Notes under the pieces: generated by a model | What the model was told of the DNA's origin: nothing | The model's database searches: none | The model's input: the letters and a program-made list of their open reading frames with translations, nothing else | Assembly (NCBI RefSeq): GCF_965641715.1 | Contig: NZ_OZ282453.1 | Source: Escherichia coli | GTDB taxonomy: Bacteria; Pseudomonadota; Gammaproteobacteria; Enterobacterales; Enterobacteriaceae | DNA: 64,000 nt | Direction: 5' to 3' (one strand) | Position numbers and translations under genes: made by a program | Shown here: piece by piece, positions 1 through 64,000 of the stretch | Position numbering within the stretch: position 1 is the first letter of the stretch | How the letters are laid out: each line of letters begins with the position of its first letter

Positions 1-1
1 G

Positions 2-1060
2 GTCGTACTGATGGCGGGCCTGCAAGGTGCCGGTAAAACAACCAGCGTTGGTAAACTCGGTAAGTTCCTGCGCGAGAAGCACAAGAAGAAAGTGCTGGTG
101 GTTTCTGCCGACGTTTATCGCCCGGCGGCAATCAAACAGCTTGAGACGCTGGCAGAGCAGGTGGGCGTTGATTTCTTCCCTTCTGATGTTGGTCAGAAGC
201 CGGTAGATATCGTTAACGCGGCGCTGAAAGAAGCCAAACTGAAATTCTACGACGTGCTGCTGGTGGATACCGCTGGTCGTCTGCACGTTGACGAAGCGAT
301 GATGGACGAGATCAAACAAGTCCATGCGTCGATTAACCCGGTTGAAACCCTGTTTGTGGTTGACGCCATGACCGGTCAGGATGCGGCCAATACGGCAAAA
401 GCATTCAATGAAGCGTTACCGCTTACCGGCGTAGTGTTGACCAAAGTGGACGGCGATGCCCGCGGCGGTGCGGCGCTCTCTATTCGTCACATCACTGGCA
501 AACCGATCAAGTTCCTCGGTGTTGGCGAGAAAACTGAGGCGCTGGAGCCGTTCCATCCGGACCGCATCGCGTCGCGTATTCTCGGCATGGGCGACGTACT
601 GTCGCTGATCGAAGATATCGAAAGCAAAGTTGACCGCGCGCAGGCAGAGAAATTAGCCAGCAAGCTGAAAAAAGGTGACGGCTTCGATCTCAACGACTTT
701 CTTGAGCAGCTGCGCCAGATGAAAAATATGGGCGGCATGGCTAGCCTGATGGGCAAGCTGCCGGGCATGGGGCAGATCCCGGATAACGTCAAGTCACAGA
801 TGGACGATAAAGTGCTGGTGCGTATGGAAGCCATCATCAACTCGATGACGATGAAAGAGCGCGCTAAGCCAGAAATCATCAAAGGTTCGCGTAAACGCCG
901 TATTGCTGCCGGTTGCGGTATGCAGGTGCAGGACGTTAACCGTCTTCTGAAACAGTTCGACGACATGCAGCGCATGATGAAGAAAATGAAGAAGGGCGGA
1001 ATGGCGAAGATGATGAGAAGCATGAAGGGGATGATGCCGCCGGGATTTCCTGGTCGCTAA
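2..1060 (+). CDS. ffh: Signal recognition particle protein Ffh, 5' end truncated by window start
   Basis: GTPase G-domain motifs (GAGKTT, DTAGR, TKVDG) and Met-rich C-terminal M domain; reading frame is open from the window start. Confidence 0.95.
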   Translation, partial: VVLMAGLQGAGKTTSVGKLGKFLREKHKKKVLVVSADVYRPAAIKQLETLAEQVGVDFFPSDVGQKPVDIVNAALKEAKLKFYDVLLVDTAGRLHVDEAMMDEIKQVHASINPVETLFVVDAMTGQDAANTAKAFNEALPLTGVVLTKVDGDARGGAALSIRHITGKPIKFLGVGEKTEALEPFHPDRIASRILGMGDVLSLIEDIESKVDRAQAEKLASKLKKGDGFDLNDFLEQLRQMKNMGGMASLMGKLPGMGQIPDNVKSQMDDKVLVRMEAIINSMTMKERAKPEIIKGSRKRRIAAGCGMQVQDVNRLLKQFDDMQRMMKKMKKGGMAKMMRSMKGMMPPGFPGR

Positions 1061-1118
1061 ATGACCTTATGCGACAGAGTTATTAACTGCTGATTGCATT
1101 TTCTCCAGAAATCAGTAA

Positions 1119-1445
<327 letters not shown>

Positions 1446-1463
1446 TCTGTCACGGTGGTCATG

Positions 1464-2012
1464 ATGAGCAAACAACTCACCGCGCAAGCACCTGTTGATC
1501 CCATCGTTTTGGGAAAAATGGGTTCGTCTTACGGTATTCGTGGGTGGCTCAGAGTGTTTTCTTCCACCGAAGACGCCGAAAGCATTTTTGACTATCAGCC
1601 CTGGTTTATCCAGAAGGCGGGTCAGTGGCAGCAAGTCCAGCTGGAAAGCTGGAAGCACCACAATCAGGACATGATCATCAAGCTGAAAGGCGTTGACGAT
1701 CGTGATGCGGCGAACCTGCTGACGAATTGTGAAATTGTCGTGGATTCATCGCAGCTGCCTCAGCTTGAAGAGGGGGACTACTACTGGAAAGACCTTATGG
1801 GCTGCCAGGTAGTAACCACTGAAGGCTACGATCTCGGTAAAGTCGTCGATATGATGGAAACCGGATCCAATGACGTTCTCGTCATTAAGGCAAACCTGAA
1901 AGATGCGTTTGGTATCAAGGAACGTCTCGTACCGTTCCTCGATGGGCAGGTTATCAAGAAAGTCGATCTCACTACTCGTTCAATCGAAGTAGATTGGGAT
2001 CCTGGTTTTTAA
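1464..2012 (+). CDS. rimM: 16S rRNA processing protein RimM
   Basis: Product [20 protein letters not shown]... matches RimM; start chosen among clustered Met codons (1455/1461/1464), exact start uncertain. Confidence 0.9.
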
Positions 2013-2042
2013 ACCACCGGATAAACGGTAAAAGACGGCGCT

Positions 2043-2810
2043 ATGTGGATTGGCATAATTAGCCTGTTTCCTGAAATGTTCCGCGCAATTACCGATTACG
2101 GGGTAACTGGCCGGGCAGTTAAAAATGGCCTGCTGAGCATCCAGAGCTGGAGTCCTCGCGACTTCACGCATGACCGGCACCGTACCGTGGACGATCGTCC
2201 TTACGGCGGCGGACCGGGGATGTTAATGATGGTGCAACCCTTGCGGGACGCCATTCATGCAGCAAAAGCCGCGGCGGGTGAAGGCGCAAAGGTGATTTAT
2301 CTGTCACCACAGGGACGCAAGCTTGATCAAGCGGGCGTCAGCGAGCTAGCAACGAATCAAAAATTGATTCTGGTGTGCGGTCGCTACGAAGGTATAGATG
2401 AGCGCGTGATCCAAACCGAAATTGACGAAGAATGGTCAATCGGCGATTACGTTCTCAGTGGTGGTGAGTTACCAGCAATGACGCTGATTGACTCCGTTTC
2501 CCGGTTTATTCCGGGAGTACTGGGACATGAAGCCTCGGCAACGGAAGATTCCTTTGCTGAAGGATTGCTGGATTGCCCGCACTATACGCGGCCTGAGGTG
2601 TTAGAAGGGATGGAAGTTCCGCCAGTGTTACTGTCGGGCAACCATGCCGAGATACGTCGCTGGCGTTTGAAACAGTCGCTGGGCCGTACCTGGCTTAGAA
2701 GACCTGAACTTCTGGAAAACCTGGCTCTGACTGAAGAGCAAGCAAGGTTGCTGGCGGAGTTCAAAACGGAACACGCACAACAGCAACATAAACATGATGG
2801 GATGGCGTAA
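2043..2810 (+). CDS. trmD: tRNA (guanine37-N1)-methyltransferase TrmD
   Basis: 255-aa product [13 protein letters not shown]... with SPOUT-fold TrmD signature; conserved operon position after rimM. Confidence 0.95.
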
Positions 2811-2848
2811 GCCCCCGAGATATCAGTTTACCCAGGATAAGAGATTAA

Positions 2849-3199
<351 letters not shown>

Positions 3200-3228
3200 G
3201 ATTTCGCTTAAGCGACATCCTGTTAAGA

Positions 3229-3258
3229 AGGGCTGGCCAATTGGCTGGCCCTTTTTTT
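3229..3258 (+). terminator. Rho-independent terminator of the rpsP-rplS operon
   Basis: GC-rich hairpin GGGCTGGCCAATTGGCTGGCCC followed by a T7 run directly after the rplS stop. Confidence 0.6.
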
Positions 3259-3275
3259 ATCTGTTTGCTCGTGTT

Positions 3276-3758
3276 TTAAGGGGTAGTAATCACCACTGCG
3301 ACGCGGCGGTTCTCGGCGCGGCCCTGGGCGGTCTTGTTACTGGCTATGGGATATTTTTTTCCTAAACCCTGTGCGGTGAGATTGCTGCGCGGAATTTGTC
3401 CACCCTTAGCCCATGCATCGGCCACGACATTCGCCCGTTTCAATGATAAGCCTTCGTTGTAACTGTCTTCACCATAGTTATCGGTGTGTCCATCCATACG
3501 GGCATGTGTTAGCCCTGTCGAGGCCAATTTGGCTGCCATGGTTTGGATCTGTTGCTGGCTTTCCGGGAGCAATTTGTAGTCATTTTTTGCGAACAGAATG
3601 GCATCTGATAAGCCCAGCGACCAGTCGCCGGCGGATTCAGTAAATCCATAAGATTGCATAGCGGCGACTTGCTCAGGAGTAAACTTTCCCTGAGGGGACT
3701 GGCAGCCAGTCAGTATTAGTGAGGTGAAAATCAGGGGTGCTACCAGGTGCTTTATCAT
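3276..3758 (-). CDS. yfiB: OmpA-family outer-membrane lipoprotein YfiB
   Basis: Lipoprotein signal (LILTGCQ) and C-terminal OmpA-like peptidoglycan-binding region; adjacent to dgcN and yfiR. Confidence 0.85.
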   Translation of the reverse strand: MIKHLVAPLIFTSLILTGCQSPQGKFTPEQVAAMQSYGFTESAGDWSLGLSDAILFAKNDYKLLPESQQQIQTMAAKLASTGLTHARMDGHTDNYGEDSYNEGLSLKRANVVADAWAKGGQIPRSNLTAQGLGKKYPIASNKTAQGRAENRRVAVVITTP

Positions 3759-3773
3759 ATCGATATATCCTTG

Positions 3774-5000
3774 TTATCTCACCAGCTTTTCGGCACGCTG
3801 GTGTTTGGCCTGATACATATTGTGATCGGCAAGCTCTTGTAATTTTTCCGCAGAGGCGTGCTCAATGGTCATCGCGTAACCAATGCTTAATGTCATGGTG
3901 GTCTGATGGCCATTATTAAGATCAAACGGGAGATTAAAGATTTGTGTCAGTGCTGAGCATATCTGCTGCACTTCAGATTCCGACTGTACATCATAGAGCA
4001 CCATAGCGAATTCATCGCCGCCCAGGCGGTATGCTTTATGTCGCAGCCCGCCAAATTCAGCTAACCGTTTTGCGATTTCAATCAAGACTCTATCGCCCGT
4101 CGCATGACCCCAGGTATCATTGATATATTTGAAATTATCGCCATCAAGAAATAGTAACGCCGACGTTTTTCGGGCATCGGAATTGTTCATCAACGTATTG
4201 ATGCCGCTACGAAACGCTGCGCGGTTAGCCAGCCCGGTTAATGGGTCATGTAGCGCGGTACGCAGAAGCTGCGCATTTTTGGCCTGTAAACGAAGCTGCC
4301 ACTCTTCCATTTCATCCAGCAGACTGTTGAAGTCGAGAGCGAAGCGGTGAAACTCAGCGATACGTTCTTCCGAAACTCGTCGGGAAAAATTGCGGTTGGA
4401 ACGCACATCATGTACGACATCGGTGATATTTTTCAGTGCTTCCACCAGGCCATTGTGCAAATGGCGGGTGAGGGTAATTGCGATTCCTGATGCCAGCAGA
4501 ATACAACCGGTCAGTACGGCGAGCGAAAACCAGATAAAATGGCTGATTGAACTGTCGCGAGCGGTTAAGCGTACTTCGCCAATGGTTTCACCATTGTGAC
4601 GAATCGGCTGAATGATGGGGGCAGGGAAGAGCCAGTGGCTTATGAAATTGCTGAAAGTATCGCCTGGATCCTTACGGGTGTAATGCCAGGATGCCAGAAT
4701 ATTTTGCTGCTTATCACGTACTTCTGCAGTTGAAAATTGCCCTTGCTGGCCCAGCGCTGCCAGTGTTTCAGTTGCTGCAGGGCCATCGGCAAAAACGACA
4801 GCTGCTTCCAGACTGTAAGTCATTGTTGCTGCTGTCAGTGCCAGGTTTTTTTGCGCGTACTGTTTCAGGGTCAGCACCGAGGTCACGGAAAGCAGCAACC
4901 AGATCAGCATCATAGTGATAAATATGCTGGTCATACTGATGTTGCGTAATGCTCTTTTAAACGTGGGGCGCTTATTAAGAGAATTATCGTTATCCATCAT
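3774..5000 (-). CDS. dgcN: Diguanylate cyclase DgcN (YfiN), membrane-anchored GGDEF protein
   Basis: 408 aa with N-terminal transmembrane/periplasmic region and C-terminal GGDEF domain (RLGGDEF motif). Confidence 0.85.
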
Positions 5001-5508
5001 TTTTCTTCCGTGCGAGCATTAAGACATCCGGGTTGACCTTTACACCGCTACGCGATAAGGCATCCAGGTTTACGGCAAATCTGACGTCATTATTGTGGAT
5101 GATTAGACAAAAGGCGCTACCAATAATGCACTCGGTATTTTGTTCGGCAATTAATAATAACGCCTTTGACGGATATTGTTCGGTTAATTCCATCTGGAAT
5201 GTCGGTGACTCGTTGCCAAAATAAAAACCATTGCAGCCTGAAATCATCGCCTCTTGTTGAGTGTGAATGATGACAGGCAGATAAGGCAAAGATGTCGCGG
5301 CATTCTCTTGTAGGGCGGTACTAAAACGTGAAGATGAAAAGATACATAACTTTGGTGGCCCTGATAGCGCAGGCCAGCGGGTGTAACTGACAATACCGGA
5401 AACCATCATACGCACGTTTTTCGCAACGTCAGAAGGCTCCTGAGCGAGTATTGGTGCTCCCGTCAGCAGGAGAATCAGAAGTAAGAACAGTCGGTGAGAA
5501 AAACGCAT
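4990..5508 (-). CDS. yfiR: Periplasmic repressor of DgcN, YfiR
   Basis: 172 aa with signal peptide; first gene of the yfiR-dgcN-yfiB operon, overlapping the dgcN start. Confidence 0.85.
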
Positions 5509-5657
5509 TCAGGGATCCCCACCATCTTCGCTCGAAATGCATCGATATTTTTTCAGAATGCTCATTAAAATATCATTATTTCATGCGGTCGTCATCATTG
5601 TGAGAAATAAAACATAATGAGTAAAATCTTATGTTTAATTTATTTGTGGGGTTTTAA

Positions 5658-6023
5658 TTAATTTAATCGTATTGCGCTGGCATTTTCATCAGCCCCTTTT
5701 TGCCATACTTCATGCAGTTGGCTGGCATTTTCAACATTGTTGCAGCTGGCAGGAAAGCTTTTACCGGAAAGTCCTCGGGCATAAGTAAAATCGGTCTGGC
5801 AAGTTTTCTTTTGTCCTTCGGCATATCCTTTAAGGTATAGACCGCGATCCGCCTGTGAATCGCTAAATGCATCGTCATCTTTTATGGCGCTGCCCGATAT
5901 CGCATCTTCCATACCAACATCATACCAGTCGGTGCTGGTCAAGGTTGGCGCGTGAGTATAAGGATCAATCTGGCATCCGCTAACCAGTAAAGCCAACAAG
6001 GGGGCGATAAACTTTTTCATCAT
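5658..6023 (-). CDS. yfiL: Lipoprotein YfiL
   Basis: Lipobox LLVSGCQ after a signal peptide; likely start at MMKKF (6023), whereas the track ORF extends to 6062 from a TTG. Confidence 0.75.
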   Translation of the reverse strand: MMKKFIAPLLALLVSGCQIDPYTHAPTLTSTDWYDVGMEDAISGSAIKDDDAFSDSQADRGLYLKGYAEGQKKTCQTDFTYARGLSGKSFPASCNNVENASQLHEVWQKGADENASAIRLN

Positions 6024-6068
6024 TTCTTTCTCCTTTTTCAAAGCATAGCGGATTGTTTTCAAAGGTGG

Positions 6069-6138
6069 TGTAAATTTATCTATACAGAATCAAGGATTGA
6101 AAGCGCGAATAAATTGCTTATGTAAAGAAAAATGTACG
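6069..6138 (+). promoter_or_regulatory. aroF promoter region with TyrR boxes
   Basis: TGTAAATTTATCTATACA (6069-6086) and TGTAAAGAAAAATGTACG (6121-6138) fit the TGTAAA-N6-TTTACA TyrR box pattern upstream of aroF. Confidence 0.5.
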
Positions 6139-6232
6139 AAATATGGATTGAAAACTTTACTTTATGTGTTATCGTTACGTCATCCTCGCTGAGGATCAAC
6201 TATCGCAAACGAGCATAAACAGGATCGCCATC

Positions 6233-7303
6233 ATGCAAAAAGACGCGCTGAATAACGTACATATTACCGACGAACAGGTTTTAATGACTCCGGCACAACT
6301 GAAGGCCGCTTTTCCATTAAGCCTGCAACAAGAAGCCCAGATTGCTGACTCGCGTAAAACCATTTCAGATATTATCGCCGGGCGCGATCCTCGTCTGCTG
6401 GTAGTATGTGGTCCTTGTTCCATTCATGATCCGGAAACTGCTCTGGAATATGCTCGTCGATTTAAAGCCCTTGCCGCAGAGGTCAGCGATAGCCTCTATC
6501 TGGTAATGCGCGTCTATTTTGAAAAACCCCGTACCACTGTCGGCTGGAAAGGGTTAATTAACGATCCCCATATGGATGGCTCTTTTGATGTAGAAGCCGG
6601 GCTGCAGATCGCGCGTAAATTGCTGCTTGAGCTGGTGAATATGGGACTGCCACTGGCGACGGAAGCGTTAGATCCGAATAGCCCGCAATACCTGGGCGAT
6701 CTGTTTAGCTGGTCAGCCATTGGTGCTCGTACAACGGAATCGCAAACTCACCGTGAAATGGCCTCCGGGCTTTCCATGCCGGTTGGTTTTAAAAACGGCA
6801 CCGACGGCAGTCTGGCAACAGCAATTAACGCTATGCGCGCCGCCGCCCAGCCGCACCGTTTTGTTGGCATTAACCAGGCAGGGCAGGTTGCGTTGCTACA
6901 AACTCAGGGGAATCCGGACGGGCATGTCATCCTGCGCGGTGGTAAAGCGCCGAACTATAGCCCTGCGGATGTTGCGCAATGTGAAAAAGAGATGGAACAG
7001 GCGGGACTGCGCCCGTCTCTGATGGTAGATTGCAGCCACGGTAATTCCAATAAAGATTATCGCCGTCAGCCTGCGGTGGCAGAATCCGTGGTTGCTCAAA
7101 TCAAAGATGGCAATCGCTCAATTATTGGTCTGATGATCGAAAGTAATATCCACGAGGGCAATCAGTCTTCCGAGCAACCGCGCAGTGAAATGAAATACGG
7201 TGTATCCGTAACCGATGCCTGCATTAGCTGGGAAATGACCGATGCCTTGCTGCGTGAAATTCATCAGGATCTGAACGGGCAGCTGACGGCTCGCGTGGCT
7301 TAA
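6233..7303 (+). CDS. aroF: Tyrosine-sensitive DAHP synthase
   Basis: 356-aa product [24 protein letters not shown]...; start at internal ATG 6233 of the track ORF. Confidence 0.95.
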
Positions 7304-7313
7304 GAGGTTTATT

Positions 7314-8435
7314 ATGGTTGCTGAATTGACCGCATTACGCGATCAAATTGATGAAGTCGATAAAGCGCTGCTGAATTTATTAGCGAAGCGTCTGGAACTG
7401 GTTGCTGAAGTGGGAGAGGTGAAAAGCCGCTTTGGACTGCCTATTTATGTTCCGGAGCGAGAGGCATCTATGTTGGCCTCGCGTCGTGCAGAGGCGGAAG
7501 CTCTGGGTGTACCGCCAGATCTGATTGAGGATGTTTTGCGTCGGGTGATGCGTGAATCTTACTCCAGTGAAAACGACAAAGGATTTAAAACACTTTGTCC
7601 GTCACTGCGTCCGGTGGTTATCGTCGGCGGTGGCGGTCAGATGGGACGCCTGTTCGAGAAGATGCTGACACTATCGGGTTATCAGGTGCGGATTCTGGAG
7701 CAACATGACTGGGATCGAGCGGCTGATATTGTTGCCGATGCCGGAATGGTGATTGTTAGTGTGCCAATCCACGTTACTGAGCAAGTTATTGGCAAATTAC
7801 CGCCTTTACCGAAAGATTGTATTCTGGTTGATCTGGCATCAGTGAAAAATGGACCATTACAGGCCATGCTGGCGGCGCACGATGGCCCGGTACTGGGGTT
7901 ACACCCAATGTTCGGTCCGGACAGCGGTAGCCTGGCAAAGCAAGTTGTGGTCTGGTGTGATGGACGTAAACCGGAAGCATACCAATGGTTTCTGGAGCAA
8001 ATTCAGGTCTGGGGCGCTCGGTTGCATCGTATTAGCGCCGTCGAGCACGATCAGAATATGGCGTTTATTCAGGCACTGCGCCACTTTGCTACTTTTGCTT
8101 ACGGGCTGCACCTGGCAGAAGAAAATGTTCAGCTTGAGCAACTTCTGTCGCTCTCTTCGCCGATTTACCGCCTTGAGCTGGCGATGGTCGGGCGACTGTT
8201 CGCTCAGGATCCGCAGCTTTATGCCGACATTATTATGTCGTCAGAGCGTAATCTGGCGTTAATCAAACGTTACTATAAGCGTTTCGGCGAGGCGATTGAG
8301 TTGCTGGAGCAGGGCGATAAGCAGGCGTTTATTGACAGTTTCCGCAAGGTGGAGCACTGGTTCGGCGATTACGCACAGCGTTTTCAGAGTGAAAGCCGCG
8401 TGTTATTGCGTCAGGCGAATGACAATCGCCAGTAA
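7314..8435 (+). CDS. tyrA: Bifunctional chorismate mutase / prephenate dehydrogenase (T-protein)
   Basis: 373 aa with N-terminal chorismate mutase and NAD-binding GGGGQMG prephenate dehydrogenase domain; follows aroF. Confidence 0.95.
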
Positions 8436-8437
8436 TA

Positions 8438-8476
8438 ATCCAGTGCCGGATGATTCACATCATCCGGCACCTTTTC
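8438..8476. terminator. Bidirectional terminator between convergent tyrA and pheA
   Basis: Inverted repeat CCAGTGCCGGATGATTCACATCATCCGGCACCTTTT lying between the two convergent stop codons. Confidence 0.6.
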
Positions 8477-8477
8477 A

Positions 8478-9638
8478 TCAGGTTGGATCAACAGGCACTA
8501 CGTTCTCACTTGGGTAACAGCCCAATACCTTCATTGAACGGGTGATTTCCCCTAACTCTTTCAATGCTTTTTGCATTTCCGCTGATTCAAGATTGGCCTG
8601 AATATCCAGATAAAACATCTCTTCCCATGGATTACCGTGAATCGGGCGTGATTCCAGACGGGTCATAATCAGATTGTGGTTGCGCAGTACCAGCAACGCT
8701 TCAACCAGCGCACCGGCTTGTTGCCCGGTCGCCATTAACAACGTCGTTTTCGCCGGAACCTGATCAGACACGTTAATGGCTTTACGCGCCAACACCACAA
8801 ATCGGGTGAAGTTTTGTCGCTGATTCGCTTCAATCCGCTCCAGTACCTGCAAACCGTACAAAGTGCCGCCAGCTTCGCTTCCCAACGCAGCAACATGCGG
8901 TGATTTTGCCTGTGCAACCTTTTCCATTGCCGCAGACGTACTTTCGGTATATTCAATCTTCCAGTGCGGATAACGATTAAGGAATTTGCTGCATTGCTGG
9001 AATGGCTGCGGATGGCTGTAGACCGTATTGATGGTGGATAAATCAGTAGTGCCGGAGACCAACAAACAATGGTCGATAGTTAACGTCATCTCGCCAACAA
9101 TCGACAAGCTGGTATGTTGCAGCAGATCGTAAACGTCATTTATGGCACCGGAGCTGGTATTTTCAATCGGTACGACGGCATAGTCGGCCTGGCCGGTTTC
9201 CACCTGATTAAAAATATCGGCAAATTTGGCGCAGCCACTTTCAATGAATTGCTCAAAGTGACGGGCAGCATACTGGCGCGCCGCAAGATGGGAATAAGAA
9301 CCTTTGGGGCCGAGAAAAGCGATGCGTGCTGAGTGCGGATTAATTTTATTGAGATGTTGTTGGAGCAAAGCCTGCTGAGTTAATACGGAATCTTCAATGA
9401 TGAGCTGGAACAGGCGAGTAATGTAATGGGCGTCCAGATGGTGCGCTTTACCGAGCGTAATTAATCTTTCCAGTAAATCGCGTTCACGATCAATATCACG
9501 TACCGGGCGATGCGAGAGCAGTTTGGCTTTTCCCACCTCGACGGCCAGTTCGCGCCGCTCTGCGAGTAATGCTAATAATTTTTCATCCAGCGCGCTGATT
9601 TTCTCTCGCAGCGCCAGTAACGGGTTTTCCGATGTCAT
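8478..9638 (-). CDS. pheA: Bifunctional chorismate mutase / prephenate dehydratase (P-protein)
   Basis: 386 aa beginning [22 protein letters not shown]...; chorismate mutase, prephenate dehydratase and ACT domains. Confidence 0.95.
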
Positions 9639-9660
9639 AGTGTTGCCTTTTTGTTATCAA

Positions 9661-9690
9661 TAAAAAAGGCCCCCCGATTTGGGAGGCCTT
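9661..9690 (-). terminator. pheA attenuator (leader terminator)
   Basis: GC-rich hairpin plus T-run on the minus strand between pheL and pheA. Confidence 0.6.
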
Positions 9691-9736
9691 ATTGTTCGTC
9701 TTCGCATTCTGTTTCATACGACGAAACGCCTCCCAT

Positions 9737-9784
9737 TCAGGGGAAGGTAAAAAAGAATGCGAAGAAAAACGGTGTGTGTTTCAT
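9737..9784 (-). CDS. pheL: pheA operon leader peptide (Phe-rich)
   Basis: 15-codon ORF MKHTPFFFAFFFTFP with seven Phe codons, upstream of the attenuator hairpin; absent from the ORF track because it is short. Confidence 0.85.
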   Translation of the reverse strand: MKHTPFFFAFFFTFP

Positions 9785-9838
9785 GTTTGTTTCCTTAAGT
9801 GACTTTAGTACAGTACCCGTACTGTTTTCACGCTGTCA

Positions 9839-9865
9839 ACAAAAAACGCGCCCGAAGGTGCGTTG
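9839..9865. repeat. Prophage attL direct repeat (int-proximal)
   Basis: ACAAAAAACGCGCCCGAAGGTGCGTTG; matches 45803-45829 at 26 of 27 positions. Confidence 0.6.
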
Positions 9866-9951
9866 TAAAACCCACTGAATTCAATGTTTTCCCTTTGTTT
9901 TCAGTGGGTTTTGTTATTGGTGGGGGGTACTGATTACCCTATAAAACCCAC

Positions 9952-10974
9952 TTATGTGGATGAAATGTGGATGCCTCCTTTTAACGGATTAAGTGAAATT
10001 GCATCCTGGAGGAAATCAGGAGCGAGGTGCGCATAGGTCATAGTTTGCTGGATCGTGGCGTGCCCCATAATTCGCTGGAGCGTAAGTATATTTCCTCCAT
10101 TAATCATAAAGTGAGCTGCAAAGGTATGGCGTAGAACATGTACTGCCTGCCCTTTTGGTAGATCAGGTTTAACACTGCGAAGCACCTTGCGATATTCCTC
10201 ATAATTGACGTCAAACAAAAGGCCGGATTTCTTTGTTTTGATCTCGCTAACAACTTCATCAGAGACAGGAATAATTCGAACTTTTCCGTTTTTAGTTTTG
10301 TTAAACGTCACGCGGTTATTGATGATGTGTTCCGCGCGCAGATTTTTCGCTTCTCCCCATCTCGCACCAGTACTGAGACAAAGTAGCGTAATCCGCCGGG
10401 CATCACCGCTTACTGCATCCAGTAATTTGGCAATTTCTTCCGTGGTGAGATACGTCATTTCGGGTGATTTTCGTTTCAAAGAGGGGAGGGCGCGGAGCGG
10501 ATTTTCTCCGTGAAATTCCCCGGCATTTGCCAGGAGTGTAAACATTCCTCCGAGATCCGACTCATCACGCCGAACAGTAGACTCTTTTACTCCCAAAGAT
10601 AAACGGGAGCTTCGATAAGCGGCCATGAAACGAGCATTAATCTGGCTAACCCTTGGATCATTCATTTCTTTGATGATTTTTTTCAACCTGGTTAGAACGC
10701 CGTTAGCATATGGCTTATTGCGTCCACCCAATTCCCACCATAACGGAAGCAGATCTGAGAGATGACGTTGCTCTGTTGGCTTTTCAAGCCATTCCTTATC
10801 GTGCATGTGGCTGAGAACATAACGCTCAAAGGCCACTGCATCTGCCTTTTTCTTAAAAATCCGCTGAATCCGACGTCCACTTCGGCCACGCGGTCTAACA
10901 TCCACTTTATACCGTCCACCATCGAGTGCTTTAATTGCCATTGGCAAGCCCTCCGGTGAAACGAGGAAAGACAT
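9952..10974 (-). CDS. int: Phage tyrosine integrase
   Basis: 340 aa with C-terminal tyrosine recombinase catalytic region (HxLRHT...Y); immediately inside attL. Confidence 0.9.
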   Translation of the reverse strand: MSFLVSPEGLPMAIKALDGGRYKVDVRPRGRSGRRIQRIFKKKADAVAFERYVLSHMHDKEWLEKPTEQRHLSDLLPLWWELGGRNKPYANGVLTRLKKIIKEMNDPRVSQINARFMAAYRSSRLSLGVKESTVRRDESDLGGMFTLLANAGEFHGENPLRALPSLKRKSPEMTYLTTEEIAKLLDAVSGDARRITLLCLSTGARWGEAKNLRAEHIINNRVTFNKTKNGKVRIIPVSDEVVSEIKTKKSGLLFDVNYEEYRKVLRSVKPDLPKGQAVHVLRHTFAAHFMINGGNILTLQRIMGHATIQQTMTYAHLAPDFLQDAISLNPLKGGIHISST

Positions 10975-11007
10975 TTCCAGTTTGTAAAACGTAAGAATAA
11001 TAAAGGG

Positions 11008-11325
11008 TTAACCAATTTTCCTTTCGGATGGGGGTAAATCCGTTGGTTCTTGCCCATAGTGTGCGAGAGCCGGAGCTATCTGCCCGGATTCAGGCGCAAT
11101 TTTTCCAGTCATAAACCACAACGCATATTTCTCAAATCTGGGGTTGTTTAGTATTTGCTCAATTACTTCAGCATTAGGGATAGTTTTACCGCTTTCATAT
11201 CTCCACAGAGCATCACGGTTTAAACCAAGCATTTTTGCTGTATCCGGGAGGCTAGTAAGTCTCTCGCTTTCACGCATGATTTTTATGCGCTCTCCAATAG
11301 TCATACGCATGTTGCAATTCTCCAA
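11008..11325 (-). CDS. P2 C-type immunity repressor
   Basis: About 100 aa with HTH and C-terminal WFMTGKIAPESGQIAPALAHYGQ, resembling P2 repressor C as recalled; divergent from the early operon. Confidence 0.8.
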   Translation of the reverse strand: MENCNMRMTIGERIKIMRESERLTSLPDTAKMLGLNRDALWRYESGKTIPNAEVIEQILNNPRFEKYALWFMTGKIAPESGQIAPALAHYGQEPTDLPPSERKIG

Positions 11326-11405
11326 CGTCTGTATTAATGTTTATACAAATGAGTTTGATTTGGGGCATCCGTCGCAAGAAATACCCCAAACAGGGAGATT
11401 ATCAC

Positions 11406-11732
11406 ATGAATGAAGAACTATTGAGGGCATTGTTTAAGATCCCAGACCCCATCACCGTCGATGAGTTTTCCCGCCGCACAGGTAAGACCGAATCAGCCGT
11501 AAGAAAGTTGGTAGAGCGTCGACTCATCCCTCTAACTACTGAGCGCGAGGTTTTAGGCGAGGAAGGGAGTTCGCGCCGTCTTCTCATCCTTTGGAATGAG
11601 TGGCTCGAAATGGTCTATGACGCAACGAAACAGCTTCCTCCTGAGCGTAAAGATTGGCGCAATCACTGGCTGAAGAAAGCCAAGAAGCTGGCGGAAGATT
11701 TGGGATTAGGTTTTCTTAATTTTGCTGCATGA
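11406..11732 (+). CDS. Putative Cox/Apl-like excisionase-regulator (first early gene)
   Basis: Position and orientation match P2 cox; small basic protein with a predicted DNA-binding fold. Start at internal ATG 11406; sequence similarity to Cox not established. Confidence 0.45.
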   Translation: MNEELLRALFKIPDPITVDEFSRRTGKTESAVRKLVERRLIPLTTEREVLGEEGSSRRLLILWNEWLEMVYDATKQLPPERKDWRNHWLKKAKKLAEDLGLGFLNFAA

Positions 11733-11750
11733 GATGCAGGGAGTTTTGAT

Positions 11751-12092
11751 ATGAAACAGCAACGTAATTCACGCTTTCGTAATGGCGCTGAACGCCACGC
11801 TAACCGTTTCGCTACCAGCGCATCACGCAGCAACATCCGCTACAGCCTGAGTGATACACACGCAACGCCGGATGGCTACCCAGTAAAACAAATCGGCGAG
11901 CATGCCTGGCTGATTGAAAAAGCTGGAATCGTGGTCCACAAATGCCCACGCAATCCGTTTACCGGAAACCGCATTTTTGCATTGAGCTGCGGCGACAATC
12001 AGTTCGGGCAGGATTTCACATTGTACGAAGCGCTACGCACGGTTGATCGTCTGCTCCGCGGACAAAGTTTTATTAAACAGGCTGATTTATAA
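11751..12092 (+). CDS. Hypothetical early protein
   Basis: 113-aa ORF with RBS in the early operon; no recognised family. Confidence 0.5.
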   Translation: MKQQRNSRFRNGAERHANRFATSASRSNIRYSLSDTHATPDGYPVKQIGEHAWLIEKAGIVVHKCPRNPFTGNRIFALSCGDNQFGQDFTLYEALRTVDRLLRGQSFIKQADL

Positions 12093-12102
12093 CAGGTGCT
12101 TT

Positions 12103-12390
12103 ATGACCAAAGACCATGCACAAGGTGTATTTATCCGTTTTATTGATTTTCGCGGTGAACTGTTATTACGCGCATCCGCTATTGATGGAGTGGCTCCGGC
12201 GGGTAAAAACGGAGCCGACGAAGCCACTTACGTTTATCTGAACGGCACGCGACTGCTTGTGGAACTTCCGTACCAGACCGTACGAGAAATCATTAGCAAA
12301 GCTGAAAAAGCGCGCCAGGCTAATGGCAATGAACCCTATATCGAAATTATTTGCATGGATTCAGAAGCTGAAATCCAGAAAGCAGATTAA
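12103..12390 (+). CDS. Hypothetical early protein
   Basis: About 95-aa ORF from internal ATG 12103; tightly packed in the early operon. Confidence 0.45.
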   Translation: MTKDHAQGVFIRFIDFRGELLLRASAIDGVAPAGKNGADEATYVYLNGTRLLVELPYQTVREIISKAEKARQANGNEPYIEIICMDSEAEIQKAD

Positions 12391-12401
12391 AGGGCGTTGC
12401 G

Positions 12402-12644
12402 ATGGGCAAAGAATATAAAACTCTCATTAACAAAGCACTTGAGCGTTTCTATTTTCGCTTAAGTGCATCAGGCGCTCATGCTGAACGTGCTGCCCGTGAC
12501 TCATTGACCAGGGCAATCCGGAGTCTGTATGACGTGGCTTTTTACGCTGATGATCTGGATGCACCTAACGAACTTTCCGAGCTGATCTGTGCCGCAGAAT
12601 GCGGGGAACATATTGAACCGTATAAGCTGGGGAATATCGCATGA
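12402..12644 (+). CDS. Hypothetical early protein
   Basis: 80-aa ORF in the early operon. Confidence 0.5.
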   Translation: MGKEYKTLINKALERFYFRLSASGAHAERAARDSLTRAIRSLYDVAFYADDLDAPNELSELICAAECGEHIEPYKLGNIA

Positions 12645-12754
12645 GTATATTTATCTCATGGCTTGTTCTGATTATTTCGGTGGTCTGCGCCATTGGGATT
12701 ATGCGAATTATTAATTCAGTGAAAAAGATCGAGCGTTTTTTCTCTGATGAATAA
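12641..12754 (+). CDS. Putative small single-pass membrane protein (37 aa)
   Basis: MSIFISWLVLIISVVCAIGIMRIINSVKKIERFFSDE; start overlaps the preceding stop (ATGA coupling); hydrophobic core; below the ORF-track size cutoff. Confidence 0.35.
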   Translation: MSIFISWLVLIISVVCAIGIMRIINSVKKIERFFSDE

Positions 12755-12846
12755 CGATACAAATAAAACATCAAATTAAATAAGAAAACGTGAAAACCAT
12801 CCGTATTAACGGAGGTATTCGCACACGTAAATAATGGAGATATAAA

Positions 12847-13263
12847 ATGAACGCAAAAGAAGAAGGCATTATCGACACATTAAAAAAAATATCAGAAGCG
12901 GAAGATGAAATGGCTAAAGATGACGTGAAGCGTAGCCAACATATGGCAGCACTTCACGCACTGACCATCGCAAAAATCACCGCTGACGCAGCCAAAATTA
13001 TTGAGGAACAGGGCAAAGAAATCGACACTCTTAAAACACAGTCAACAGTTGCAGCCATGAATCCGTCCAGCATTGGACGCCGCATTTACATTCTTGGTTC
13101 GGCAATAATGACGCAATACACCATTATTGCCGAACTGCACGGCAAATACCTGATAACGCCTTACCACACAAAAGAGTCAGAGCTTCTGACAAATCTCCGC
13201 CTGATAGAACGCTCTCAAGCTGTATTCATTGATGACGCGCAACGTGCCGTATTTAACGCATAG
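12847..13263 (+). CDS. Hypothetical protein in an AT-rich stretch (candidate moron)
   Basis: 138-aa ORF in a visibly AT-rich segment (about 12650-13260) that contrasts with flanking phage DNA; Lys/Glu-rich N-terminus. Confidence 0.5.
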   Translation: MNAKEEGIIDTLKKISEAEDEMAKDDVKRSQHMAALHALTIAKITADAAKIIEEQGKEIDTLKTQSTVAAMNPSSIGRRIYILGSAIMTQYTIIAELHGKYLITPYHTKESELLTNLRLIERSQAVFIDDAQRAVFNA

Positions 13264-13286
13264 GGTTACTGGACAAAGGGGGCGCA

Positions 13287-13490
13287 ATGGCAATTAAGCA
13301 TTTTCCCGTCGTTCGCTTTACCTCCAGAGGGCGCGAATACGAGGTCGACGAACGCCTGATTACCACTATCGACAAACATCGTTCGGAAAAGGATGCACAC
13401 CACATCTACCTCACTGACGGCACTTACTTCTGCGCCACCAACGTGGCGCGGGTGAATCTTATCCGACAGGTACAGGAGCCACACAGATGA
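13287..13490 (+). CDS. Hypothetical early protein
   Basis: 67-aa ORF; stop overlaps the next start. Confidence 0.45.
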   Translation: MAIKHFPVVRFTSRGREYEVDERLITTIDKHRSEKDAHHIYLTDGTYFCATNVARVNLIRQVQEPHR

Positions 13491-13753
13491 CCATTCTGGA
13501 CTACATCGCTACTCATCCGGGGTGTAGCGGCGGAGAGATCGCCGCAGCACTGAATACTCCAACCACAGCCATTAATGCTGAGTTACGCCAACTTTGGCGC
13601 GGCGGCTTAGTCATCAGAACAAACCGCAGCACAGGTGGTCGCGCTCGCAAAACTGGAGGCCAGGCTTCTTACCACGTAAACCCGATGCCGTTCGGGTGTA
13701 GCAATCCACTTACTCACATGTTTAACCAGCTACTGAAGGAAGCCAGAGCATGA
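13487..13753 (+). CDS. Putative winged-helix DNA-binding protein
   Basis: 88 aa; ...GCSGGEIAAALNTPTTAINAELRQLWRGGLV... resembles a winged HTH; translationally coupled to its neighbours. Confidence 0.5.
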   Translation: MTILDYIATHPGCSGGEIAAALNTPTTAINAELRQLWRGGLVIRTNRSTGGRARKTGGQASYHVNPMPFGCSNPLTHMFNQLLKEARA

Positions 13754-14049
13754 GCACCATCAACCACCAGAAGCTACGCGAACTGGCATTTGCCCTGCAA
13801 CGAATGGCAACGCCTCAAAAATTACTGGCATTTCGCGCAATGCTCTCGCCGTCTGCTGTGCTGGCATTGCTGGATGAGCTGGAGCACGCCAGAACCACGG
13901 CTCCTGCCATTCGCCTGACGCTCCATCATGAAATCGCTGATTTCTGCGCGACATTGGAGGCGCCAGGCGAACCGGAAACGCCGGAAGCAATACAGCAAGA
14001 GCCGCTGCAACGCATTGACAAGGTTTTTGATTTTTTTCTGAACCAGTAA
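13750..14049 (+). CDS. Hypothetical early protein
   Basis: 99-aa ORF overlapping the previous stop by 4 nt. Confidence 0.5.
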   Translation: MSTINHQKLRELAFALQRMATPQKLLAFRAMLSPSAVLALLDELEHARTTAPAIRLTLHHEIADFCATLEAPGEPETPEAIQQEPLQRIDKVFDFFLNQ

Positions 14050-14371
14050 GAAACCAGAGCATGCACACACAAAAAAACCGCTTGCCATGCCGCAATCAGT
14101 CAGGTTACATTTTCGCTGCACCTCATAAAACGGGTGCCGGGTTTCGCAGCCTGCTGACAACCAAAGCGCACAACCGCGCCAGCGGTTTTTTTGTGCGTAC
14201 TGTATTGCCACGTTTTTTTCGCGTCAGAATTATGGCGGGGCGTACGGGGCCGACTTCGGTCGGGCCGGGTTCTTTGGTTGCCGGTACTGCGAACCCCGTA
14301 CGTCTCGCCACCCACAGTTTCGCAGCTCTGGATGGTGAGTTTTCAAAACTTACAACCAAAGAGGCCACACC

Positions 14372-14602
14372 ATGGCAAACCGCAAACAGCACCGCGCTAT
14401 CGCGGAGCGTCGTCACATCCAGACTGAAATCAACCGCAGACTTTCCCGCGCATTCCGCGTCGCTAAAATCATGCACATCAATATGCTGCATGAGCGTAGC
14501 TGCGAACTTTCAAACCTCTACTCATCCGCTGTTTTCAGCTATCTGGCGGATGATCTGCGCGAGCTTCAACAGCTCATCCAGCAGCAAAACAAACTCCATT
14601 AA
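14372..14602 (+). CDS. Hypothetical early protein
   Basis: 76-aa basic ORF after a ~320-bp non-coding stretch. Confidence 0.45.
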   Translation: MANRKQHRAIAERRHIQTEINRRLSRAFRVAKIMHINMLHERSCELSNLYSSAVFSYLADDLRELQQLIQQQNKLH

Positions 14603-14674
14603 TTCCTGTTCCGGGCCTTTCCTGCACCTTGCGGCGGGAGGCCTTCGCACATCTGTAACAAGAGGATTGCCGCA

Positions 14675-15040
14675 ATGATTCTCGCCAACGACTTTCTTGA
14701 ATACCTGCTCAACACAGAGCGTGATCTTGCCGCTCGCGTACGTGATCGTTATGACATGTATCTGAAATCCCTGCCTGTACCGCAGCTCGCTGACGGAAAG
14801 ATTGTTATTGATGGTCGCTACATGATTGACAGCCACGAGGGAAATTACAGGCTTTACCGCATTGAAGGTGGCACCCCGTCCGTTATTGGCATTTACCAGC
14901 GCCCATCCTCTGCAATCGTCGATGTGATTGCCGACAGCATCCGCATCACACATCGCCATGCCGACACAGAAGACACCGTGCTGGAAATTCAGCGGCTGGC
15001 TGCCGTCTGCCGCGACACCCTGAATGGCATGACGAAGTAA
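14675..15040 (+). CDS. Hypothetical early protein
   Basis: 121-aa ORF immediately upstream of gene A. Confidence 0.5.
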   Translation: MILANDFLEYLLNTERDLAARVRDRYDMYLKSLPVPQLADGKIVIDGRYMIDSHEGNYRLYRIEGGTPSVIGIYQRPSSAIVDVIADSIRITHRHADTEDTVLEIQRLAAVCRDTLNGMTK

Positions 15041-15046
15041 ATCACT

Positions 15047-17869
15047 ATGACGGCAGAGTACATCAGGGACTGGCAACAACCGCGCCACGCAGTGGGACGT
15101 GAAGGAACGGGGATCCCCGTTCCTGAATCCGCGCTTTCCTCCTGGCTGGATGCCTACCGGGCAGAGAACGAGCGCCGCCAGGAAATGGCTGATGCGGCGT
15201 TCTCCGCCACGCCGCTGGGCAACCTGATTAATAAAAGCCTGGATGCACAGGAAAAACAGGACAAAACCATCACACTGGCAGGAGACGCCAGAAAACAGGT
15301 ACGCGGTGCGGTGGATGAAGCCATGGCCTCGCTGCGCCTGCTGCCGTCCTATCTGCGCGATCCGCTTATTCGCCACCTCTCCTTCCTGCGCAAAAAACAG
15401 GAAGCCGATCGCCGGAAAGGCAAAAAGAGCTGGCAGGCTGAACGCTACGCGCGCGGAACCCTGCGCAAAATATTCGAACGTCTGGACCGCACCGACCACC
15501 GCTGGCTGACACCGGGTTATCGCTCCCTTGCCGGACGCGAACGCCTGGATGATTTGCTTTACCTGCCGCAGCTCAACAAGCACCAGATACAGACGCTGGC
15601 CACCATGACGGCGGCGATGTTCAGCAGCACCTTCGAAAAACTCTGCGATGGCTTTGGCGCGACTGATGGCGAGCTGACCATGGATGTAACGCTGAAGGCG
15701 TATCAGATGCTGGCCCGCATGGCGTTACACCTGCACGCCATGCCTCCGCATTATGATGCACTGACAACAGACAAAGACCGGAGGAACGAACCGGACACGG
15801 AGCTGCTGCCGGGCGCAATCCTTCGCCTGACCTGTGCGGAATGGTGGAAACGCAAACTGTGGCTGTTACGTTGCGAGTGGCGGGAAGAACAACTCCGCGC
15901 CGCCTGTCTGGTTTCCAGAAAAACATCGCCCTATCTGAGCCAGGACGCGTTAAGCGAGTTTCGCGCACAGCGCGAGAAAACACGCGATTTCCTGAAAAGT
16001 TTCATGCTGGAAAACGAAGACGGGTTCACGATTGATCTCGAGACGGTGTATTACGCGGGAGTAAGTAACCCGGTTCATCGTAAGGCAGAAATGATGGCCA
16101 CCATGAAGGGGCTGGAACTTCTGGCCGAAGCCCGTGGCGACAAAGCGGTGTTTCTGACTGTCACCTGCCCGTCAAAATACCACGCCACAACAGAGAACGG
16201 TCATCCGAATCCCAAATGGAACGGGGCCACCATGCGCGACTCCAGCGATTACCTGGTTAACACGTTTTTTGCGGCGGTCCGCAAGAAACTGAACCGCGAC
16301 GGCCTGCGCTGGTATGGCATCCGCACGGTGGAGCCTCACCATGACGGCACCGTGCACTGGCATATGATGGTCTTTGCTCATCCGGAAGAAATCGACACCA
16401 TTGTGTCCCACACCCGCGATATTGCCATTCAGGAAGATCGTCACGAGCTGGGTGATGATATTACCCCACGCTTTAAGGCGGAGTACGTCGACGGCTCAAA
16501 AGGCACACCGACCAGCTACATCGCCACCTACATCGGGAAAAACCTGGACAGCCGTGCCGTGGATGGCATCGACCCGAAAACGGGCAAGCCACGCGTTGAC
16601 CACGAAACCGGAAAATCAATGGCCGAGAGCGTGGAACGCGCCATCGGCTGGGCGCGCCTTCATCGGGTCCGCCAGTTCCAGTTCTTTGGCATCCCCTCCC
16701 GTCAGGTGTGGCGTGAACTGCGCCGCCTTGCCAGCCAGATGGCTCGCAACCCGGAAGGACCGCAACGGCTGAAGGATGACGCAATGGACGCGGTTCTTGC
16801 TGCCGCTGATGCCGGATGTTTTGCCACCTACATAGAGAAACAGGGCGGCGTACTTGTTCCACGCAAGGACTACCTGATTCGCACCGCCTACGACCTCGCA
16901 GATGAGCTGAACGATTACGGTGAACAGAGCGTACAGATTTACGGGATCTGGTCACCGCTCATCGGGGAGTCTTCCCGCGTATGCACGCATCCGGACAACT
17001 GGAAGCTGGTAAGACGCAAACCGGAAGCGGAAGACAGCGCCCGCGAAAATGGTTTTGACCTTCAGGGCGGCCCTGCCGCCCCTTGGACTCGTGGCAATAA
17101 CTGTCCCCGTGTACAGGAAACAGGCAACAGCGGGACAGAACAGTCGAAAGAACGGCCAGCACCGTGGCCGCAGCTTCCTGACGGCGTTGACGTGAACGAA
17201 TGGATGCGCTCACTGAAACGGCACGAACGCCGGGCGCTGATGCGTTCGCTTCGTGACAAACAGGCAAAAAACAGCAGTGATGAAATGCAGAGCTGGACAC
17301 AGAGCCGCAAACAGCCACGGCCTTTGCCTGATAACCACGAATTACTCGCTAAAGAATGGCGGGAGTCTGCTGAATCTCTCGGCCTGCATATCGGTGAACA
17401 ACAGATGCAGCACCTGTTACGGGGCGGCAGTCTGTACGTTGACGGCAGCATCATTGCACCGCAGGGATTTGAAATTGTACGCAAACCGGATACCCGCCCG
17501 GACAGCCGAATCACGCAGCTCTGGCAGCGCCTGAGCCGTAATCATGGCGTAAGCAGCACGGAGATCCGCCATAACCCGGTCGCCAGCTATCTGGCACAGC
17601 TGGGGGCATCAGACCCTGAAGCCGCCGCACGCCTGGCATCCACACTTCAGCAGGACCAGAACACCATGAAAACACCCGTTACCGTGCTTTCTGACATGCT
17701 GCGCGCCATCCGCGACGCAGAGCACGCACAGAGAATCAGTGAAACCACTGAACGCGCCAGCCGCAAAGCAGACCTGCTGCGGGGTGGCCTGACCAGTGGA
17801 AACAAAAAACAGACAGAAACGGGATTCACAAATCCCATAAATGAGCAAAAAACGTGCCGCGATATATGA
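15047..17869 (+). CDS. Rolling-circle replication initiator (P2 gpA-like endonuclease)
   Basis: 940 aa with a HUH-type motif (VHWHMMVF); position after the early genes as in P2. Longer than P2 A as I recall it. Confidence 0.85.
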   Translation: MTAEYIRDWQQPRHAVGREGTGIPVPESALSSWLDAYRAENERRQEMADAAFSATPLGNLINKSLDAQEKQDKTITLAGDARKQVRGAVDEAMASLRLLPSYLRDPLIRHLSFLRKKQEADRRKGKKSWQAERYARGTLRKIFERLDRTDHRWLTPGYRSLAGRERLDDLLYLPQLNKHQIQTLATMTAAMFSSTFEKLCDGFGATDGELTMDVTLKAYQMLARMALHLHAMPPHYDALTTDKDRRNEPDTELLPGAILRLTCAEWWKRKLWLLRCEWREEQLRAACLVSRKTSPYLSQDALSEFRAQREKTRDFLKSFMLENEDGFTIDLETVYYAGVSNPVHRKAEMMATMKGLELLAEARGDKAVFLTVTCPSKYHATTENGHPNPKWNGATMRDSSDYLVNTFFAAVRKKLNRDGLRWYGIRTVEPHHDGTVHWHMMVFAHPEEIDTIVSHTRDIAIQEDRHELGDDITPRFKAEYVDGSKGTPTSYIATYIGKNLDSRAVDGIDPKTGKPRVDHETGKSMAESVERAIGWARLHRVRQFQFFGIPSRQVWRELRRLASQMARNPEGPQRLKDDAMDAVLAAADAGCFATYIEKQGGVLVPRKDYLIRTAYDLADELNDYGEQSVQIYGIWSPLIGESSRVCTHPDNWKLVRRKPEAEDSARENGFDLQGGPAAPWTRGNNCPRVQETGNSGTEQSKERPAPWPQLPDGVDVNEWMRSLKRHERRALMRSLRDKQAKNSSDEMQSWTQSRKQPRPLPDNHELLAKEWRESAESLGLHIGEQQMQHLLRGGSLYVDGSIIAPQGFEIVRKPDTRPDSRITQLWQRLSRNHGVSSTEIRHNPVASYLAQLGASDPEAAARLASTLQQDQNTMKTPVTVLSDMLRAIRDAEHAQRISETTERASRKADLLRGGLTSGNKKQTETGFTNPINEQKTCRDI

Positions 17870-17945
17870 AGCGCGCACAAAACAGGCAAAAGCGGGATTT
17901 AAAAATCCTGTAAACGATTAATTAATCAACATAAGGAAAAGCGAC

Positions 17946-18905
17946 ATGAAAATTTGTATCGACGACGGCTCCACCAACATCAAGCTGGCATGGACTGAGA
18001 ACGGCGAACGCCGCAACGCCATCAGCCCGAACAGCTTCAAGTCGGAATGGTCTGCGCCGTTCGGTGGCTCGCAGCCCGCGAACTACATGCTTGATGGCGT
18101 GCGCTATGGTTTTGATCCGGTCAGCGATCGCTTTGTCCAGACGACCGACACGCAATACCAGTACAGCGATGTGAATGTCATTGCCATTCATCACGCGCTG
18201 GTCAAATCAGGCATCACGCCACAGGAGGTGGATGTGGTTGTCACCCTGCCATTGAGCGAGTATTTCGACACAAACGCACAGCCGGACATGGCCAACATCA
18301 GCCGCAAAAAAGCGAACGTTATGCGCCCGGTGGAGTACCAGAACGGCGAAACATTCACTATCCGTAACGTACGGGTTATGCCTGAATCCATTCCGGCTGG
18401 CTTTAAAGCACTGGCTGACATGAGTCCGCTTGAATCCCTGCTGATTGTGGATTTGGGCGGAACCACACTGGATGTGGCAAAGGTTCAGGGGCAACTGGCA
18501 GGTATCAGCCAGGTGTTTTGCGATCCACACGTAGGCGTTTCCCTGATGGCCGATGCCGTACTGTCGGTGATGGCCACTAACGGTATGCGTATCAGTCACC
18601 ACATCGCCAATACCATTATCGAACATCGCCATGATGAAGCCTGGTTGCGCCAGCACATCCACAATGACGCGCATTACGCCAGCCTGATGGCGGTTATTCG
18701 TGAAAAGGAAGAAACACTGAAACAACGCGTGATCCGCGCGCTGGCGGTTTTTTCGGGTTACGGGCGGGTGATGGTTGTCGGTGGCGGGGCGGAGATTGTG
18801 GCACCCGCTATCCGCGAAGCCTGCGGAGTTAATGCGACTTTCATCGCGGACGGGGTGCCACAGTTTGCTCTGGTTAATGGGCTGTACGCAATGGACAAGG
18901 AGTAA
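17946..18905 (+). CDS. ParM/StbA-like actin-type segregation ATPase
   Basis: N-terminus MKICIDDGSTNIKLAW... and later ...YSDVNVIAIHHAL... closely resemble plasmid R1 ParM (MLVFIDDGSTNIKLQW...YSDVNVVAVHHAL) as recalled. Confidence 0.85.
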   Translation: MKICIDDGSTNIKLAWTENGERRNAISPNSFKSEWSAPFGGSQPANYMLDGVRYGFDPVSDRFVQTTDTQYQYSDVNVIAIHHALVKSGITPQEVDVVVTLPLSEYFDTNAQPDMANISRKKANVMRPVEYQNGETFTIRNVRVMPESIPAGFKALADMSPLESLLIVDLGGTTLDVAKVQGQLAGISQVFCDPHVGVSLMADAVLSVMATNGMRISHHIANTIIEHRHDEAWLRQHIHNDAHYASLMAVIREKEETLKQRVIRALAVFSGYGRVMVVGGGAEIVAPAIREACGVNATFIADGVPQFALVNGLYAMDKE

Positions 18906-18909
18906 ACCA

Positions 18910-19221
18910 ATGACGACTCCAACCAGACGGATAAGTTTCTATCTGAAGCCCGCCGCCGTCAAGAACGAAGGTGAAGCATGCGCCTGGCTGGACAGCCTTA
19001 CACCAGAAGCGCGCAAAAGCGGCCAACGCGTGGCTTTTCTGGCCGGGCTGGCACTTCTGAAAATGAATCCGGCAGAGGCTTACCGACTGGCTGCATGGGC
19101 TGATGATGAAGCGTTATCAGTGACACAAACCAGGACAGAACGCCCCGCGTCACAGCCAGTATCAACCGCACAGATAACCAGTCAGATGGCCGGAAATATC
19201 CGGGCGTTATTTCCCGAATAA
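18910..19221 (+). CDS. ParR/StbB-like centromere-binding adaptor
   Basis: 103 aa from ATG 18910 (AAGGAG RBS); RRISFYLKP...LDSLTPEARKSGQRVAFLAGLAL and C-terminal NIRALFPE parallel R1 ParR; 4 nt after the ParM stop. Confidence 0.7.
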   Translation: MTTPTRRISFYLKPAAVKNEGEACAWLDSLTPEARKSGQRVAFLAGLALLKMNPAEAYRLAAWADDEALSVTQTRTERPASQPVSTAQITSQMAGNIRALFPE

Positions 19222-19284
19222 CACAACATCAGGGCGCATCCGCCCTGATGACTTTAACCCGGGAACATAAACAAGGGGGACACA

Positions 19285-19620
19285 ATGCAACGCATTGACA
19301 GAGAAAAAGCGCAGCGACTGATTGAGCGGATGGAAGCGCTGGCGAAAGAAGAAAATGTCAACATCCAAAAAATAGCTGAATGTGGCCAGATAGTTCTTCG
19401 TCGTGAAAAAGACCTCAAACAACTGATGTCTGGCGAAACCAGCAAAACATGGACTTCAGGTGAGGAGACGATTTATTGCAGCTTCTGCAATAAATCCCAG
19501 TACGAAGTCACAAAGGTGATTGCCGGACCGTCTGTTTACATCTGCAATGAGTGCGTTGATTTGTGCAATGAAGTTATCAGGAGAGAAGTGACAGACCATG
19601 AAGAAAAAACGCATGAATGA
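19285..19620 (+). CDS. Protein with C-terminal ClpX-type C4 zinc-binding domain
   Basis: C-terminal [39 protein letters not shown] is near-identical to the ClpX N-domain as recalled; N-terminal ~65 aa unrelated and helical. Confidence 0.75.
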
Positions 19621-19786
19621 CGAATTTGACGGCTTTTAATTTTATCGGGGCGCACTGTCGCCCTGCATGGAGAAAAACAATAAAAAAGATGAATAACTGC
19701 TCATGTCAGACGCGCTGCGGGCAAGTCTGGCACCCTGCCCTGTCTCCGCAAAGGCTGTTGTCTTAACACGACAGAGTATGCCAGCA

Positions 19787-20194
19787 TTAAATATAATCTT
19801 CTTCGTAGTCGCTGATTAATTCATTGCCATAATCAGACAGCAATTTCAAAGCAAAGGTAACTTCCTCAAGGGTAGCTATCCCCATTGCTGAAAACACCGT
19901 TAATTTAACCAGCAGCAGGGAGTTTGAAAGTTCGGAAGAGTTCATCATTAAAAATATTGATGCAGCCTGAAAAGCTGTGCGTTTATTCCCATCATGAAAG
20001 GCATGAGCCTTGGCTATACCAATCAAATACATAGCAGCCAGAGCATGAATATCATCAACCCCTTCATAGTAGTGTAGTGTCCTGACGCGATTTAAAGCAC
20101 CTTCAAGTAGCCCGTCATTGGCATTTCCGCTCTGGGGTAAAGTTTCAGCATGGATACGTTCTACTTGTTCTTTTGACAAAAACACTATGTCCAT
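19787..20194 (-). CDS. Doc-family (Fic-fold) toxin
   Basis: 135 aa with Fic/Doc active-site motif HAFHDGNKRTAF; downstream of and overlapping the antitoxin gene. Confidence 0.8.
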   Translation of the reverse strand: MDIVFLSKEQVERIHAETLPQSGNANDGLLEGALNRVRTLHYYEGVDDIHALAAMYLIGIAKAHAFHDGNKRTAFQAASIFLMMNSSELSNSLLLVKLTVFSAMGIATLEEVTFALKLLSDYGNELISDYEEDYI

Positions 20195-20550
20195 CAGTTA
20201 TCCTCAAGCTTTTTAATGATATCCGCATGTTTTTCTCTTGTACGCTTCATTGCATCTTCAAAAGACAATCCTTTTTTTCTCTGTGCGACAAGAGCTGGAT
20301 GACGTTTTTCCAGATCTCTCACTGCATTTATTAAGAGTGGTTGCTTCATTTTGTTTATTTGATCCCGCAGTTTTTTGGTTTTGCCAAGGACAGCCCGTAT
20401 TTCAGGACTAAGATCAGAACCAGCAAGAACAACATCCTTCCCTCCCTGCGCCGTGATAACGACACTGCCACCGGAAGAAAGGTAATCCAGAATTTCACTC
20501 AGGTTCTCACGAAATTCATCATCAGTTACAGTTTTCATATTCATTTCCAT
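20194..20550 (-). CDS. Phd/YefM-like antitoxin with C-terminal extension
   Basis: N-terminus ...MKTVTDDEFRENLSEILDYL...VVITAQGGKDVVLA fits the Phd/YefM pattern; stop overlaps the Doc start. Confidence 0.65.
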   Translation of the reverse strand: MEMNMKTVTDDEFRENLSEILDYLSSGGSVVITAQGGKDVVLAGSDLSPEIRAVLGKTKKLRDQINKMKQPLLINAVRDLEKRHPALVAQRKKGLSFEDAMKRTREKHADIIKKLEDN

Positions 20551-20624
20551 TATGCACGCCCATAACGTAAGTATAACGGCTTGTTGGGCAGTAATAACAC
20601 CGCCATATTTTCATTTTATACACC

Positions 20625-20650
20625 GCACAATAGTGCACAAATTTGCACAA
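20625..20650 (-). promoter_or_regulatory. Putative operator of the phd-doc promoter
   Basis: Three GCACAA hexamers at 10-bp phasing (20625, 20635, 20645) overlapping -10/-35-like elements upstream of the antitoxin gene. Confidence 0.4.
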
Positions 20651-21074
20651 TTTTTTTGAACAACTTTTTACCCTTCCGGCCCGCGTGGCGACTGGATCCG
20701 TCAAGGATCCGTGCGTGCACAAAAAAACGCGTTTTTTCTGCGCGCAGGTGACGGGGGAACAGCCCGCGTTTCAGGGGGTAAATAGCATTCCCTGAACGAT
20801 GTCGCAGCGACACAACAGAATGGCTGTATTTCTCACACTGAGCGTGAAAAAGGCGTGAGGGCTTTTGATTTGATGGGGTGACAGATAAGGCCGTCAAAAT
20901 CGCACTGAGGCGGCAAGAACATGCAGTCAACGCGGTGGGATTGCGTAAGAGCCTGACCGTCGATGATGGCGATAAGCTGGAAGACGTCGTGAAATTATCT
21001 GATTGATACAGGAGCTGGAGAGTCGGGGCATAAATTTTTTATGCCCCGGCGAAGCAGCAGACAAGCGAAGCGCG

Positions 21075-22121
21075 TCAGGATGTGGGCTGGGTGTCCAGCA
21101 GTGCGTAAGGGTTAAAGCGGATCACCTCTTCGCCAAGCCAGTCATTGATATGCTTCATGGCCTCCATGACGGGCATCAGCTCGTTAATTGCGTAAACCCG
21201 CGCTGCCTTCTCCACATCACCAAACGCACTTTTTTCGCCCGGCATCGCCCCCATCAGTTGCGGCGGAACGCGGTGCGCAGCCAGCACATCATCACGGGAT
21301 GCCGCCTTAACATTCATGAACTCATCCTTTGCGGTGATCTGCTGGAACGGCAAAATTTGCACACCTTCTTTGCCCCCGTTGGGCGCGTGAATGAGCACGT
21401 TTTTAAATGCACCACCACCACGCGCACCCTGTAGCGTTTCCTTCAGGGAGTCCATGCTTTCGCGGTTTACCTGCGCTGCACCGATGTAGATGATGCACCC
21501 GGCGTGGGATCCATTGTCGTAGTACAGTTTTCTGAACATGTCCGCCGAATGAGACAGGCTGGCCGAGAGTAATGCGCCAAGATATTCCGGCATGCCGTAA
21601 ATTTCCTGGTTAATGTCCGGATTCATCAGGTGGCACACTTTGCCAGGGCGAAACTGAAACGCGTCCTTGCCATCCTGCACATACCACCATGATTCAAGAT
21701 CGCTTCCGCGTCGCATGTATTTCGCCAGTGCGTGCCGTAATTTAAGTGGTTCGCCGAGCATATTGCTCCGAAGCTCAAGGAATGCGTTACCGAACACAAA
21801 CCAGTCCAGCGCCAGCGCCGAGAAATCCTGCCGGGAAAGCAGCGGGTGCGGGATGTAGCAACCGAGCAATACATTGCGCTTAAAGTAAAGCGCAGACTGA
21901 TGCCAGGACGTTTGCCGGGCGGCTCTTGCCAGACCGTACCAGTCCACCGGGGTTTCATACCACCGCCCGTTATCAGCACAGTACATATTGTCCAGCAGGT
22001 CATGCCCGGTCAGGCGGTAAGGACCATCAAATGTGAATGCACTGAGCGACGATTCTTTCCTGAGCGCATCAGCGAGATCAATGCGTGAACTCATGCGCAC
22101 TTTTTTATTTTTTCTGCTCAT
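21075..22121 (-). CDS. Portal protein (P2 gpQ-like)
   Basis: 348 aa, co-oriented and overlapping with the large terminase gene as in the P2 Q-P operon. Confidence 0.85.
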   Translation of the reverse strand: MSRKNKKVRMSSRIDLADALRKESSLSAFTFDGPYRLTGHDLLDNMYCADNGRWYETPVDWYGLARAARQTSWHQSALYFKRNVLLGCYIPHPLLSRQDFSALALDWFVFGNAFLELRSNMLGEPLKLRHALAKYMRRGSDLESWWYVQDGKDAFQFRPGKVCHLMNPDINQEIYGMPEYLGALLSASLSHSADMFRKLYYDNGSHAGCIIYIGAAQVNRESMDSLKETLQGARGGGAFKNVLIHAPNGGKEGVQILPFQQITAKDEFMNVKAASRDDVLAAHRVPPQLMGAMPGEKSAFGDVEKAARVYAINELMPVMEAMKHINDWLGEEVIRFNPYALLDTQPTS

Positions 22122-23872
22122 CAGAACTCCATAACCGTGAAACGCTCGTTTTCTCCTTCGCCGCCAATTGGTTCGTTAATGACAGCAAGCATGGTTGCCC
22201 ACGCAAGGTCGCCGTGGCTGATCCCCCTCGCGCGGTCCGTTTCGTAAGTGATAAAGCCGCCCGGTGTTTTCACCTTACGCACGGCGTTAAAGGCCGCGAC
22301 CAGCTCGCGTTCGGCGCGATCGTATTCCCACCGCCCGGCACGCATTATTTGCAGCATTTTCAGTACCAGCGACCGTTTTGATGACAGCGTGAAGGTGTAC
22401 GGAATAGCGGCAGGGAAAAACCGTTTCACTATCTGATAAACAGCCTCCCCGTTCCCGCCCGTCACATCAATGCCGATGTGTTCCACGTTGTAGCGACACG
22501 TGAACTCTTCAATGACTCTGGCCTGTTCTTCAAACTCCAGCCCCTGAACGCGTCGCGTCTCCACCGTTCGAAAACGGCCACCAGGAACAGCCGGAGGAAC
22601 CACCACGGACACCGCGCCACTGTCGCCGTTTCCACTGCTGCCGTTTGCGTCATACCCAATCCATACCGGACGATTCCCCATCGGGCGGGGAGCAAAAGGT
22701 TTCCAGTCTTTCCAGTCGTCGTATCCGTCAACACCGCAGCCAATCAGGATATTCAGGTTAAATGCCGATTCCCCTTCGCGGACAAACTCACACATATAGA
22801 GATTGCGGAACTCGTCTTCGGTGTTTTCATCACGAATTTCATCAATATCGGTGTGTTTCCAGCCGTGATTAACCACATCTTCCAGCGTGACAATTTGCCG
22901 CCACGTCCGGTCGGGGCAGATAAGCCCGTTATGCAGCGTTTTCCAGTCCACAGAAAAACGCTGGCGTTTATGCGCGGCCTTTTTCTCGTTCCAGCGGTCG
23001 CCGTTCCAGTAGACGTATGCCTCGTGCGTTTCGGTTGATGGCGTGGAGAAGTAGGTGCGTCGCAGCCCGCTGAGGGTTGCCATAGCGCCAGCCACCTTGC
23101 GCAGTTCAGCAAAGCGACTGACCCAGAAAAATTCATCAAAATAAAAATTGCCTGTGTAGGACTGTGCCGTCGCAGCAGAAGTGCCGAGAAAATGCAGCTC
23201 TGCGCCGTTGGAGAGGATGATTTTATCGCCCCCTTTCAGCTCCACATCAACTTCAGATGCAGCCTTCTGAATAATGCTTTTAAACTGGAACGCCTGACGA
23301 CGCGACGCAGACAAAAAAATCTGGTTACGCTGGTAAGGTTGCGCCACATCGTCACGCAGCGCCATCAGCAGTGCTTCCTGTGCAAAATACCAGGTCGCCC
23401 CAATCTGTCGGGATTTCAGGATCATCCTGTTACGTATCCCGGCTTCCCTGCAAAGGGTCAGGGAGTCAAACCAGCCCCGCTGATGCCACTCCAGCCTGCT
23501 GATGATTTTTTCCCGCAGTGCGGCAATCTGTTCCGGCGTGAAATGATTTTTAAGCTTTTTCGCCCGGCCTTTCTTTCCTGTGGCCGTCGCATCCGGCTGG
23601 CCATCATGCAGTTTTTTAAGCTGCCGGGTCAGCAGGTCTATTTCCTTAAAGTCACCGCCTGTTTTATTCTGTTTTTCAGTAAGCTGGATGAGGCGCGCAT
23701 CGATGGACTGCGTGACACGCTGCACGGGTGGCGTTTCATCCCACTGGTCGCGTTTTTTCCACGCATAAATCGTGTTCGGGTTTATTCCCATCAGACGTGA
23801 TATTTCAGCGGGCGGATAACCCTGCCAGTAAAGTTGTCGCGCACGCTGGCGCACAAAAGCGTCCTGAATCAT
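22121..23872 (-). CDS. Terminase large subunit (P2 gpP-like ATPase)
   Basis: 583 aa with N-terminal HTH and terminase ATPase/nuclease regions; divergent from the capsid operon. Confidence 0.9.
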   Translation of the reverse strand: MIQDAFVRQRARQLYWQGYPPAEISRLMGINPNTIYAWKKRDQWDETPPVQRVTQSIDARLIQLTEKQNKTGGDFKEIDLLTRQLKKLHDGQPDATATGKKGRAKKLKNHFTPEQIAALREKIISRLEWHQRGWFDSLTLCREAGIRNRMILKSRQIGATWYFAQEALLMALRDDVAQPYQRNQIFLSASRRQAFQFKSIIQKAASEVDVELKGGDKIILSNGAELHFLGTSAATAQSYTGNFYFDEFFWVSRFAELRKVAGAMATLSGLRRTYFSTPSTETHEAYVYWNGDRWNEKKAAHKRQRFSVDWKTLHNGLICPDRTWRQIVTLEDVVNHGWKHTDIDEIRDENTEDEFRNLYMCEFVREGESAFNLNILIGCGVDGYDDWKDWKPFAPRPMGNRPVWIGYDANGSSGNGDSGAVSVVVPPAVPGGRFRTVETRRVQGLEFEEQARVIEEFTCRYNVEHIGIDVTGGNGEAVYQIVKRFFPAAIPYTFTLSSKRSLVLKMLQIMRAGRWEYDRAERELVAAFNAVRKVKTPGGFITYETDRARGISHGDLAWATMLAVINEPIGGEGENERFTVMEF

Positions 23873-23993
23873 TGCTCCCCCTGAGTAATTACAGGAAGAT
23901 TACCCGCGCGCGAAACCGTTCTCCTTAACCCCCTGTTCTGGCCATTTTCTTACAACAAAAGCCCTTTGTATCAGCCTGTTACGCTTTGCCATC

Positions 23994-24863
23994 ATGACTG
24001 AAGAACCAGTCAGAGGGGCAAAAACTATGGCTAATGAAAAAAAGACATCACGCAAAAAGTTTCGCGTGGCTGTCTCCGGATCAACTGTTGATGGCCGCGA
24101 AATCAGTCCGGTGCATCTGCGTGAAGCTGCTGAGAACTTCGACCCGGATGTTTACGCTGCCCGCGTGAACGTTGAGCACTATCTCTCGCCATGCCCGTCA
24201 AGCGAATTTTCCGCAATGGGCGATGTCACCGCACTGAGTACGGAAGACATTACGGAAGGTCCGCTGGCCGGGCGTACTGCGCTGTATGCAGAAATCGAAC
24301 CGACCGAGCGCATGAAGAAGCTTGTCGCTGACGGCAAGAAAATTTATTCCAGTATCGAACTGCACCCGCAGTTCTCCGTTAACGGGCGCGCCTATCTGGT
24401 CGGGCTGGCGATGACCGACACCCCGGCAAGCCTGGGCACTGAACGTCTGAAATTCACGGCACAGCAACGTCAGGCAGTGATGAAATTCAACAGTGTCCAG
24501 GGTGAGGCTCCGCTTATCTCCGAAGCCATCGAGTCTGAAATCATCGAAATGGCAGAACAACGCCAGGAAGAAGGCACCCAGTGGTTTAACCGCGTAATGG
24601 GAATTATTGGCCGTGGCCGCAAAGCGGATGACGCCAGTTTTTCCCGTATTCAGGAAGCGGTGGAAGGCGTCGCAACGTCACAGGCCGACATTATCGACCG
24701 TTTTAATGCACTGGAAGCCCGCCATAAGCAGGACCGTCAGAAAATCACGTCACTGACCACAGAGCTGACAGCACTGAAGGAAAAACTGCGCACGCAGGAC
24801 GGCGATCCGCAGAACCGGTTCACCGCAACGGGCGCAGCCTCCGACCAACTGGCTGACTTCTGA
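23994..24863 (+). CDS. Capsid scaffolding protein (gpO-like)
   Basis: 289 aa, first gene of the head operon directly before the major capsid gene; coiled-coil-rich C-terminus. Confidence 0.8.
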   Translation: MTEEPVRGAKTMANEKKTSRKKFRVAVSGSTVDGREISPVHLREAAENFDPDVYAARVNVEHYLSPCPSSEFSAMGDVTALSTEDITEGPLAGRTALYAEIEPTERMKKLVADGKKIYSSIELHPQFSVNGRAYLVGLAMTDTPASLGTERLKFTAQQRQAVMKFNSVQGEAPLISEAIESEIIEMAEQRQEEGTQWFNRVMGIIGRGRKADDASFSRIQEAVEGVATSQADIIDRFNALEARHKQDRQKITSLTTELTALKEKLRTQDGDPQNRFTATGAASDQLADF

Positions 24864-24886
24864 TAAGACAAAGGAGCAAAATTTTT

Positions 24887-25939
24887 ATGAATCTGGTGAT
24901 GTCAGATAATGCCCGTAACAAGCTGGGCTGCTACATGACGCAGCAGGCGTCGCTTAACAATATCCCGGTTTCTGCGCTGGTATCGCGATTTACCGTCAAT
25001 CCATCGGTACAACAGCGTTTTGAAAACGCTTCAAAGGAAAGTACCGAATTTACGAAAAGAATTAACGTAATCGGTGTAACTGACCAGAAAGGCGAAAAAG
25101 TTCTCCTGGACACCACCGGGCCGATTGCGCGCACGAATACCAGTTATGACGGCACAGATCGCCGTAATCCGATTAACGCTGTCGATATGAAGGCTCGTCA
25201 GTACCAGTGTGAACAGGTGAACTACGACACCTTTATTTCGTATCCGAAGCTTGATGCCTGGGCGGCTCACAGCGATTTTCAGTCGCGCATCAGCACACAG
25301 ATTGCCCGGCAGGTGGCGCTTGACCGCATCATGATCGGCTTTAACGGCACATCACACGCGGAAAAATCCAATTTCAGCACCAACAAGCTGCTTCAGGACG
25401 TTAACGTGGGCTGGCTGGAGCACATCAGAACCGATGCCAGTGAACGCGTAATGAATGACGTGACGCTGACTTCCCGCAACATGGACAACACCGTGGCGCA
25501 CGCGGGTAAGTATGCGAACGCTGATGCACTCGTACAGGACGCGCGCTCATCCCTGCTGGATGAATGGCACAAGGAAGCAGACGACCTCGTGGTGATTATG
25601 GGGCGCAACCTGTTTAACTCGCTGCGTCTGCCCGTTCTGAACAGCATCAGCGGCCAGAATCCCAATGCGGAATTACTCGCCGGACAGCTCATCCTGTCAT
25701 CGCGCACCATTGGCGGGCTGGATGTATTCCTTGCGCCGTTCTTCCCGGATGCAACGATGCTGATTACCTCATTCAACAACCTGTCAATTTACTGGCAGAG
25801 AGGCTCAATGCGTCGCCTGATGAAAGACGAGCCGGAATACAACCGCATCGCCACTTACCAGTCCATCAATGACGCTTATGTCGTTGAAGACTATGGCAAG
25901 TGCGCGATGGTCACTGGCCTGAAGTTCGCCGACAGCTAA
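24887..25939 (+). CDS. Major capsid protein (gpN-like)
   Basis: 350-aa ORF in the conserved position between scaffold and small terminase genes. Confidence 0.85.
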   Translation: MNLVMSDNARNKLGCYMTQQASLNNIPVSALVSRFTVNPSVQQRFENASKESTEFTKRINVIGVTDQKGEKVLLDTTGPIARTNTSYDGTDRRNPINAVDMKARQYQCEQVNYDTFISYPKLDAWAAHSDFQSRISTQIARQVALDRIMIGFNGTSHAEKSNFSTNKLLQDVNVGWLEHIRTDASERVMNDVTLTSRNMDNTVAHAGKYANADALVQDARSSLLDEWHKEADDLVVIMGRNLFNSLRLPVLNSISGQNPNAELLAGQLILSSRTIGGLDVFLAPFFPDATMLITSFNNLSIYWQRGSMRRLMKDEPEYNRIATYQSINDAYVVEDYGKCAMVTGLKFADS

Positions 25940-25984
25940 TCAACTCACGGCGGGCATCATGCCCGCCTGTAACGGAGAGAAAGA

Positions 25985-26785
25985 ATGATTACCCCTGCAC
26001 AGCAACACTGGCAGAACGTGATGGCGCAGCGCGCAGGCCGGGCGAATGAAGGCGTGGATCACGCCGCACGTACCGCGCATGAAGAGGTGCTGTATCGTCT
26101 GCGTCTGGCACAGGCCCGACTTAAGGGCGTACAGGCCAGAAGCGCCAAAGCCGCCATCAAAAAAGAGTTGTTACCGGACTTTTCTGGCTGGATTGAAGGA
26201 ACGCTGGAGGCTGACGGCGGGCAGCAGGATGAGGTGATTGCCACGCTGATGGTGTGGGCGATTGACTGTGGCGATCTTCCGCTGGCATTGCGTATTGGTG
26301 CGTATGTGGTCCGTCACAACCTCATCATGCCGGATAACTTTGGCCGTACTGCTGCCACAGTGCTGACCGAAGAAATCTGCAACCCGGTACTGACGCAGGC
26401 CGGGACGGATGCCGACGCGGATTTGTCCGCCTTTATCGAACCACTGGACACCCTCCGGGAGATTGTCACCGACCAGGATATGCCGGACGAAGTACGCGCC
26501 AAATTATGCAAGGCGTGCGCCTTTGCCCGCCGTGGCCTGAGCGATGCGGACAGCATGGCCCTGTCACTGAAGCTGCTGCGCGAAGCGATGCACCTGAACC
26601 CGAACGCAGGTGTGAAACGCGAGATTGCAACCCTTTCCCGCGCCCTGAAAAAAGCCGATTCCGCAGCCGCCCCAGATGACGCCAGCGCACAGCAGGCGCA
26701 GGACGAAAGCAGCAAAAGTAAAAAGACAACGCGGAAGCCTGCAACACGAAAAACCACCGCGACGCAGAAGGCGAAGCGCGTTTAA
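25985..26785 (+). CDS. Terminase small subunit / endonuclease (gpM-like)
   Basis: 266 aa with basic Lys/Arg-rich C-terminal tail; P2 M position. Confidence 0.75.
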   Translation: MITPAQQHWQNVMAQRAGRANEGVDHAARTAHEEVLYRLRLAQARLKGVQARSAKAAIKKELLPDFSGWIEGTLEADGGQQDEVIATLMVWAIDCGDLPLALRIGAYVVRHNLIMPDNFGRTAATVLTEEICNPVLTQAGTDADADLSAFIEPLDTLREIVTDQDMPDEVRAKLCKACAFARRGLSDADSMALSLKLLREAMHLNPNAGVKREIATLSRALKKADSAAAPDDASAQQAQDESSKSKKTTRKPATRKTTATQKAKRV

Positions 26786-26877
26786 CGACTGACCCCGTCA
26801 GCGGGCGGCGTGCACGGTGTTCCGGTTTGACTCCGTGACCGTTTACACCGCGCACCCACCGCCCGATTTTTTCAGGA

Positions 26878-27381
26878 GTGAACCCCATGAGTATGGTTGC
26901 CAGAACCAACCCCGGCCCCGCAGAGGACGACATCACCGATACCGATGATGGTGATACCCGTATTTCAGCGGGCGCATTCTGGCCGGATATTGTGCTGCGT
27001 GAGCTGCGTCTGGCGATACGACTGCCGGGCCGTGTGACCACCTCCCGCCTGCTGCATACCGCCACCGGGGCCGTGGCACACGTTACCCGCGAGCTGGAAG
27101 CGTGGCAGCAGGAACAGCAGGCGGCTGGCCACCAGACGCTGGCCGATGTTCCGGCACCCGTAATTAACGGAGAAAGCGTCAATCTCTGGCACTGGCGCAA
27201 TGCCGTTTATACCGCCACACGCGCCCTGATTCTGGAGCGTTACCGCGATGCGGACACAACGGATAAGGGCGACCGCCGGGCGGACGCACTGGATATACAG
27301 ACATCGGATTTGTGGCGCGATGTGAGCTGGGCCATCTCTGACATTCTGGGACGACCGCGAATCTTTGCGGAGTTGTGCTGA
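26878..27381 (+). CDS. Head completion/stabilisation protein (gpL-like)
   Basis: 167 aa, P2 L position. Confidence 0.75.
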   Translation: MNPMSMVARTNPGPAEDDITDTDDGDTRISAGAFWPDIVLRELRLAIRLPGRVTTSRLLHTATGAVAHVTRELEAWQQEQQAAGHQTLADVPAPVINGESVNLWHWRNAVYTATRALILERYRDADTTDKGDRRADALDIQTSDLWRDVSWAISDILGRPRIFAELC

Positions 27382-27581
27382 TGAAAGTGAAGGCACTGGA
27401 AGGCGACACCGTGGATTCGCTCTGTTTCCGGTACTACGGCACGACGCAGGGCGTCACCGAAAAGGTGCTGGATGCCAACCCCGGACTCTGTCAGCAGGTA
27501 TTTCTGGACCCCGGGCAGGACGTGGAGATGCCGGAGCCGGAGAAGAAGAAACGAGAAATGATTCAGTTGTGGGGGGAGTAG
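27375..27581 (+). CDS. Tail protein X (gpX-like)
   Basis: 68 aa, overlapping the gpL stop, in the P2 X position. Confidence 0.7.
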   Translation: MLMKVKALEGDTVDSLCFRYYGTTQGVTEKVLDANPGLCQQVFLDPGQDVEMPEPEKKKREMIQLWGE

Positions 27582-27583
27582 TA

Positions 27584-27907
27584 GTGAGCACTATTCAAAC
27601 AGGGATCACAGAGCAGGTTATTGCGTGGCTCTTTGACCACCTGCCAACGGTGTATGCAGCAGGCGCGGCAGTCAGCATTTCCGCGCTGATGAGTCTTTAT
27701 GACGGACGAACGCTGGTTCAGACCGTAACGGGATCGCTGGCGTGCGGCGTTCTTGCCATGGCCGTGGCCGGGTCGTTGCGCTTCTTCGGAGTTCCTGAAG
27801 ATGCCGTGACGTTTTTCGGCGCATCTATCGGTTTTATGGGCGCAGAAAAAGCACGCGACAAGATCATTGCCGCCTTTAACCGCATAACCCAAAAGGGAGA
27901 TGAATAA
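27584..27907 (+). CDS. Putative holin
   Basis: About 107 aa from GTG 27584 (G-rich RBS) with 2-3 predicted transmembrane helices; directly upstream of the endolysin gene. Confidence 0.5.
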   Translation: MSTIQTGITEQVIAWLFDHLPTVYAAGAAVSISALMSLYDGRTLVQTVTGSLACGVLAMAVAGSLRFFGVPEDAVTFFGASIGFMGAEKARDKIIAAFNRITQKGDE

Positions 27908-27961
27908 GTCGCAGGCTTAAAGCCGGTAATCACCATAAAAATCATTCACAGAGGTGACGAA

Positions 27962-28507
27962 ATGAAATCGAAAGACGAAATTTTTGATGTCGTTCTTGGC
28001 AAAGAAGGCGGCTACGTCAATCACCCGGATGACAGAGGCGGTCCGACAAAATGGGGCATCACTGAAAAGGTGGCACGGGCGCACGGATACCGTGGCGATA
28101 TGCGTGATTTAACTCGCGGACAGGCACTGGAAATCCTTGAAGCTGATTACTGGTACGGACCGCGTTTTGATCAGATAGCGAAGCTGTCCCCGGATATTGC
28201 CGCAGAACTGTGTGACACCGGAGTAAATATGGGGCCGTCTGTGGCAACCAGAATGCTTCAGCGCTGGCTGAACGTATTCAATCAGGGCGGGAAACTGTAT
28301 CCCGATATGGACACGGACGGACGCACTGGCCCACGCACGATTAACGCATTGCGTGCATATCTGGAAAAACGCGGTCGGGACGGCGAGATGGTGATGTTGT
28401 CTGCAATGAACTGTACGCAGGGCGAACGCTATCTGGAGCTGGCAGAGAAACGCGAGGCTAACGAGTCGTTTGTCTATGGCTGGATGAAAGAACGTGTAGC
28501 CCTGTAA
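27962..28507 (+). CDS. Endolysin (GH108-type lysozyme with peptidoglycan-binding domain)
   Basis: N-terminal EIFDVVLGKEGGYVNHPDDRGGPTKWGIT is typical of glycoside hydrolase family 108 lysozymes. Confidence 0.8.
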   Translation: MKSKDEIFDVVLGKEGGYVNHPDDRGGPTKWGITEKVARAHGYRGDMRDLTRGQALEILEADYWYGPRFDQIAKLSPDIAAELCDTGVNMGPSVATRMLQRWLNVFNQGGKLYPDMDTDGRTGPRTINALRAYLEKRGRDGEMVMLSAMNCTQGERYLELAEKREANESFVYGWMKERVAL

Positions 28508-28547
28508 CCTCATGAACTGCAACAAGTGAATAACGAGGACAACAACC

Positions 28548-29015
28548 ATGCTGAAAACTGATTCCCTGCGTGAAGCCATGACCCGTTCATGCCGATGGTG
28601 TCAGGCCAACCCGGAAAAATTCACCATTTTCGTGGAGAGCGGCAACATTGAAACGACCGGAGAAACGCCCTCGTTTGTTTACCGCTATCAGATGGTGATG
28701 TTTGTCATGGATTACGCCGGAGAGCTGGACGACCTCACGCTGCCGCTGCTGGCGTGGTTATCCGAAAATCAGCCACAGTTGTTGCTTAATCCGGAGTGTA
28801 ATCAGGACATCAAATTTTCCGCCGTTATCAATGACGATGACAGCGCCGATCTCCTGTTTACGCTCCCCCTGCGGGAACGCGTTCGCATCACGCGCAACAG
28901 TCAGGGGACACCGCAGGCAGAACACCTGCCGGAGCCAAAACCCCGCCTGCCCTCCTCCGAAGGCGACTGGTCGCATGTATTCCAGGATGTGACGTGGGGT
29001 GAAAGCGATGGATAA
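28548..29015 (+). CDS. Tail completion protein (gpR-like)
   Basis: 155 aa; position and size match P2 R. Confidence 0.6.
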   Translation: MLKTDSLREAMTRSCRWCQANPEKFTIFVESGNIETTGETPSFVYRYQMVMFVMDYAGELDDLTLPLLAWLSENQPQLLLNPECNQDIKFSAVINDDDSADLLFTLPLRERVRITRNSQGTPQAEHLPEPKPRLPSSEGDWSHVFQDVTWGESDG

Positions 29016-29643
29016 GGCATTCACCCGCGTGGATGAAACCTTTGAGGCCATCCGCGACAGCCTGAATCAGCAGGCCATCAATAACATCGCCAGAAAGCTG
29101 GCACAGGATTTACGCCGCGCCCAGCAGGCGCGCATCCGGTCACAGAAAGCGCCGGACGGGACCGCATGGACACCACGCAGACGCCGCGTAACCCGGATAC
29201 AGGAGCGCATTCGCTTTATCTGGAATAACGAAGCACGCACGCTGAAAAACTGGCATCACGACACGGGGAAATACGGGCGAACCATCACCGGGTGGGATGA
29301 GGATAAAAACAGCATCCGCACGTTTTACCGGGATGACATCGACCGCTTTCTGGAAATACGCACCCGGCGCATCAACCAGGACAGCACCAGGCGCGTCCCC
29401 ATGTTCGTAAAACTGCGCACCGCCCGCTACCTGAAAGCCCGTGCAGATGCTTCCGGTGTGACGGTGGGTTACAGCGGCGTGGCCGCACGTATTGCACGCG
29501 TTCATCAGTTCGGTGAGCGCGATCAGGTTGCGCCGGGCATTTTCACCGATTACCCGGTACGTGAGCTGCTGGGTATCAGCCAGGCAGATGAGCGCCTGAT
29601 TTATAACACGGTGCTGGGCCGGATTGCGGAGGCTGTACGGTGA
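28999..29643 (+). CDS. Tail completion / virion morphogenesis protein (gpS-like)
   Basis: Overlaps the R stop; basic protein in the P2 S position. Confidence 0.6.
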   Translation: MKAMDKAFTRVDETFEAIRDSLNQQAINNIARKLAQDLRRAQQARIRSQKAPDGTAWTPRRRRVTRIQERIRFIWNNEARTLKNWHHDTGKYGRTITGWDEDKNSIRTFYRDDIDRFLEIRTRRINQDSTRRVPMFVKLRTARYLKARADASGVTVGYSGVAARIARVHQFGERDQVAPGIFTDYPVRELLGISQADERLIYNTVLGRIAEAVR

Positions 29644-30221
29644 GCGCAGAACTCATGCGGCTACTGAGCAATATCATCCGCACCGGGATCATCTCTGAAG
29701 TTGATGAGAAGTCCTGGCGCGTGCGCGTTCGCAGCGGCGAACTGGAAACAGGCTGGTTGCGCTGGAACACCACGCGCGCGGGAGCCTTCAATGTGTGGCT
29801 GCCGCCATCACCAGGCGAACAGGTGGTCATTGCCTGCATTGGCGGCAACCCGGAAACCGCCATGATAATTGGCAGCCTGTGGAGTGATGCCATTCCGGCC
29901 CCAGGCAAAAGCCTGAAAGAAATCGTGGTCAGCGCGCCGGATGGCGCGGTGTTCCGCTACGACGCAGACGCAGGCGCACTGAGCGCCAGCGGCATGAAAA
30001 CGGCCACCCTGCAGGCATCCGTCAGTGTGACACTGGACACGCCTGTCGTGGAATGCACAGACCTTCTGAGAACAGCGACGCTTGACGTCACAAAAGGGGG
30101 AAAGATGAGCGGCAATATCACGCACAGCGGCGGCGATTTCACCTCAAACGGCATCACAGTGCATACGCATAAACACGGTGGCGTTAAAGGTGGCAGCGAT
30201 TCGACAGGAGGCCCGCAGTGA
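29640..30221 (+). CDS. Baseplate assembly protein V (spike)
   Basis: 193 aa; P2 V position, overlapping its neighbours. Confidence 0.8.
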   Translation: MSAELMRLLSNIIRTGIISEVDEKSWRVRVRSGELETGWLRWNTTRAGAFNVWLPPSPGEQVVIACIGGNPETAMIIGSLWSDAIPAPGKSLKEIVVSAPDGAVFRYDADAGALSASGMKTATLQASVSVTLDTPVVECTDLLRTATLDVTKGGKMSGNITHSGGDFTSNGITVHTHKHGGVKGGSDSTGGPQ

Positions 30222-30568
30222 CAACCCGCTACACAGGAATGAACCCGGACGGGACGGGAAACCTGAACGATATGGAGCACCTGAAACAGTCAGTCAGGGA
30301 CATCCTGATCACCCCGCTGGCAAGCCGGGTTATGCGACGGGAATATGGCAGCCTTGTGCCTGATTTAATTGACGAACCCATGAATAACACCACGCGTCTG
30401 CAATGCATGAGTGCTGCCGTGATTGCACTGACGCGATGGGAACCCCGCATTGCCCTGGATGCCATCGACGTTGTCTGGAAAGCAGGAGGCCGCGCCGGGG
30501 TGACGCTGTCGGGTACTGTCATGCAGACCATGCAGAATGTTGAATTAACCATCACGCTGAGGGAGTAA
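30218..30568 (+). CDS. Baseplate protein W (gp25-like)
   Basis: 116 aa; P2 W position. Confidence 0.8.
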   Translation: MTTRYTGMNPDGTGNLNDMEHLKQSVRDILITPLASRVMRREYGSLVPDLIDEPMNNTTRLQCMSAAVIALTRWEPRIALDAIDVVWKAGGRAGVTLSGTVMQTMQNVELTITLRE

Positions 30569-30571
30569 ATC

Positions 30572-40904: not shown

Positions 40905-41417
40905 TCAGCCAAGCCCAAGCGCGGAACGGATACGGTCAGGCACAATGTCCTTGCCGTCCTTCCGGTAGATGAAGTTCAGCAGGTCAATCTCCCACAACGG
41001 GCGATCGTTAACACTCAGCTTGTAGTAGGTGTTTTTAATGGCGTAAGTGTGTGATGTGGCTTCGCCCTGTTTGGCTTCCCCCATATCAATTTCCGTCACA
41101 CGTCCGCGCATTTCGACTTCATACAGGTCGCTTTCTGCATCGGTGTAGTATTCACCCGCAAAACGCAGCAGCGTGCCGTCAATCGTGCCGCCATACTTAA
41201 GGAACAGCTCACGAACTGCGCCCCCCATGACAAAGCTCGCATCAAGCGCGGAGTCGTCCAGACCGAGATCAATACTTACCGCACCCATCATGCCGCCACC
41301 CCGGTAGCTGTCGGTTTTGCGCGTCAGCTTAGGCAGAGTGACGGACGTCACCTTACCCACTTCGTTTTCACCATCCACAAACAGCGTAAAAAAGCGAAGA
41401 TGTTTTGGCACAGCCAT
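40905..41417 (-). CDS. Tail tube protein (FII)
   Basis: 170 aa directly downstream of the sheath gene. Confidence 0.85.
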   Translation of the reverse strand: MAVPKHLRFFTLFVDGENEVGKVTSVTLPKLTRKTDSYRGGGMMGAVSIDLGLDDSALDASFVMGGAVRELFLKYGGTIDGTLLRFAGEYYTDAESDLYEVEMRGRVTEIDMGEAKQGEATSHTYAIKNTYYKLSVNDRPLWEIDLLNFIYRKDGKDIVPDRIRSALGLG

Positions 41418-42601
41418 CAGGCACCTCCCAGCACCGCAAATGCGGGTTCAAAGTATTCATCAGTAAACGTCTGGTAAAGCTCCATGTCTTCCAGTGGCGG
41501 AACGGGCGTATATTTGTAGCGAATACGCACGCGCCCCTGACGTAAATCCGTGGTGCTGTTATCCACCACGTCATACCAGCACTCCGCGCCAATCAGTTTC
41601 CCGGCAGTAACCAGTGAATCCAGTTTTGCCCTGATGGCACTGATAACATCCTTCACGTTCGCAGGCGTCAGTGGACTGTCGATGGTTTCAAACTGCGCTT
41701 CCGCAATTGAATCAGCCAGCACCTGTGCGGTTCGGGTATACACCTCAAAGATGTAGGCGTTCGTTTCCGGTGTGCGGTTGCCCCAGAAGCGGAACCCGTT
41801 GCGACGAATAATGGTCGTGATTTCTTTGTTGTTGAGGCTGTTGGCATCGCTGTCTTCGGCCTGCAACGACCAGAACACATGCTTCGACATCCCCAGCACA
41901 TTTTTAACCGGAACGTTGGACAGTGATTTGTGCCACCCCTGCTCATGGTCAATGTACGCACGAAGGCCGCACGCATAGGCAGGTGCGGGGAACGTTTCGT
42001 TTTTGCCACTTTTCGGGTTGTAGGCGATGAAGTCCGGCCATAAGAGCATCACCTCACGTTCGTTGAATTTCTGGCGGTAGGTAATCGCCTCAGCCATCGT
42101 GTTACAGCCGTGACATGAGGCATACACAAACGCGCGCAGTTTACCCGCAATCACGCACAGGGATTTTGTTACAGCCTCCGTGTCCAGCTCCGGCGCGGCC
42201 AGAATACGCGGACGGTATCCGATGCTTTCATCCTGCTCTGCAACAAGCAGCGCATACATCCCCGTATAGCTGCCGTCAGATTCAGAACCACCGATAACCA
42301 GTTGATCCTGCGTCTTTCCGTCTTCTTCTTTGTGTTCAGCCACGCGAACGACGATCACCTTTGTGCTCACCTGGTCTGCGATGGCCTTAAGCGCACGATA
42401 AAGCGTCCCCGTTGTCCCGCATTTTCCCAGCACGTCATTGACGCGGGTCAGCAGTGTGGGCTTGTTCAGCGGGAACAGCTTCGCGTCCGCATCATCCGCC
42501 GTTGCCACGATACCGATAACGCTGGAATCAACATCGTTAATCGCTGTTACCAGGTCGGTATTTTCCGTAACACGGGCACCATGAAAACGAGTTTCACTCA
42601 T
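41417..42601 (-). CDS. Tail sheath protein (FI)
   Basis: 394 aa; motifs such as LRAFVYASCHGC, GWHKSLSNV, IRRNGFRFWGNRT and YTPVPPLE match P2 FI as recalled. Confidence 0.9.
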   Translation of the reverse strand: MSETRFHGARVTENTDLVTAINDVDSSVIGIVATADDADAKLFPLNKPTLLTRVNDVLGKCGTTGTLYRALKAIADQVSTKVIVVRVAEHKEEDGKTQDQLVIGGSESDGSYTGMYALLVAEQDESIGYRPRILAAPELDTEAVTKSLCVIAGKLRAFVYASCHGCNTMAEAITYRQKFNEREVMLLWPDFIAYNPKSGKNETFPAPAYACGLRAYIDHEQGWHKSLSNVPVKNVLGMSKHVFWSLQAEDSDANSLNNKEITTIIRRNGFRFWGNRTPETNAYIFEVYTRTAQVLADSIAEAQFETIDSPLTPANVKDVISAIRAKLDSLVTAGKLIGAECWYDVVDNSTTDLRQGRVRIRYKYTPVPPLEDMELYQTFTDEYFEPAFAVLGGA

Positions 42602-42626
42602 AGCTTCAGCCCCTTGTATCCGTTAA

Positions 42627-43868
42627 ATGATTCGGCAACAATCATCACCCACCACGCGCGTAATCTCACCCCTGCGCCGTTCTCCCGCCACGGCGACAAC
42701 AAAAAGCAGTAACCCCCTCCGCACGCACATGCGACCATGCCGCACAGGGAGGGAGCAGATGACCGACACCACCATGCAATTGCTCAGTCAGGGCACAGAC
42801 CCCGTGAAAATGCCGGATTTTGATATTCTCGCGGAGGGTAAAACGCTGTCAGGCGTGGCAGAGCGCCTGATGAGCCTGTCAGTGACCGACAACCGGGGAT
42901 TTGAAGCGGACCAGCTCACCATCACGCTGGATGATGCGGATGGTCAGTTGCAGCTACCGCCACGGGGCGCGCGCCTGACGGTTCTCATTGGCTGGAAAGG
43001 AGAACCGCTGACAGAAAAAGGCACTTACATTGTTGATGAAATCGCTCACGAAGGACCGCCGGACAGGCTGACTGTTTCAGCCAGAAGCGCAGATTTTCGG
43101 GATGAATTTAACGTTAAACGTGAGGTGTCCTGGCATGATGTGACCGTTGAGCGTGTGGTATCCGCCATCGCTCATCGGTACGGTCTGAAACCGCAAATCA
43201 GCGAAATGCTGATGGATATCGAAATCGACCACGCCGACCAGACCGAAGAAAGCGACATGTCCTTTCTTACGCGCATGGCGGAAATGCTGGGCGCAATCAC
43301 CACGGTAAAAAGCGGTAATCTGTTATTCATTATGCCAGGCGGTGGCGTGAACGCACAGGGCCAGCCGTTGCCCTCGTTCGCCATCACGCGCAGCAGTGGC
43401 GATCGCCATCAGTTCCGCATTGCTGACCGCGAAGCGTATACGGGGGTACGCGCTTACTGGCTTGATCTTAATTACGGGAAAAAGAAAAAAGTCAGCGTGA
43501 AACGCCGCAAACCGCCAAAACCCAAAAAGGAGAAAAGCAGCAGCCGTGAAGGTGATTATATGGAAGGTGCGGAAGGCAATGTGTTTGTGTTACGCAAGAC
43601 TTATCAGAACGAGCAGGCAGCAAGACGCGCAGCGGCGGCAAAGTGGCAGCAACTACAACGCGGAGCCGCATCATTCTCCATCACGCTGACACGTGGACGA
43701 GCAGAACTCTACCCCGAAATGCATGGCACGGTAACAGGATTTAAAAGCGAGATTGATAATCAGGACTGGATTATTGCGAAAGCCGAGCACACCATTGATA
43801 ACAGTGGCTTTACCACGCAGCTTGAGCTTGAAGCAAAAATCCCGGAATGGATAGCAGAAACAGAGTGA
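42627..43868 (+). CDS. Tail/late control protein D
   Basis: gpD-family features; the true start is probably an internal Met near 42759; divergent from the FI gene. Confidence 0.8.
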   Translation: MIRQQSSPTTRVISPLRRSPATATTKSSNPLRTHMRPCRTGREQMTDTTMQLLSQGTDPVKMPDFDILAEGKTLSGVAERLMSLSVTDNRGFEADQLTITLDDADGQLQLPPRGARLTVLIGWKGEPLTEKGTYIVDEIAHEGPPDRLTVSARSADFRDEFNVKREVSWHDVTVERVVSAIAHRYGLKPQISEMLMDIEIDHADQTEESDMSFLTRMAEMLGAITTVKSGNLLFIMPGGGVNAQGQPLPSFAITRSSGDRHQFRIADREAYTGVRAYWLDLNYGKKKKVSVKRRKPPKPKKEKSSSREGDYMEGAEGNVFVLRKTYQNEQAARRAAAAKWQQLQRGAASFSITLTRGRAELYPEMHGTVTGFKSEIDNQDWIIAKAEHTIDNSGFTTQLELEAKIPEWIAETE

Positions 43869-43910
43869 GCAACTTAGAATAGCGGCAGCACCACGTTAAG
43901 GGAGGTCGCT

Positions 43911-44171
43911 ATGTTCCGTTGTCCGCTTTGTGGCGCATCTGCCCGTATCCGCACCAGTCGTCCGGAAAATGATTCAAACACCGTGCGGCAAAAGTATTAC
44001 CAGTGTAACAATCTGGAATGCGGCGTATGCTTCTCAACACTGGAAGCTTTCCATAAATTCACATCGAAACACGCCTCCGGCGTTCACTCTTCAGAAGGTA
44101 TCCCGTGGCATGAGCTGCCAGCTTCACACAGGGGAAACAATCAGATGAGTTTGCCTTTATCTCAGAATTAA
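43911..44171 (+). CDS. ogr: Late transcription activator, Ogr/Delta zinc-finger family
   Basis: MFRCPLCGASARIRTSR...YYQCNNLECGVCF has the four-Cys Ogr signature. Confidence 0.85.
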   Translation: MFRCPLCGASARIRTSRPENDSNTVRQKYYQCNNLECGVCFSTLEAFHKFTSKHASGVHSSEGIPWHELPASHRGNNQMSLPLSQN

Positions 44172-44259
44172 CAGGCAGAATTGCCGGAGTAACAAAAAAG
44201 CGATAGATTACGCGCGGGTGCCTTTCGGCTGATGGTCGGAGGGAATACCCGAAGGCCAG

Positions 44260-44496
44260 ATGTGGAAAGGCCCCGGAAAACATTTCTGTTTAACCGAGGC
44301 CCTAACACTTCTTACCTTCGCAAGTAGAAGGTTAGCGCCTCTCCTCTCAGGAGACAAGCGTTATGACGCAAATTCCGTTAAAAACCCTGTTACTTTGCAT
44401 AACTGCGGTAGCGATAATCTGGATCCTCCACACATCACCGTGCGAGTTACGATTCAGGTTTGCTGGCACGGAAATTGCGGCATTCTTACTATGTAA
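44260..44496 (+). CDS. Putative mok-like overlapping frame of the hok locus
   Basis: 78-codon frame that starts upstream of, and overlaps almost all of, the hok-like ORF in another frame, as mok does in hok/sok loci. Confidence 0.35.
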   Translation: MWKGPGKHFCLTEALTLLTFASRRLAPLLSGDKRYDANSVKNPVTLHNCGSDNLDPPHITVRVTIQVCWHGNCGILTM

Positions 44497-44503
44497 TAAG
44501 TAA
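44363..44503 (+). CDS. Hok/Gef-family type I toxin (46 aa)
   Basis: MTQIPLKTLLLCITAVAIIWILHTSPCELRFRFAGTEIAAFLLCNK: single TM helix then the Hok signature C-E-hydrophobic-R...G..E-hydrophobic-A-A-F. Confidence 0.65.
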   Translation: MTQIPLKTLLLCITAVAIIWILHTSPCELRFRFAGTEIAAFLLCNK

Positions 44504-44591
44504 GATAACCGCGACGGGGGAGTAATCCCCCGTCAATCGGTTGCTAAGGTTGGTCGAAACGGCATCCTATCTCACAGACATGAACAACAAA

Positions 44592-44623
44592 CCCGCAGCG
44601 TAAAAACTGCGGGTTTTCTTTTT
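44592..44623 (+). terminator. Rho-independent terminator downstream of the hok locus
   Basis: CCCGCAGCGTAAAAACTGCGGG hairpin followed by a T-rich run. Confidence 0.5.
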
Positions 44624-44670
44624 GCTACCCTCACAAATGAGGGCACCATACATAAGCAATAGGCATAACA

Positions 44671-44705
44671 GATCGATGCAATAAATCCGATCGATAAAAA
44701 CGATC
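44671..44705. promoter_or_regulatory. Cluster of three GATC (Dam) sites upstream of com-methyltransferase
   Basis: GATC at about 44671, 44689 and 44702 within 35 bp, some 50-80 bp upstream of the com-like start. Confidence 0.45.
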
Positions 44706-44752
44706 GATTTGTTATCATATCGGCAGCAGTAACCACACAAGAGGTGCCGCAA

Positions 44753-44950
44753 ATGACGCAAAATGTACGATGCAAAAATTGCAACAAACTACTTGCCCGC
44801 GCCTCATTTCACTACATTGAAATAAAATGTCCGCGCTGCAAAACACTTAACCAGATAACGAGAGCCATCGAGCACCCCACACACATGAGGAGTTATGACC
44901 GTGGGGATCGCAATCCAGCACCAACCAGCACATACGCCAGAACACACTAA
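44753..44950 (+). CDS. Com-like zinc-finger translational regulator
   Basis: MTQNVRCKNCNKLLARASFHYIEIKCPRCKTLNQ...EHPT resembles phage Mu Com as recalled; 3' end overlaps the methyltransferase start; track ORF starts at GTG 44744. Confidence 0.75.
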   Translation: MTQNVRCKNCNKLLARASFHYIEIKCPRCKTLNQITRAIEHPTHMRSYDRGDRNPAPTSTYARTH

Positions 44951-45701
44951 GGTTTATCAGACTGACAATGTCACGCTCTGTTGTGGGAATGCACTGGAAA
45001 TATTGCCGCTGATTGAGCCAGAAAGCATTGATGCCTTAATCACTGACCCGCCTTACAGTTCGGGTGCGACACACAAGGCCGGACGCACCAATCAGGGCAG
45101 CCATGCAAAATATCTGAACGGCGAGAACCTTCACCGCTTTGATGGGTTCGCGGGTGAAAACATGGACGCCCGTTCGTGGGCTTACTGGACACAATTATGG
45201 ATGGCACAGGCACACCGCGCAGTCAGGCCAGGCGGTTATGCCATGGTATTTACTGACTGGCGACAACTACCAGCTTTAACCGATGCGTTTCAGGCCAGTG
45301 GCTTTACATGGCGCGGCATCATTGCGTGGAACAAGGGGAGGGGGTCACGAACACCACATACCGGGTATTTCCGGCATCAGTGCGAATACATCGTCTGGGG
45401 CAGCAAAGGCCATTTAGATAAATCGCCTTCGGGGCCGTTCGACGGCTGCATGACGTACCCGGTTATCCCGTCAAAGAAAATGCACCCGACCGGAAAACCA
45501 GAAGAACTAATGGCGGAACTGGTCAGGACTGTGAATAGTGGCGGAACAGTCCTTGATCCTTTTATGGGGTCAGGGACAACGGGTGTGGCTGCACTGAAAG
45601 CAGGGCGAAAATTTATTGGTATAGAAACCAGTGATCATTATTTTGAGGTAGCAGCGCAGCGGCTTCGGGGGACTATTACCACAACCATTTCGGCTACATA
45701 A
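44895..45701 (+). CDS. DNA methyltransferase with DPPY motif (N6-adenine or N4-cytosine), no restriction partner seen
   Basis: 268 aa; N-terminal ...ESIDALITDPPYSS... catalytic motif and C-terminal FMGSGTTGVAA AdoMet-binding motif; start overlaps com. Confidence 0.85.
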   Translation: MTVGIAIQHQPAHTPEHTKVYQTDNVTLCCGNALEILPLIEPESIDALITDPPYSSGATHKAGRTNQGSHAKYLNGENLHRFDGFAGENMDARSWAYWTQLWMAQAHRAVRPGGYAMVFTDWRQLPALTDAFQASGFTWRGIIAWNKGRGSRTPHTGYFRHQCEYIVWGSKGHLDKSPSGPFDGCMTYPVIPSKKMHPTGKPEELMAELVRTVNSGGTVLDPFMGSGTTGVAALKAGRKFIGIETSDHYFEVAAQRLRGTITTTISAT

Positions 45702-45802
45702 GACAAAGCCCGCATTTTTTGCGGGCTTGTATATCATTACTGATGTGGACAGTTTGTGGATGTTTATAAGAAATAAGCTAATAGAAACAATTTGTTAGCT
45801 TT

Positions 45803-45829
45803 ACAAAAAACGCGCCCGAAGGCGCGTTG
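45803..45829. repeat. Prophage attR direct repeat, coincident with the raiA terminator
   Basis: ACAAAAAACGCGCCCGAAGGCGCGTTG; forms a perfect GCGCC-TTCG-GGCGC hairpin plus T-run on the minus strand after raiA. Confidence 0.6.
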
Positions 45830-45851
45830 GCGATACACTCAATATAAAGGA

Positions 45852-46247
<396 letters not shown>

Positions 46248-46463
46248 TCAAAATGTGTGATGGAAATCTCATAATTTTGTCACTTTTTGTCAACGAATCT
46301 TTTTTGTGAGAAATCGCAGGAAGAGGTGTTTTTTTACTTGAGGAATATCTCAAAGCGAGCCATATTTGATGAGATCGATAGTGACTAAATCGCTTCAGTT
46401 TCACAACTGACAGAATAAAAAAACGGCAGCTCAAGGGCTGCCGTTTTGTGTTTCAGGTTTCTG

Positions 46464-47201
46464 TTATGTATTGCTGCTGTTTGCGGCGATGATTTTCGCT
46501 ACTTTTTCAGCTTGCGCATTCATCTGCATCTGACGGTATGCATTTTCCATCAGCGGCAGCGCATCACGCGTAGCCTGGGTATCCGGGTAGTCGCGCAACA
46601 TGCCTTCTACGCGGTTAACGACGGCAACCCATGCGCCACGTTCTGTATAGTACTCGGCCACGGAGTATTCATATTTCGCCAGACGATCTTTCAGGAATAC
46701 CAGACGTTTGGTGGCATCGGTGGTGTACTGACTGTTTGGATAGCCGCGCACCAGTTTGGAAAAGTCACTAAACGCAGCTCGTGCATGTTGAGGATCGCGA
46801 TCGCTACGGTCAACGCCAAAGAACCCTTGCAGCGCACTGTCATCCAGCGCCATATTGGTCAGGCCACGCATGTACATGACATAATCGATATTCGGATGGG
46901 TCGGGTTAAGGCGAATAAAACGATCGATGGCAGCCTGCGCTAACGGCAAATCGGCGTTTTTATAGTAGGCGTAGATGAGATCCAGCTGCACCTGCTGCGA
47001 ATACGGACCAAACGGATAGCGATTATCTAACGCTTCCAGTTGCGTTATTGCCTGTCTCCAGTTACCGTCCTGCAGCTTTTGTTGTGCAGTCGCGTAAATT
47101 TCATTTGGCGGATTATCAGGTACTTCTTCCTTTGACCCCGAGCAACCCGCCAAAAACAGGCTTAGTGTGGCGGCTGCCACCAGATATTTCATGCGCGTCA
47201 T
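46464..47201 (-). CDS. bamD: Outer-membrane protein assembly factor BamD
   Basis: 245 aa lipoprotein (LFLAGCSG) with TPR-like repeats. Confidence 0.9.
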
Positions 47202-47335
47202 GACGTTTTGACTTTCCTCAAAATGTAATACGGGAGATTCTCTGTTCCTGCTCCCGGTTAAGACCAGCTACAATAGCACACTATATTAAACGGCAAAGCC
47301 GTAAAACCCCAACGATAAACGAAGAAGCAGTATAT

Positions 47336-48316
47336 ATGGCACAACGAGTACAGCTCACTGCAACGGTGTCCGAAAACCAACTCGGTCAACGCTTAGATCA
47401 GGCTTTGGCCGAAATGTTCCCGGATTATTCACGTTCGCGAATAAAAGAATGGATCCTCGACCAGCGCGTGCTGGTTAACGGCAAACTTTGTGATAAGCCG
47501 AAAGAAAAAGTATTGGGTGGCGAGCAGGTTGCCATCAACGCAGAGATTGAAGAAGAAGCGCGTTTTGAACCGCAGGATATCCCGCTGGATATCGTCTATG
47601 AAGATGAAGACATCATCGTCATTAATAAACCGCGCGACCTGGTGGTTCATCCTGGCGCGGGTAACCCGGATGGCACGGTACTGAATGCGTTGCTTCATTA
47701 TTATCCGCCTATTGCCGATGTACCGCGTGCGGGCATCGTCCATCGTCTGGATAAAGACACCACTGGCCTGATGGTTGTGGCAAAAACCGTTCCGGCTCAG
47801 ACGCGTTTAGTCGAATCTTTGCAAAGGCGTGAAATTACTCGTGAGTACGAAGCGGTGGCGATTGGTCATATGACCGCTGGCGGTACGGTGGATGAGCCAA
47901 TCAGTCGCCACCCGACCAAACGTACTCACATGGCGGTGCATCCGATGGGCAAACCAGCGGTGACTCACTATCGCATCATGGAACACTTCCGTGTGCACAC
48001 GCGTCTGCGGTTGCGTCTGGAAACTGGACGTACGCACCAGATCCGCGTGCATATGGCCCATATCACTCATCCGCTGGTGGGCGATCCGGTTTATGGTGGC
48101 CGTCCGCGTCCGCCAAAAGGTGCTTCGGAAGCGTTTATCTCCACGCTGCGTAAATTTGACCGCCAGGCGCTTCATGCAACCATGCTGCGTCTTTATCACC
48201 CGATCTCCGGTATCGAAATGGAATGGCATGCGCCTATTCCACAAGATATGGTGGAGCTGATTGAGGTGATGCGCGCCGATTTCGAAGAGCATAAAGATGA
48301 AGTGGACTGGTTATGA
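47336..48316 (+). CDS. rluD: 23S rRNA pseudouridine synthase RluD
   Basis: 326 aa with N-terminal S4-like domain and RluA-family catalytic region (HRLDKDTTGLMVVAKT). Confidence 0.9.
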   Translation: MAQRVQLTATVSENQLGQRLDQALAEMFPDYSRSRIKEWILDQRVLVNGKLCDKPKEKVLGGEQVAINAEIEEEARFEPQDIPLDIVYEDEDIIVINKPRDLVVHPGAGNPDGTVLNALLHYYPPIADVPRAGIVHRLDKDTTGLMVVAKTVPAQTRLVESLQRREITREYEAVAIGHMTAGGTVDEPISRHPTKRTHMAVHPMGKPAVTHYRIMEHFRVHTRLRLRLETGRTHQIRVHMAHITHPLVGDPVYGGRPRPPKGASEAFISTLRKFDRQALHATMLRLYHPISGIEMEWHAPIPQDMVELIEVMRADFEEHKDEVDWL

Positions 48317-49044
48317 GTAAGCTGATTGTCCCGCAGTGGCCGCTGCCAAAAGGTGTTGCGGCCTGTAGCTCTACTCGTATCGGCGGCGTGAGCTTGCCCC
48401 CGTATGACTCGCTCAACCTCGGTGCCCATTGTGGCGATAACCCGGATCACGTTGAGGAGAATCGCAAGCGACTTTTTGCTGCGGGCAATTTGCCTTCTAA
48501 ACCGGTCTGGCTTGAGCAGGTACACGGCAAAGATGTGCTTAATCTTACTGGCGAACCTTATGCCTCAAAACGAGCAGATGCCTCTTATAGCAATACGCCC
48601 GGCACGGTTTGCGCAGTGATGACTGCCGACTGCCTCCCTGTGCTGTTTTGCAATCGAGCGGGAACGGAAGTCGCCGCCGCTCATGCTGGCTGGCGTGGAC
48701 TGTGCGCAGGCGTGCTGGAAGAGACAGTTTCCTGTTTTGCTGATAATCCAGAAAATATTCTCGCCTGGTTAGGGCCGGCAATTGGTCCACGCGCGTTCGA
48801 AGTGGGGGCGGAGGTTCGCGAGGCGTTTATGGCAGCAGACGCCAAAGCGAGTACAGCTTTCATTCAGCATGGTGATAAGTATCTGGCGGATATTTATCTG
48901 CTTGCCCGGCAGCGTCTGGCGAGCGTTGGTGTTGAACAAATTTTCGGCGGCGACCGTTGTACATATACGGAAAATGAGACTTTCTTCTCTTATCGTCGCG
49001 ACAAGACCACCGGGCGTATGGCAAGTTTCATTTGGCTGATATAA
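48313..49044 (+). CDS. yfiH: Purine nucleoside phosphorylase / laccase-domain protein YfiH (PgeF)
   Basis: 243-aa ORF overlapping the rluD stop. Confidence 0.85.
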   Translation: MSKLIVPQWPLPKGVAACSSTRIGGVSLPPYDSLNLGAHCGDNPDHVEENRKRLFAAGNLPSKPVWLEQVHGKDVLNLTGEPYASKRADASYSNTPGTVCAVMTADCLPVLFCNRAGTEVAAAHAGWRGLCAGVLEETVSCFADNPENILAWLGPAIGPRAFEVGAEVREAFMAADAKASTAFIQHGDKYLADIYLLARQRLASVGVEQIFGGDRCTYTENETFFSYRRDKTTGRMASFIWLI

Positions 49045-49106
49045 CCTAAAGAATCAAGACGATCCGGTACGCGTGATTTTCTTTTCACATTAATCTGGTC
49101 AATAAC

Positions 49107-49134
49107 CTTGAATAATTGAGGGATGACCTCATTT
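49107..49134 (+). promoter_or_regulatory. Putative sigma32 heat-shock promoter of clpB
   Basis: CTTGAA (-35) and CCTCATTT (-10-like) with about 14-bp spacing, roughly 40 bp upstream of clpB. Confidence 0.4.
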
Positions 49135-49173
49135 AATCTCCAGTAGCAACTTTGATCCGTTATGGGAGGAGTT

Positions 49174-51747
49174 ATGCGTCTGGATCGTCTTACTAATAAA
49201 TTCCAGCTTGCTCTTGCCGATGCCCAATCACTTGCACTCGGGCACGACAACCAATTTATCGAACCACTTCATTTAATGAGCGCCCTGCTGAATCAGGAAG
49301 GGGGTTCGGTTAGTCCTTTATTAACATCCGCTGGCATAAATGCTGGCCAGTTGCGCACAGATATCAATCAGGCATTAAATCGTTTACCGCAGGTTGAAGG
49401 TACTGGTGGTGATGTCCAGCCATCACAGGATCTGGTGCGCGTTCTGAATCTTTGCGACAAGCTGGCGCAAAAACGTGGTGATAACTTTATCTCGTCAGAA
49501 CTGTTCGTTCTGGCGGCACTTGAGTCTCGCGGCACGCTGGCCGACATCCTGAAAGCAGCAGGGGCGACCACCGCCAACATTACTCAAGCGATTGAACAAA
49601 TGCGTGGAGGTGAAAGCGTGAACGATCAAGGTGCTGAAGACCAACGTCAGGCTTTGAAAAAATATACCATCGACCTTACCGAACGAGCCGAACAGGGCAA
49701 ACTCGATCCGGTGATTGGTCGTGATGAAGAAATTCGCCGTACCATTCAGGTGCTGCAACGTCGTACTAAAAATAACCCGGTACTGATTGGTGAACCCGGC
49801 GTCGGTAAAACTGCCATCGTTGAAGGTCTGGCGCAGCGTATTATCAACGGCGAAGTGCCGGAAGGGTTGAAAGGCCGCCGGGTACTGGCGCTGGATATGG
49901 GCGCGCTGGTGGCTGGGGCGAAATATCGCGGTGAGTTTGAAGAACGTTTAAAAGGCGTGCTTAACGATCTTGCCAAACAGGAAGGCAACGTCATCCTGTT
50001 TATCGACGAATTACATACCATGGTCGGCGCGGGTAAAGCCGATGGCGCAATGGACGCCGGAAACATGCTGAAACCGGCGCTGGCGCGTGGTGAATTGCAC
50101 TGCGTAGGTGCCACGACGCTTGACGAATATCGCCAGTACATCGAAAAAGATGCTGCGCTGGAACGTCGTTTCCAGAAAGTGTTTGTTGCCGAGCCTTCTG
50201 TTGAAGATACCATTGCGATTCTGCGTGGCCTGAAAGAACGTTACGAATTGCACCACCATGTGCAAATTACTGACCCGGCAATTGTTGCAGCGGCGACGTT
50301 GTCTCATCGCTATATTGCTGACCGTCAGCTGCCGGATAAAGCCATCGACCTGATCGATGAAGCAGCATCCAGCATTCGTATGCAGATTGACTCAAAACCA
50401 GAAGAACTCGACCGACTCGATCGCCGTATCATCCAGCTCAAACTGGAACAACAGGCGTTAATGAAAGAGTCTGATGAAGCCAGTAAAAAACGTCTGGATA
50501 TGCTCAACGAAGAACTGAGCGACAAAGAACGTCAGTACTCCGAGTTAGAAGAAGAGTGGAAAGCAGAGAAAGCATCGCTTTCTGGTACGCAGACCATTAA
50601 AGCGGAACTGGAACAGGCGAAAATCGCTATTGAACAGGCTCGCCGTGTGGGTGACCTGGCGCGGATGTCTGAACTGCAATACGGCAAAATCCCGGAACTG
50701 GAAAAGCAACTGGAAGCCGCAACGCAGCTCGAAGGCAAAACTATGCGTCTGTTGCGTAATAAAGTGACCGACGCCGAAATTGCTGAAGTGCTGGCGCGTT
50801 GGACGGGGATTCCGGTTTCTCGCATGATGGAAAGCGAGCGCGAAAAACTGCTGCGTATGGAGCAAGAACTGCACCATCGCGTAATTGGTCAGAACGAAGC
50901 GGTTGATGCGGTATCTAACGCTATTCGTCGTAGCCGTGCGGGGCTGGCGGATCCAAATCGCCCGATTGGTTCATTCCTGTTCCTCGGCCCAACTGGTGTG
51001 GGGAAAACAGAGCTTTGTAAGGCGCTGGCGAACTTTATGTTTGATAGCGACGAGGCGATGGTCCGTATCGATATGTCCGAGTTTATGGAGAAACACTCGG
51101 TGTCTCGTCTGGTTGGTGCGCCTCCGGGATATGTTGGTTATGAAGAAGGTGGCTACCTGACCGAAGCTGTGCGTCGTCGTCCGTATTCCGTCATCCTGCT
51201 GGATGAAGTGGAAAAAGCGCATCCGGATGTCTTCAACATTCTGTTGCAGGTACTGGATGATGGGCGTCTGACTGACGGGCAGGGGAGAACGGTCGACTTC
51301 CGTAATACGGTTGTCATTATGACCTCTAACCTCGGTTCCGATTTGATTCAGGAACGCTTCGGTGAACTGGATTATGCGCATATGAAAGAGCTGGTGCTCG
51401 GTGTGGTAAGCCATAACTTCCGTCCGGAGTTCATTAACCGTATCGATGAAGTGGTGGTCTTCCATCCGCTGGGCGAACAGCACATTGCCTCGATTGCGCA
51501 GATTCAGTTGAAACGTCTGTACAAACGTCTGGAAGAACGTGGTTATGAAATCCACATTTCTGACGAGGCGCTGAAACTGCTGAGCGAGAACGGTTACGAT
51601 CCGGTCTATGGTGCACGTCCTTTGAAACGTGCTATCCAGCAGCAGATCGAAAACCCGTTGGCACAGCAAATACTGTCTGGTGAATTGGTTCCGGGTAAAG
51701 TTATTCGCCTGGAAGTTAATGAAGACCGGATTGTCGCCGTCCAGTAA
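49174..51747 (+). CDS. clpB: Chaperone disaggregase ClpB (Hsp100)
   Basis: Two AAA+ modules (GEPGVGKT and GPTGVGKT Walker A motifs) and a middle coiled-coil domain; start at [10 protein letters not shown] (49174). Confidence 0.95.
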
Positions 51748-51752
51748 TGATA

Positions 51753-51778
51753 AAACGAGCCCTTCGGGGCTCGTTTTT
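51753..51778 (+). terminator. Rho-independent terminator of clpB
   Basis: AACGAGCCCTTCGGGGCTCGTT hairpin plus T-run directly after the clpB stop. Confidence 0.6.
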
Positions 51779-51861
51779 GTCTATAAGTTAGACGGAAAAG
51801 ACTATATTTAAGATGTTTTGCCTGAAAAATGAGCGAACGATAAAGTTTTTATATTTTTCGC

Positions 51862-51889
51862 TTGTCAGGCCGGAATAACTCCCTATAAT
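51862..51889 (+). promoter_or_regulatory. rRNA operon promoter P1
   Basis: TTGTCA, 16-bp spacer, TATAAT, with AT-rich upstream region. Confidence 0.6.
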
Positions 51890-51979
51890 GCGCCACCACT
51901 GACACGGAACAACGGCAAACACGCCGCCGGGTCAGCGGGGTTCTTCTGAGAATCTCAACAGAGAAAAGCAAAAAAATGC

Positions 51980-52008
51980 TTGACTCTGTAGCGGGAAAGC
52001 GTATTATG
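51980..52008 (+). promoter_or_regulatory. rRNA operon promoter P2
   Basis: TTGACT, 17-bp spacer, TATTAT, about 120 bp downstream of P1. Confidence 0.55.
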
Positions 52009-52188
52009 CACACCCCGCGCCGCTGAGAAAAAGCGAAGCGGCACTGCTCTTTAACAATTTATCAGACAATCTGTGTGGGCACTCGAAGATACGGATTCTT
52101 AACGTCGCAAGACGAAAAATGAATACCAAGTCTCAAGAGTGAACACGTAATTCATTACGAAGTTTAATTCTTTGAGCATCAAACTTTT

Positions 52189-53730
<1,542 letters not shown>

Positions 53731-53815
53731 CCTTAAAGAAGCGTACTTTGCAGTGCTCACACAGATTGTCTGATAGAAAGTGAAAAGCAAGGCGTCTTGC
53801 GAAGCAGACTGATAC

Positions 53816-53891
53816 GTCCCCTTCGTCTAGAGGCCCAGGACACCGCCCTTTCACGGCGGTAACAGGGGTTCGAATCCCCTAGGGGACGCCA
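53816..53891 (+). tRNA. gltW: tRNA-Glu (UUC) in the 16S-23S spacer
   Basis: GTCCCCTTCGTCTAGAGGCCCAGGACACCGCCCTTTCACGGCGGTAACAGGGGTTCGAATCCCCTAGGGGACGCCA, 76 nt. Confidence 0.9.
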
Positions 53892-54084
53892 CTTGCTGGT
53901 TTGTGAGTGAAAGTCGCCGACCTTAATATCTCAAAACTCATCTTCGGGTGATGTTTGAGATATTTGCTCTTTAAAAATCTGGATCAAGCTGAAAATTGAA
54001 ACACTGAACAACGAAAGTTGTTCGTGAGTCTCTCAAATTTTCGCAACACGATGATGGATCGCAAGAAACATCTTCGGGTTGTGA

Positions 54085-56988
<2,904 letters not shown>

Positions 56989-57080
56989 ACAACGCCGAAG
57001 CTGTTTTGGCGGATGAGAGAAGATTTTCAGCCTGATACAGATTAAATCAGAACGCAGAAGCGGTCTGATAAAACAGAATT

Positions 57081-57200
57081 TGCCTGGCGGCCGTAGCGCG
57101 GTGGTCCCACCTGACCCCATGCCGAACTCAGAAGTGAAACGCCGTAGCGCCGATGGTAGTGTGGGGTCTCCCCATGCGAGAGTAGGGAACTGCCAGGCAT
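57081..57200 (+). rRNA. rrfG: 5S ribosomal RNA
   Basis: TGCCTGGCGGCCGTAGCGCGGTGG...GGGAACTGCCAGGCAT, 120 nt. Confidence 0.9.
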
Positions 57201-57212
57201 CAAATTAAGCGA

Positions 57213-57240
57213 AAGGCCATCCTGACGGATGGCCTTTTTG
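57213..57240 (+). terminator. rRNA operon terminator
   Basis: AAGGCCATCCTGACGGATGGCCTT hairpin plus T-run after the 5S gene. Confidence 0.6.
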
Positions 57241-57522
57241 CATTGGCGCAGAAAAAAATGCCTGATGCGACGCTGCGCGTCTTATACTCCCACATATGCC
57301 AGATTGAGCAACGGATACGGTTTCCCCAACTTGCCTACTTCCATACGTGTCCTCCTTACCAGATATTTATCCTTAAGCTCCTCAATAACCATTTTCCTGC
57401 TAACTAAATTCATGGTTAAGGTTGCATAATGATACGCAACAAATGTATAACATTTTCTTTACCAAAAGAAATAAACAAAAGCGACCGACAAAAGCATCGG
57501 ATTACGGCAGGAGACTAATGGC

Positions 57523-58821
57523 ATGGCTGAAAGTACTGTAACGGCAGACAGCAAACTGACAAGTAGTGATACTCGTCGCCGCATTTGGGCGATTGTGGGG
57601 GCCTCTTCAGGTAATCTGGTCGAGTGGTTCGATTTCTATGTCTACTCGTTCTGTTCACTCTACTTTGCCCACATCTTCTTCCCTTCCGGGAACACGACGA
57701 CTCAACTACTACAAACAGCAGGTGTTTTTGCTGCGGGATTCCTGATGCGCCCAATAGGCGGTTGGCTATTTGGCCGCATAGCCGATAAACATGGTCGCAA
57801 AAAATCGATGCTGCTATCGGTGTGTATGATGTGTTTCGGCTCACTGGTAATCGCCTGTTTGCCTGGTTATGAAACAATCGGTACGTGGGCTCCGGCATTA
57901 TTGCTTCTCGCGCGTTTATTTCAGGGATTATCCGTTGGCGGAGAATATGGCACCAGCGCCACCTATATGAGTGAAGTTGCCGTTGAAGGGCGCAAAGGTT
58001 TTTACGCATCATTTCAGTATGTGACGTTGATCGGCGGACAACTGCTAGCCCTACTGGTTGTCGTGGTTTTACAACACACCATGGAAGACGCTGCACTCAG
58101 AGAGTGGGGATGGCGTATTCCTTTCGCGTTAGGAGCTGTGTTAGCTGTTGTGGCGTTGTGGTTACGTCGTCAGTTAGATGAAACTTCGCAACAAGAAACG
58201 CGCGCTTTAAAAGAAGCTGGATCTCTGAAAGGATTATGGCGCAATCGCCGTGCATTCATCATGGTTCTCGGTTTTACCGCTGCGGGCTCCCTTTGTTTCT
58301 ATACCTTCACCACTTATATGCAGAAGTATCTGGTAAATACTGCGGGAATGCATGCCAACGTGGCGAGTGGCATTATGACTGCCGCATTGTTTGTATTCAT
58401 GCTTATTCAACCACTCATTGGCGCGCTGTCGGATAAGATTGGTCGCCGTACCTCAATGTTATGTTTCGGTTCGCTGGCAGCCATTTTTACCGTTCCTATT
58501 CTCTCAGCATTGCAAAACGTTTCCTCGCCTTATGCCGCTTTTGGTCTGGTGATGTGTGCCCTGCTGATAGTGAGTTTTTATACATCAATCAGTGGAATAC
58601 TGAAGGCTGAGATGTTCCCGGCACAGGTTCGCGCATTAGGCGTTGGTCTGTCATATGCGGTCGCTAATGCTATATTTGGTGGTTCGGCGGAGTACGTAGC
58701 GTTGTCGCTGAAATCAATAGGAATGGAAACAGCCTTCTTCTGGTATGTGACCTTGATGGCCGTGGTGGCGTTTCTGGTTTCTTTGATGCTACATCGCAAA
58801 GGGAAGGGGATGCGTCTTTAG
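57523..58821 (+). CDS. kgtP: Alpha-ketoglutarate permease (MFS transporter)
   Basis: 432 aa, 12-TM MFS topology with [11 protein letters not shown] motif. Confidence 0.9.
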
Positions 58822-59162
58822 TGACGGGTCAGTTGCCAGACGGTATAGCCGGTGCTTGCACCGGCGACATCCCAGGCCAAATCCTTCCAGCTCCAGCCGC
58901 TCCCTTCGGGGCGGCTATCCCAAAGCTCTTTTGACGCCCCCAAACTGACAGAGAACATCAATCCAAACATGGCACTGCGATCCCGGCTCATCCCCTGATG
59001 CTGTGAATATTCATTTCCGGCGGCGGAAAGCATCGCCGAGGCGATAAAGTGTTGAGCTTTATCCTGCCCGCTCCAGCTATCGTTAGCCATATGGCTGCAT
59101 CCAGAAAGTAACAATAGCGAACAGACAAAAAGAATACGCAAAACGTGGCCTCCAAAAAACAA
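58818..59162 (-). CDS. yfiM: Lipoprotein YfiM
   Basis: Signal peptide with lipobox LLSGCS; true start probably an internal Met. Confidence 0.7.
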
Positions 59163-59186
59163 ACCCCGTACAGGGCGGGGTTGTGA

Positions 59187-60545
59187 TTACAGGATGCGGC
59201 TAATTAATCGGTCGATGCGGATACGGCGCAAACGGCGGATGAGTTTACGAACCTTCACCGGATAATCGGCAATACTTTGCAGATCGCGATAGTGCTTAAC
59301 GATGGTGGTATGCTCGCGGATCAGCTCCAGTTCTTTCTCTCGCTGCGGCGCAAGCTCCAGTTGTGGATCGTGGATCAAAATGGCGTTTTCCAGATCCAGA
59401 CGCCAGGCGCGCGGGTTCAGGTTATTACCGGTGATCAACATCCACTTATCATCAACCCACATCCCTTTTAGGTGATAGGTGTTGTCGTCATCTTTCCATA
59501 ACCGAACCACAAGCTGGTCAGTATTGACGTAATACTGCAAACGGCTCAGGAAACGACGCAGATTGATCTCATAGAGATAAGGCAATGCGCCAATTATCTT
59601 GAAAGGTTCATCTTCCGGAATGTAGAAGTCGTTCGCGGTTTTATCACCAACAATAATTTCGACCTTTTTCCCTTCGCGCAGCAACTGGATAATATTGCGC
59701 ACAAGGATTGCTGGCAGGTTGAAGTATGGCGTACAGATGGTTAGTTTCTGCTCGGCACAAGGCATAAGATGGAAAATGGTCTTGTTCAACAGACTCGATT
59801 TCCCCAGCCCCACTAGCGGCGTTACGGAAAGCTGATCGTTGTCGGCATCGCCCTGGAAATGATAAGCGGCATCACGCAGCTCCTGGCGGAACAGACGAAT
59901 ATCGTTCTTGATTTCCGGGCTTTTTGGCCGATTAACATCATCCAGACGATTAACGCCGCGGCCATTCATAATATTCTGTGTAACCCATTCAAACATAATG
60001 TCTGACATCTTACGGTTACGGATAAGATGATAACGGTCGTAGCGATATTTATCGTGCTGATGCAGGTAAACATCGTTCAGGCTGGCACCGCTATAAAGTA
60101 CGCTATCGTCGATGATAAAGCCTTTAAAGTGCAGAACGCCAAGGGCTTCACGGGTATTGATTGGAACGCCATAAACCGGAACATCTACGCCCGGATTTTC
60201 CTGCGCCATGCGGCAGTACCAGTCAGCGTTAGTGTTAGATGCCGCAGCGCCAATGCGTCCACGTTGTGCACGATGCCAGTCGACCAGCACCCGCACATCC
60301 AGTTCCGGACGCTGCCTTTTAGCTTCATACAACGCGTTCAGAATGCCTTTGCCACCGTCATCCTGTTCGAGATACAGGGCGACAATGCAAATGCGCTGCT
60401 TCGCGCTGGCTATTTTTTCCAGCAGCGTCTCCCGGAAGTCGGCGGGAGCGTAAAAGAAATCGACATCATCAACTGATTGAGAAATCTTGGGTAGTTGGGC
60501 AAGGTGTTGTTGATGTTTATTACGCTTAAATTTTGACAACATCAC
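59187..60545 (-). CDS. pssA: Phosphatidylserine synthase
   Basis: 452 aa with duplicated phospholipase-D-type HKD motifs (HFKGFIID, HLKGMWVD). Confidence 0.9.
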   Translation of the reverse strand: MMLSKFKRNKHQQHLAQLPKISQSVDDVDFFYAPADFRETLLEKIASAKQRICIVALYLEQDDGGKGILNALYEAKRQRPELDVRVLVDWHRAQRGRIGAAASNTNADWYCRMAQENPGVDVPVYGVPINTREALGVLHFKGFIIDDSVLYSGASLNDVYLHQHDKYRYDRYHLIRNRKMSDIMFEWVTQNIMNGRGVNRLDDVNRPKSPEIKNDIRLFRQELRDAAYHFQGDADNDQLSVTPLVGLGKSSLLNKTIFHLMPCAEQKLTICTPYFNLPAILVRNIIQLLREGKKVEIIVGDKTANDFYIPEDEPFKIIGALPYLYEINLRRFLSRLQYYVNTDQLVVRLWKDDDNTYHLKGMWVDDKWMLITGNNLNPRAWRLDLENAILIHDPQLELAPQREKELELIREHTTIVKHYRDLQSIADYPVKVRKLIRRLRRIRIDRLISRIL

Positions 60546-60655
60546 AGTGCATTTCTTCTCTGTTCATTGAAGGGTCCTCTGTGCAATGCAGACGACATAA
60601 GCGGGCAATAATAACACCAGTCCCGATTAAGTGGTCAACATTTCCAGTACCTTAC

Positions 60656-63316
60656 TCATGATTCCTCGCGTTGGGCAAGATTTAGCGTAAGCCCAACGAT
60701 CCCCTCTTCGAGCTGGATATCAACGTTAAACCCGAGCTTGCGGGCCAGCGCCACCATGCCACGATTATTTGGCATCGTAATACCATTCAGACGTTGTAGT
60801 CCGTGATCTCGCGTATAGGTAATCAACTTTTCCATTAAGCGTCGACCTAAGCCTAACCCTTTGAGATCCGAGCGAACCAGCACGGCAAATTCGGCATCGA
60901 TGTTATCAGGGTCGGAGATCGCACGCGTGACGCCGAGGATCTCTTCCGTTTGATCAATACGTCGTACCGCTACAAACGCCATTTCCCGATCGTAGTCGAT
61001 CTGCGTCATGTTGGCTAAATCTTCATGGGTAAATTCGTTGATCTCGCTAAAGTAGCGGTAATAAAGATCTTCTTTGGTGACTCGCGAAATGAATTGCTGA
61101 AGTTGTGGCTCATCTTCTGGCAAAATCGGGCGGAACAAGCAGCGTTCACCGTTTTTCAATTCTACCCATTCTTCCAGCTGATGCGGATAAGGGCGCACTG
61201 CCAGCCGACTCTCGTTATCGCCTTCAAACGGCGCGATATCCAGCGTGACATCCAGCGCGGTAAATTCACTGCCAGAAGCCAGCAAAGGATGAATATCCAG
61301 ACGCTGAATTTCCGGGCAATCGACAATCAAGTTGGAAACCTGCACCAGAAGCTGGCTCAAGCCTGCAACATCCAATGGGCGTAGCGCACTGCGCGCACGA
61401 ATCTTTTTACTTTTGATCCCCTGAATAACCAGATAGCGGGCCAGGTTCATATTCAGCGGCGGCAGTGCGACGACGGCTTGATCTTCAGGACGCCACTCCA
61501 CACCGCCTTCACCCAGCATGATCAACGGCCCAAAAACCGGATCGTGCTCAACCACAACCCGCAACTCCTGAGCGCCAGCACGGTTAGCCATACTTTGCAC
61601 CAACAGGCCGTGGACCCGCGCCTGCGGCCAGGTCATTTTTACGCGATCGAAAATAGCGTTTGCCGCTTGCTGGACTTCATTGGCTGTACGCAGGTACAGC
61701 ATGACGCCCTGAACTTCCGATTTATGTGGAATATCCGGCGAACGCAATTTCAGCGCCACCGGATAACCAATCTGTTCGGCAATATGCACCGCTTCCGTGC
61801 TATCACTGGCAATCCAGGTAGGGAGCGTGTTCATGCCATACGCTTGCATGATGGGCTGAACTTCATGGGTATCGAGCGACGTAGCCCCTTCGGCAATCGC
61901 CTGTTGCAACAGAAGATGCGCTTTTGCGGTATTGGAAGTCAGATTGCTGGGCAACGCCGGCGTTTCGCGTAGTTGCTTCTGATTACGCCGGTACTCCACC
62001 ATATGCATAAAAGCAGTGATGGTTCCTTCCGGGGTACGGTAGGTCGGCAGCCCGGCTTCGCTGAATAAACGTCGTGCCTCTTGCGAGGAGTGCTCGCCGC
62101 ACCAGTTCGTCAGCAGAGAAACATACTTGCTGCGGGGATGATGCTTTACCGCTTCAATTAATGCTTGCGCACTTTCTGTTGCGGGAGCAGCGGCGCTGGG
62201 CGAATGAATAACCATCAGCGCATCAAAATCCTGGCTATGGAGCAGAATGTCCAGCGTTTTGACATAATGCTCGCTGCTGGCGTCATCGCGCAGATCGAGC
62301 GGGTTAGAGATTGCCACATGTCCTGGCAGTGCATCGCGCAGTTTCTGGCAGGTTTCTTCGCTTAGTGTTGCCAGCTTGCCATTGCGTGACCATAAGGCAT
62401 CCAGCGCCAGCGCGGCAGGCGCAGCACCGTTGCTGATAATCATCAACCGGTCGCCACGCAGCGGGCGCATATGGCTAAGGGTTTCTACCGCCGAAAACAG
62501 TTCGTGGGTGTCCTGTACCCGCAACAAACCGGCACGCTGAATAGCCGCATCCCATGCCGGGTCCATTCCTGCCGTCGTGTTGAGCAGTCGCTGTGCCGCC
62601 GGGCTACGTCCGCTTTTAATCACCAGAATCGGTTTATTACGCGAGGCACTACGGGCCGCCGAAACAAAGCGTCGCGCGTCGCTTAACTGTTCGAGATAGA
62701 GCAGGATGGCGCTGGTTTTACTGTCGCGTGCCAGATAGTCAAGCAATTCATCAACGTCGATATCCAGGCTGTCGCCGAGCGCAATAAAGTAGGAAAAGCC
62801 CATCTCACGCTGTTGCGCCCAGTCGAGGATGGTGTTGGAGACGGCAGCCGATTGTGAAATAAACGCCAGCTTGCCGCGTTTAATCGGCACAGGCGAAAAG
62901 CTGGCATTCAGACCTTGCCAGGGAGCCAGTAAACCCAGACTGTTTGGTCCAAGCAGGCGCATGTTATGGCGCAGGGCGCAGGCGCGGAGATCTTCGTGTT
63001 GCGATGCCGGGGCGGAAAGAATAATGCAGGTTTTACAGCCTTTCTCGCCGAGCTCTTCCAGAAGAGCAAGATTACGGCTGGCATTGGTACATAAAACCGC
63101 AAGGTCGGGTGTAAAGGGCAAGCTGGCAATATCCGGCCAGGCCAACACACCCAACACCGCTTTCCAGGCTGGCGTCACCGGGAGTACCGGTCCGTTAAAG
63201 CCTCCCGCCAGCAGGTTACGCATCATCAGGTAACCTGCGCGATTGGGTTTCATCGACGCGCCAATTACCGCTATCGATTTTGGTCGCAGTAGTGCTTCCA
63301 GTCCTCGCTGACTCAT
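60656..63316 (-). CDS. patZ: Protein lysine acetyltransferase PatZ (Pka/YfiQ)
   Basis: 886 aa with N-terminal CoA-binding/acyl-CoA-synthetase-like region and C-terminal GNAT acetyltransferase domain. Confidence 0.9.
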   Translation of the reverse strand: MSQRGLEALLRPKSIAVIGASMKPNRAGYLMMRNLLAGGFNGPVLPVTPAWKAVLGVLAWPDIASLPFTPDLAVLCTNASRNLALLEELGEKGCKTCIILSAPASQHEDLRACALRHNMRLLGPNSLGLLAPWQGLNASFSPVPIKRGKLAFISQSAAVSNTILDWAQQREMGFSYFIALGDSLDIDVDELLDYLARDSKTSAILLYLEQLSDARRFVSAARSASRNKPILVIKSGRSPAAQRLLNTTAGMDPAWDAAIQRAGLLRVQDTHELFSAVETLSHMRPLRGDRLMIISNGAAPAALALDALWSRNGKLATLSEETCQKLRDALPGHVAISNPLDLRDDASSEHYVKTLDILLHSQDFDALMVIHSPSAAAPATESAQALIEAVKHHPRSKYVSLLTNWCGEHSSQEARRLFSEAGLPTYRTPEGTITAFMHMVEYRRNQKQLRETPALPSNLTSNTAKAHLLLQQAIAEGATSLDTHEVQPIMQAYGMNTLPTWIASDSTEAVHIAEQIGYPVALKLRSPDIPHKSEVQGVMLYLRTANEVQQAANAIFDRVKMTWPQARVHGLLVQSMANRAGAQELRVVVEHDPVFGPLIMLGEGGVEWRPEDQAVVALPPLNMNLARYLVIQGIKSKKIRARSALRPLDVAGLSQLLVQVSNLIVDCPEIQRLDIHPLLASGSEFTALDVTLDIAPFEGDNESRLAVRPYPHQLEEWVELKNGERCLFRPILPEDEPQLQQFISRVTKEDLYYRYFSEINEFTHEDLANMTQIDYDREMAFVAVRRIDQTEEILGVTRAISDPDNIDAEFAVLVRSDLKGLGLGRRLMEKLITYTRDHGLQRLNGITMPNNRGMVALARKLGFNVDIQLEEGIVGLTLNLAQREES

Positions 63317-63347
63317 ACCGGTCTCCCGCAGAAGTGACCGAATGATT

Positions 63348-64000
63348 TTAAACGCTTTCTAACTGTTCTGCTGTGATGCTACCCAGATGTTGCGTTTTTC
63401 CTGCCAGATAGCGTGTTTTAAAGCGGGTAAAATGCTCGCCTAACCCTGCTGCCGCCCCGGTATCGCCGGCCATATCTAACAGTGCGATGGCTACCTCGGC
63501 AGTACAATATTGGCCTTCAGCCTGGGCTTCACGCAGGCGATAGGCAGAAAGCCGGGAAAGATCGACGGAAATGACGGGAAGATTATCCAGATACGGACTT
63601 TTACGAAACATCTTGCGAGCTTCCGGCCAGGTACCATCGAGCATGATAAACAGCGGTGGCTTACCGGAAGGCGGGGTGAAGATCACTTCCCGTTGCTCAT
63701 CAGCATACGAGGCGGGAAAGACCACCATTGGCTGATAATCCGGGTTTTGTACCAGATCCAGCAAATCCTGCGAGGGTTCGGTACGCGACCATTGAAACGC
63801 AACGGTATCAGGCAAAATATCAGCAATCAGACGCCCGGTATTACTGGGCTTCATTGGCTCGGTGTCGAACATCAGCAAACAGAAGCGACTTTTTGCTTGT
63901 GCTGGGGTAATTGTCGAACAGAGACATAATTTCTCTGGCAAAAGACAGCGTTGGCAGCGACGAACGCGATTACCGCGGGCAAGAAAAGGACGTGTTGCGC
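63348..64000 (-). CDS. yfiP: DTW-domain tRNA aminocarboxypropyltransferase YfiP (TapT), 5' end beyond the window
   Basis: DTW-domain protein (DGTW motif); the minus-strand frame stays open upstream of the track ORF start to the window end. Confidence 0.75.
   Translation of the reverse strand, partial: ATRPFLARGNRVRRCQRCLLPEKLCLCSTITPAQAKSRFCLLMFDTEPMKPSNTGRLIADILPDTVAFQWSRTEPSQDLLDLVQNPDYQPMVVFPASYADEQREVIFTPPSGKPPLFIMLDGTWPEARKMFRKSPYLDNLPVISVDLSRLSAYRLREAQAEGQYCTAEVAIALLDMAGDTGAAAGLGEHFTRFKTRYLAGKTQHLGSITAEQLESV

What the first reader, a model, noticed from the sequence alone, without database searches (positions are those of the whole stretch)
17946..19221. Plasmid-type actin-like partition system (ParM/ParR) inside an integrated prophage
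The two proteins align motif by motif with plasmid R1 ParM and ParR as I recall them. An integrated P2-type prophage has no obvious need for an active partition system. Possibilities are an episomal (phage-plasmid) lifestyle, segregation of replicating phage DNA, or co-option of the filament for another role such as exclusion.
Basis: partly seen in the sequence, partly recalled or inferred. Interest (0 to 1): 0.65.

Follow-up and report, generated by a model that had tools for sequence, protein, structure and literature searches.

The report
ParM/ParR partition genes in P2-like prophage
An integrated P2-type E. coli prophage really does carry an intact plasmid-style actin (ParM/ParR) DNA-segregation cassette, but this is a common, already annotated feature of about a quarter of such prophages, and its role has not been tested in any paper I could find.

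Summary
Window 17946-18905 encodes a 319-aa ParM (Pfam StbA_N 5.6e-82 plus the ParM C-terminal domain 5.4e-68). It matches plasmid R1 ParM structures over its full length (E 7.5e-94), with every actin-fold nucleotide motif intact. Window 18910-19221 encodes a 103-aa ParR (PF10784, 2e-24; a profile hits the solved pB171 ParR, 2jd3, at 5e-14).

The host element is a ~36-kb P88-like (Xuanwuvirus, P2-type) prophage. It is flanked by 20-bp att repeats and lies between pheA and bamD.

The cassette sits directly after the gpA replication gene. Two conserved 42-nt repeats upstream of parM are a candidate centromere (parC).

The locus occurs in 24% of complete E. coli genomes, almost always on the chromosome (1451 places versus 2 on plasmids). 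It is under strong purifying selection (parM dN/dS 0.07). It occupies the same position in P2-like prophages of four other genera.

It is not new. RefSeq and PHROGs annotate it, and Rousset et al. 2022 noted it and suggested plasmid maintenance.

My best model is that it segregates or positions extrachromosomal circular phage copies after infection or excision, by analogy with SXT SrpMRC and CGP3 AlpAC. A stable plasmid lifestyle is disfavoured. Function is untested.

The parts
17803..17844 (+). Candidate parC, distal 42-nt repeat. It contains the palindromic box CGGGATT-CACA-AATCCC and lies inside the 3' end of the gpA gene.
   Evidence: Direct-repeat family D1. Offset-73 self-similarity z 5.4. 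The GGGA...CCC core is invariant in E. coli, Hafnia and Plesiomonas. ParR binding is not tested.
17876..17917 (+). Candidate parC, proximal 42-nt repeat. It contains the box CGGGATT-TAAA-AATCC and ends 28 nt before the parM ATG.
   Evidence: Plesiomonas has the same two-box layout at 72 nt and Hafnia at 73 nt. R100 parC gives offsets of 94 and 11 with the same method.
17921..17937 (+). Conserved ATTAATCAA element followed by the AAGGA ribosome-binding site of parM.
   Evidence: ATTAAT is invariant across three genera. No sigma-70 consensus promoter was found in 17600-19700, so the promoter status is unresolved.
17946..18905 (+). parM: actin-fold ATPase, 319 aa.
   Evidence: Pfam StbA_N plus ParM C-terminal domain. 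R1 ParM structures at E 7.5e-94. Nucleotide-binding motifs invariant. 319 aa in 79 of 79 related loci; dN/dS 0.066.
18910..19221 (+). parR: centromere-binding adaptor, 103 aa. It has an N-terminal domain homologous to the solved pB171 ParR (residues 1-62), a disordered linker, and a C-terminal helix ending NIRALFPE.
   Evidence: PF10784 at 2e-24. Profile hit to pB171 ParR 2jd3 at 5.3e-14. 34% identity to R100 StbB. AlphaFold2 model with helices 18-61, low confidence over about 62-85, and a helix at 86-100. dN/dS by segment: N-terminal domain 0.10-0.13, linker 0.5-0.9, C-terminal tail 0.04-0.18.
19227..19250 (.). GC-rich 10-bp-stem hairpin closing the cassette.
   Evidence: Inverted repeat I14. 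RNA fold -26.5 kcal/mol, z -4.06. The scan scored it as terminator-like only on the - strand, and there is no T-run on the + strand.
15047..17869 (+). Context: P2 gpA-type replication endonuclease (940 aa) immediately upstream on the same strand.
   Evidence: PHROG 91 'nicking at origin of replication', 3.7e-275. Annotated 'replication endonuclease' in P88.
9839..9858 (.). Context: attL core of the prophage (ACAAAAAACGCGCCCGAAGG).
   Evidence: Exact 20-bp repeat of 45803-45822. pheA lies at 8478-9638 and the integrase at 9952-10974.
45803..45822 (.). Context: attR core of the prophage.
   Evidence: bamD lies at 46464-47201 on the host side.

Best explanation
This is a complete, functional type II (ParMRC) DNA-segregation cassette that belongs to the P88-like phage itself. 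It acts on the phage genome while that genome is an extrachromosomal circle, not while it is integrated.

Proposed steps:
1. ParR dimers bind the two palindromic boxes just upstream of parM (the candidate parC). This is inferred.
2. ParR's conserved C-terminal helix captures the ends of ATP-ParM filaments. This is inferred from homology to R1.
3. Filament growth pushes sister or paired phage circles apart.

The cassette lies directly downstream of, and co-oriented with, the gpA replication gene. No terminator lies between them and no consensus promoter of its own was found. I therefore infer that it is expressed with the early replication operon, after infection or after derepression and excision.

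The likely payoff is twofold. Replicated circular copies are distributed or positioned rather than clumped. The element is also not lost from a daughter cell during the window before integration or after excision. That makes it a transient-episome maintenance or positioning function, as shown for SXT/R391 SrpMRC and CGP3 AlpAC.

Shown here: gene identity, intact motifs, purifying selection, conserved synteny, conserved upstream boxes, and the integrated state. Inferred: DNA binding, filament formation, timing of expression, and the benefit.
For: - Family identity of both proteins and intact ATPase motifs.
- ParM is full length in 79 of 79 related loci with dN/dS 0.066.
- ParR shows the selection pattern expected of a working adaptor: constrained DNA-binding domain and C-terminal tail, and a near-neutral linker.
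- The gpA -> parM -> parR -> variable cargo -> portal layout recurs in P2-like prophages of Hafnia, Plesiomonas, Serratia and Enterobacter.
- Across those lineages ParM (55-62% identity) is more conserved than gpA (30-55%), portal (30-48%) or large terminase (36-43%).
- A two-copy upstream element is conserved, at a 72-73 nt offset in three genera and 92-93 nt in two others. R100 parC gives 94 nt with the same method.
- There is no + strand terminator between gpA and parM and no sigma-70 consensus promoter.
- Experimental precedents exist for integrated elements: SrpMRC and AlpAC, which is early-induced and needed for efficient phage replication.
- PhiSM, a P88-like relative that carries the cassette, is an active temperate phage that integrates (H6).
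Against: - No experiment on this system was found in the searchable library.
- The candidate parC has only two obvious sites rather than the ten 11-bp iterons of R1, and ParR binding is unproven.
- Expression timing is inferred only from gene order and a negative promoter scan.
- About three quarters of E. coli P2-like phages lack the cassette, so it is not essential for the P2 life cycle.
- If excision normally leads to lysis, partition of excised circles would bring little benefit to lysogen stability.
Confidence: 0.55

Rival explanations
1. Facultative phage-plasmid lifestyle. The cassette lets P88-like phages persist for many generations as low-copy circular plasmids as an alternative to integration. 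This is the idea floated by Rousset et al. 2022.
For: - PLSDB holds a circular 34,461-bp 'plasmid' (NZ_CP148288.1) that is a whole P88-like genome with integrase, repressor, gpA and parMR.
- The identical parMR region (a 2.1-kb stretch spanning parM and parR) is chromosomal in a sister strain.
- The prophage also carries other plasmid-type maintenance modules: a Doc-family toxin pair and a Hok/Gef gene.
- The true phage-plasmid D6 uses a ParM that is 47.5% identical.
- The suggestion is in print.
Against: - In complete E. coli genomes the locus is on chromosomes in 1451 places and on plasmids in 2.
- In PLSDB, the other near-identical hits are a linear IS-ridden 26.8-kb fragment and very large replicons of 228 kb to 1.4 Mb, not phage-sized plasmids.
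- The single circular record could be an excised or induced form captured by the assembly.
- The P88 annotation shows no plasmid-type replication initiator, only the gpA rolling-circle endonuclease, whose expression is tied to the lytic operon.
- The window copy is integrated between att repeats.
Confidence: 0.15
2. Cargo of the gpA-portal hotspot that serves exclusion. ParMR would interfere with competing plasmids, phage-plasmids or superinfecting phages, for example through partition incompatibility or filament-mediated mislocalisation, rather than move the phage's own DNA.
For: - The cassette lies in the gpA-gpQ region that Rousset et al. define as a hotspot rich in anti-phage systems.
- The genes downstream of parR vary between phages: a Doc toxin pair here and other genes elsewhere.
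- Only about a quarter of P2-like phages carry it.
Against: - ParM and ParR have no PADLOC hit.
- The cassette always abuts the replication module, with the variable cargo starting only after parR.
- It keeps its own conserved cis-acting repeats, which an interference-only system would not need.
- Its upstream repeats do not resemble the R100 parC iterons, so cross-incompatibility with R1-type plasmids is not expected.
Confidence: 0.07
3. Host-benefit or inert passenger. Either it is a leftover from a plasmid-phage recombination that is merely tolerated, or it is a 'fitness factor' for the bacterium unrelated to phage DNA, as tabulated for PhiSM.
For: - The PhiSM paper lists the gene as a 'fitness' cargo gene without any test.
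- An O157:H7 prophage remnant that has lost its packaging genes still has intact gpA-parM-parR.
- Some truncated ParM clusters exist in the protein database (P0009 and P0017).
Against: - Strong purifying selection acts on parM and on the two functional ends of parR.
- Both ORFs are intact wherever the contig allows.
- The same position is conserved across five genera, with ParM more conserved than core phage proteins.
- The upstream cis-elements are conserved.
Confidence: 0.08

Closest known systems
ParMRC (parA/stb locus) of plasmids R1 and R100/NR1, the type II partition system
   Same: - Same gene order: repeats, then parM, then parR.
- ParM is 47% identical over its full length, with all nucleotide-binding motifs shared.
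- ParR shares the N-terminal strand and helices (RxIxFxLxP...R...AGLAL) and the C-terminal K-N-x-x-x-L motif.
- The region upstream of parM is duplicated in two halves in both (offset 73 here, 94 in R100).
   Different: - It is carried by an integrating P2-type phage rather than a low-copy plasmid.
- The upstream element has two 20-bp palindromic boxes within 42-nt repeats instead of 2 x 5 A/C-rich 11-bp iterons.
- The distal repeat overlaps the end of the gpA gene.
- No consensus promoter was detected.
- ParR is shorter (103 versus 116 aa) and its C-terminus ends LFPE.
P88-like phages (Xuanwuvirus, Peduoviridae): P88, PhiSM, 520873, P884B11
   Same: 97-98% nucleotide identity across gpA-parM-parR, the same genome layout, and the same annotation (ParM / partition protein).
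   Different: Essentially nothing at this locus. The cargo after parR differs: a ClpX zinc-finger gene plus a Doc toxin pair here, and hypothetical genes in P88. The integration module also differs between members.
SrpMRC of SXT/R391 integrative conjugative elements (Carraro et al. 2015, PMC4489591)
   Same: An actin-type partition system on an element that normally sits integrated. It was shown to stabilise the transient excised, replicating circle and is expressed only with the excision/transfer programme. The element also carries a toxin-antitoxin module.
   Different: SrpM is only distantly related to R1 ParM, and SrpR has no recognisable ParR domain. It sits on a conjugative element, not a virus, and lies in the int operon rather than after a replication gene.
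AlpAC/alpS of Corynebacterium glutamicum prophage CGP3 (Donovan et al. 2015, PMC4446434)
   Same: An integrated prophage encodes an actin-like filament former plus a DNA-binding adaptor that binds repeats in its own upstream region. The genes are induced early and are needed for efficient replication of the excised circular phage DNA.
   Different: It is from a Gram-positive host, has a divergent actin-like protein, and places the adaptor gene upstream (alpA-alpC). Homology to the present proteins was not tested here.
StbA/ParM of phage-plasmid D6 (P1-like)
   Same: A phage-borne R1-type ParM, 47.5% identical over 99% of its length.
   Different: D6 is a 91-kb extrachromosomal prophage that needs partition. 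The present phage integrates.

Membership tests
Type II (ParMRC) plasmid partition system, R1 type | Actin-fold ATPase of the ParM/StbA family | tested here: met
   Pfam StbA_N 5.6e-82 plus the ParM C-terminal domain 5.4e-68. R1 ParM structures at E 7.5e-94, residues 2-316.
Type II (ParMRC) plasmid partition system, R1 type | Conserved nucleotide-binding and hydrolysis motifs (phosphate 1 DDGST, catalytic Glu in PES, phosphate 2 DxGGTT, adenosine GGGA) | tested here: met
   D6 D7 G8 S9 T10 K13, E147, D169 G171 G172 T173 T174 and G279-A282 are invariant in a 7-sequence alignment that includes R100 ParM.
Type II (ParMRC) plasmid partition system, R1 type | Small ParR adaptor gene immediately downstream, with a ParR-family N-terminal DNA-binding domain | tested here: met
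   parR starts 5 nt after the parM stop codon. PF10784 at 2e-24. Profile hit to the solved pB171 ParR 2jd3 at 5.3e-14. 34% identity to R100 StbB. Foldseek with the monomer model found nothing.
Type II (ParMRC) plasmid partition system, R1 type | ParR C-terminal helix that binds ParM | tested here: inconclusive
   The C-terminal motif (K/G)-N-I/A-x-x-L/F-F-P is conserved across 12 ParRs, with N96 invariant. A helix is predicted at 86-100 after a disordered linker. The tail has dN/dS 0.04-0.18. Binding itself is not testable here.
Type II (ParMRC) plasmid partition system, R1 type | Cis-acting centromere parC: repeated ParR sites next to the operon, usually overlapping its promoter | tested here: inconclusive
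   Two 42-nt repeats with palindromic boxes lie upstream of parM. The offset is conserved across genera and the box core is invariant. However, there are only two clear sites, no 11-bp iteron array, and no consensus promoter. Binding is untested.
Type II (ParMRC) plasmid partition system, R1 type | ATP-dependent dynamic filaments and stabilisation of an unstable replicon | not testable with these tools
   This needs biochemistry and a plasmid-stability assay.
Phage-plasmid (extrachromosomal prophage such as P1, D6, N15) | Prophage maintained as an autonomous replicon rather than integrated | tested here: not met
   The window copy is integrated between 20-bp att repeats with host genes on both flanks. 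There are 1451 chromosomal places versus 2 on plasmids in 5426 genomes. One circular 34.5-kb record exists.
Phage-plasmid (extrachromosomal prophage such as P1, D6, N15) | Plasmid-type replication initiator separate from the lytic replicon | tested here: not met
   The P88 and pZ1323PEC0009-2 gene tables list only the gpA replication endonuclease. Not every small ORF was profiled.
P88-like P2-type temperate phage (Xuanwuvirus, Peduoviridae) | High nucleotide identity and collinear gene order with phage P88 | tested here: met
   97.9% identity over 2.2 kb. The integrase, C, Cox, gpA, portal, terminase, capsid and tail order matches P88.
Anti-phage defence system of the P2 gpA-gpQ hotspot | Match to a known or candidate defence protein family | tested here: not met
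   ParM and ParR have no PADLOC hit at E <= 0.01. Rousset et al. place the system among non-defence functions.

The most novel reading that the evidence does not exclude
The cassette defines an unrecognised step in the life cycle of a large group of P2-type phages: a short-lived, actively partitioned episomal phase. After the first rounds of gpA replication, or after reversible excision, ParMRC would deliver a phage circle to each cell half. Both daughters would then become or stay lysogens, which raises lysogenisation efficiency and prevents curing. Together with the Hok and Doc modules this would make these prophages behave like ICEs or plasmids in their maintenance logic.
Probability: 0.25. 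Interest if true: 0.6.

Novelty: already known. Interest (0 to 1): 0.3.

Why it matters
About one in four sequenced E. coli strains carries this cassette inside a P2-type prophage. It is kept under stronger constraint than the phage's own portal, terminase and replication proteins, yet none of the papers I could search has tested what it does.

Showing that it partitions or positions extrachromosomal phage DNA would extend the 'integrated elements also need partition' principle from ICEs and one Gram-positive prophage to a very common family of enterobacterial phages. It would also clarify how lysogens are established and kept.

As a sequence finding, however, it is ordinary. It is correctly annotated in public databases and has already been remarked on in the literature.

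Tried and rejected
- ParR alone against PDB sequences gave no hit at E <= 10. Only the 12-sequence profile reached pB171 ParR.
- Foldseek with the ParR monomer model gave no meaningful match. This is expected for a domain that folds only as a dimer and carries a disordered linker.
- NCBIfam gave only sub-threshold hits for ParM and none for ParR or gpA.
- IMG/VR relatives found with the single protein were all at least 97% identical, so they were useless for footprinting parC. Divergent relatives had to come from the protein search plus contig look-ups.
- Two simple IUPAC patterns for the parC box were too rigid for the variable spacer. They mainly returned chance-level hits elsewhere in the window.
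- Rfam found nothing in 17000-21200.
- Searching for the window's att core in the circular record NZ_CP148288.1 failed because that phage has a different integration module.
- The 26.8-kb Shigella 'plasmid' hit is a linear, IS-ridden fragment, not an episome.
- Several literature hits for 'ParM' were author names or unrelated uses.
- A defence role was rejected as the leading idea. A decaying relic was also rejected.

Full report
**What is there.** On the + strand, window 17946-18905 is a 319-aa ORF. The next ORF follows 5 nt after its stop codon: an ATG at 18910 opens a 103-aa ORF ending at 19221.

The first protein matches Pfam StbA_N (5.6e-82) and the ParM C-terminal domain (5.4e-68) end to end. 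It matches the solved R1 ParM structures (1mwk, 5aey, 4a62) at E about 1e-93 over residues 2-316. In an alignment with R100/R1 ParM, an IncL/M ParM and four phage homologues it is 47-62% identical. All actin-fold nucleotide motifs are invariant: D6 D7 G8 S9 T10 K13; E147; D169 G171 G172 T173 T174; G279-A282.

The second protein matches Pfam Plasmid_stab_B (2e-24) and PHROG 2515 'partition protein'. It is 34% identical to R100 StbB (the ParR of NR1/R1) over its first 56 residues. A 12-sequence profile of it hits the crystal structure of pB171 ParR (2jd3) at 5.3e-14.

An AlphaFold2 model shows an extended N-terminus, helices at 18-61, a low-confidence linker at about 62-85, and a C-terminal helix at 86-100. 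The C-terminal motif (K/G)-N-I-x-x-L/F-F-P is shared with plasmid ParRs.

**The element that carries it.** The region is 97.9% identical to Escherichia phage P88 (Xuanwuvirus, Peduoviridae) and to about a dozen relatives. It is 100% identical to the chromosome of E. coli RM10740.

Gene order in the window follows P88: integrase, C, Cox, early genes, gpA, parM, parR, cargo, portal, terminase, capsid and tail genes. A 20-bp direct repeat (ACAAAAAACGCGCCCGAAGG) at 9839-9858 and 45803-45822 bounds a ~36-kb element. It lies between tyrA/pheA and bamD. The prophage is therefore integrated.

**Position and neighbours.** parM starts 76 nt after the stop codon of the 940-aa gpA-type replication endonuclease (PHROG 91), on the same strand. 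No + strand terminator-like site lies between them, and no sigma-70 consensus promoter was found in 17600-19700. A GC-rich hairpin (19227-19250; z -4.06) follows parR.

The variable cargo of the gpA-portal hotspot comes next. Here it is a ClpX-zinc-finger-only protein and a Doc-family toxin with a partner gene.

**Candidate centromere.** Two 42-nt direct repeats lie at 17803-17844 and 17876-17917, 73 nt apart. Each holds a palindromic box (CGGGATT-N4-AATCC). The distal repeat is inside the last codons of gpA.

A simple self-similarity scan gives z 5.4 at offset 73. The same scan recovers the known R100 parC architecture (offsets 94 and 11). It also finds offsets of 72-73 in the Plesiomonas and Hafnia homologues and 92-93 in the Serratia and Enterobacter ones.

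In a cross-genus alignment the GGGA...CCC cores of both boxes, and an ATTAAT just before the ribosome-binding site, are invariant.

This is good comparative support for a cis-acting element. However, it is not an R1-like array of ten 11-bp iterons, and ParR binding is untested. I therefore score parC as inconclusive.

**Is it maintained by selection?** All 79 related loci in which parM could be located (IMG/VR contigs plus P88, the O157:H7 locus and the window itself) have a 319-aa ParM. The only two short ParRs are cut by contig ends.

Pairwise dN/dS is 0.066 for parM. For parR it is 0.10-0.13 in the DNA-binding domain, 0.5-0.9 in the linker and 0.04-0.18 in the C-terminal tail. ParR is very polymorphic, with 45 distinct sequences among the 79 loci, almost entirely in the linker. 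This is the pattern expected of a working adaptor with a disordered tether.

The next-closest ParMs in a 5.8-billion-protein search are 55-62% identical and come from Hafnia, Plesiomonas, Serratia and Enterobacter. All four sit in P2-like prophages in the same place: after the replication module and before the variable cargo and portal.

Across those lineages ParM is more conserved than gpA (30-55%), portal (30-48%) or large terminase (36-43%). The cassette is thus an old, constrained component of a broad group of P2-type phages, not a recent accident.

**Distribution and lifestyle.** The locus is found in 1306 of 5426 complete E. coli genomes (24%), at 1451 chromosomal places and 2 plasmid places.

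In PLSDB, near-identical copies occur in seven records. One is a circular 34,461-bp 'plasmid' that is a whole P88-like genome. Its parMR region (a 2.1-kb stretch) is 100% identical to a chromosomal copy in a sister strain. One is a linear IS-ridden fragment. The rest are very large replicons of 228 kb to 1.4 Mb.

A stable plasmid state is therefore at best rare. An occasional circular form is documented but could simply be an excised or induced genome.

**What is already known.** RefSeq annotates the two genes as 'plasmid segregation protein ParM' and 'plasmid partitioning/stability family protein'. PHROGs hold both as partition-protein families.

Rousset et al. 2022 surveyed the gpA-gpQ hotspot. 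[quoted passage not shown] Their tables list StbA + Plasmid_stab_B arrangements.

The PhiSM paper lists the gene as an untested 'fitness' cargo gene and shows that this P88-like phage is active and integrates (PMC6456863).

I found no paper that tests the system.

Functional precedents for integrated elements do exist. SrpMRC stabilises the excised form of SXT/R391 ICEs and is expressed only with the excision programme (PMC4489591). AlpAC of prophage CGP3 is early-induced, links circular phage DNA to actin-like filaments and is needed for efficient replication (PMC4446434).

**Most likely mechanism.** I take the cassette to be a working ParMRC machine whose substrate is the phage genome while it is an extrachromosomal circle. 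ParR on the two boxes captures ParM filament ends, and filament growth separates the copies. These steps are inferred from homology.

Its placement right after gpA, with no intervening terminator or consensus promoter, suggests expression with the early replication operon. From general knowledge of P2 (not tested here), P2 replicates from an origin inside gene A and packages monomeric circles. The centromere would therefore sit next to the origin, on the very molecules that are replicated and packaged.

The benefit could be better distribution or positioning of templates (CGP3-like). It could also be delivery of a copy to each daughter before integration or after reversible excision (SXT-like). 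I cannot separate these two. I give the overall model 0.55.

**Rivals.** A facultative phage-plasmid lifestyle gets 0.15. It is supported by one circular record and by the co-resident Hok and Doc modules. It is opposed by the 1451:2 distribution and the lack of a plasmid-type initiator.

An exclusion role gets 0.07. The cassette is in the hotspot, but it has no defence-family match and keeps its own cis-elements.

An inert or host-benefit passenger gets 0.08. This is opposed by the selection and synteny data.

**Verdict.** The claim that it is unexplained is only partly right, and the feature is already known and annotated. The residual interest lies in the untested biology of a very common, strongly conserved cassette.

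Noticed in passing
window 19787-20550 (- strand): A Doc ('death on curing') family toxin (134 aa; TIGR01550, 53.5 bits against a cutoff of 38.65) with a 117-aa upstream partner of no known family. It sits in the variable gpA-portal hotspot right after the partition cassette. It also gives weak PADLOC candidate-system hits (PDC-S23).
   Followed up: partly
window 19285-19620 (+ strand): A 111-aa protein whose C-terminal 50 residues are a ClpX-type C4 zinc-finger domain without the AAA+ body (PHROG 6797, unknown function). It lies between parR and the Doc toxin pair. From general knowledge, P1 Phd antitoxin is a ClpXP substrate, so a ClpX N-domain mimic next to a Doc module may not be a coincidence.
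   Followed up: partly
window 44363-44503 (+ strand): A 46-aa Hok/Gef-like ORF near the right end of the prophage, annotated as Hok/Gef or MokW-like in P88 and in NZ_CP148288.1. With parMR and Doc, this is a third plasmid-type maintenance module in one prophage.
   Followed up: partly
window 18910-19221 and loci L006-L085: ParR is hypervariable, with 45 distinct proteins among 79 loci and several unrelated linker sequences. ParM next to it is 97-99% conserved. Many E. coli matches stop at parR codon ~18, so recombination breakpoints of the hotspot fall inside parR.
   Followed up: yes
window 15047-17869: The gpA replication endonuclease is 940 aa here, against 785-906 aa in the other lineages examined. 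Its last ~65 nt overlap the distal candidate parC repeat, so coding and cis-acting functions share sequence.
   Followed up: partly
L004 (NZ_CP148288.1, 34,461 bp, circular): A PLSDB 'plasmid' from a cat E. coli isolate is a complete P88-like phage genome. A 2.1-kb stretch spanning its parMR region is 100% identical to the chromosome of human isolate Z1323HEC0067 (H91). It was not resolved whether this is a real episome or an excised form caught by the assembly.
   Followed up: partly
L003 (E. coli O157:H7 7386WT, NZ_CP089036.1 2266518-2274612): A degraded P2-like prophage in O157:H7 has lost its portal, terminase and capsid genes to an IS3-associated deletion. It still has intact gpA, parM and a different parR allele.
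   Followed up: partly
window 34289-36990: A serine DNA invertase (36385-36990) lies next to oppositely oriented tail-fibre and tail-fibre-assembly genes. This suggests a Gin/Cin-type invertible host-range switch.
   Followed up: no
window 44744-45701: A Com-like zinc-finger ORF overlaps the start of a DNA methyltransferase gene at the right end of the prophage. In the related record these are annotated as a Com family regulator plus a site-specific methyltransferase.
   Followed up: no
window 51750-57500: A stretch of about 5.7 kb downstream of clpB with hardly any ORF of 90 aa or more, consistent with a ribosomal RNA operon. It was not examined.
   Followed up: no

What the first reader, a model, noticed from the sequence alone, without database searches (positions are those of the whole stretch)
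19787..20660. Phd/Doc toxin-antitoxin pair with a phased triple-hexamer operator
A Doc toxin with the Fic-type motif HAFHDGNKRTAF is preceded by a Phd/YefM-like antitoxin of unusual length (118 aa) with overlapping stop and start. Upstream, GCACAA occurs three times at exact 10-bp spacing over a -10/-35-like region, as expected for an autoregulated TA promoter. Such modules in prophages can stabilise the prophage or act in abortive infection.
Basis: partly seen in the sequence, partly recalled or inferred. Interest (0 to 1): 0.5.

Follow-up and report, generated by a model that had tools for sequence, protein, structure and literature searches.

The report
Phd/Doc pair beside phage cos site
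This is a real but already-annotated Phd/Doc toxin-antitoxin pair carried as swappable cargo in a P2-family prophage, and the three "operator" hexamers upstream belong to the phage's conserved DNA-packaging (cos) arm, not to the toxin-antitoxin genes.

Summary
**Observation.** Doc is 19787-20194 and has the motif HAFHDGNKRTAF. The Phd-like antitoxin ends at 20194 and overlaps the doc start as TGATG. GCACAA occurs at 20625, 20635 and 20645.

**TA reading: supported and ordinary.**
- RefSeq already annotates both genes.
- Rousset et al. 2022 list this exact locus among P2 defence-hotspot cargoes.
- The antitoxin most likely starts at 20538 (114 aa, not 118). It belongs to a small long-Phd subfamily found in P2-family hotspots.

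**Operator reading: not supported.**
- Homology among P88-like phages with different cargo begins exactly at the first hexamer.
- The triplet occurs on about 100 sampled viral contigs, at a fixed distance from the portal gene. Only 2 of them carry this TA.
- About 1,100 E. coli genomes carry the backbone; 19 carry the TA.
- P2, 186 and satellite P4 have TGCAT copies at the same distances from their cohesive ends.
- TA relatives elsewhere lack the triplet.

The triplet is therefore the outermost conserved element of the cos arm and probably a packaging signal. The TA has its own conserved promoter inside the cassette: TTATTA, 16 nt, TATACT.

The parts
19787..20194 (-). doc: Doc-family (Fic-fold) toxin, 135 aa, motif H64-x-F-x-D68-G-N70-K71-R72
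   Evidence: ORF. Pfam PF02661 3.5e-11. TIGR01550 above its cutoff. phrog_577 2.9e-26. P1 Doc 3k33_A 6e-13 with HIFNDANKRTA aligned to HAFHDGNKRTA. RefSeq WP_001561009.
20194..20538 (-). Long Phd-like antitoxin, 114 aa (alternative upstream ATGs at 20544 and 20550 would give 116 or 118 aa). It has an N-terminal Phd/YefM DNA-binding fold, a variable helical middle and an invariant C-terminal tail LSFEDAMKRTREKHA-IIK-LEDN.
   Evidence: ORF. RefSeq start, WP_001561011. Family alignment A3. AF2 model at pLDDT 72. Foldseek top hits are P1 Phd and YefM, with 4zlx_A at rmsd 0.9 over 41 columns. Pfam PF02604 scores 29.2 bits, just under the 29.8 cutoff.
20544..20548 (-). Shine-Dalgarno-like GGAAA, 5 nt before the ATG at 20538
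   Evidence: Part of the block TGGAAAC..ATGAAAAC, conserved in the eight cos-adjacent loci.
20570..20597 (-). Predicted promoter of the TA cassette: -35 TTATTA (20597-20592), 16-nt spacer, -10 TATACT (20575-20570). It is overlapped by GTTAT boxes at 20598-20594, 20577-20573 and 20566-20562, which are the candidate operator.
   Evidence: Conserved in all eight cos-adjacent loci of this TA subfamily, although the antitoxin is only 53-64% identical: -10 is TATACT, TACATT or TATAAT; -35 is TTATTA, TTGTTA or TTATGA; the spacer is 15-16 nt. The transcription start is not mapped, so this is inference.
20603..20624 (-). A/T-rich cassette end (GGTGTATAAAATGAAAATATGG). It is either an UP-like element for the promoter above, or the -10 (TAAAAT, 20618-20613) of a hybrid promoter whose -35 would be the middle hexamer.
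   Evidence: Sequence. Only partly conserved among homologues (TAAAAT, TAAAAC, TGAAAC, CAAAAC). The cargo/backbone breakpoint lies at 20624/20625.
20625..20650 (.). Three GCACAA hexamers (TTGTGC on the gene strand) at exact 10-bp phase. This is the outermost conserved element of the cos right arm and the boundary of the cargo hotspot, and is the probable packaging-recognition repeat.
   Evidence: Same geometry as TGCAT x3 in P2, 186 and P4.
20717..20722 (.). Fourth GCACAA copy, cos-proximal (about -30 from the cohesive-end-like core). It lies inside the hairpin 20712-20746.
   Evidence: P2, 186 and P4 have a TGCAT at -29. Hairpin -16.9 kcal/mol, z -2.4.
20747..20765 (+). Putative 19-nt cohesive-end core GGTGACGGGGGAACAGCCC
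   Evidence: 13 of 19 identical to the P2 cohesive end GGCGAGGCGGGGAAAGCAC. Same position and orientation relative to the portal gene as in P2. It is the best-conserved block of the intergenic region in divergent relatives. The cleavage site itself is inferred, not shown.
21075..22121 (-). Portal gene (gpQ homologue), the cos-side anchor of the hotspot
   Evidence: Pfam Phage_portal, RefSeq annotation.
19285..19620 (+). ClpX-type zinc-finger protein gene (context only). Homology with P88 ends at about its stop codon, which sets the left limit of the roughly 1-kb TA cassette (about 19621-20624).
   Evidence: Pfam PF06689 3.1e-17, alignment A7 with P88.

Best explanation
The window holds a P88-like (Xuanwuvirus, P2-family) prophage of E. 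coli. Its variable cargo slot lies between the replication/partition genes and the cos site. Here that slot carries a roughly 1-kb cassette (about 19621-20624) encoding a type II Phd/Doc toxin-antitoxin pair.

**How the TA most likely works.**
- A cassette-internal sigma-70 promoter (TTATTA, 16 nt, TATACT) transcribes phd-doc away from cos. Translation of the two genes is coupled at TGATG.
- The antitoxin's N-terminal Phd/YefM domain dimerises and represses this promoter, probably at the GTTAT boxes over the -35, the -10 and the transcription start.
- Its invariant C-terminal tail binds and neutralises Doc.
- When the labile antitoxin is no longer replenished, free Doc phosphorylates EF-Tu and stops translation. 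Given the location, this would serve abortive defence against other phages or retention of the prophage.

**What the hexamers are.** They are not part of this circuit. They are the distal, phased TGCA(C/T) repeats of the P2-family cos right arm. They are the last backbone bases that every cargo swap must keep, and they most likely help terminase recognise or bend cos for packaging.

**Shown versus inferred.**
- Shown: gene content, folds and motifs, family distribution, the breakpoint, and the repeat geometry.
- Inferred: promoter use, the operator, toxicity, EF-Tu targeting, a defence role, and terminase binding.
For: **TA identity.** (Doc; antitoxin fold; conserved N-domain and C-tail; RefSeq annotation; this locus, with WP_001561011, in Table S5 of Rousset 2022).

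**Hotspot context.**. Rousset 2022 define the P2 hotspot as lying between gpA and gpQ, next to cos.

**Triplet is backbone.**
- 1,105 of 5,426 E. coli genomes carry the segment; in the phage and plasmid hits it starts at about 20622-20625. Only 19 genomes carry the TA.
- Alignment of 7 phages with different cargo breaks 1-2 nt before the first hexamer.
- Of 121 exact triplet sites in IMG/VR, 86 have a homologous portal (68-100% identity) on the same side, mostly 355-430 nt away. Only 2 have this TA.
- 45 distinct cargo-side sequence clusters share the same boundary.

**Triplet is the cos arm.**
- TGCAT starts at -123/-124, -111, -101 and -29 from the cohesive end in P2, 186 and P4. In the window, (T/C)GCAC starts at -123, -113, -103 and -31 from the cos-like core.
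- The repeat cores are the only invariant islands in the distal arm, although head proteins are just 33-49% identical to those of P2 and 186.
- P4 shares essentially only cos with P2.
- Longer cos flanks improved cosmid transduction (PMC9594776).

**TA has its own control region.**
- Promoter block conserved in 8 loci.
- L137 (inverted) and the Arsenophonus plasmid relative lack the triplet and carry dyads instead: ATTACGT-N8-ACGTAAT and ATGTACATGTACAT.
- In L104 and L109 a canonical Phd/Doc sits beside the triplet with its 3' end facing it.

**Established knowledge.**
- Antitoxin operators in general are usually perfect or imperfect palindromes overlapping the promoter (PMC4803016).
- Solved P1 Phd-DNA complexes are on an operator inverted repeat (PDB 4zm0 and 4zm2).
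- Doc phosphorylates EF-Tu Thr-382, and Phd's C-terminus folds on Doc (PMC4803016).
- P1's TGTGTACACA palindrome directly follows the -10 of Pphd.
Against: - No transcription start, protein-DNA binding, toxicity or packaging data exist for this locus. All functional steps rest on homology and conservation.
- No clear palindrome was found in the conserved cassette promoter, so the operator is not identified.
- The antitoxin falls just below the curated Pfam and TIGRFAM cutoffs.
- The fusion model meant to test tail-Doc docking failed, with pLDDT 46.
- Eight of nine subfamily loci keep the same orientation, with a constant 22-24-nt gap between triplet and promoter block. Common descent explains this, but some functional coupling is not excluded.
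- I could not retrieve the primary P2 cos paper. Whether the distal repeats are required for packaging is therefore unverified.
Confidence: 0.78

Rival explanations
1. One reading: the three phased GCACAA/TTGTGC hexamers are the autoregulatory operator bound by the Phd-like antitoxin.
For: - They lie upstream of the operon and are non-random and phased.
- Eight cos-adjacent loci of this TA subfamily keep the triplet at a constant distance from the promoter block.
Against: - The triplet is present in about 1,100 E. coli genomes and about 100 sampled viral contigs that lack this TA, beside at least 45 other cargo types in either orientation.
- It is positionally homologous to the TGCAT repeats in P2, 186 and P4.
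- It is absent upstream of the same TA subfamily in L137 and in the Arsenophonus plasmid.
- It lies about 62-87 nt upstream of the predicted transcription start.
- Phd/YefM-fold antitoxins have been solved on inverted repeats at the promoter.
Confidence: 0.06
2. Hybrid-promoter model. The TA is transcribed wholly or partly from TTGTGC (middle hexamer, 20640-20635), 16 nt, TAAAAT (20618-20613). The cos-arm repeat then doubles as a -35, and proteins binding the cos arm (terminase during lytic growth) would modulate TA expression.
For: - The spacing fits.
- In P2 the annotated old-tin transcript starts (33424 and 33426) imply a -35 TTGAAT overlapping the distal TGCAT copy. Cargo promoters can therefore abut or overlap the cos repeats.
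- The junction spacing is constant in 8 loci.
Against: - TTGTGC matches the -35 consensus at only 3 of 6 positions and was not called by the scan.
- In most homologues the -10 is TAAAAC, TGAAAC or CAAAAC, which lack the key final T.
- The downstream TTATTA/TATACT promoter is far better conserved.
Confidence: 0.12
3. The triplet region is an intrinsic terminator (GTGCA-N6-TGCAC followed by T7 on the + strand). It would stop early or cargo transcription before it enters cos and the convergent portal gene.
For: - Flagged by the terminator scan.
- The T7 run is conserved in P88-like phages.
- In 186 a terminator (t95b) lies just outside the repeats.
Against: - The hairpin is weak: -6.1 kcal/mol, z -1.2, with 29 of 200 shuffles folding as well.
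- The scan found 2 terminator-like sites against 1.8 expected.
- P2 has the repeats without a T run.
- The model does not explain three phased copies plus a fourth at conserved distances from cos.
Confidence: 0.08
4. Functional rival for the TA. It acts only as a selfish addiction or prophage-stabilising module, as in P1, with no anti-phage role.
For: - The founding member, P1 Phd/Doc, is an addiction module.
- The prophage also carries parMR partition genes.
- Neither protein matches an established defence family in PADLOC. Only weak hits to candidate Fic-domain families were found.
Against: - The subfamily occurs almost only in the P2-family cos-proximal hotspot, where many cargoes were shown to be defence systems.
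- An integrated prophage gains little from post-segregational killing.
Confidence: 0.4

Closest known systems
Phd/Doc of phage P1 (type II TA; Doc is an EF-Tu Thr-382 kinase)
   Same: - Antitoxin-first operon with overlapping stop and start.
- Doc fold and the H-x-F-x-D-(A/G)-N-K-R motif.
- The antitoxin N-domain has the Phd fold.
- A conserved C-terminal segment is the likely toxin-binding element.
   Different: - Doc is only about 32% identical.
- The antitoxin is 114 aa against 73 aa, with an extra helical segment of about 40 aa and no significant sequence match to Phd in the PDB.
- No TGTGTACACA-type palindrome follows the -10.
- It sits in an integrated P2-family prophage, not a plasmid prophage.
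YefM/YoeB and Axe/Txe-type operators (TGTACA palindromes)
   Same: - Same antitoxin DNA-binding fold.
- The Arsenophonus relative of this TA has ATGTACATGTACAT at its promoter.
   Different: - The window's cassette has no TGTACA dyad.
- Its conserved elements are direct GTTAT boxes.
- The toxin is Doc, not a RelE-fold protein.
P2-family cos-proximal defence hotspot (old/tin in P2; Rousset et al. 2022)
   Same: - Same slot, between gpA and gpQ next to cos.
- This very locus is listed in their Table S5.
- As for P2 old, the cargo is transcribed away from cos from a promoter abutting the cos arm.
   Different: - Not among the systems discussed in the main text.
- No matching established defence family in PADLOC.
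cos region of P2, 186 and P4 (55-bp core; Ziermann and Calendar 1990)
   Same: - A 19-nt cohesive-end-like core 13 of 19 identical to P2.
- A proximal repeat copy at about -30.
- Three distal phased copies at about -100 to -125.
   Different: - The repeat is TGCAC(AA) rather than TGCAT, and the spacing is exactly 10/10 rather than 12-13/10.
- The head and terminase proteins are only 33-49% identical.
- The distal triplet lies outside the published 55-bp core. I could not find a description of its function.
Lambda cosB R sites (phased small-terminase binding sites beside cosN)
   Same: Several short repeats on one side of the nicking site, at about helical phase. This is a working analogy for how the triplet may act.
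   Different: - No sequence or protein homology was tested or claimed.
- Binding of P2-family terminase to the repeats is not shown.

Membership tests
Doc (death-on-curing) toxins, Fic fold | Profile match above the curated threshold | tested here: met
   Pfam PF02661: 44.2 bits against 24. TIGR01550 DOC_P1: 53.6 against 38.65. phrog_577 Doc-like toxin: 2.9e-26.
Doc (death-on-curing) toxins, Fic fold | Doc-type catalytic motif H-x-F-x-(D/N)-(A/G)-N-K-R | tested here: met
   H64-AFHDGNKR-72 aligns with P1 Doc HIFNDANKR. It is invariant in 10 subfamily members.
Doc (death-on-curing) toxins, Fic fold | Toxicity through phosphorylation of EF-Tu Thr-382 | not testable with these tools
   Known for P1 Doc (PMC4803016). 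Inferred here.
Phd/YefM antitoxins | Profile match above the curated threshold | tested here: not met
   Pfam PF02604: 29.2 bits against 29.8, covering residues 5-42 only. TIGR01552: 16.7 against 20.8. phrog_375 Phd-like antitoxin: 2.4e-4. This is a near miss, and only the N-domain matches.
Phd/YefM antitoxins | N-terminal beta-alpha-alpha-beta-beta DNA-binding and dimerisation fold | tested here: met
   AF2 model with N-domain pLDDT about 80. The top 40 Foldseek PDB hits are almost all Phd/YefM-fold antitoxins (P1 Phd, YefM, VapB46 N-domain, RelB), with 4zlx_A at rmsd 0.9 Å, 32% identity and TMt 0.81. hhalign to a canonical 73-aa Phd gives 66% probability over residues 1-45.
Phd/YefM antitoxins | C-terminal segment that binds and neutralises the toxin | tested here: inconclusive
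   The invariant C-tail co-occurs with a highly conserved Doc. Similarity to the canonical Phd C-terminus of L104 is weak (12-27 of 500 shuffles score as high). The fusion model failed at pLDDT 46.
Phd/YefM antitoxins | Palindromic operator overlapping the operon's own promoter | tested here: inconclusive
   No dyad with arms of at least 6 bp in the 130 nt upstream of the eight cos-adjacent loci. L137 and Arsenophonus do have dyads. Conserved GTTAT boxes over the -35 and -10 are the only candidates.
Type II toxin-antitoxin operon | Antitoxin gene first, toxin second, adjacent or overlapping, and co-conserved as a pair | tested here: met
   TGATG overlap. The pair is conserved in 9 further loci.
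P2-family cos-proximal hotspot cargo | Located between the replication gene gpA and the portal gene gpQ, adjacent to cos, and replaced by unrelated genes in sister phages | tested here: met
   Definition in Rousset 2022. Locus listed in their Table S5.
P2-family cos-proximal hotspot cargo | Confers resistance to other phages | not testable with these tools
   No experimental report was found. PADLOC gives only weak hits to candidate families.
P2-family cos right-arm repeats (for the hexamer triplet) | Conserved position and phase relative to the cohesive end, independent of cargo | tested here: met
   Copies at -123, -113, -103 and -31, against -123/-124, -111, -101 and -29 in P2, 186 and P4. 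Invariant TGCA islands. Cargo-independent.
P2-family cos right-arm repeats (for the hexamer triplet) | Required for terminase recognition or packaging | not testable with these tools
   The primary literature was not retrievable. The indirect evidence is that longer cos flanks improve cosmid transduction.

The most novel reading that the evidence does not exclude
The long-Phd/Doc subfamily is a dedicated P2-family hotspot defence module whose expression is physically coupled to the packaging signal. Its promoter abuts the distal cos repeats at a fixed 22-24 nt. Terminase assembling on the cos arm, on prophage induction or on incoming related phage or satellite DNA, would then alter phd-doc transcription. 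That would release Doc to shut down translation, making this a TA that senses packaging. Separately, the distal TGCA(C/T) triplet would be a previously under-described, family-wide cosB-like element. It would set both packaging specificity and the exact recombination boundary of the defence hotspot.
Probability: 0.07. Interest if true: 0.65.

Novelty: new member of a known kind. Interest (0 to 1): 0.27.

Why it matters
**The TA.** As a TA, this is routine. Both genes are already named by RefSeq, and the locus is already catalogued in the P2 hotspot survey.

**What this check adds.**
1. It is a correction. A neat phased repeat upstream of a TA is not necessarily its operator. Here it is the phage's own packaging arm.
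2. It places the cargo/backbone breakpoint of the P2-family defence hotspot to within 1-2 nt, directly after the repeat triplet. That is useful for delimiting cargo automatically and for cloning 'native promoter' constructs without dragging in cos elements.
3. It shows that three distal repeats plus one proximal repeat keep the same geometry across P2, 186, P4 and the distantly related P88-like phages. This bears on cosmid and transducing-particle design and on helper-satellite packaging specificity.
4. It defines a small long-antitoxin Phd/Doc subfamily confined almost entirely to this hotspot. That makes it a reasonable candidate for anti-phage testing.

Tried and rejected
- **Generic promoter scan.** It called no promoter over the hexamers. 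Its only hit lies on the other strand, inside the 3' end of doc.
- **Terminator reading of the triplet.** The hairpin is weak and not better than shuffles.
- **ParR centromere reading.** parM is present in only 33 of 120 triplet loci, so the triplet does not depend on parMR. The single GCACAA upstream of parM is isolated.
- **Satellite test.** I looked for P4-like satellites carrying the TTGTGC triplet, which would prove a packaging role. None were among the sampled IMG/VR loci, so the test was uninformative.
- **Co-variation test.** Small terminase is not specially diverged against P2: 39% identity, against 33-49% for the other head proteins. The test does not discriminate.
- **Antitoxin-linker-Doc AF2 fusion.** Low confidence (pLDDT 46), unusable.
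- **Sequence search of the antitoxin against the PDB.** Only spurious coiled-coil hits.
- **Dyad search in the conserved promoter block.** No perfect dyad in the cos-adjacent loci.
- **Literature.**
  - Ziermann and Calendar 1990 is not held.
  - Two keyword searches for P2 terminase-cos binding gave nothing specific. One further search was rejected for a too-short term.
  - No report of anti-phage activity for a P2-hotspot Phd/Doc was found.
- **Rfam.** No family reached its threshold in 19200-21200. The only hit was a sub-threshold gyrA-RNA match at 21016-21069.
Full report
**1. What is in the sequence**

The pair lies on the minus strand.
- Doc is 19787-20194 (135 aa) and carries H64-AFHDGNKRTAF-75.
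- The upstream ORF runs 20194-20550 (118 aa from the first ATG).
- Its TGA stop overlaps the doc ATG by one base (TGATG).
- On the + strand GCACAA occurs at 20625, 20635 and 20645, exactly 10 bp apart, with a fourth copy at 20717.

The whole 64-kb window has only 35 copies on both strands. A triplet at exact phase is expected about 2e-6 times by chance (my arithmetic).

**2. The genes**

Doc is an unambiguous Doc-family protein.
- Pfam Fic/DOC 3.5e-11.
- TIGR01550 DOC_P1 at 53.6 bits, against a cutoff of 38.65.
- PHROG 'Doc-like toxin' 2.9e-26.
- P1 Doc crystal-structure sequences at 6e-13, with HIFNDANKRTA aligned to HAFHDGNKRTA.

The antitoxin is more divergent.
- Only residues 5-42 match Pfam PhdYeFM, at 29.2 bits against a 29.8 cutoff. 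TIGR01552 is also sub-threshold.
- It has no sequence match in the PDB.
- An AlphaFold2 model built on 16 homologues (pLDDT 72, N-domain about 80) gives beta-alpha-alpha-beta-beta followed by long helices.
- Foldseek returns P1 Phd and YefM N-domains as best hits. 4zlx_A matches at rmsd 0.9 Å over 41 columns, 32% identity.
- A homologue search found 19 clusters of about 111-119 aa, or longer where the start was called upstream, in Enterobacterales.
- Their alignment shows an invariant N-terminus, a variable middle and an invariant C-terminal tail, LSFEDAMKRTREKHA-IIK-LEDN.
- The true start is most likely the ATG at 20538 (114 aa). RefSeq uses it. MKTVTD and a GGAAAC Shine-Dalgarno are conserved, and L012 has no ATG at the upstream in-frame positions.

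**3. Where it sits**

The window is 100% identical to E. coli 96_1414B. The element is a P88-like (Xuanwuvirus, Peduoviridae) prophage. Its gene order is integrase, early genes, replication endonuclease, parM, parR, ClpX-zinc-finger gene, doc and phd (reverse strand), intergenic region, portal and large terminase (reverse strand), then the head genes.

This is the cos-proximal slot between gpA and gpQ that Rousset et al. 2022 described as a hotspot of anti-phage systems. [quoted passage not shown] The main text does not discuss it.

In complete E. coli genomes the TA occurs in 19 of 5,426, all at least 99.8% identical. The nearest plasmid relative is in Arsenophonus (Doc 56% identical). P1 Doc is about 32% identical.

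**4. The hexamers belong to the phage backbone**

- In all three collections the widely shared match to 19600-20900 starts at query position about 1023-1026, which is window 20622-20625. 1,105 E. coli genomes carry that segment and 19 carry the TA.
- An alignment of seven phages with unrelated cargo shows homology beginning 1-2 nt before the first GCACAA. It then continues through all three hexamers to the portal gene.
  - Of 121 sites, 86 have a homologous portal gene (68-100% aa identity) on the same side. It is mostly 355-430 nt away, or about 1,000-1,050 nt where there is an insertion.
  - Only 2 sites carry this Phd/Doc.
- By a strict regex 92 sites have a cos-like core within 140 nt, and several more have it by eye.
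- Taking one representative per cargo (45 cargo-side clusters), conservation runs up to and through the triplet and vanishes within 1-2 nt after it.

**5. What the hexamers are**

*Cohesive-end core.* The window has GGTGACGGGGGAACAGCCC at 20747-20765.
- It is 13 of 19 identical to the P2 cohesive end.
- It has the same orientation towards the portal gene as in P2.
- It is the best-conserved block in divergent relatives.

*Repeat geometry.* Positions are measured from the first base of the cohesive end.

| Phage | Repeat | Start positions |
|---|---|---|
| P2 | TGCAT | -123, -111, -101, -29 |
| 186, P4 | TGCAT | -124, -111, -101, -29 |
| Window | (T/C)GCAC | -123, -113, -103, -31 |

*Conservation.*
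- In a four-way alignment the repeat cores are the only invariant islands of the distal arm.
- The window's head proteins are only 33-49% identical to those of P2 and 186.
- P4 is packaged by P2 terminase and shares little with P2 except cos.

*Relation to the published core.* By my reading of the sequences, the published 55-bp core starts at the proximal copy, so the distal triplet lies outside it. One paper notes that longer cos flanks improve cosmid transduction.

*Conclusion.* The triplet is the distal part of the cos right arm, most likely a recognition or bending element for terminase. Binding itself is inferred.

*Terminator reading.* This is weak: -6.1 kcal/mol, z -1.2.

**6. What controls the TA**

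All nine further subfamily loci examined are in phage contexts.
- Seven show portal, intergenic region, phd, doc in the same orientation as the window. The eighth, L140, is cut at the contig end upstream of phd but keeps the cos arm and triplet.
- These cos-adjacent loci share a cassette-side block GTGTTATTA-N12-CGTTATACTTA. This reads as -35 TTATTA (20597-20592), a 16-nt spacer (15 nt in L012) and -10 TATACT (20575-20570).
- The block is followed by the conserved Shine-Dalgarno and start codon.
- GTTAT recurs over the -35 and the -10 and just downstream, at spacings of 21 and 11 nt.
- The A/T-rich 22-24 nt between this block and the triplet is only partly conserved.
- The ninth locus, L137, is inverted. 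Its order is parM, parR, phd, doc.

Three natural controls argue against the triplet as operator.
- L137 has the TA inverted, with no triplet upstream and an ATTACGT-N8-ACGTAAT dyad instead.
- The Arsenophonus plasmid relative has an 84-aa antitoxin with the same tail motif. It has no triplet, and it has ATGTACATGTACAT at its promoter. That is the classical TGTACA-type site of this antitoxin fold.
- In L104 and L109 a canonical 73-aa Phd plus 127-aa Doc lies beside the same triplet, with the 3' end of doc facing it.

In P1 the TGTGTACACA palindrome directly follows the -10. I found no clear palindrome in the window's promoter block, so the operator is still unidentified.

A hybrid promoter remains possible as a minor contributor: the middle hexamer as -35, then TAAAAT at 20618-20613. 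The P2 old-tin transcript starts imply a -35 overlapping the distal TGCAT copy there too.

**7. Mechanism**

The best-supported mechanism has five steps.
1. The cassette promoter drives phd-doc.
2. The Phd-fold N-domain autorepresses.
3. The invariant C-tail neutralises Doc.
4. Loss of antitoxin frees Doc to phosphorylate EF-Tu Thr-382 and arrest translation.
5. The hotspot location suggests an abortive-infection or exclusion role. A P1-like addiction role is the main functional rival.

The tail-Doc interaction could not be modelled because the fusion model reached only pLDDT 46. Similarity of the tail to a canonical Phd C-terminus is only suggestive. PADLOC has no established family for either protein.

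**8. Verdict**

The TA interpretation is supported but already known at annotation and catalogue level. The operator interpretation is not supported: the hexamers are the cargo-independent distal repeats of the P2-family cos arm, and they mark the hotspot boundary. Overall this is a new, uncharacterised member of a known kind, and interest is low to moderate.

Noticed in passing
window 19285-19620 (+): A free-standing 111-aa protein made essentially of a ClpX C4 zinc finger (Pfam 3.1e-17; phrog_6797) lies convergent with doc. It also neighbours the TA in L011, occurs without the TA in P88, and is present in 7 of 120 triplet loci. P1 Phd is a ClpXP substrate, so a ClpX N-domain mimic next to a Phd/Doc pair could affect antitoxin turnover. 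This is untested.
   Followed up: partly
window 17946-19221 (+): A parM/parR actin-type partition system sits inside an integrated P2-family prophage, with the integrase at about window 11297-12289. It is present in 33 of 120 triplet-bearing viral loci. This suggests that some of these phages can also live as plasmids.
   Followed up: no
window 20694-20712: GGATCCGT is repeated twice, 11 bp apart, in the cos arm between the distal triplet and the proximal copy. It is conserved in all seven P88-like phages aligned. Function unknown.
   Followed up: no
window 20708-20750 (+): A strong hairpin or palindrome (-16.9 kcal/mol, z -2.4) contains the fourth GCACAA copy and abuts the cohesive-end-like core. 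P2 has a GC hairpin (CCGCCCCGTGAAGCGGGCGG) at the equivalent place.
   Followed up: partly
L104 and L109 (IMG/VR contigs): A second, canonical Phd/Doc pair (73-aa Phd, 127-aa Doc with HIFNDGNKRTAF) occupies the same hotspot in other P2-family phages, in the opposite orientation. Doc-type TAs have therefore entered this slot more than once.
   Followed up: partly
L013 (P2 NC_001895 33380-33593): The annotated old-tin transcript starts (33424 and 33426) imply a promoter TTGAAT, 17 nt, TAAAAA whose -35 overlaps the distal TGCAT cos repeat. In P2 itself, cargo expression and the packaging arm therefore share DNA.
   Followed up: partly
L137 3262-3612: In the one locus where this TA subfamily is inverted, doc is followed by a 116-aa ORF that overlaps the 3' end of the portal gene. 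No cos-like arm lies between them. This phage appears to organise its packaging site differently.
   Followed up: no
window 21016-21069 (+): A sub-threshold Rfam hit to gyrA RNA (22.2 bits against a gathering score of 45, E 0.019) lies just downstream of the portal stop codon. It is probably a chance match to a terminator-like hairpin.
   Followed up: no
alignment A6 (10 TA pairs): Within the subfamily the toxin looks much more conserved than the antitoxin. Antitoxin identity to the window is 53-68% apart from two close relatives, while the antitoxin-linker-Doc fusions are 69-80% identical. Only the antitoxin's extreme N-terminus and C-tail are invariant.
   Followed up: partly

What the first reader, a model, noticed from the sequence alone, without database searches (positions are those of the whole stretch)
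27584..28547. Lysis cassette lacks recognisable spanin genes after the endolysin
A holin candidate and a GH108-type endolysin are followed after only about 40 bp by the tail completion gene. There is no ORF with an N-terminal transmembrane anchor (i-spanin) or embedded lipoprotein (o-spanin) where P2 has lysA/lysB/lysC.
Basis: seen in the sequence. Interest (0 to 1): 0.35.

Follow-up and report, generated by a model that had tools for sequence, protein, structure and literature searches.

The report
Prophage lysis cassette missing spanin genes
An otherwise complete P88-like (P2-family) prophage of E. coli has lost, through a 501-bp deletion, the two genes that normally break the outer membrane at the end of infection, and this spanin-less version turns up in hundreds of public E. 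coli assemblies.

Summary
The order is holin (27584-27907, PF05106), GH108/PG_binding_3 endolysin (27962-28507), a 40-bp gap, then tail-completion gene gpR (28548-29015). No spanin was found here or elsewhere in the prophage (about 9839-45822) by homology, lipobox or N-terminal TMD scans.

The cause is a deletion. Close relatives (Citrobacter phage Shae_phiSM at 97.5%, E. coli 94-3024, phage P88) carry two genes between endolysin and gpR. One is a 135-aa i-spanin (DUF2570, PHROG "Rz-like spanin"). The other is an overlapping 96-aa o-spanin (lipobox LLTGC, Pfam LysC, the family of P2 LysC). The window lacks exactly 501 bp and keeps only the last 14 o-spanin codons (28517-28561), which carry gpR's ribosome-binding site.

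Every other P88 replication, packaging, head and tail gene is full length, and a 20-bp att-like repeat flanks the element. The identical junction occurs at three chromosomal sites. It was present in all 23 contigs read that carry this exact endolysin allele (325 contigs on record).

Predicted phenotype (inferred, not tested): holin and endolysin act, but release is conditional, as in lambda Rz/Rz1 nulls. This is a natural variant of a known prophage type, of modest interest.

The parts
9839..45822 (.). Whole P88-like (Xuanwuvirus, Peduoviridae) prophage next to pheA, bounded by a 20-bp direct repeat (ACAAAAAACGCGCCCGAAGG at 9839-9858 and 45803-45822) that is the candidate att core
   Evidence: Host flanks are pheA-tyrA-aroF-yfiL on one side and bamD-rluD on the other. 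The direct repeat was found. The element is collinear with P88, with full-length replication, packaging, head and tail proteins at 92-100% aa identity.
27375..27581 (+). Tail protein X (gpX), the last gene before the lysis cassette
   Evidence: PF05489, E 7e-20; 97% aa identity to P88 gp29.
27584..27907 (+). Holin (lambda-S-type family), GTG start, 107 aa
   Evidence: PF05106, E 5e-19; phrog_126 holin/anti-holin, E 3e-33; 92% aa identity to P88 gp30.
27962..28507 (+). Soluble GH108 muramidase-type endolysin with a PG_binding_3 domain, 181 aa. Its last ~125 nt are mosaic relative to the spanin-bearing relatives.
   Evidence: PF05838 plus PF09374; phrog_315 endolysin. Identity to Shae_phiSM is 97-100% for the first ~420 nt, then 88, 92 and 78% in the last three 42-nt windows, partly matching a lambdoid GH108 allele. 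It did not appear in the N-terminal TMD scan.
28508..28547 (+). Deletion scar: a 40-nt spacer where relatives have 541 nt encoding the i-spanin and most of the o-spanin. The junction lies somewhere in 28508-28519.
   Evidence: Pairwise and multiple alignments with Shae_phiSM, 94-3024 and P88. The same junction is present in RM10740, four ETEC strains and 10 further loci.
28517..28561 (+). Remnant of the o-spanin (LysC/Rz1-like) gene: its last 14 codons plus stop (LQQVNNEDNNHAEN*), with no start codon or signal peptide. It contains the gpR Shine-Dalgarno (GAGGA) and overlaps the gpR start.
   Evidence: Translation and alignment to the Shae_phiSM o-spanin, residues 83-96.
28548..29015 (+). Tail completion protein gpR
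   Evidence: PF06891, E 1e-39; 98.7% aa identity to P88 gp33.
28999..29643 (+). Virion morphogenesis protein gpS (annotated relatives start at the ATG equivalent to 29008)
   Evidence: PF05069; 99% aa identity to P88 gp34.

Best explanation
This is a P88-like temperate myovirus prophage of E. coli. Its two-component spanin genes were removed by one 501-bp deletion or recombination event between the endolysin stop codon and the last 45 nt of the o-spanin gene. The lost genes are a DUF2570-type i-spanin and an overlapping LysC/Rz1-type o-spanin. What remains is a canonical holin plus a soluble GH108 endolysin. They are transcribed in the same late operon that continues into the tail genes R and S, whose ribosome-binding site was preserved in the o-spanin remnant. 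Shown: the gene content, the deletion, its single shared junction, and its wide distribution. Inferred from lambda and P2 genetics: on induction the holin permeabilises the inner membrane and the endolysin degrades the murein. With no spanin to fuse the inner and outer membranes, the cells should round up into fragile spheres bounded by the outer membrane. Virion release would then depend on shear, low divalent-cation conditions, detergents such as bile, or lysis functions of co-induced prophages. The allele is therefore a conditional lysis or release defect, not a new lysis mechanism.
For: Relatives carry both spanin genes in exactly this gap. These are Shae_phiSM (97.5% nt identity over 99% of the query), E. 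coli 94-3024, P88 and MSI001, the last at the same pheA-side chromosomal site. The i-spanin is a 135-aa ORF matching phrog_214 'Rz-like spanin' (E 1e-39). The o-spanin is a 96-aa overlapped ORF with lipobox LLTGC that matches PF23793 LysC (E 8e-13, as does P2 LysC) and phrog_3001/456. The window is shorter by exactly 501 nt and retains o-spanin codons 83-96. No spanin homologue, lipoprotein ORF or N-terminal-TMD ORF of spanin type exists elsewhere in the prophage. The rest of the prophage is complete relative to the inducible, plaque-forming phage P88 (PMC5285337) and has att-like repeats. The junction is not an artefact. It is identical, apart from one SNP, in RM10740, four Belgian pig ETEC strains and 10 sampled NCBI assemblies. 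It was present in 23 of 23 contigs read that carry this exact endolysin protein, while 24 of 24 contigs with the commonest sister allele have DUF2570. Phenotype basis: lambda spanin nulls give spherical cells, and lysis is rescued by shaking unless Mg2+ is added (PMC6139136). The P2 record calls lysB and lysC nonessential.
Against: No phenotype was or could be measured. The parent allele of the diverged endolysin 3' end was not found. Searches covered complete E. coli genomes, IMG/VR, JGI metagenomes and GTDB representative genomes. The event may therefore have been a recombination with an unknown GH108-bearing element rather than a simple deletion. Motif scans cannot exclude an outer-membrane-disrupting protein of unknown type. 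No isolated phage record has the deletion arrangement, and an exact search for the junction in IMG/VR found nothing. It is therefore unproven that the variant still produces infectious particles.
Confidence: 0.85

Rival explanations
1. The prophage lineage is no longer an active phage. It is a decaying or domesticated element inherited vertically and shuffled by homologous recombination, and spanin loss is simply an early, tolerated step of decay.
For: In two of the three known chromosomal contexts the prophage also carries IS insertions. RM10740 has an IS66 family element in the tail-fibre region. ETEC1730 has IS100 in the early region and IS66 near gene D. One of the two copies in GCA_019297365.1 has no called gpR. 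No isolated phage record has the deletion arrangement, and an exact search for the junction in IMG/VR found nothing.
Against: The window copy has every P88 replication, packaging, head and tail gene full length and both att-like repeats. The allele sits at three different attachment sites, and the integrase beside it differs between RM10740 and ETEC1730. Its flanks differ by up to 3%, and it occurs twice in one genome. That spread is easier to explain if particles are still made.
Confidence: 0.3
2. Outer-membrane disruption is supplied in trans by spanins of co-resident prophages that are induced by the same SOS signal. The deletion would then be phenotypically silent in polylysogens.
For: Inference only. 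E. coli genomes commonly hold several prophages with Rz/Rz1-type genes (general knowledge). LysC-type genes matched in 1139 of 5426 complete genomes with this query alone. P88-type phages are induced by mitomycin C (PMC5285337).
Against: Nothing in the 64-kb window encodes a spanin. Co-induction and cross-function were not tested, and spanin pairs are usually co-adapted.
Confidence: 0.2
3. A non-canonical outer-membrane disruptor replaces the spanins. Candidates are a phiKT gp28-like cationic peptide, a membrane-active endolysin tail, or a spanin of unusual topology.
For: About 13-15% of phages of Gram-negative hosts have no identifiable spanin. At least one, phiKT, uses a cationic peptide instead (PMC6139136; bioRxiv 10.1101/515445, abstract).
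Against: The gaps flanking the endolysin are 54 and 40 nt with no ORF. The endolysin protein differs from that of the spanin-bearing Shae_phiSM at only seven of 181 residues. No gene is present in the window's late region that P88 lacks. The unassigned early-region ORFs match regulators, Doc/Phd and a methyltransferase.
Confidence: 0.05
4. Assembly or sequencing artefact that collapsed about 500 bp.
For: None.
Against: The identical junction occurs in independently sequenced complete genomes from the USA and Belgium and in at least 8 further assemblies.
Confidence: 0.01

Closest known systems
Escherichia phage P88 / genus Xuanwuvirus (Peduoviridae), including Citrobacter phage Shae_phiSM
   Same: Gene order is collinear from the early genes to gene D. 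Replication, packaging, head and tail proteins are 92-100% identical (int, C and cox are a different module). The holin family is the same, and the invertible tail-fibre segment and ParM partition genes are shared. Shae_phiSM also has the same GH108 endolysin, 97.9% nt identity up to its last codons.
   Different: P88 and Shae_phiSM have the DUF2570 i-spanin and the overlapped LysC-type o-spanin between endolysin and gpR; the window does not. P88 uses an M15 peptidase endolysin instead of GH108. The window's integrase, repressor and cox module also differs, with 50% and 42% aa identity for integrase and repressor and no hit for cox.
P2 lysis region (Y, K, lysA, lysB, lysC)
   Same: The position of the cassette between X and R is the same. 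The o-spanin overlaps the start of R in both. The relatives' o-spanin belongs to the same Pfam family (PF23793) as P2 LysC. The P2 record marks lysB and lysC as nonessential genes that affect lysis timing.
   Different: The holin and endolysin families are different. No lysA equivalent exists in any P88-like relative. In the window lysB and lysC equivalents are physically absent rather than mutated.
Lambda Rz/Rz1 null mutants
   Same: The predicted functional state is the same: holin and endolysin intact, no spanin. The expected result is spherical cells and release that depends on shear and divalent cations (PMC6139136).
   Different: Those are laboratory alleles. This is a natural allele found in hundreds of assemblies. 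The relatives' architecture is overlapped rather than embedded.
Spanin-less phages (91 of 677 in Kongari et al. 2018; phiKT with gp28)
   Same: No identifiable i-, o- or u-spanin in the genome.
   Different: Here the loss is demonstrably recent, because sister genomes at 94-98% nt identity retain the genes, and no replacement gene is visible. phiKT encodes a dedicated cationic peptide (10.1101/515445, abstract).
Lambdoid GH108 lysis cassettes of E. coli (Rac-SA53 LT-IIa prophage; prophages in ARS-C301 and JCKP02)
   Same: They have a related GH108/PG_binding_3 endolysin (about 79% nt identity overall for Rac-SA53). For ARS-C301 and JCKP02 a run of ~50 nt near the 3' end is identical to the window. 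No spanin ORF follows the endolysin in the stretch fetched.
   Different: They have a different phage backbone and different holins. The endolysin is followed by toxin genes, or by a hairpin and bor, not by tail genes.

Membership tests
Two-component spanin (i-spanin + o-spanin) | i-spanin: an ORF of ~90-200 aa with an N-terminal TMD and a periplasmic coiled-coil domain, in or near the lysis cassette | tested here: not met
   The N-terminal TMD scan of all ORFs in 9.9-44.9 kb found only a 37-aa early membrane peptide (12641-12754), hok (44363-44503) and antisense ORFs. tblastn with DUF2570 i-spanin, P2 LysB and lambda Rz gave no hit below E 0.1.
Two-component spanin (i-spanin + o-spanin) | o-spanin: a small ORF with a lipoprotein signal peptide and lipobox Cys, embedded in, overlapping or adjacent to the i-spanin gene | tested here: not met
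   Strict and relaxed lipobox scans of all frames and all starts gave nothing credible in the prophage. The strict scan recovers 5 of 6 control o-spanins. Only codons 83-96 of the relatives' o-spanin remain.
Unimolecular spanin (T1 gp11 type) | A single ORF with an N-terminal lipobox and a C-terminal TMD | tested here: not met
   No lipobox candidate in the prophage is a plausible secreted lipoprotein. T1 gp11 itself was not used as a homology query.
P88-like prophage (Xuanwuvirus, Peduoviridae) | Collinear P2-type gene order with high protein identity to P88 across replication, packaging, head and tail modules | tested here: met
   Forty-six of 53 P88 proteins hit at full or nearly full length. 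The replication, packaging, head and tail proteins are 92-100% identical. Apart from cox and four accessory ORFs, only the M15 endolysin and the i-spanin lack a hit.
Canonical holin-endolysin lysis (lambda S/R type) | A holin of a multi-TMD family, plus a cytoplasmic endolysin without a signal or SAR sequence | tested here: met
   The holin matches PF05106 and phrog_126. It also matches TIGR01594 at 51 bits, below that model's 55-bit cut-off. The endolysin N-terminus MKSKDEIFDVVLGKEGGY is hydrophilic and was not flagged in the TMD scan.
Spanin-independent lysis via a cationic peptide (phiKT gp28-like) | A small cationic amphipathic peptide gene in the lysis cassette | tested here: not met
   The holin-endolysin gap is 54 nt and the endolysin-gpR gap is 40 nt. 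The only ORF in the scar is MNCNK*. No homology search with gp28 was run.
Functional, inducible phage | Produces infectious particles on induction | not testable with these tools
   The gene set and att repeats are intact, but this is not a test of function.

The most novel reading that the evidence does not exclude
The spanin-less allele marks a temperate phage lineage that is still transmissible and has spread among E. coli, seemingly often pig-associated, to at least three attachment sites and hundreds of assemblies. If so, spanins are dispensable for phage spread in the gut, for example because bile or shear finishes lysis. Alternatively, the phage routinely relies on the spanins of co-resident prophages. 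Either way it would be a natural experiment on whether the third step of Gram-negative lysis is needed outside the flask.
Probability: 0.3. Interest if true: 0.5.

Novelty: new variant of a known kind. Interest (0 to 1): 0.3.

Why it matters
Spanins are regarded as the required third component of phage lysis in Gram-negative hosts, yet their necessity outside laboratory conditions is largely untested. This is a clean, naturally occurring spanin knockout in an otherwise intact and well-characterised phage type. Isogenic-like spanin-bearing sisters are available, including one at the same chromosomal site. The allele is frequent enough (325 contigs against 745 and 224 for the two commonest spanin-linked endolysin alleles) to suggest it is not strongly counter-selected. 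That makes the question directly testable in E. coli. For annotation, it shows that the missing spanin is real and not a gene-calling failure of the overlapped-ORF kind.

Tried and rejected
1. Spanin elsewhere in the window. This was rejected by tblastn with seven lysis proteins, by lipobox scans, by the TMD scan and by PHROG searches of the unassigned ORFs.

2. Antisense ORF 26314-26757. It is 147 aa with LLLLSSC and lies opposite gpM. It was rejected as a lipoprotein because it is antisense to a conserved gene, equally present in spanin-bearing relatives, and has no partner i-spanin.

3. Spanin genes nested between holin and endolysin, as in Shewanella LambdaSo. Rejected because that gap is only 54 nt.

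4. A lost attenuator or terminator. The consensus scans show no predicted terminator or promoter difference between the window and Shae_phiSM in this region.

5. Search for the parent of the diverged endolysin 3' end and junction. The exact-pattern scans of IMG/VR, JGI metagenome contigs and GTDB representative genomes all returned nothing. A distant blastn search against complete E. coli genomes found only the five deletion carriers at 99% identity or more.

6. The low diversity around the junction among carriers is partly produced by the sampling. The sample was chosen by identical endolysin protein, and the spanin-bearing sample shows the same dip. I therefore rely only on the shared junction and the diverged flanks.

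7. The first MAFFT alignment misplaced the window across the large gap. It was replaced by an affine-gap pairwise alignment and direct inspection.

Full report
**What is in the sequence.** The stretch 27375-29643 on the + strand reads as follows.
- gpX: 27375-27581, PF05489.
- Holin: 27584-27907, GTG start, 107 aa, PF05106 and phrog_126.
- A 54-nt spacer.
- Endolysin: 27962-28507, 181 aa, with Glyco_hydro_108 and PG_binding_3 domains.
- A 40-nt spacer.
- gpR tail completion protein: 28548-29015, PF06891.
- gpS: 28999-29643, PF05069.

There is physically no room for a gene between the endolysin and gpR.

**The surrounding element.** The window is E. coli chromosome. A prophage of about 36 kb lies between pheA and bamD. 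It is bounded by a 20-bp direct repeat at 9839-9858 and 45803-45822. It is collinear with Escherichia phage P88 (genus Xuanwuvirus, Peduoviridae). P88 is inducible with mitomycin C and forms plaques (PMC5285337).
- Replication protein A, ParM, portal, both terminase subunits, scaffold, capsid, L, X, holin, R, S, V, W, J, I, H, G, the invertible H'/G' segment with its invertase, U, T, E/E', FII, FI and D are all full length at 92-100% aa identity.
- The integrase, repressor and cox module is different.
- In the late region only two annotated P88 proteins have no counterpart: the M15 endolysin, which is replaced by GH108, and the DUF2570 protein.

**What is missing and how.**
- The closest phage record is Citrobacter phage Shae_phiSM, at 97.5% nt identity over 99% of the query. 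It has the same holin and the same GH108 endolysin. After the endolysin it has a 135-aa DUF2570 ORF whose ATG overlaps the endolysin stop (ATGA), and gpR follows 137 nt after that ORF ends.
- Translating all frames shows that the apparent intergenic 137 nt is the 3' part of an overlapped 96-aa ORF. It begins MNAPTLCLTLVLLTGCAGTQ, with a classic lipobox, and ends 14 nt inside gpR.
- The DUF2570 protein matches phrog_214 'Rz-like spanin' (E 1e-39). The lipoprotein matches phrog_3001/456 and Pfam PF23793 LysC, the family that also contains P2 LysC.
- PGAP annotates the pair as 'DUF2570 domain-containing protein' and 'Rz1-like lysis system protein LysC' in E. coli relatives. One example is strain MSI001, where a P88-like prophage sits at the same pheA-side site.
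- Relative to all of these, the window is shorter by exactly 501 nt: 541 nt between endolysin stop and gpR start in the relatives against 40 nt here.
- The window keeps only o-spanin codons 83-96 plus the stop (LQQVNNEDNNHAEN*, 28517-28561). This remnant includes the gpR Shine-Dalgarno sequence.

**Is a spanin hidden elsewhere?**
- tblastn with the Shae_phiSM i- and o-spanins, P2 LysA/LysB/LysC and lambda Rz/Rz1 found nothing in the 64 kb except the remnant.
- A lipobox scan over every start codon in six frames found host lipoproteins outside the prophage. Inside it, the scan found only antisense or out-of-frame ORFs without credible signal peptides.
- The same scan recovered the o-spanins of Shae_phiSM, P88, 94-3024, lambda and Yersinia phage YpM_41. 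It missed P2 LysC with the strict box, which is why a relaxed scan was also run.
- An N-terminal TMD scan found only a 37-aa early membrane peptide, which P88 shares, and hok.
- The unassigned ORFs match regulators, Doc/Phd and a DNA methyltransferase.

**Not an artefact, and not rare.**
- Among 5426 complete E. coli genomes, 37 have the GH108-gpR arrangement. Five show the deletion in one contiguous match: RM10740 from a Californian feral pig and four Belgian pig ETEC strains. The other 32 show the same query split across an extra ~500 bp annotated as DUF2570 plus LysC.
- The junction sequence is identical in the window and RM10740 and differs by one SNP in the ETEC strains.
- The three contexts are different attachment sites: pheA/bamD here, pdxB/flk in RM10740, and btuC/ihfA in the ETEC strains. 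The integrases annotated in RM10740 and ETEC1730 are different proteins.
- The exact endolysin protein of the window is on record on 325 contigs (658 index blocks). All 23 contigs read had gpR 40 nt after it. One genome (GCA_019297365.1) carries two such prophages that differ at 146 of 6546 positions.
- The commonest sister allele (745 contigs) was followed by DUF2570 in 24 of 24 contigs read.
- Flanks of the deletion carriers differ by up to 3%. The allele has therefore either persisted for some time or been recombined into diverse P88-like backgrounds.
- The low diversity right at the endolysin is partly a consequence of selecting by identical protein, so I do not read more into it.

**Origin of the junction.**
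- The endolysin gene is 97-100% identical to Shae_phiSM for about 420 nt. Identity then drops to 88, 92 and 78% in the last three 42-nt windows. A ~50-nt run there is identical to a GH108 allele of lambdoid prophages in strains ARS-C301 and JCKP02.
- The few bases after the stop codon (CCTCATGAACT) align loosely with the start of the relatives' i-spanin (GGTTATGGACT). One reading is therefore a deletion between ...ATGAACT and GCAAC..., with a 2-nt microhomology.
- The true parent was not found in complete E. coli genomes, IMG/VR, JGI metagenome contigs or GTDB representative genomes.
- A recombination with an unknown GH108-bearing element is equally possible. Either way the outcome is the same: both spanin genes are gone.

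**How it most likely works.**
- Shown: the cassette encodes a lambda-S-family holin and a soluble muramidase-type endolysin with no signal sequence, and nothing for the outer membrane. The operon continues uninterrupted into R and S. No predicted promoter or terminator is gained or lost.
- Inferred from established lysis genetics: the holin triggers and the endolysin degrades the murein. Without i-/o-spanin fusion of the two membranes, the cell becomes a fragile sphere bounded by the outer membrane.
- In lambda this is an absolute lysis block unless shear forces act. It is masked in shaken cultures unless millimolar Mg2+ is added (PMC6139136).
- In the P2 record, lysB and lysC are noted as nonessential genes that affect lysis timing.
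- The allele is thus a conditional release defect. Its frequency suggests the cost is small in nature, or is offset by co-resident prophages. It may instead be irrelevant because many copies are no longer active: two of the three contexts carry IS insertions.

**Comparison with what is known.** About 13% of phages of Gram-negative hosts (91 of 677) have no identifiable spanin (PMC6139136). At least one of them uses a cationic peptide instead (10.1101/515445, abstract). The present case differs in that the loss is demonstrably secondary and recent within a spanin-bearing genus, and no substitute gene is visible. No paper in the searchable library mentions it. I classify it as a new variant of a known kind, with modest interest.

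Noticed in passing
L008 (Rac-SA53) 1504-3279; L010 (ARS-C301) 2056-3325; L011 (JCKP02) 2060-3329: Lambdoid E. coli prophages with a related GH108 endolysin also show no spanin ORF after the endolysin in the stretch fetched. In Rac-SA53 the LT-IIa toxin genes follow it. In ARS-C301 and JCKP02 a hairpin with a T-run, a frameshifted ~94-aa ORF and bor follow it. GH108 cassettes in E. coli may often be spanin-less.
   Followed up: partly
window 28380-28507: The last ~125 nt of the endolysin gene are mosaic. They are much more diverged from the spanin-bearing P88-like relatives than the first 420 nt, and a ~50-nt run is identical to a lambdoid GH108 allele. This suggests a recombination breakpoint inside the gene. 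The donor was not found.
   Followed up: partly
L019 and L020 (GCA_019297365.1, contig NBJA01000001.1 at 2.81 Mb and 1.88 Mb): One E. coli genome carries two P88-like prophages that both have the spanin deletion but differ at 146 of 6546 aligned positions. One copy has no called gpR, which may be a frameshift or a long-read error.
   Followed up: partly
window 34848-36990: There is an invertible tail-fibre segment. Alternative tail-fibre C-terminus and assembly genes lie on the minus strand (35384-36175, 34848-35381), next to a DNA invertase (36385-36990, 99.5% aa identity to the P88 invertase).
   Followed up: no
window 17946-19221 and 19787-20550: The prophage carries ParM and partition genes, as P88 does, and a Doc/Phd toxin-antitoxin pair on the minus strand between the partition genes and the portal gene. 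In one search, 69 of the matching places in E. coli genomes were on plasmids, so some P88-like elements may live as phage-plasmids.
   Followed up: no
window 44363-44503 and 44895-45701: A Hok/Gef-family toxin ORF and a DNA methyltransferase lie inside the right end of the prophage, before the att-like repeat at 45803-45822.
   Followed up: no
window 26314-26757 (minus strand): This 147-aa antisense ORF inside gpM has a lipobox-like LLLLSSC motif. It is conserved in P88, Shae_phiSM and 94-3024, and I judge it a by-product of the sense-strand coding sequence.
   Followed up: yes
L002 / L022 (P88 RefSeq record) 2753-3052 of L002: The o-spanin ORF is not annotated in the P88 RefSeq record or in Shae_phiSM, although it is intact there. 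Kongari et al. 2018 describe this omission as typical for overlapped o-spanins.
   Followed up: yes

What the first reader, a model, noticed from the sequence alone, without database searches (positions are those of the whole stretch)
44172..44625. hok/mok-like type I toxin locus between ogr and attR
A 46-codon ORF absent from the track encodes a peptide with one transmembrane helix and the Hok/Gef C-terminal signature (PCELRFRFAGTEIAAF). A longer overlapping frame (44260-44496) is positioned like mok, and a stable hairpin (about 44512-44533) and terminator follow. An antisense sok-like RNA would be expected on the minus strand around 44290-44370, but I cannot define its promoter from sequence alone.
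Basis: partly seen in the sequence, partly recalled or inferred. Interest (0 to 1): 0.55.

Follow-up and report, generated by a model that had tools for sequence, protein, structure and literature searches.

The report
Prophage hok/sok toxin–antitoxin locus

Summary
The 46-codon ORF 44363-44503(+) exists. It matches Pfam HOK_GEF (E 2.9e-8) and PHROG 251. RefSeq annotates it at these exact coordinates as "Hok/Gef family protein" WP_032140709.1; the window is 100% identical to E. coli UMNF18.

The RNA anatomy of a hok/sok locus is present:
- The 5' leader (44216-44374) matches the Rfam hok-leader model, below its gathering score (47.4 vs 59 bits, E 1.8e-9).
- The predicted 407-nt mRNA folds with z = -9.6. 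Its 5' end (44216-44233) pairs with 44549-44567 (tac/fbi).
- In silico 3' truncation re-pairs the 5' end with 44262-44274 (tac/ucb).
- The hairpin 44513-44534 shows compensatory changes in relatives. A terminator follows at 44589-44616.

By position relative to annotated sokB/sokC, Sok is predicted on the minus strand at about 44321 to 44260. Its -10 is TAACCT (44334-44329) and its -35 is TTGTCT (44357-44352).

The 78-codon "mok-like" frame is real but not conserved: 41 of 70 relatives lack any such overlap, and no start codon sits at the canonical mok position.

Homologous loci occur in 1256 of 5426 complete E. coli genomes, usually right after ogr in P2-like prophages. Interest is low; the locus is already known.

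The parts
44181..44209 (+). Predicted hok promoter: -35 TTGCCG (44181-44186), 17-nt spacer, -10 TAGATT (44204-44209)
   Evidence: Read directly from the sequence. Both hexamers are conserved in the BLAST-derived relatives. It lies 7 nt upstream of the position that aligns to position 1 of the Rfam hok-leader model. It falls below the 9/12 threshold of the promoter scan, so one search does not list it.
44216..44622 (+). Predicted full-length hok mRNA (about 405 nt)
   Evidence: The 5' end comes from the Rfam RF01794 alignment, model position 1 = 44216. The 3' end comes from the intrinsic terminator. MFE is -165.6 kcal/mol, z = -9.6 against 100 shuffles.
44216..44233 (+). tac-like 5' element (GGGUGCCUUUCGGCUGAUGG)
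   Evidence: It pairs with 44549-44567 in the full-length MFE and centroid structures. It pairs with 44262-44274 once the 3' end is removed. It is nearly invariant in relatives.
44260..44496 (+).
   Evidence: The ORF is listed. Its AUG is conserved in 70/70 relatives, but ORF length ranges from 6 to 79 codons, and 41/70 relatives have no out-of-frame ORF overlapping hok. It is not at the canonical mok start position.
44262..44274 (+). ucb-like box (within GUGGAAAGGCCCC)
   Evidence: It pairs with the 5' tac element in the truncated mRNA fold. In the full-length fold, 44269-44276 pairs with 44294-44301, which contains the GAGG that serves as the mok Shine-Dalgarno in canonical loci.
44260..44321 (-). 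Predicted Sok antisense RNA (about 62 nt): 13-nt single-stranded 5' tail, long hairpin (arms 44301-44294 and 44276-44269), tail UUUCCACAU
   Evidence: Annotated sokC and sokB map antisense to Rfam model positions about 44-106. Those positions correspond to window 44260-44321. The fold is -26.3 kcal/mol, z = -4.85, with the same architecture as SokB/SokC. Expression was not tested.
44329..44357 (-). Predicted Sok promoter: -35 TTGTCT (44357-44352), 17-nt spacer, -10 TAACCT (44334-44329), then 7 nt to G44321
   Evidence: The layout matches sokB (TTGCCG-17-TAAGAT-7-G) and R1 Sok (TTGCGC-17-TATCCT). The -10 block AGGTTAGCGCCTC is invariant in all 16 BLAST-derived sequences. It scores only 7/12 to consensus, so the scan did not report it.
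44340..44354 (+). Local hairpin sequestering the hok Shine-Dalgarno (UCUCCU / AGGAGA; SD GGAG at 44350-44353)
   Evidence: It is present in both the full-length and the truncated MFE structures.
44363..44503 (+). hok: 46-aa Hok/Gef toxin gene
   Evidence: It is RefSeq WP_032140709.1.
44506..44543 (+). 3'-UTR stem-loop (inner 9-bp stem 44513-44521 / 44526-44534)
   Evidence: It is present in the MFE. In the 71-sequence alignment, 5 of its 9 inner pairs show changes on both sides and 98.7% of cells are paired.
44549..44567 (+). fbi-like 3' element that pairs with the mRNA 5' end
   Evidence: It forms 18 pairs with 44216-44233. In relatives, helix 1 is 98.8% paired and helix 2 is 88.6% paired. 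Variation is mostly one-sided and pair-preserving (GC/GU, UA/UG).
44589..44622 (+). Intrinsic terminator (10-bp stem, then UUUUCUUUUU)

Best explanation
The locus is a hok/sok-type type I toxin-antitoxin module. It is carried as a moron just downstream of ogr in a roughly 36-kb P2-like (P88/Xuanwuvirus-like) prophage integrated between pheL and raiA of E. coli UMNF18.

Proposed mechanism (shown = computed on this sequence; inferred = taken from the R1 hok/sok paradigm):
1. A weak promoter (44181-44209) makes a roughly 405-nt hok mRNA starting at G44216 (inferred from homology).
2. The full-length mRNA is closed by pairing of its 5' end with 44549-44567, tac/fbi. The hok SD and AUG sit in a local hairpin, so the mRNA is inert (shown in silico).
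3. Slow 3' trimming removes fbi. The 5' end then switches to pair with 44262-44274, tac/ucb, which remodels the leader (shown in silico for truncated RNAs; the trimming itself is inferred).
4. A constitutive, unstable 62-nt antisense RNA, Sok (about 44321 to 44260), base-pairs with the leader. The duplex is destroyed by RNase III, and/or translation of the leader ORF beginning at AUG 44260 is blocked (inferred).
5. When Sok supply stops, the stable mRNA pool is translated into the 46-aa Hok peptide. Sok supply could stop through prophage loss, host transcription shut-off by an infecting phage, or SOS induction. Hok inserts into the inner membrane and kills or lyses the cell (inferred).

Whether hok translation depends on an upstream mok-like ORF in this subfamily is unresolved.
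For: - Protein: Pfam HOK_GEF E 2.9e-8; PHROG 251 E 2.8e-13; 35% identity to R1 Hok across the TM-CE(I/L)R-AAF core. Six of the seven residues reported as over 80% conserved in 1264 Hok peptides are present at a constant offset of 4: M1, C12, T14, C27, E28, E37, with L30 replaced by P26 (sequence read against bioRxiv 10.1101/2025.08.07.668861). dN/dS is 0.14-0.40.
- Annotation: the identical gene is named Hok/Gef in RefSeq. Orthologues directly after ogr in P88, Chuche, P88_4B11 and 500465-2 are named 'MokW-like host killing'.
- Leader RNA: Rfam RF01794 matches full length at 44216-44374, E 1.8e-9. Searches show that this model represents the hok-sense leader.
- mRNA fold: z = -9.6 with 5'-3' end pairing. 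The same procedure recovers the published tac/fbi pairing in an R1-type locus used as a positive control.
- Conservation of structure: on 71 relatives, 89.8% of cells are paired against 35-48% when partners are slid, and 11 pairs change on both sides.
- Sok: promoter layout and RNA architecture match sokB, sokC and R1 Sok.
- Family function: a related prophage locus, hokW-sokW, is experimentally a type I TA system that depends on RNase III and Hfq (PMC8621323). The R1 mechanism is summarised in PMC9841398.
Against: - No expression or toxicity data exist for this allele.
- The Rfam hit is below the family's gathering score (47.4 vs 59 bits). The NCBIfam HokA and Hok-subfamily models are far below their cut-offs (27.7 vs 89 and 25.2 vs 73), so this is a divergent branch.
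- Both promoters are weak matches to consensus and were not reported by the scan.
- No start codon lies at the canonical mok position, and the long overlapping ORF is not conserved. In R1, mok translation up to the hok SD is required.
- The covariation evidence has limits. Tac and ucb are invariant, so they are uninformative. The structure tested was derived from the window sequence. Sequences L020 and later were selected by two exact motifs, so conservation of those motifs there is circular.
- fbi lies about 55 nt from the predicted 3' end, rather than at the very end as in R1.
Confidence: 0.9

Rival explanations
1. The 78-codon frame 44260-44496 is a genuine mok. Its translation through the hok SD hairpin is required for hok translation, and Sok acts by blocking its initiation.
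For: - The ORF exists, is out of frame with hok and ends 7 nt before the hok stop, as a canonical mok would.
- Its AUG and the upstream GAAGG are conserved in 70/70 relatives.
- The AUG sits at the 3' edge of the predicted Sok duplex, so Sok could occlude initiation.
- The hok SD and AUG are sequestered in a hairpin that a translating ribosome would open.
- In R1, mok translation up to the hok SD is mandatory.
Against: - The start lies about 45 nt upstream of the mokB/mokC start position in the leader model, and no ATG/GTG/TTG occurs at that canonical position.
- In relatives the ORF from this AUG is 6-29 codons long in most cases and stops 13-83 nt before the hok AUG. Its frame relative to hok varies. 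One phage (1720a-02) has ATG-TGA. 41 of 70 relatives have no overlapping ORF at all.
- The AUG lies in a structurally conserved stem, so its conservation may be an RNA constraint.
Confidence: 0.3
2. The locus is an inactivated relic, like most chromosomal hok loci of E. coli K-12. The ORF is intact but the module no longer kills.
For: - Own knowledge: several K-12 hok loci are inactivated by IS elements or rearrangements.
- The window allele has a G-U instead of G-C in the tac/fbi core (GGCAUCC vs GGCACCC in most relatives).
- RefSeq marks the prophage's tape-measure gene as frameshifted, so the prophage itself may be defective.
Against: - Both promoters, tac, ucb, fbi, the SD, the ORF and the terminator are all intact.
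- The ORF is under purifying selection.
- Identical or nearly identical alleles occur in 40 complete genomes, and homologues occur in 1256.
- No IS interrupts the locus, unlike relative L045.
Confidence: 0.08
3. The components are the same, but the selected role is phage-centred rather than post-segregational stabilisation of the prophage. Either Hok accelerates lysis and release after induction, as shown for hokW-sokW of Sp5, or it acts as an abortive-infection defence when a superinfecting phage shuts off host transcription.
For: - hokW-sokW halves Sp5 release when deleted, and HokW rises after mitomycin C in a RecA-dependent way (PMC8621323).
- hok genes are enriched about four-fold in prophages (bioRxiv 10.1101/2025.08.07.668861).
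- The locus sits with another moron (com plus a DNA methyltransferase) at the prophage end.
- Own knowledge: R1 hok/sok excludes T4 (Pecota and Wood 1996).
Against: Nothing in the sequence distinguishes these roles. [quoted passage not shown]
Confidence: 0.4

Closest known systems
hok/sok/mok (parB) of plasmid R1
   Same: - Hok/Gef toxin fold and motif (TM helix, CE(I/L)R, AAF).
- Leader homologous to the same Rfam model.
- 5'-3' tac/fbi closure, with a switch to tac/ucb after 3' shortening.
- Antisense Sok promoter embedded between the leader hairpin and the hok SD, with identical 17-nt spacing.
- Stable stem-loop just 3' of the stop codon.
   Different: - The toxin is 46 aa rather than 52 aa and only 35% identical.
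- No start codon lies at the R1/K-12 mok position.
- fbi is followed by about 20 nt and a separate terminator instead of lying at the mRNA end.
- The locus is on a prophage, not a plasmid.
Chromosomal hokB/sokB and hokC/sokC of E. coli K-12
   Same: - Sok position, length (57-59 nt there vs about 62 nt here) and shape (12-13-nt 5' tail, one long hairpin, short U-poor tail).
- The same leader model matches.
   Different: - The K-12 loci score 110-118 bits on RF01794, against 47 here.
- They have annotated mok genes whose AUG lies under the Sok 5' end; here that position has no start codon.
hokW-sokW of Stx2 prophage Sp5 (E. coli O157 Sakai)
   Same: It is a prophage-borne hok/sok that has been validated experimentally as a type I TA system (PMC8621323). 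Phage annotators use the same PHROG and product name, 'MokW-like host killing', for the orthologues of this gene.
   Different: - HokW is 51 aa and sits in a lambdoid phage.
- The 5' leader given in that paper's primers (GGGTGCTTGAGGCTATCTGCC...) is the canonical type, not the GGGTGCCTTTCGGCTGATGG type seen here.
46-aa Hok of phage P88 (gp52) and other Xuanwuvirus/Gemsvirus P2-like phages
   Same: - Same position directly after ogr.
- Same leader (94% identity), 3' hairpin, fbi and terminator.
- Same 46-aa length.
   Different: - The window allele's coding region and Sok-tail target are only 63-67% identical to them, and the protein is 48% identical.
- Most of them lack the long overlapping ORF.

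Membership tests
Hok/Gef toxin family (Pfam PF01848) | Peptide of about 50 aa with an N-terminal transmembrane helix and the conserved C...T...(L)CE...E...AAF core | tested here: met
   - Pfam HOK_GEF E 2.9e-8, model positions 7-42 of 42.
- PHROG 251 E 2.8e-13.
- BLASTP to R1 Hok E 3e-8.
- Hydrophobic stretch LKTLLLCITAVAIIWIL, read directly from the sequence.
- Six of the seven residues reported as over 80% conserved are present.
Hok/Gef toxin family (NCBIfam curated models HokA NF007290 and Hok subfamily NF007279) | Score at or above the curated cut-off | tested here: not met
   Scores are 27.7 bits against a cut-off of 89, and 25.2 against 73. The protein belongs to neither curated subgroup. 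RefSeq nevertheless names it 'Hok/Gef family protein'.
[quoted passage not shown] | hok mRNA leader homologous to the family (Rfam RF01794, which models the hok-sense leader) | tested here: inconclusive
   The match is full length (model positions 1-157) at 44216-44374, scoring 47.4 bits with E 1.8e-9. That is below the gathering score of 59. P88 and a Stx-phage orthologue score 47.9 and 42.1 bits.
[quoted passage not shown] | Long-range pairing of the mRNA 5' end (tac) with a 3' element (fbi) | tested here: met
   - 18 pairs, 44216-44233 with 44549-44567, appear in both the MFE and centroid structures.
- Helices 1 and 2 are 98.8% and 88.6% paired across 71 relatives, with pair-preserving one-sided changes.
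- The positive control on an R1-type locus works.
- This is in silico only.
[quoted passage not shown] | Alternative tac/ucb pairing in the 3'-truncated mRNA | tested here: met
   When the RNA is cut at 44540, the 5' end pairs with 44262-44274. Both boxes are invariant in relatives, so there is no covariation support. Processing itself is not testable here.
[quoted passage not shown] | mok: an ORF starting under the Sok 5' end, overlapping hok, whose translation is needed for hok translation | tested here: inconclusive
   An out-of-frame overlapping ORF is present in the window (44260-44496). However, it does not start at the canonical site, where there is no ATG/GTG/TTG. It is absent from 41 of 70 relatives. 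Whether hok translation depends on it is not testable here.
[quoted passage not shown] | Antisense Sok RNA of about 60 nt with its own promoter inside the leader | tested here: met
   - Sequence features are present at the homologous position: -35/17/-10/7/+1 layout, 5' tail plus hairpin.
- The -10 block is invariant in 16 independently retrieved relatives.
- This is a prediction from sequence only.
[quoted passage not shown] | Sok is actually transcribed and neutralises Hok; Hok is toxic | not testable with these tools
   This needs RNA-seq or northern blots and toxicity assays. Only relatives (R1 hok, hokW) have such data.

The most novel reading that the evidence does not exclude
The 46-aa Hok subfamily of P2-like and some Stx prophages may be a regulatory variant of hok/sok that has lost the canonical mok. 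The GAGG that serves as the mok SD elsewhere is kept only as RNA structure. Instead, a leader AUG (44260) at the 3' edge of the Sok duplex is conserved, opening ORFs of very variable length (1-79 codons). Hok translation would then either be mok-independent or be triggered by a short upstream ORF acting at a distance. Sok would work mainly through RNase III decay or by blocking this alternative start.
Probability: 0.3. Interest if true: 0.3.

Novelty: already known. Interest (0 to 1): 0.12.

Why it matters
It matters little as a discovery. The gene is named in RefSeq. The family has been catalogued: 32,532 loci in RefSeq genomes and 6,290 in phages, per bioRxiv 10.1101/2025.08.07.668861. A prophage relative has been characterised experimentally.

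The practical value is in annotation:
- The antitoxin RNA and both promoters of this widespread prophage subfamily are not annotated, because the Rfam model scores below threshold.
- The Rfam 'sok' model actually describes the hok-sense leader, so strand calls based on it are misleading.
- This subfamily does not fit the textbook three-gene hok/mok/sok scheme.

These points are useful to people curating type I TA systems or engineering P2-like prophages.

Tried and rejected
- Rfam at gathering thresholds over the whole window found no hok/sok hit. The hit appears only with E-value thresholds.
- The consensus promoter scan found neither the hok nor the Sok promoter. Both score 7-8 of 12, as do the known Sok promoters, so they had to be placed by homology.
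- I looked for a start codon, including near-cognates by eye, at the canonical mok position (44300-44320) and found none. In-frame N-terminal extensions of hok are absent in 70/70 relatives.
- NCBIfam gave only sub-threshold hits. The 78-aa 'Mok' product hits nothing in NCBIfam or PHROGs, which is expected because Mok peptides are not conserved.
- I searched the held supplements of the Hok catalogue preprint for this peptide, the P88-type peptide and the WP accession. There were no occurrences. The held text may be truncated, so this says little.
- A literature search for hok in P2-like prophages returned nothing specific.
- I rejected the idea that the ORF is a chance ORF.
- I rejected the idea that the 44512-44533 hairpin is the terminator. 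It is an internal 3'-UTR stem with compensatory changes, and the terminator is separate.

Full report
**What is at the coordinates.** The window is 100% identical over 44172-44650 to the chromosome of E. coli UMNF18, a porcine isolate. The ORF 44363-44503(+) encodes the 46-aa peptide MTQIPLKTLLLCITAVAIIWILHTSPCELRFRFAGTEIAAFLLCNK. It has a GGAG Shine-Dalgarno 9 nt upstream. RefSeq annotates exactly this ORF as WP_032140709.1, 'Hok/Gef family protein'. It lies directly after an ogr/Delta-like zinc-finger gene (43911-44171) and before a Com-family gene and a DNA methyltransferase (44744-45701), followed by raiA. The peptide matches:
- Pfam HOK_GEF, E 2.9e-8.
- PHROG 251, 'MokW-like host killing', E 2.8e-13.
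- R1 Hok, 35% identity over the TM-CE(I/L)R-AAF core.

It scores far below the curated NCBIfam cut-offs for HokA and the Hok subfamily, so it is a divergent branch of the family.

**Context.** A 20-bp direct repeat, ACAAAAAACGCGCCCGAAGG, occurs at 9839-9858 and 45803-45822. The left copy lies next to a 340-aa minus-strand ORF at 9952-10974, which I take to be the integrase from its position; I did not test this. The repeats delimit a prophage of about 36 kb inserted between pheL (Phe leader at 9660-9785) and raiA. The hok locus is therefore inside the prophage right arm. attR is 1.2 kb further on, not adjacent.

The ogr-hok arrangement is a standard feature of P2-like phages. Phage P88 (Xuanwuvirus), Chuche, P88_4B11 and 500465-2 (Gemsvirus) all carry a 46-aa Hok gene at the same place, 80-83% identical at the DNA level, and three of them have an annotated regulator gene at the ogr position. 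Citrobacter phage Shae_phiSM carries the homologous DNA but it is unannotated there. The 46-aa gene also sits next to lom or tail-fibre genes in some lambdoid and Stx phages. In complete E. coli genomes, 1256 of 5426 hold a homologous locus. It is annotated Hok/Gef in all but one of the 60 rows listed, and 40 records are at least 95% identical to the window.

**The hok mRNA.** At permissive thresholds the Rfam family RF01794, named 'sok', matches 44216-44374 on the plus strand over its full length (47.4 bits, E 1.8e-9, gathering score 59). I checked what this model represents. On K-12 it hits the hokC and hokB strand and ends at the hok AUG. The curated sokC and sokB RNAs lie on the opposite strand, across model positions about 44-106. 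The model is therefore the sense-strand hok leader, and the window hit places the mRNA 5' end at G44216.

Seven nucleotides upstream lies TAGATT (44204-44209). A TTGCCG (44181-44186) sits 17 nt before that. Both are conserved in relatives.

Folding 44216-44622 gives -165.6 kcal/mol, 9.6 sd below shuffles. In the MFE and centroid structures the first 18 nt pair with 44549-44567, the family's tac/fbi end pairing. Removing the 3' end to 44540 makes the 5' end pair instead with 44262-44274 (tac/ucb). It also releases 44294-44301 into the GAGGC/GCCUC stem of the Rfam consensus. As a positive control, the same procedure on an R1-type hok locus recovers its known 5'-3' pairing. The mechanism these elements serve is summarised in PMC9841398.

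**Conservation of the structure.** I aligned the window with 70 distinct relatives: 14 from BLAST hits and 56 from an IMG/VR pattern scan. On this alignment the window-derived structure has 89.8% of cells paired, against 35-48% when partners are slid. Eleven pairs show changes on both sides, and none of 500 shuffles reaches the observed values for four of the five measures.
- The tac/fbi helices vary mostly on the 3' side, and in pair-preserving ways (GC/GU, UA/UG, GU/GC).
- The 3'-UTR hairpin 44513-44534 has 5 of 9 pairs with compensatory changes.

There are caveats. The structure came from one of the aligned sequences. The sequences are related. The IMG/VR set was selected by two exact motifs (GGAAAGGCCCCG and AGGTTAGCGCCTC), so invariance of those motifs in that set is circular. 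In the independently retrieved BLAST set they are invariant too.

**Sok.** Transferring the curated sokB/sokC extents through the Rfam alignment puts Sok at about 44321 to 44260 on the minus strand. The minus strand there reads TTGTCT (44357-44352), 17 nt, TAACCT (44334-44329), 7 nt, then G44321. This is the same layout as sokB (TTGCCG-17-TAAGAT-7-G) and R1 Sok (TTGCGC-17-TATCCT). The predicted 62-nt RNA has a 13-nt single-stranded 5' tail, one long hairpin and a short UUUCC tail, like SokB and SokC. It folds at -26.3 kcal/mol, z = -4.85.

The segment complementary to the Sok 5' tail (44303-44321) is among the most variable parts of the locus: 67% identity between the window and relatives, against 94% for the rest of the leader. 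That would fit divergence of antitoxin specificity, since genomes carry up to four copies. This is an inference.

**mok.** This is where the locus departs from the textbook. In K-12 the mokB and mokC start codons lie under the Sok 5' end, just after the GAGG of the leader hairpin. At the corresponding place in the window (about 44300-44320) there is no ATG, GTG or TTG.

That AUG is conserved in 70/70 relatives. The ORF it opens, however, is 6-29 codons long in most of them, shifts frame relative to hok, and stops 13-83 nt before the hok AUG. One phage has ATG-TGA. 41 of 70 relatives have no out-of-frame ORF overlapping hok.

In both predicted conformations the hok SD and AUG are locked in a local hairpin (44333-44363). 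Some unwinding mechanism is therefore likely needed. In R1, mok translation up to the hok SD is mandatory and beyond it dispensable. I conclude that the 78-codon frame may act as a mok in this allele, but it is not a conserved element of the subfamily. The dependence of hok translation on a leader ORF is open.

**Is it alive?** All elements are intact. The Hok frame shows dN/dS of 0.14-0.40 against relatives, and 37 distinct coding sequences give only 15 proteins. One relative (L045) is disrupted just after the SD, which shows what decay looks like. The window allele is not like that. No expression or toxicity data exist for it.

**Comparison with known systems, and novelty.** The closest systems are R1 hok/sok/mok, K-12 hokB/sokB and hokC/sokC, the experimentally validated prophage locus hokW-sokW of Sp5 (PMC8621323), and the orthologous 46-aa genes of P88-like phages. 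A recent catalogue reports 32,532 Hok loci in RefSeq genomes and 6,290 in phages, about four-fold enrichment in prophages, and toxicity of representative new clusters. It explicitly leaves Mok and Sok unannotated because they are hard to call (bioRxiv 10.1101/2025.08.07.668861).

The finding is therefore a correct identification of a known, annotated element. Biological role cannot be decided from sequence; the candidates are prophage stabilisation, help with lysis after induction as for hokW, or abortive infection.

**Verdict.** Novelty is 'already known' and interest is about 0.12.

Noticed in passing
window 44216-44374 (+); L017 402-554; L018 467-618: The Rfam family RF01794, named 'sok antitoxin', actually models the hok-sense 5' leader, from the mRNA +1 to the hok AUG. 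On K-12 it hits the hokB/hokC strand, while the curated sokB/sokC RNAs lie antisense to model positions about 44-106. Annotation that copies the hit as 'sok' would get both strand and extent wrong.
   Followed up: yes
window 44671-44718 and 44744-45701: Three GATC (Dam) sites, each within a GATCGAT repeat, lie at 44671, 44689 and 44702. The last two overlap a promoter-like site (TCGATA-16-TATCAT, 44691-44718). This sits just upstream of a Com-family gene (44744-44950) that overlaps the start of a 268-aa DPPY DNA methyltransferase (44895-45701). From my own recollection, the layout resembles phage Mu com/mom with its Dam/OxyR-controlled promoter.
   Followed up: partly
window 9839-9858 and 45803-45822: A 20-bp exact direct repeat, ACAAAAAACGCGCCCGAAGG, flanks a prophage of about 36 kb between pheL and raiA. 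These are the likely attL/attR cores. A 340-aa minus-strand ORF at 9952-10974, beside the left copy, is presumed to be the integrase from its position but was not tested.
   Followed up: partly
window 14118-14315 (+): Rfam gathering-level hits to isrK (14118-14192) and C4 antisense RNA (14228-14315) lie in the early region of this P2-like prophage. From my own recollection this is a P1/P7-type immunity RNA module.
   Followed up: no
window about 40172-43868 (locus L001 1-3697): RefSeq marks the tail tape-measure gene as frameshifted and annotates a partial hypothetical gene. It calls only an 801-nt gpD-like CDS where the window has a 413-codon ORF (42627-43868). The prophage may be defective, or this older shotgun assembly may carry indel errors.
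   Followed up: no
window 44303-44362 and 44363-44503 compared with 44216-44302 and 44504-44548: The locus is a mosaic. The window allele's Sok-tail target, SD region and coding sequence are only 57-67% identical to P88-type relatives, while the leader scaffold and 3' hairpin are 86-94% identical. This suggests cassette-like exchange, or much stronger constraint on the RNA scaffold than on the toxin.
   Followed up: partly
L120 4309-4710 and 5031-5432; L016 1-128 and 460-600: Some elements carry two hok loci of this subfamily in tandem, about 720 bp apart in an IMG/VR contig. In E. coli JNEC-KY203 two adjacent Hok/Gef genes lie next to serS.
   Followed up: no
L045 4493-4894: One family member keeps the leader and Sok region, but its sequence diverges completely just after the hok SD. 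This is a disrupted copy, probably from an insertion or rearrangement.
   Followed up: no
window 46507-47844: An IS4 transposase gene sits between raiA (45852-46193) and bamD (47904-48641), just outside the prophage right end (coordinates converted).
   Followed up: no

What the first reader, a model, noticed from the sequence alone, without database searches (positions are those of the whole stretch)
44660..45701. Mu com/mom-style control architecture driving a DNA methyltransferase
The locus reproduces the phage Mu mom arrangement: a Com-like zinc-finger gene whose 3' end overlaps the downstream start, and three GATC sites clustered in the upstream promoter region. In Mu such sites give Dam-dependent, OxyR-sensitive transcription and Com activates translation. 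Here the controlled gene is not Mom but a DPPY-motif methyltransferase with no nearby restriction endonuclease. That implies a tightly regulated, probably late-expressed, self-methylation function to evade host restriction.
Basis: partly seen in the sequence, partly recalled or inferred. Interest (0 to 1): 0.7.

Follow-up and report, generated by a model that had tools for sequence, protein, structure and literature searches.

The report
Com-controlled prophage DNA methyltransferase cassette
A P2-like prophage of E. coli carries, next to its attachment site, a DNA methyltransferase gene wired to the same control parts that phage Mu uses for its mom gene (three Dam sites in an OxyR-type operator, a Com zinc-finger gene, a Com-binding RNA hairpin and a hairpin hiding the start codon); it is real and well supported, but it is a new member of a kind of phage anti-restriction cassette that is already described and routinely annotated.

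Summary
At 44659-45701 there are, in order:
- an operator with GATC at 44671, 44689 and 44702, spaced 18 and 13 bp exactly as in Mu mom (agn43: 19 and 13 bp);
- an extended -10 promoter-like site;
- a 65-codon com gene (Pfam Zn_ribbon_Com);
- a Com-target hairpin that is the only match in the window to the published SELEX Com motif;
- a CCCCAC/GTGGGG hairpin enclosing the Shine-Dalgarno sequence and start codon;
- a 266/268-aa beta-class DPPY methyltransferase with no endonuclease partner.

The module is the last cargo of a 36-kb P2-like prophage, about 100 bp from attR. It occurs in 170 of 5426 complete E. coli genomes and in the isolated phage Chuche.

Across about 80 com loci the same cassette precedes five unrelated DNA-modifying enzyme classes.

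The most likely mechanism is Mu-like: Dam/OxyR-gated transcription plus Com-dependent translation of a potentially toxic methyltransferase that protects phage DNA from restriction.

Two things are not shown. Late timing is unsupported, because no Mu C site and no Ogr box is present. The enzyme's specificity is unknown.

Com with a methyltransferase is already published for Mu-like prophages and for the P2-like phage KS5, so novelty is modest.

The parts
44589..44616 (+). Intrinsic-terminator-like hairpin that closes the upstream hok/sok unit and insulates the cassette from read-through
   Evidence: Terminator scan, 10-bp stem plus T-run.
44659..44708 (.). OxyR-type, Dam-sensitive operator: ATAG (44659-44662) followed by three GATCGAT repeats, with GATC at 44671, 44689 and 44702 (spacing 18 and 13 bp)
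   Evidence: Same spacing as Mu mom (L003 1160/1178/1191) and close to agn43 of K-12 (19/13). Alignment with Mu and agn43 shows the ATAG and GATC columns invariant. The spaced pattern occurs once against 0.01 expected. It is kept in 23 of 27 relatives collected through the methyltransferase alone, including one of only 77% methyltransferase identity. OxyR binding itself is inferred.
44691..44718 (+). Sigma-70 promoter-like site: TCGATA, 16-bp spacer, extended -10 TGtTATCAT (44710-44718). It overlaps GATC II and III; the predicted transcript start is near 44725
   Evidence: Promoter scan, 9 of 12 matches with TG; coordinates checked. The extended -10 is kept in Chuche (TGcTATCAT) and L139 (TGgTATCAT). 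A consensus match only, with no transcript data.
44753..44950 (+). com: 65-aa CCCC zinc-ribbon protein, predicted RNA-binding translational activator; Shine-Dalgarno AGAGGT at 44740-44745
   Evidence: Pfam PF10122 1.3e-11; PHROG 13819; 59.5% identical to Mu Com over residues 3-43; same coordinates as the RefSeq CDS in UMNF18.
44861..44876 (+). Predicted Com-binding RNA hairpin inside the 3' part of com: A-GAGC-[CATCGA]-GCAC-C, with the loop motif CC(N)3GAG
   Evidence: 44860-44876 is the only window match to the SELEX bipartite motif GAGNNCC(N)3GAGNNCC (0.11 expected). It is the top hit in the window of a covariance model trained on other taxa (14.8 bits, E about 1). The same hairpin is found in 58 of 75 distinct com loci, with covarying stem pairs. 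This copy has an A.A mismatch at one stem position.
44875..44906 (+). Translation-inhibition hairpin: CCCCAC (44875-44880) pairs with GTGGGG (44901-44906). The 20-nt loop holds the Shine-Dalgarno GAGGAG (44887-44892) and ATG 44895; GTG 44901 lies in the 3' arm
   Evidence: Fold of 44855-44915: -17.5 kcal/mol, z = -2.4. The same stem occurs in front of C5 methyltransferases (L004, L011) and as CCCAC/GTGGG in front of Mu mom.
44901..45701 (+). Beta-class (motif IV before motif I) amino-methyltransferase, 266 aa from GTG 44901 (268 aa from ATG 44895); DPPY at 45045-45056, FMGSG at 45561-45575
   Evidence: Pfam PF01555; PHROG 67 at 1.5e-83; nearest solved structures 5hek/5hfj ('DpnA', H. pylori) at 1e-20 and CcrM. 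Support for the GTG start: Shine-Dalgarno spacing of 8 nt against 2 nt for the ATG, relative L139 has no ATG, and 266-aa forms are annotated elsewhere.
45706..45728 (.). GC-rich hairpin AAGCCCGCATTTTTTGCGGGCTT directly after the stop codon; probable end of the transcription unit
   Evidence: Flagged by the terminator scan on the minus strand only; sequence checked. The T-tail on the plus strand is weak.
45803..45822 (.). attR core ACAAAAAACGCGCCCGAAGG (the second copy, attL, is at 9839-9858). It places the cassette inside the prophage, about 100 bp from its right end
   Evidence: Exact 20-bp repeat between the two prophage ends. The prophage lies between pheL/pheA and raiA. In phage Chuche the same module lies between ogr/hok and int.

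Best explanation
This is a Mu-type 'com-mod' expression cassette carried as cargo by a P2-like temperate phage. Each step is marked as shown or inferred.

1. Transcription starts at an extended -10 promoter. Its -35 and spacer are covered by an OxyR-type operator containing three Dam sites. OxyR bound to unmethylated or hemimethylated GATCs would block the promoter, and full Dam methylation would release it. The sequence similarity to Mu and agn43 is shown; OxyR binding and its effect are inferred.

2. The transcript first encodes Com. Shown: ORF, Pfam match and Shine-Dalgarno sequence.

3. The methyltransferase start (most likely GUG 44901) and its Shine-Dalgarno sequence are locked in a hairpin at 44875-44906. 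The predicted fold is shown; its inhibitory effect is inferred.

4. Com binds the small hairpin immediately 5' of it (44861-44876, loop CC-AUC-GAG) and opens the inhibitory hairpin, so methyltransferase is made only once Com has accumulated. The motif match and family-wide covariation are shown; binding and activation are inferred from Mu.

5. The enzyme, most probably an N6-adenine methyltransferase (DPPY), methylates replicating phage DNA. Progeny then resist restriction in the next host. The double lock keeps a potentially harmful enzyme off otherwise. This step is inferred from Mu mom and from the Hia5/Hin1523 experiments.
For: Com identity.

GATC array: spacing identical to Mu and near-identical to agn43, with a shared upstream ATAG. 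It is improbable by chance.
- It is conserved while the bases between the sites diverge: L139, Mu, L012, L014.
- It is present only in enterobacterial (Dam+) com loci, whichever effector follows.

Com hairpin: unique SELEX-motif match (motif from PMC6483171) and best covariance-model hit in the window.
- Stem covariation over 43 distinct variants: inner variable pair paired in 36 of 43, outer in 40 of 43, each with four or more pair types.

Inhibitory hairpin: z = -2.4, with the same stem in front of three different effector classes in enterics.
- Other lineages have unrelated stems whose 3' arm contains the effector start codon.
- Effector-start regions are more structured than com-start regions in the same loci: median z -1.31 against -0.24, Wilcoxon p = 5e-4.

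Linkage: all 27 close methyltransferase relatives carry com.

No endonuclease partner is annotated.

Literature: mom regulation by Dam, OxyR, C and Com (PMC3378877). Com-linked methyltransferases of Mu-like prophages protect DNA from many restriction enzymes (PMC3299994).
Against: - Nothing here is experimental.
- The Com hairpin copy has an A.A mismatch in its 4-bp stem, and as a 16-nt motif it scores only E about 1.
- The inhibitory-hairpin stem is invariant among close relatives, so that stem has no covariation of its own.
- No Mu C-type activator site, no C/Mor gene and no Ogr box are present, so lytic or late timing is not explained.
- In a Dam+ lysogen the operator should be methylated and the promoter open, which fits the 'silent until lysis' picture poorly.
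- Natural alleles lacking the whole GATC array (L136-L138) or the middle site (L118) exist, so the operator is dispensable.
- Methyltransferase specificity, and N6-adenine versus N4-cytosine chemistry, are unresolved. Pfam PF01555 covers both, and N4-cytosine enzymes are among the PDB hits.
Confidence: 0.7

Rival explanations
1. Lysogenic-conversion switch. The operator lies over an activator-independent extended -10 promoter, so the cassette would behave like agn43 in lysogens: heritable ON/OFF states set by competition between Dam and OxyR. The result would be a phase-variable DNA methyltransferase that changes the host methylome in a subpopulation, rather than a late lytic function.
For: - The operator is nearly superimposable on agn43.
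- The promoter-like site has TGtTATCAT and needs no obvious activator.
- No C site and no Ogr box are present.
- The cassette is insulated by terminators on both sides.
- The literature states that it is unknown whether mom phase-varies (PMC2909390).
Against: - The Com/hairpin lock is the hallmark of enzymes kept silent until the cell is doomed (PMC3378877).
- Related prophage methyltransferases are silent in lysogens (PMC5778455).
- No expression or methylation data exist for this locus.
- The promoter call is only a consensus match.
Confidence: 0.17
2. The methyltransferase is the modification half of a restriction-modification or other defence system, and the small upstream gene is its controller protein.
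For: Small regulatory ORFs overlapping methyltransferase genes also occur in restriction-modification systems; the enzyme belongs to a family common in Type II systems.
Against: - No endonuclease gene lies between ogr and attR or is annotated anywhere in the prophage.
- The small protein is a Com zinc ribbon, not a helix-turn-helix controller protein.
- The same cassette precedes Mom and other solitary enzymes.
Confidence: 0.03
3. Com acts here as a DNA-binding transcription factor, as its RefSeq name says, and the RNA hairpins are incidental.
For: RefSeq product name 'Com family DNA-binding transcriptional regulator'.
Against: - Biochemistry shows that Com binds an RNA hairpin with a CC(N)2-3GAG loop (PMC6483171).
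- That hairpin is present here and covaries across the family.
- The name is an automated label.
Confidence: 0.03
4. The GATC cluster is an inherited relic of the Mu-like donor module and has no regulatory role in this phage.
For: Operator-less and two-site alleles exist (L136-L138, L118). The C5-methyltransferase cassettes keep only two of the three sites.
Against: The three sites and their exact spacing persist in 23 of 27 relatives and in L139, where the bases between the sites have changed. They overlap the promoter-like site.
Confidence: 0.07

Closest known systems
Phage Mu com-mom operon
   Same: - Com zinc ribbon (59.5% identity over the ribbon).
- com 3' end overlapping the effector start.
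- Com hairpin immediately 5' of a CCCAC/GTGGG hairpin that holds the Shine-Dalgarno sequence and a GUG start.
- Three GATC sites spaced 18 and 13 bp, preceded by ATAG.
   Different: - The effector is a Rossmann-fold beta-class methyltransferase, not the Mom acyltransferase-fold enzyme.
- There is no C-activator dyad and no C/Mor gene.
- The operator lies 27 bp closer to com and overlaps the -35 of an extended -10 promoter.
- The host element is a P2-like phage, not a transposable one.
com + non-specific m6A methyltransferases of Mu-like prophages (Hin1523 of FluMu, Nma1821 of Pnm1, Hia5) and B3 orf47/orf48 (PMC3299994)
   Same: A Com homologue followed by a DNA methyltransferase in place of mom. 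These are shown experimentally to methylate adenine massively and to block many restriction enzymes. The same Com hairpin is present in the Haemophilus loci (L075).
   Different: Those enzymes are Dam-related alpha-class (clusters 0 and 1); this one is beta-class. They have no GATC array upstream and sit in Mu-like, not P2-like, genomes.
P2-like phages with Com + N4/N6 methylase: Burkholderia KS5 gp21/gp20 (PMC3091744), Stenotrophomonas Smp131, Ralstonia P2-like phages
   Same: Same phage type, same Pfam family of methyltransferase (PF01555; 42-47% identity), com overlapping the methyltransferase start, Com hairpin present (L006, L008).
   Different: Hosts without the enterobacterial Dam/OxyR logic and without the 18/13 GATC array. 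The cassette sits at other genome positions (next to Q or among tail genes). The inhibitory-hairpin stem sequence differs.
agn43 (flu) Dam/OxyR phase-variation switch of E. coli K-12
   Same: ATAG-N8/9-GATC-N14/15-GATC-N9-GATC operator with conserved columns. The operator lies over or next to the promoter, so that OxyR would repress by occlusion.
   Different: It controls an autotransporter and has no translational layer. Heritable switching is demonstrated for agn43 only.
com + C5 cytosine methyltransferase of E. coli and Citrobacter Mu-like prophages
   Same: The closest Com (65% identity), an identical CCCCAC-N20-GTGGGG hairpin, a GTG-GGG start, the 13-bp GATC pair at the same distance from com.
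   Different: The effector is a 350-aa C5 methyltransferase. Only two GATC sites are present. The carrier is a Mu-like prophage.
M.EcoGII (PMC5778455)
   Same: A prophage-borne, solitary, beta-class DPPY adenine methyltransferase of E. coli that is silent in the lysogen and harmful when expressed.
   Different: It is 349 aa and sits on a different prophage. The paper mentions no com, and no relationship was tested here. My recollection of a com link was not borne out.

Membership tests
Mu-type com-controlled DNA-modification cassette | Com CCCC zinc-ribbon protein encoded as the first ORF | tested here: met
   PF10122 at 1.3e-11; PHROG 13819 at 6e-17; CKNC...CPRC present.
Mu-type com-controlled DNA-modification cassette | The com 3' end overlaps the effector start | tested here: met
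   Overlap of 50 nt (GTG) or 56 nt (ATG). Overlap was seen in most of about 80 com loci.
Mu-type com-controlled DNA-modification cassette | Short RNA hairpin with a CC(N)2-3GAG loop just 5' of the inhibitory hairpin (the Com target) | tested here: met
   Unique SELEX-motif match at 44860-44876; top covariance-model hit; covariation across the family. One A.A mismatch in this copy. Com binding itself was not tested.
Mu-type com-controlled DNA-modification cassette | Translation-inhibition hairpin sequestering the Shine-Dalgarno sequence and start codon of the effector | tested here: met
   CCCCAC/GTGGGG at 44875-44906, -17.5 kcal/mol, z = -2.4; same stem as Mu and the C5 loci. Its function is inferred.
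Mu-type com-controlled DNA-modification cassette | Dam-sensitive OxyR operator with three GATC sites | tested here: met
   Spacing 18/13, identical to Mu. OxyR binding cannot be tested with these tools.
Mu-type com-controlled DNA-modification cassette | Weak promoter dependent on the late activator C (Mor/C family), which gives late timing | tested here: not met
   No TTAT-N6-ATAA dyad, 27 bp less space between GATC III and com, no C/Mor gene annotated in the prophage, no Ogr box either. The promoter-like site is an extended -10.
Mu-type com-controlled DNA-modification cassette | The effector is Mom | tested here: not met
   The effector is a PF01555 methyltransferase. Mom forms a separate cluster.
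Beta-class N6-adenine/N4-cytosine DNA methyltransferases (Pfam N6_N4_Mtase) | Motif IV (D/S)PPY N-terminal to motif I FxGxG, and a match to PF01555 | tested here: met
   DPPY at 51-54, FMGSG at 223-227; PF01555 at 6.7e-20 and 1.6e-10.
Beta-class N6-adenine/N4-cytosine DNA methyltransferases (Pfam N6_N4_Mtase) | Membership of a named equivalog with known specificity (CcrM, YhdJ) | tested here: not met
   NCBIfam scores of 87 and 77 bits against cut-offs of 830 and 292. The specificity remains unknown.
Restriction-modification system | Cognate endonuclease gene adjacent to the methyltransferase | tested here: not met
   Neighbours are ogr, hok/sok, com, attR and raiA; none is annotated in the prophage.
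agn43-type Dam/OxyR phase-variation switch | Three GATC sites inside an OxyR site that overlaps the promoter region | tested here: met
   Alignment with the K-12 agn43 operator; overlap with the -35 and spacer.
agn43-type Dam/OxyR phase-variation switch | Heritable ON/OFF expression states with differential GATC methylation | not testable with these tools
   Needs single-cell reporters or methylation-state assays.

The most novel reading that the evidence does not exclude
The cassette is not simply a silent late anti-restriction gene. Instead it would be an agn43-like epigenetic switch. The Dam/OxyR operator lies directly over an activator-independent extended -10 promoter, so lysogens would carry a phase-variable DNA methyltransferase. 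That would be a Dam/OxyR-driven 'phasevarion' in E. coli, with Com and the inhibitory hairpin acting as a threshold filter. The natural operator-deletion alleles (L136-L138) would then be locked variants. A wider corollary follows: the Com hairpin plus inhibitory hairpin is an uncurated, portable riboregulator (no Rfam family) that marks DNA-modifying enzymes. Unknown ORFs behind com, such as the ATPase plus acetyltransferase-like protein of L069, could be new DNA-modification enzymes.
Probability: 0.15. Interest if true: 0.65.

Novelty: new member of a known kind. Interest (0 to 1): 0.35.

Why it matters
It shows that Mu's elaborate mom control is a portable cassette: a Dam/OxyR operator, Com, the Com hairpin and a start-codon hairpin. 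The cassette has been recombined, right at the GUG-GG start, onto at least five unrelated DNA-modifying enzymes and moved into P2-like phages. About 3% of complete E. coli genomes carry this version.

Practically, it predicts that these widespread 'orphan' methyltransferases are conditionally expressed. Lysogen methylomes could therefore miss them, and they may shape phage host range across restriction barriers.

Phage Chuche, an isolated phage with the same module, would make the predictions directly testable.

It does not open a new category. Com-linked methyltransferases and their anti-restriction role are already published.

Tried and rejected
- **M.EcoGII link.** I recalled that M.EcoGII was preceded by com. 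The paper (PMC5778455) describes a different 349-aa enzyme and never mentions com or Mu, so I dropped this.
- **Ogr-dependent late promoter.** TGT-N12-ACA gives 12 hits in the window against 14.9 expected. None lies upstream of com; the hit at 44828 is inside com. There is no support for Ogr control.
- **First Com alignment (A1).** It was too divergent for the genome scan (one search failed), so I repeated the scan with a narrower alignment.
- **B3 orf48.** I expected it to be the same class as this enzyme. It clusters with the Dam-like alpha-class group instead.
- **Accession search.** WP_000215762 and WP_032340735 found no paper. The O145 methylome paper says nothing about this locus.
- **Rfam.** No family covers the Com hairpin or the inhibitory hairpin; the only hit nearby is sok.
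- **Covariance model of the 16-nt Com hairpin.** It ranks the expected site first, but at E about 1, so it is not significant on its own. Its training alignment (A4) left out mismatch-containing variants, so the 99% pairing is inflated. The unfiltered figures are 36 of 43 and 40 of 43.
- **Structure prediction of the methyltransferase.** Not run, because it would not resolve specificity.
Full report
**Where the locus lies.** The window is 99.9% identical over the locus to the chromosome of E. coli UMNF18. Genes 42627-44171 are P2-type gpD and ogr. A hok/sok unit follows (hok ORF 44363-44503; Rfam sok at 47 bits) and ends in a terminator at 44589-44616. Host raiA, bamD and rluD follow from 45852. 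A 20-bp direct repeat, ACAAAAAACGCGCCCGAAGG, at 9839-9858 and 45803-45822 marks attL and attR of a 36-kb P2-like prophage inserted between pheL/pheA and raiA. The finding is therefore the last gene pair of the prophage, about 100 bp from attR. In the isolated phage Chuche the same pair (93.8% nucleotide identity) lies between ogr/hok and int, so it is phage cargo and not host DNA.

**Checking the observation.** All parts are present.
- com is 44753-44950 and encodes 65 aa with CKNC and CPRC. It matches Pfam Zn_ribbon_Com at 1.3e-11 and PHROG 'gpCom control of modification' at 6e-17, and is 59.5% identical to Mu Com over the ribbon.
- The downstream ORF, 44895/44901-45701, matches Pfam N6_N4_Mtase. 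DPPY is at residues 51-54 and FMGSG at 223-227, the beta-class motif order.
- com overlaps the downstream ORF by 50-56 nt.
- GATC occurs at 44671, 44689 and 44702, each time as GATCGAT. The window averages one GATC per 323 bp. The spaced pattern occurs once against 0.01 expected.
- No endonuclease is adjacent or annotated in the prophage.

**The operator.**
- Mu's three mom GATCs are spaced 18 and 13 bp, exactly as here. The agn43 operator of K-12 has 19 and 13 bp.
- An alignment of this window, Chuche, Mu, agn43 and two com-C5-methyltransferase loci shows invariant GATC columns and a shared upstream ATAG.
- A GATC pair 13 bp apart within one OxyR half-site is also the unit described for the P22 gtr switch (PMC2909390).
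- Among about 80 com loci from one genome per species, the array occurs only in enterobacterial loci (window, Chuche, Mu, L012, L014). It appears as a two-site form in L004 and L011. This holds whichever enzyme follows.
- In a set collected through the methyltransferase alone, and so not biased towards GATC, all 27 close relatives have com and 23 keep the three sites. One of these, L139, has only 77% methyltransferase identity and changed bases between the sites.
- One allele lost the middle site. Three alleles (L136-L138) have a 31-bp deletion of the entire array.
- I infer a Dam-sensitive OxyR operator. Binding itself was not testable.

**The promoter.** The only sigma-70-like site is TCGATA-16-TGtTATCAT at 44691-44718. 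It overlaps GATC II and III, and the extended -10 is kept in Chuche and L139. Compared with Mu, 27 bp between GATC III and com are missing. These include Mu's C-activator region. No C/Mor gene is annotated in the prophage, and no Ogr box (TGT-N12-ACA) lies upstream. So one of Mu's control layers is absent, namely the late activator described in PMC3378877.

**The translational layer.**
- Published work shows that Com binds a short hairpin with a CC(N)2-3GAG loop next to the translation-inhibition structure, which holds the mom GUG start in its stem. The SELEX bipartite motif is NGAGNNCC(N)2-3GAGNNCCNN (PMC6483171).
- The window sequence 44860-44876, GAGAGCCATCGAGCACC, matches it. It is the only match in 64 kb on both strands, against 0.11 expected.
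- Immediately after it, CCCCAC (44875-44880) pairs with GTGGGG (44901-44906) around a loop containing GAGGAG and ATG 44895. The fold is -17.5 kcal/mol with z = -2.4.
- Mu has CCCAC-N11-GTGGG at the same place. The E. coli and Citrobacter com-C5-methyltransferase loci have the identical CCCCAC-N20-GTGGGG with a GTG-GGG start.
- GTG 44901 is the likelier start. It lies 8 nt from the Shine-Dalgarno sequence, against 2 nt for the ATG. L139 has no ATG. 266-aa versions are annotated elsewhere.

**Family-wide support.**
- In 58 of 75 distinct com loci the motif A-NNGC-[C N1-5 GA]-GCN'N'-C lies just after the zinc-ribbon codons.
- Over 43 distinct variants the two variable stem positions are paired in 36 and 40 cases, each using four or more pair types. 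On a subset without the mismatch variants, all covariation measures exceed the shuffles and the slid controls. That subset is filtered, so its 99% pairing figure is inflated.
- A covariance model trained without the window's type puts its best window hit at 44861-44876, but at E about 1.
- The window's copy, like those of L004, L011, L035 and L073, has one non-pair in the stem.
- In other lineages, hairpins with unrelated stem sequences contain the effector start codon in their 3' arm. Examples are L015, L052, L008, L059, L046 and L009.
- Effector-start regions fold more stably than com-start regions of the same loci: median z -1.31 against -0.24, p = 5e-4. That test used mononucleotide shuffles and automated start choice.
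- Rfam has no family for this element.

**What follows com elsewhere.** The ORFs downstream of com fall into five unrelated groups:
- Dam-like alpha-class methyltransferases (B3 orf48 type);
- the Hia5/Hin1523 type;
- beta-class PF01555 enzymes (this window, Chuche, Smp131, Ralstonia, Shewanella, Acinetobacter and a Desulfovibrionaceae genome);
- C5 cytosine methyltransferases;
- Mom.

Methyltransferase relatives below about 57% identity mostly lack com. The cassette thus behaves as a portable control unit joined to its effector at the start codon.

**The enzyme.** The nearest solved structures are small beta-class adenine methyltransferases: H. pylori 'DpnA' 5hek at 1e-20, then CcrM. N4-cytosine enzymes score lower. 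The protein is below every NCBIfam equivalog cut-off. The closest phage relatives outside E. coli are Bordetella BPP-1 Bpm (54%) and methyltransferases of P2-like Ralstonia, Burkholderia and Stenotrophomonas phages. DPPY favours N6-adenine, but specificity is unknown.

**Mechanism and rivals.** The best-supported explanation (confidence 0.7) is a Mu-like two-lock system. Dam/OxyR gates transcription, and translation depends on Com. Together they control a solitary methyltransferase that protects phage DNA from restriction, as shown for the Com-linked enzymes of Mu-like prophages (PMC3299994). The main rival (0.17) is an agn43-like phase-variable methyltransferase in lysogens. It is suggested by the self-sufficient-looking promoter under the operator and by the lack of any late-activator site. 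A restriction-modification remnant, Com acting as a DNA-binding regulator, and a non-functional relic array are each unlikely.

**Novelty.**
- Com followed by a methyltransferase is published for B3, FluMu, Pnm1 and Hia5 (PMC3299994).
- For a P2-like phage with a PF01555 methylase it is published for KS5 gp21/gp20 (PMC3091744), and it is annotated in Smp131.
- RefSeq labels this exact pair in 170 of 5426 complete E. coli genomes.
- What I did not find described in the papers I searched: Mu's complete Dam/OxyR operator and CCCAC/GTGGG hairpin transplanted into an E. coli P2-like phage without the C layer; the com-C5-methyltransferase cassettes; and the family-wide covariation of the Com hairpin.

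This is a new member of a known kind, of moderate interest.

Noticed in passing
L004 2437-3707; L005 2988-4194; L011 (Citrobacter braakii) about 2936-4207: In E. coli and Citrobacter Mu-like prophages the closest Com homologue (65% identity) is followed by a 350-aa C5 cytosine methyltransferase. Its GTG start lies in the identical CCCCAC-N20-GTGGGG hairpin, and two GATC sites 13 bp apart lie upstream. I did not find this effector class for the Com cassette in the papers I read.
   Followed up: partly
L136-L138 (IMG/VR P2-like contigs), about 200 nt upstream of the methyltransferase match; L118: Natural alleles of the same cassette in which the whole three-GATC array is replaced by 'acaAATCAATttg' (a 31-bp deletion between the GATCGAT repeats) while the extended -10 is kept. 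L118 has lost only the middle GATC (now GAAC). These are ready-made operator mutants.
   Followed up: partly
L069 (Neisseria MAG) 2992-4465; L037 (Acinetobacter sp. ANC 4558) 2992-4027: Here com and its hairpin are followed by proteins that are not known DNA-modifying enzymes. L069 has a 404-aa ORF of PHROG 11143 (unknown function) with an ABC-ATPase-like N-terminal part and an acetyltransferase-like C-terminal part. L037 has a 307-aa ORF with no PHROG match. Both are candidates for new Com-controlled DNA-modification enzymes.
   Followed up: partly
window 44216-44503 and 44589-44616: A hok/sok-type toxin-antitoxin unit lies between ogr and com: a Hok/Gef-family ORF at 44363-44503, an Rfam sok match at 44216-44374 (47 bits, below the gathering score of 59), and a terminator. 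Phage Chuche has the same unit.
   Followed up: partly
window 9839-9858 and 45803-45822: A 20-bp att core, ACAAAAAACGCGCCCGAAGG, equivalent to the raiA terminator region, bounds a 36-kb P2-like prophage inserted between pheL/pheA and raiA.
   Followed up: yes
L092 (UMNF18 record) 9522-10109 and 27620-28894, inside the prophage part of the window: The P2-like prophage carries a recombinase (invertase-type) gene between oppositely oriented tail-fibre and assembly genes, suggesting an invertible host-range segment. It also carries ParM/partition genes, suggesting plasmid-like maintenance capacity.
   Followed up: no
RefSeq annotation of window 44753-44950: The automated product name 'Com family DNA-binding transcriptional regulator' conflicts with the biochemical literature, in which Com is an RNA-binding translational activator (PMC6483171).
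   Followed up: yes
window 44906-44909: A fourth GATC overlaps the 3' arm of the start-codon hairpin (GTGGGGATC) and is kept in the close relatives. No role is proposed.
   Followed up: no
window between raiA (45852-46193) and bamD (46464-47201), compared with L001 7948-9285: UMNF18 has an IS4 insertion between raiA and bamD that the window lacks, and several prophage genes are frameshifted in UMNF18 but intact here (for example gpD, 413 aa). The window therefore comes from a closely related but different strain.
   Followed up: no
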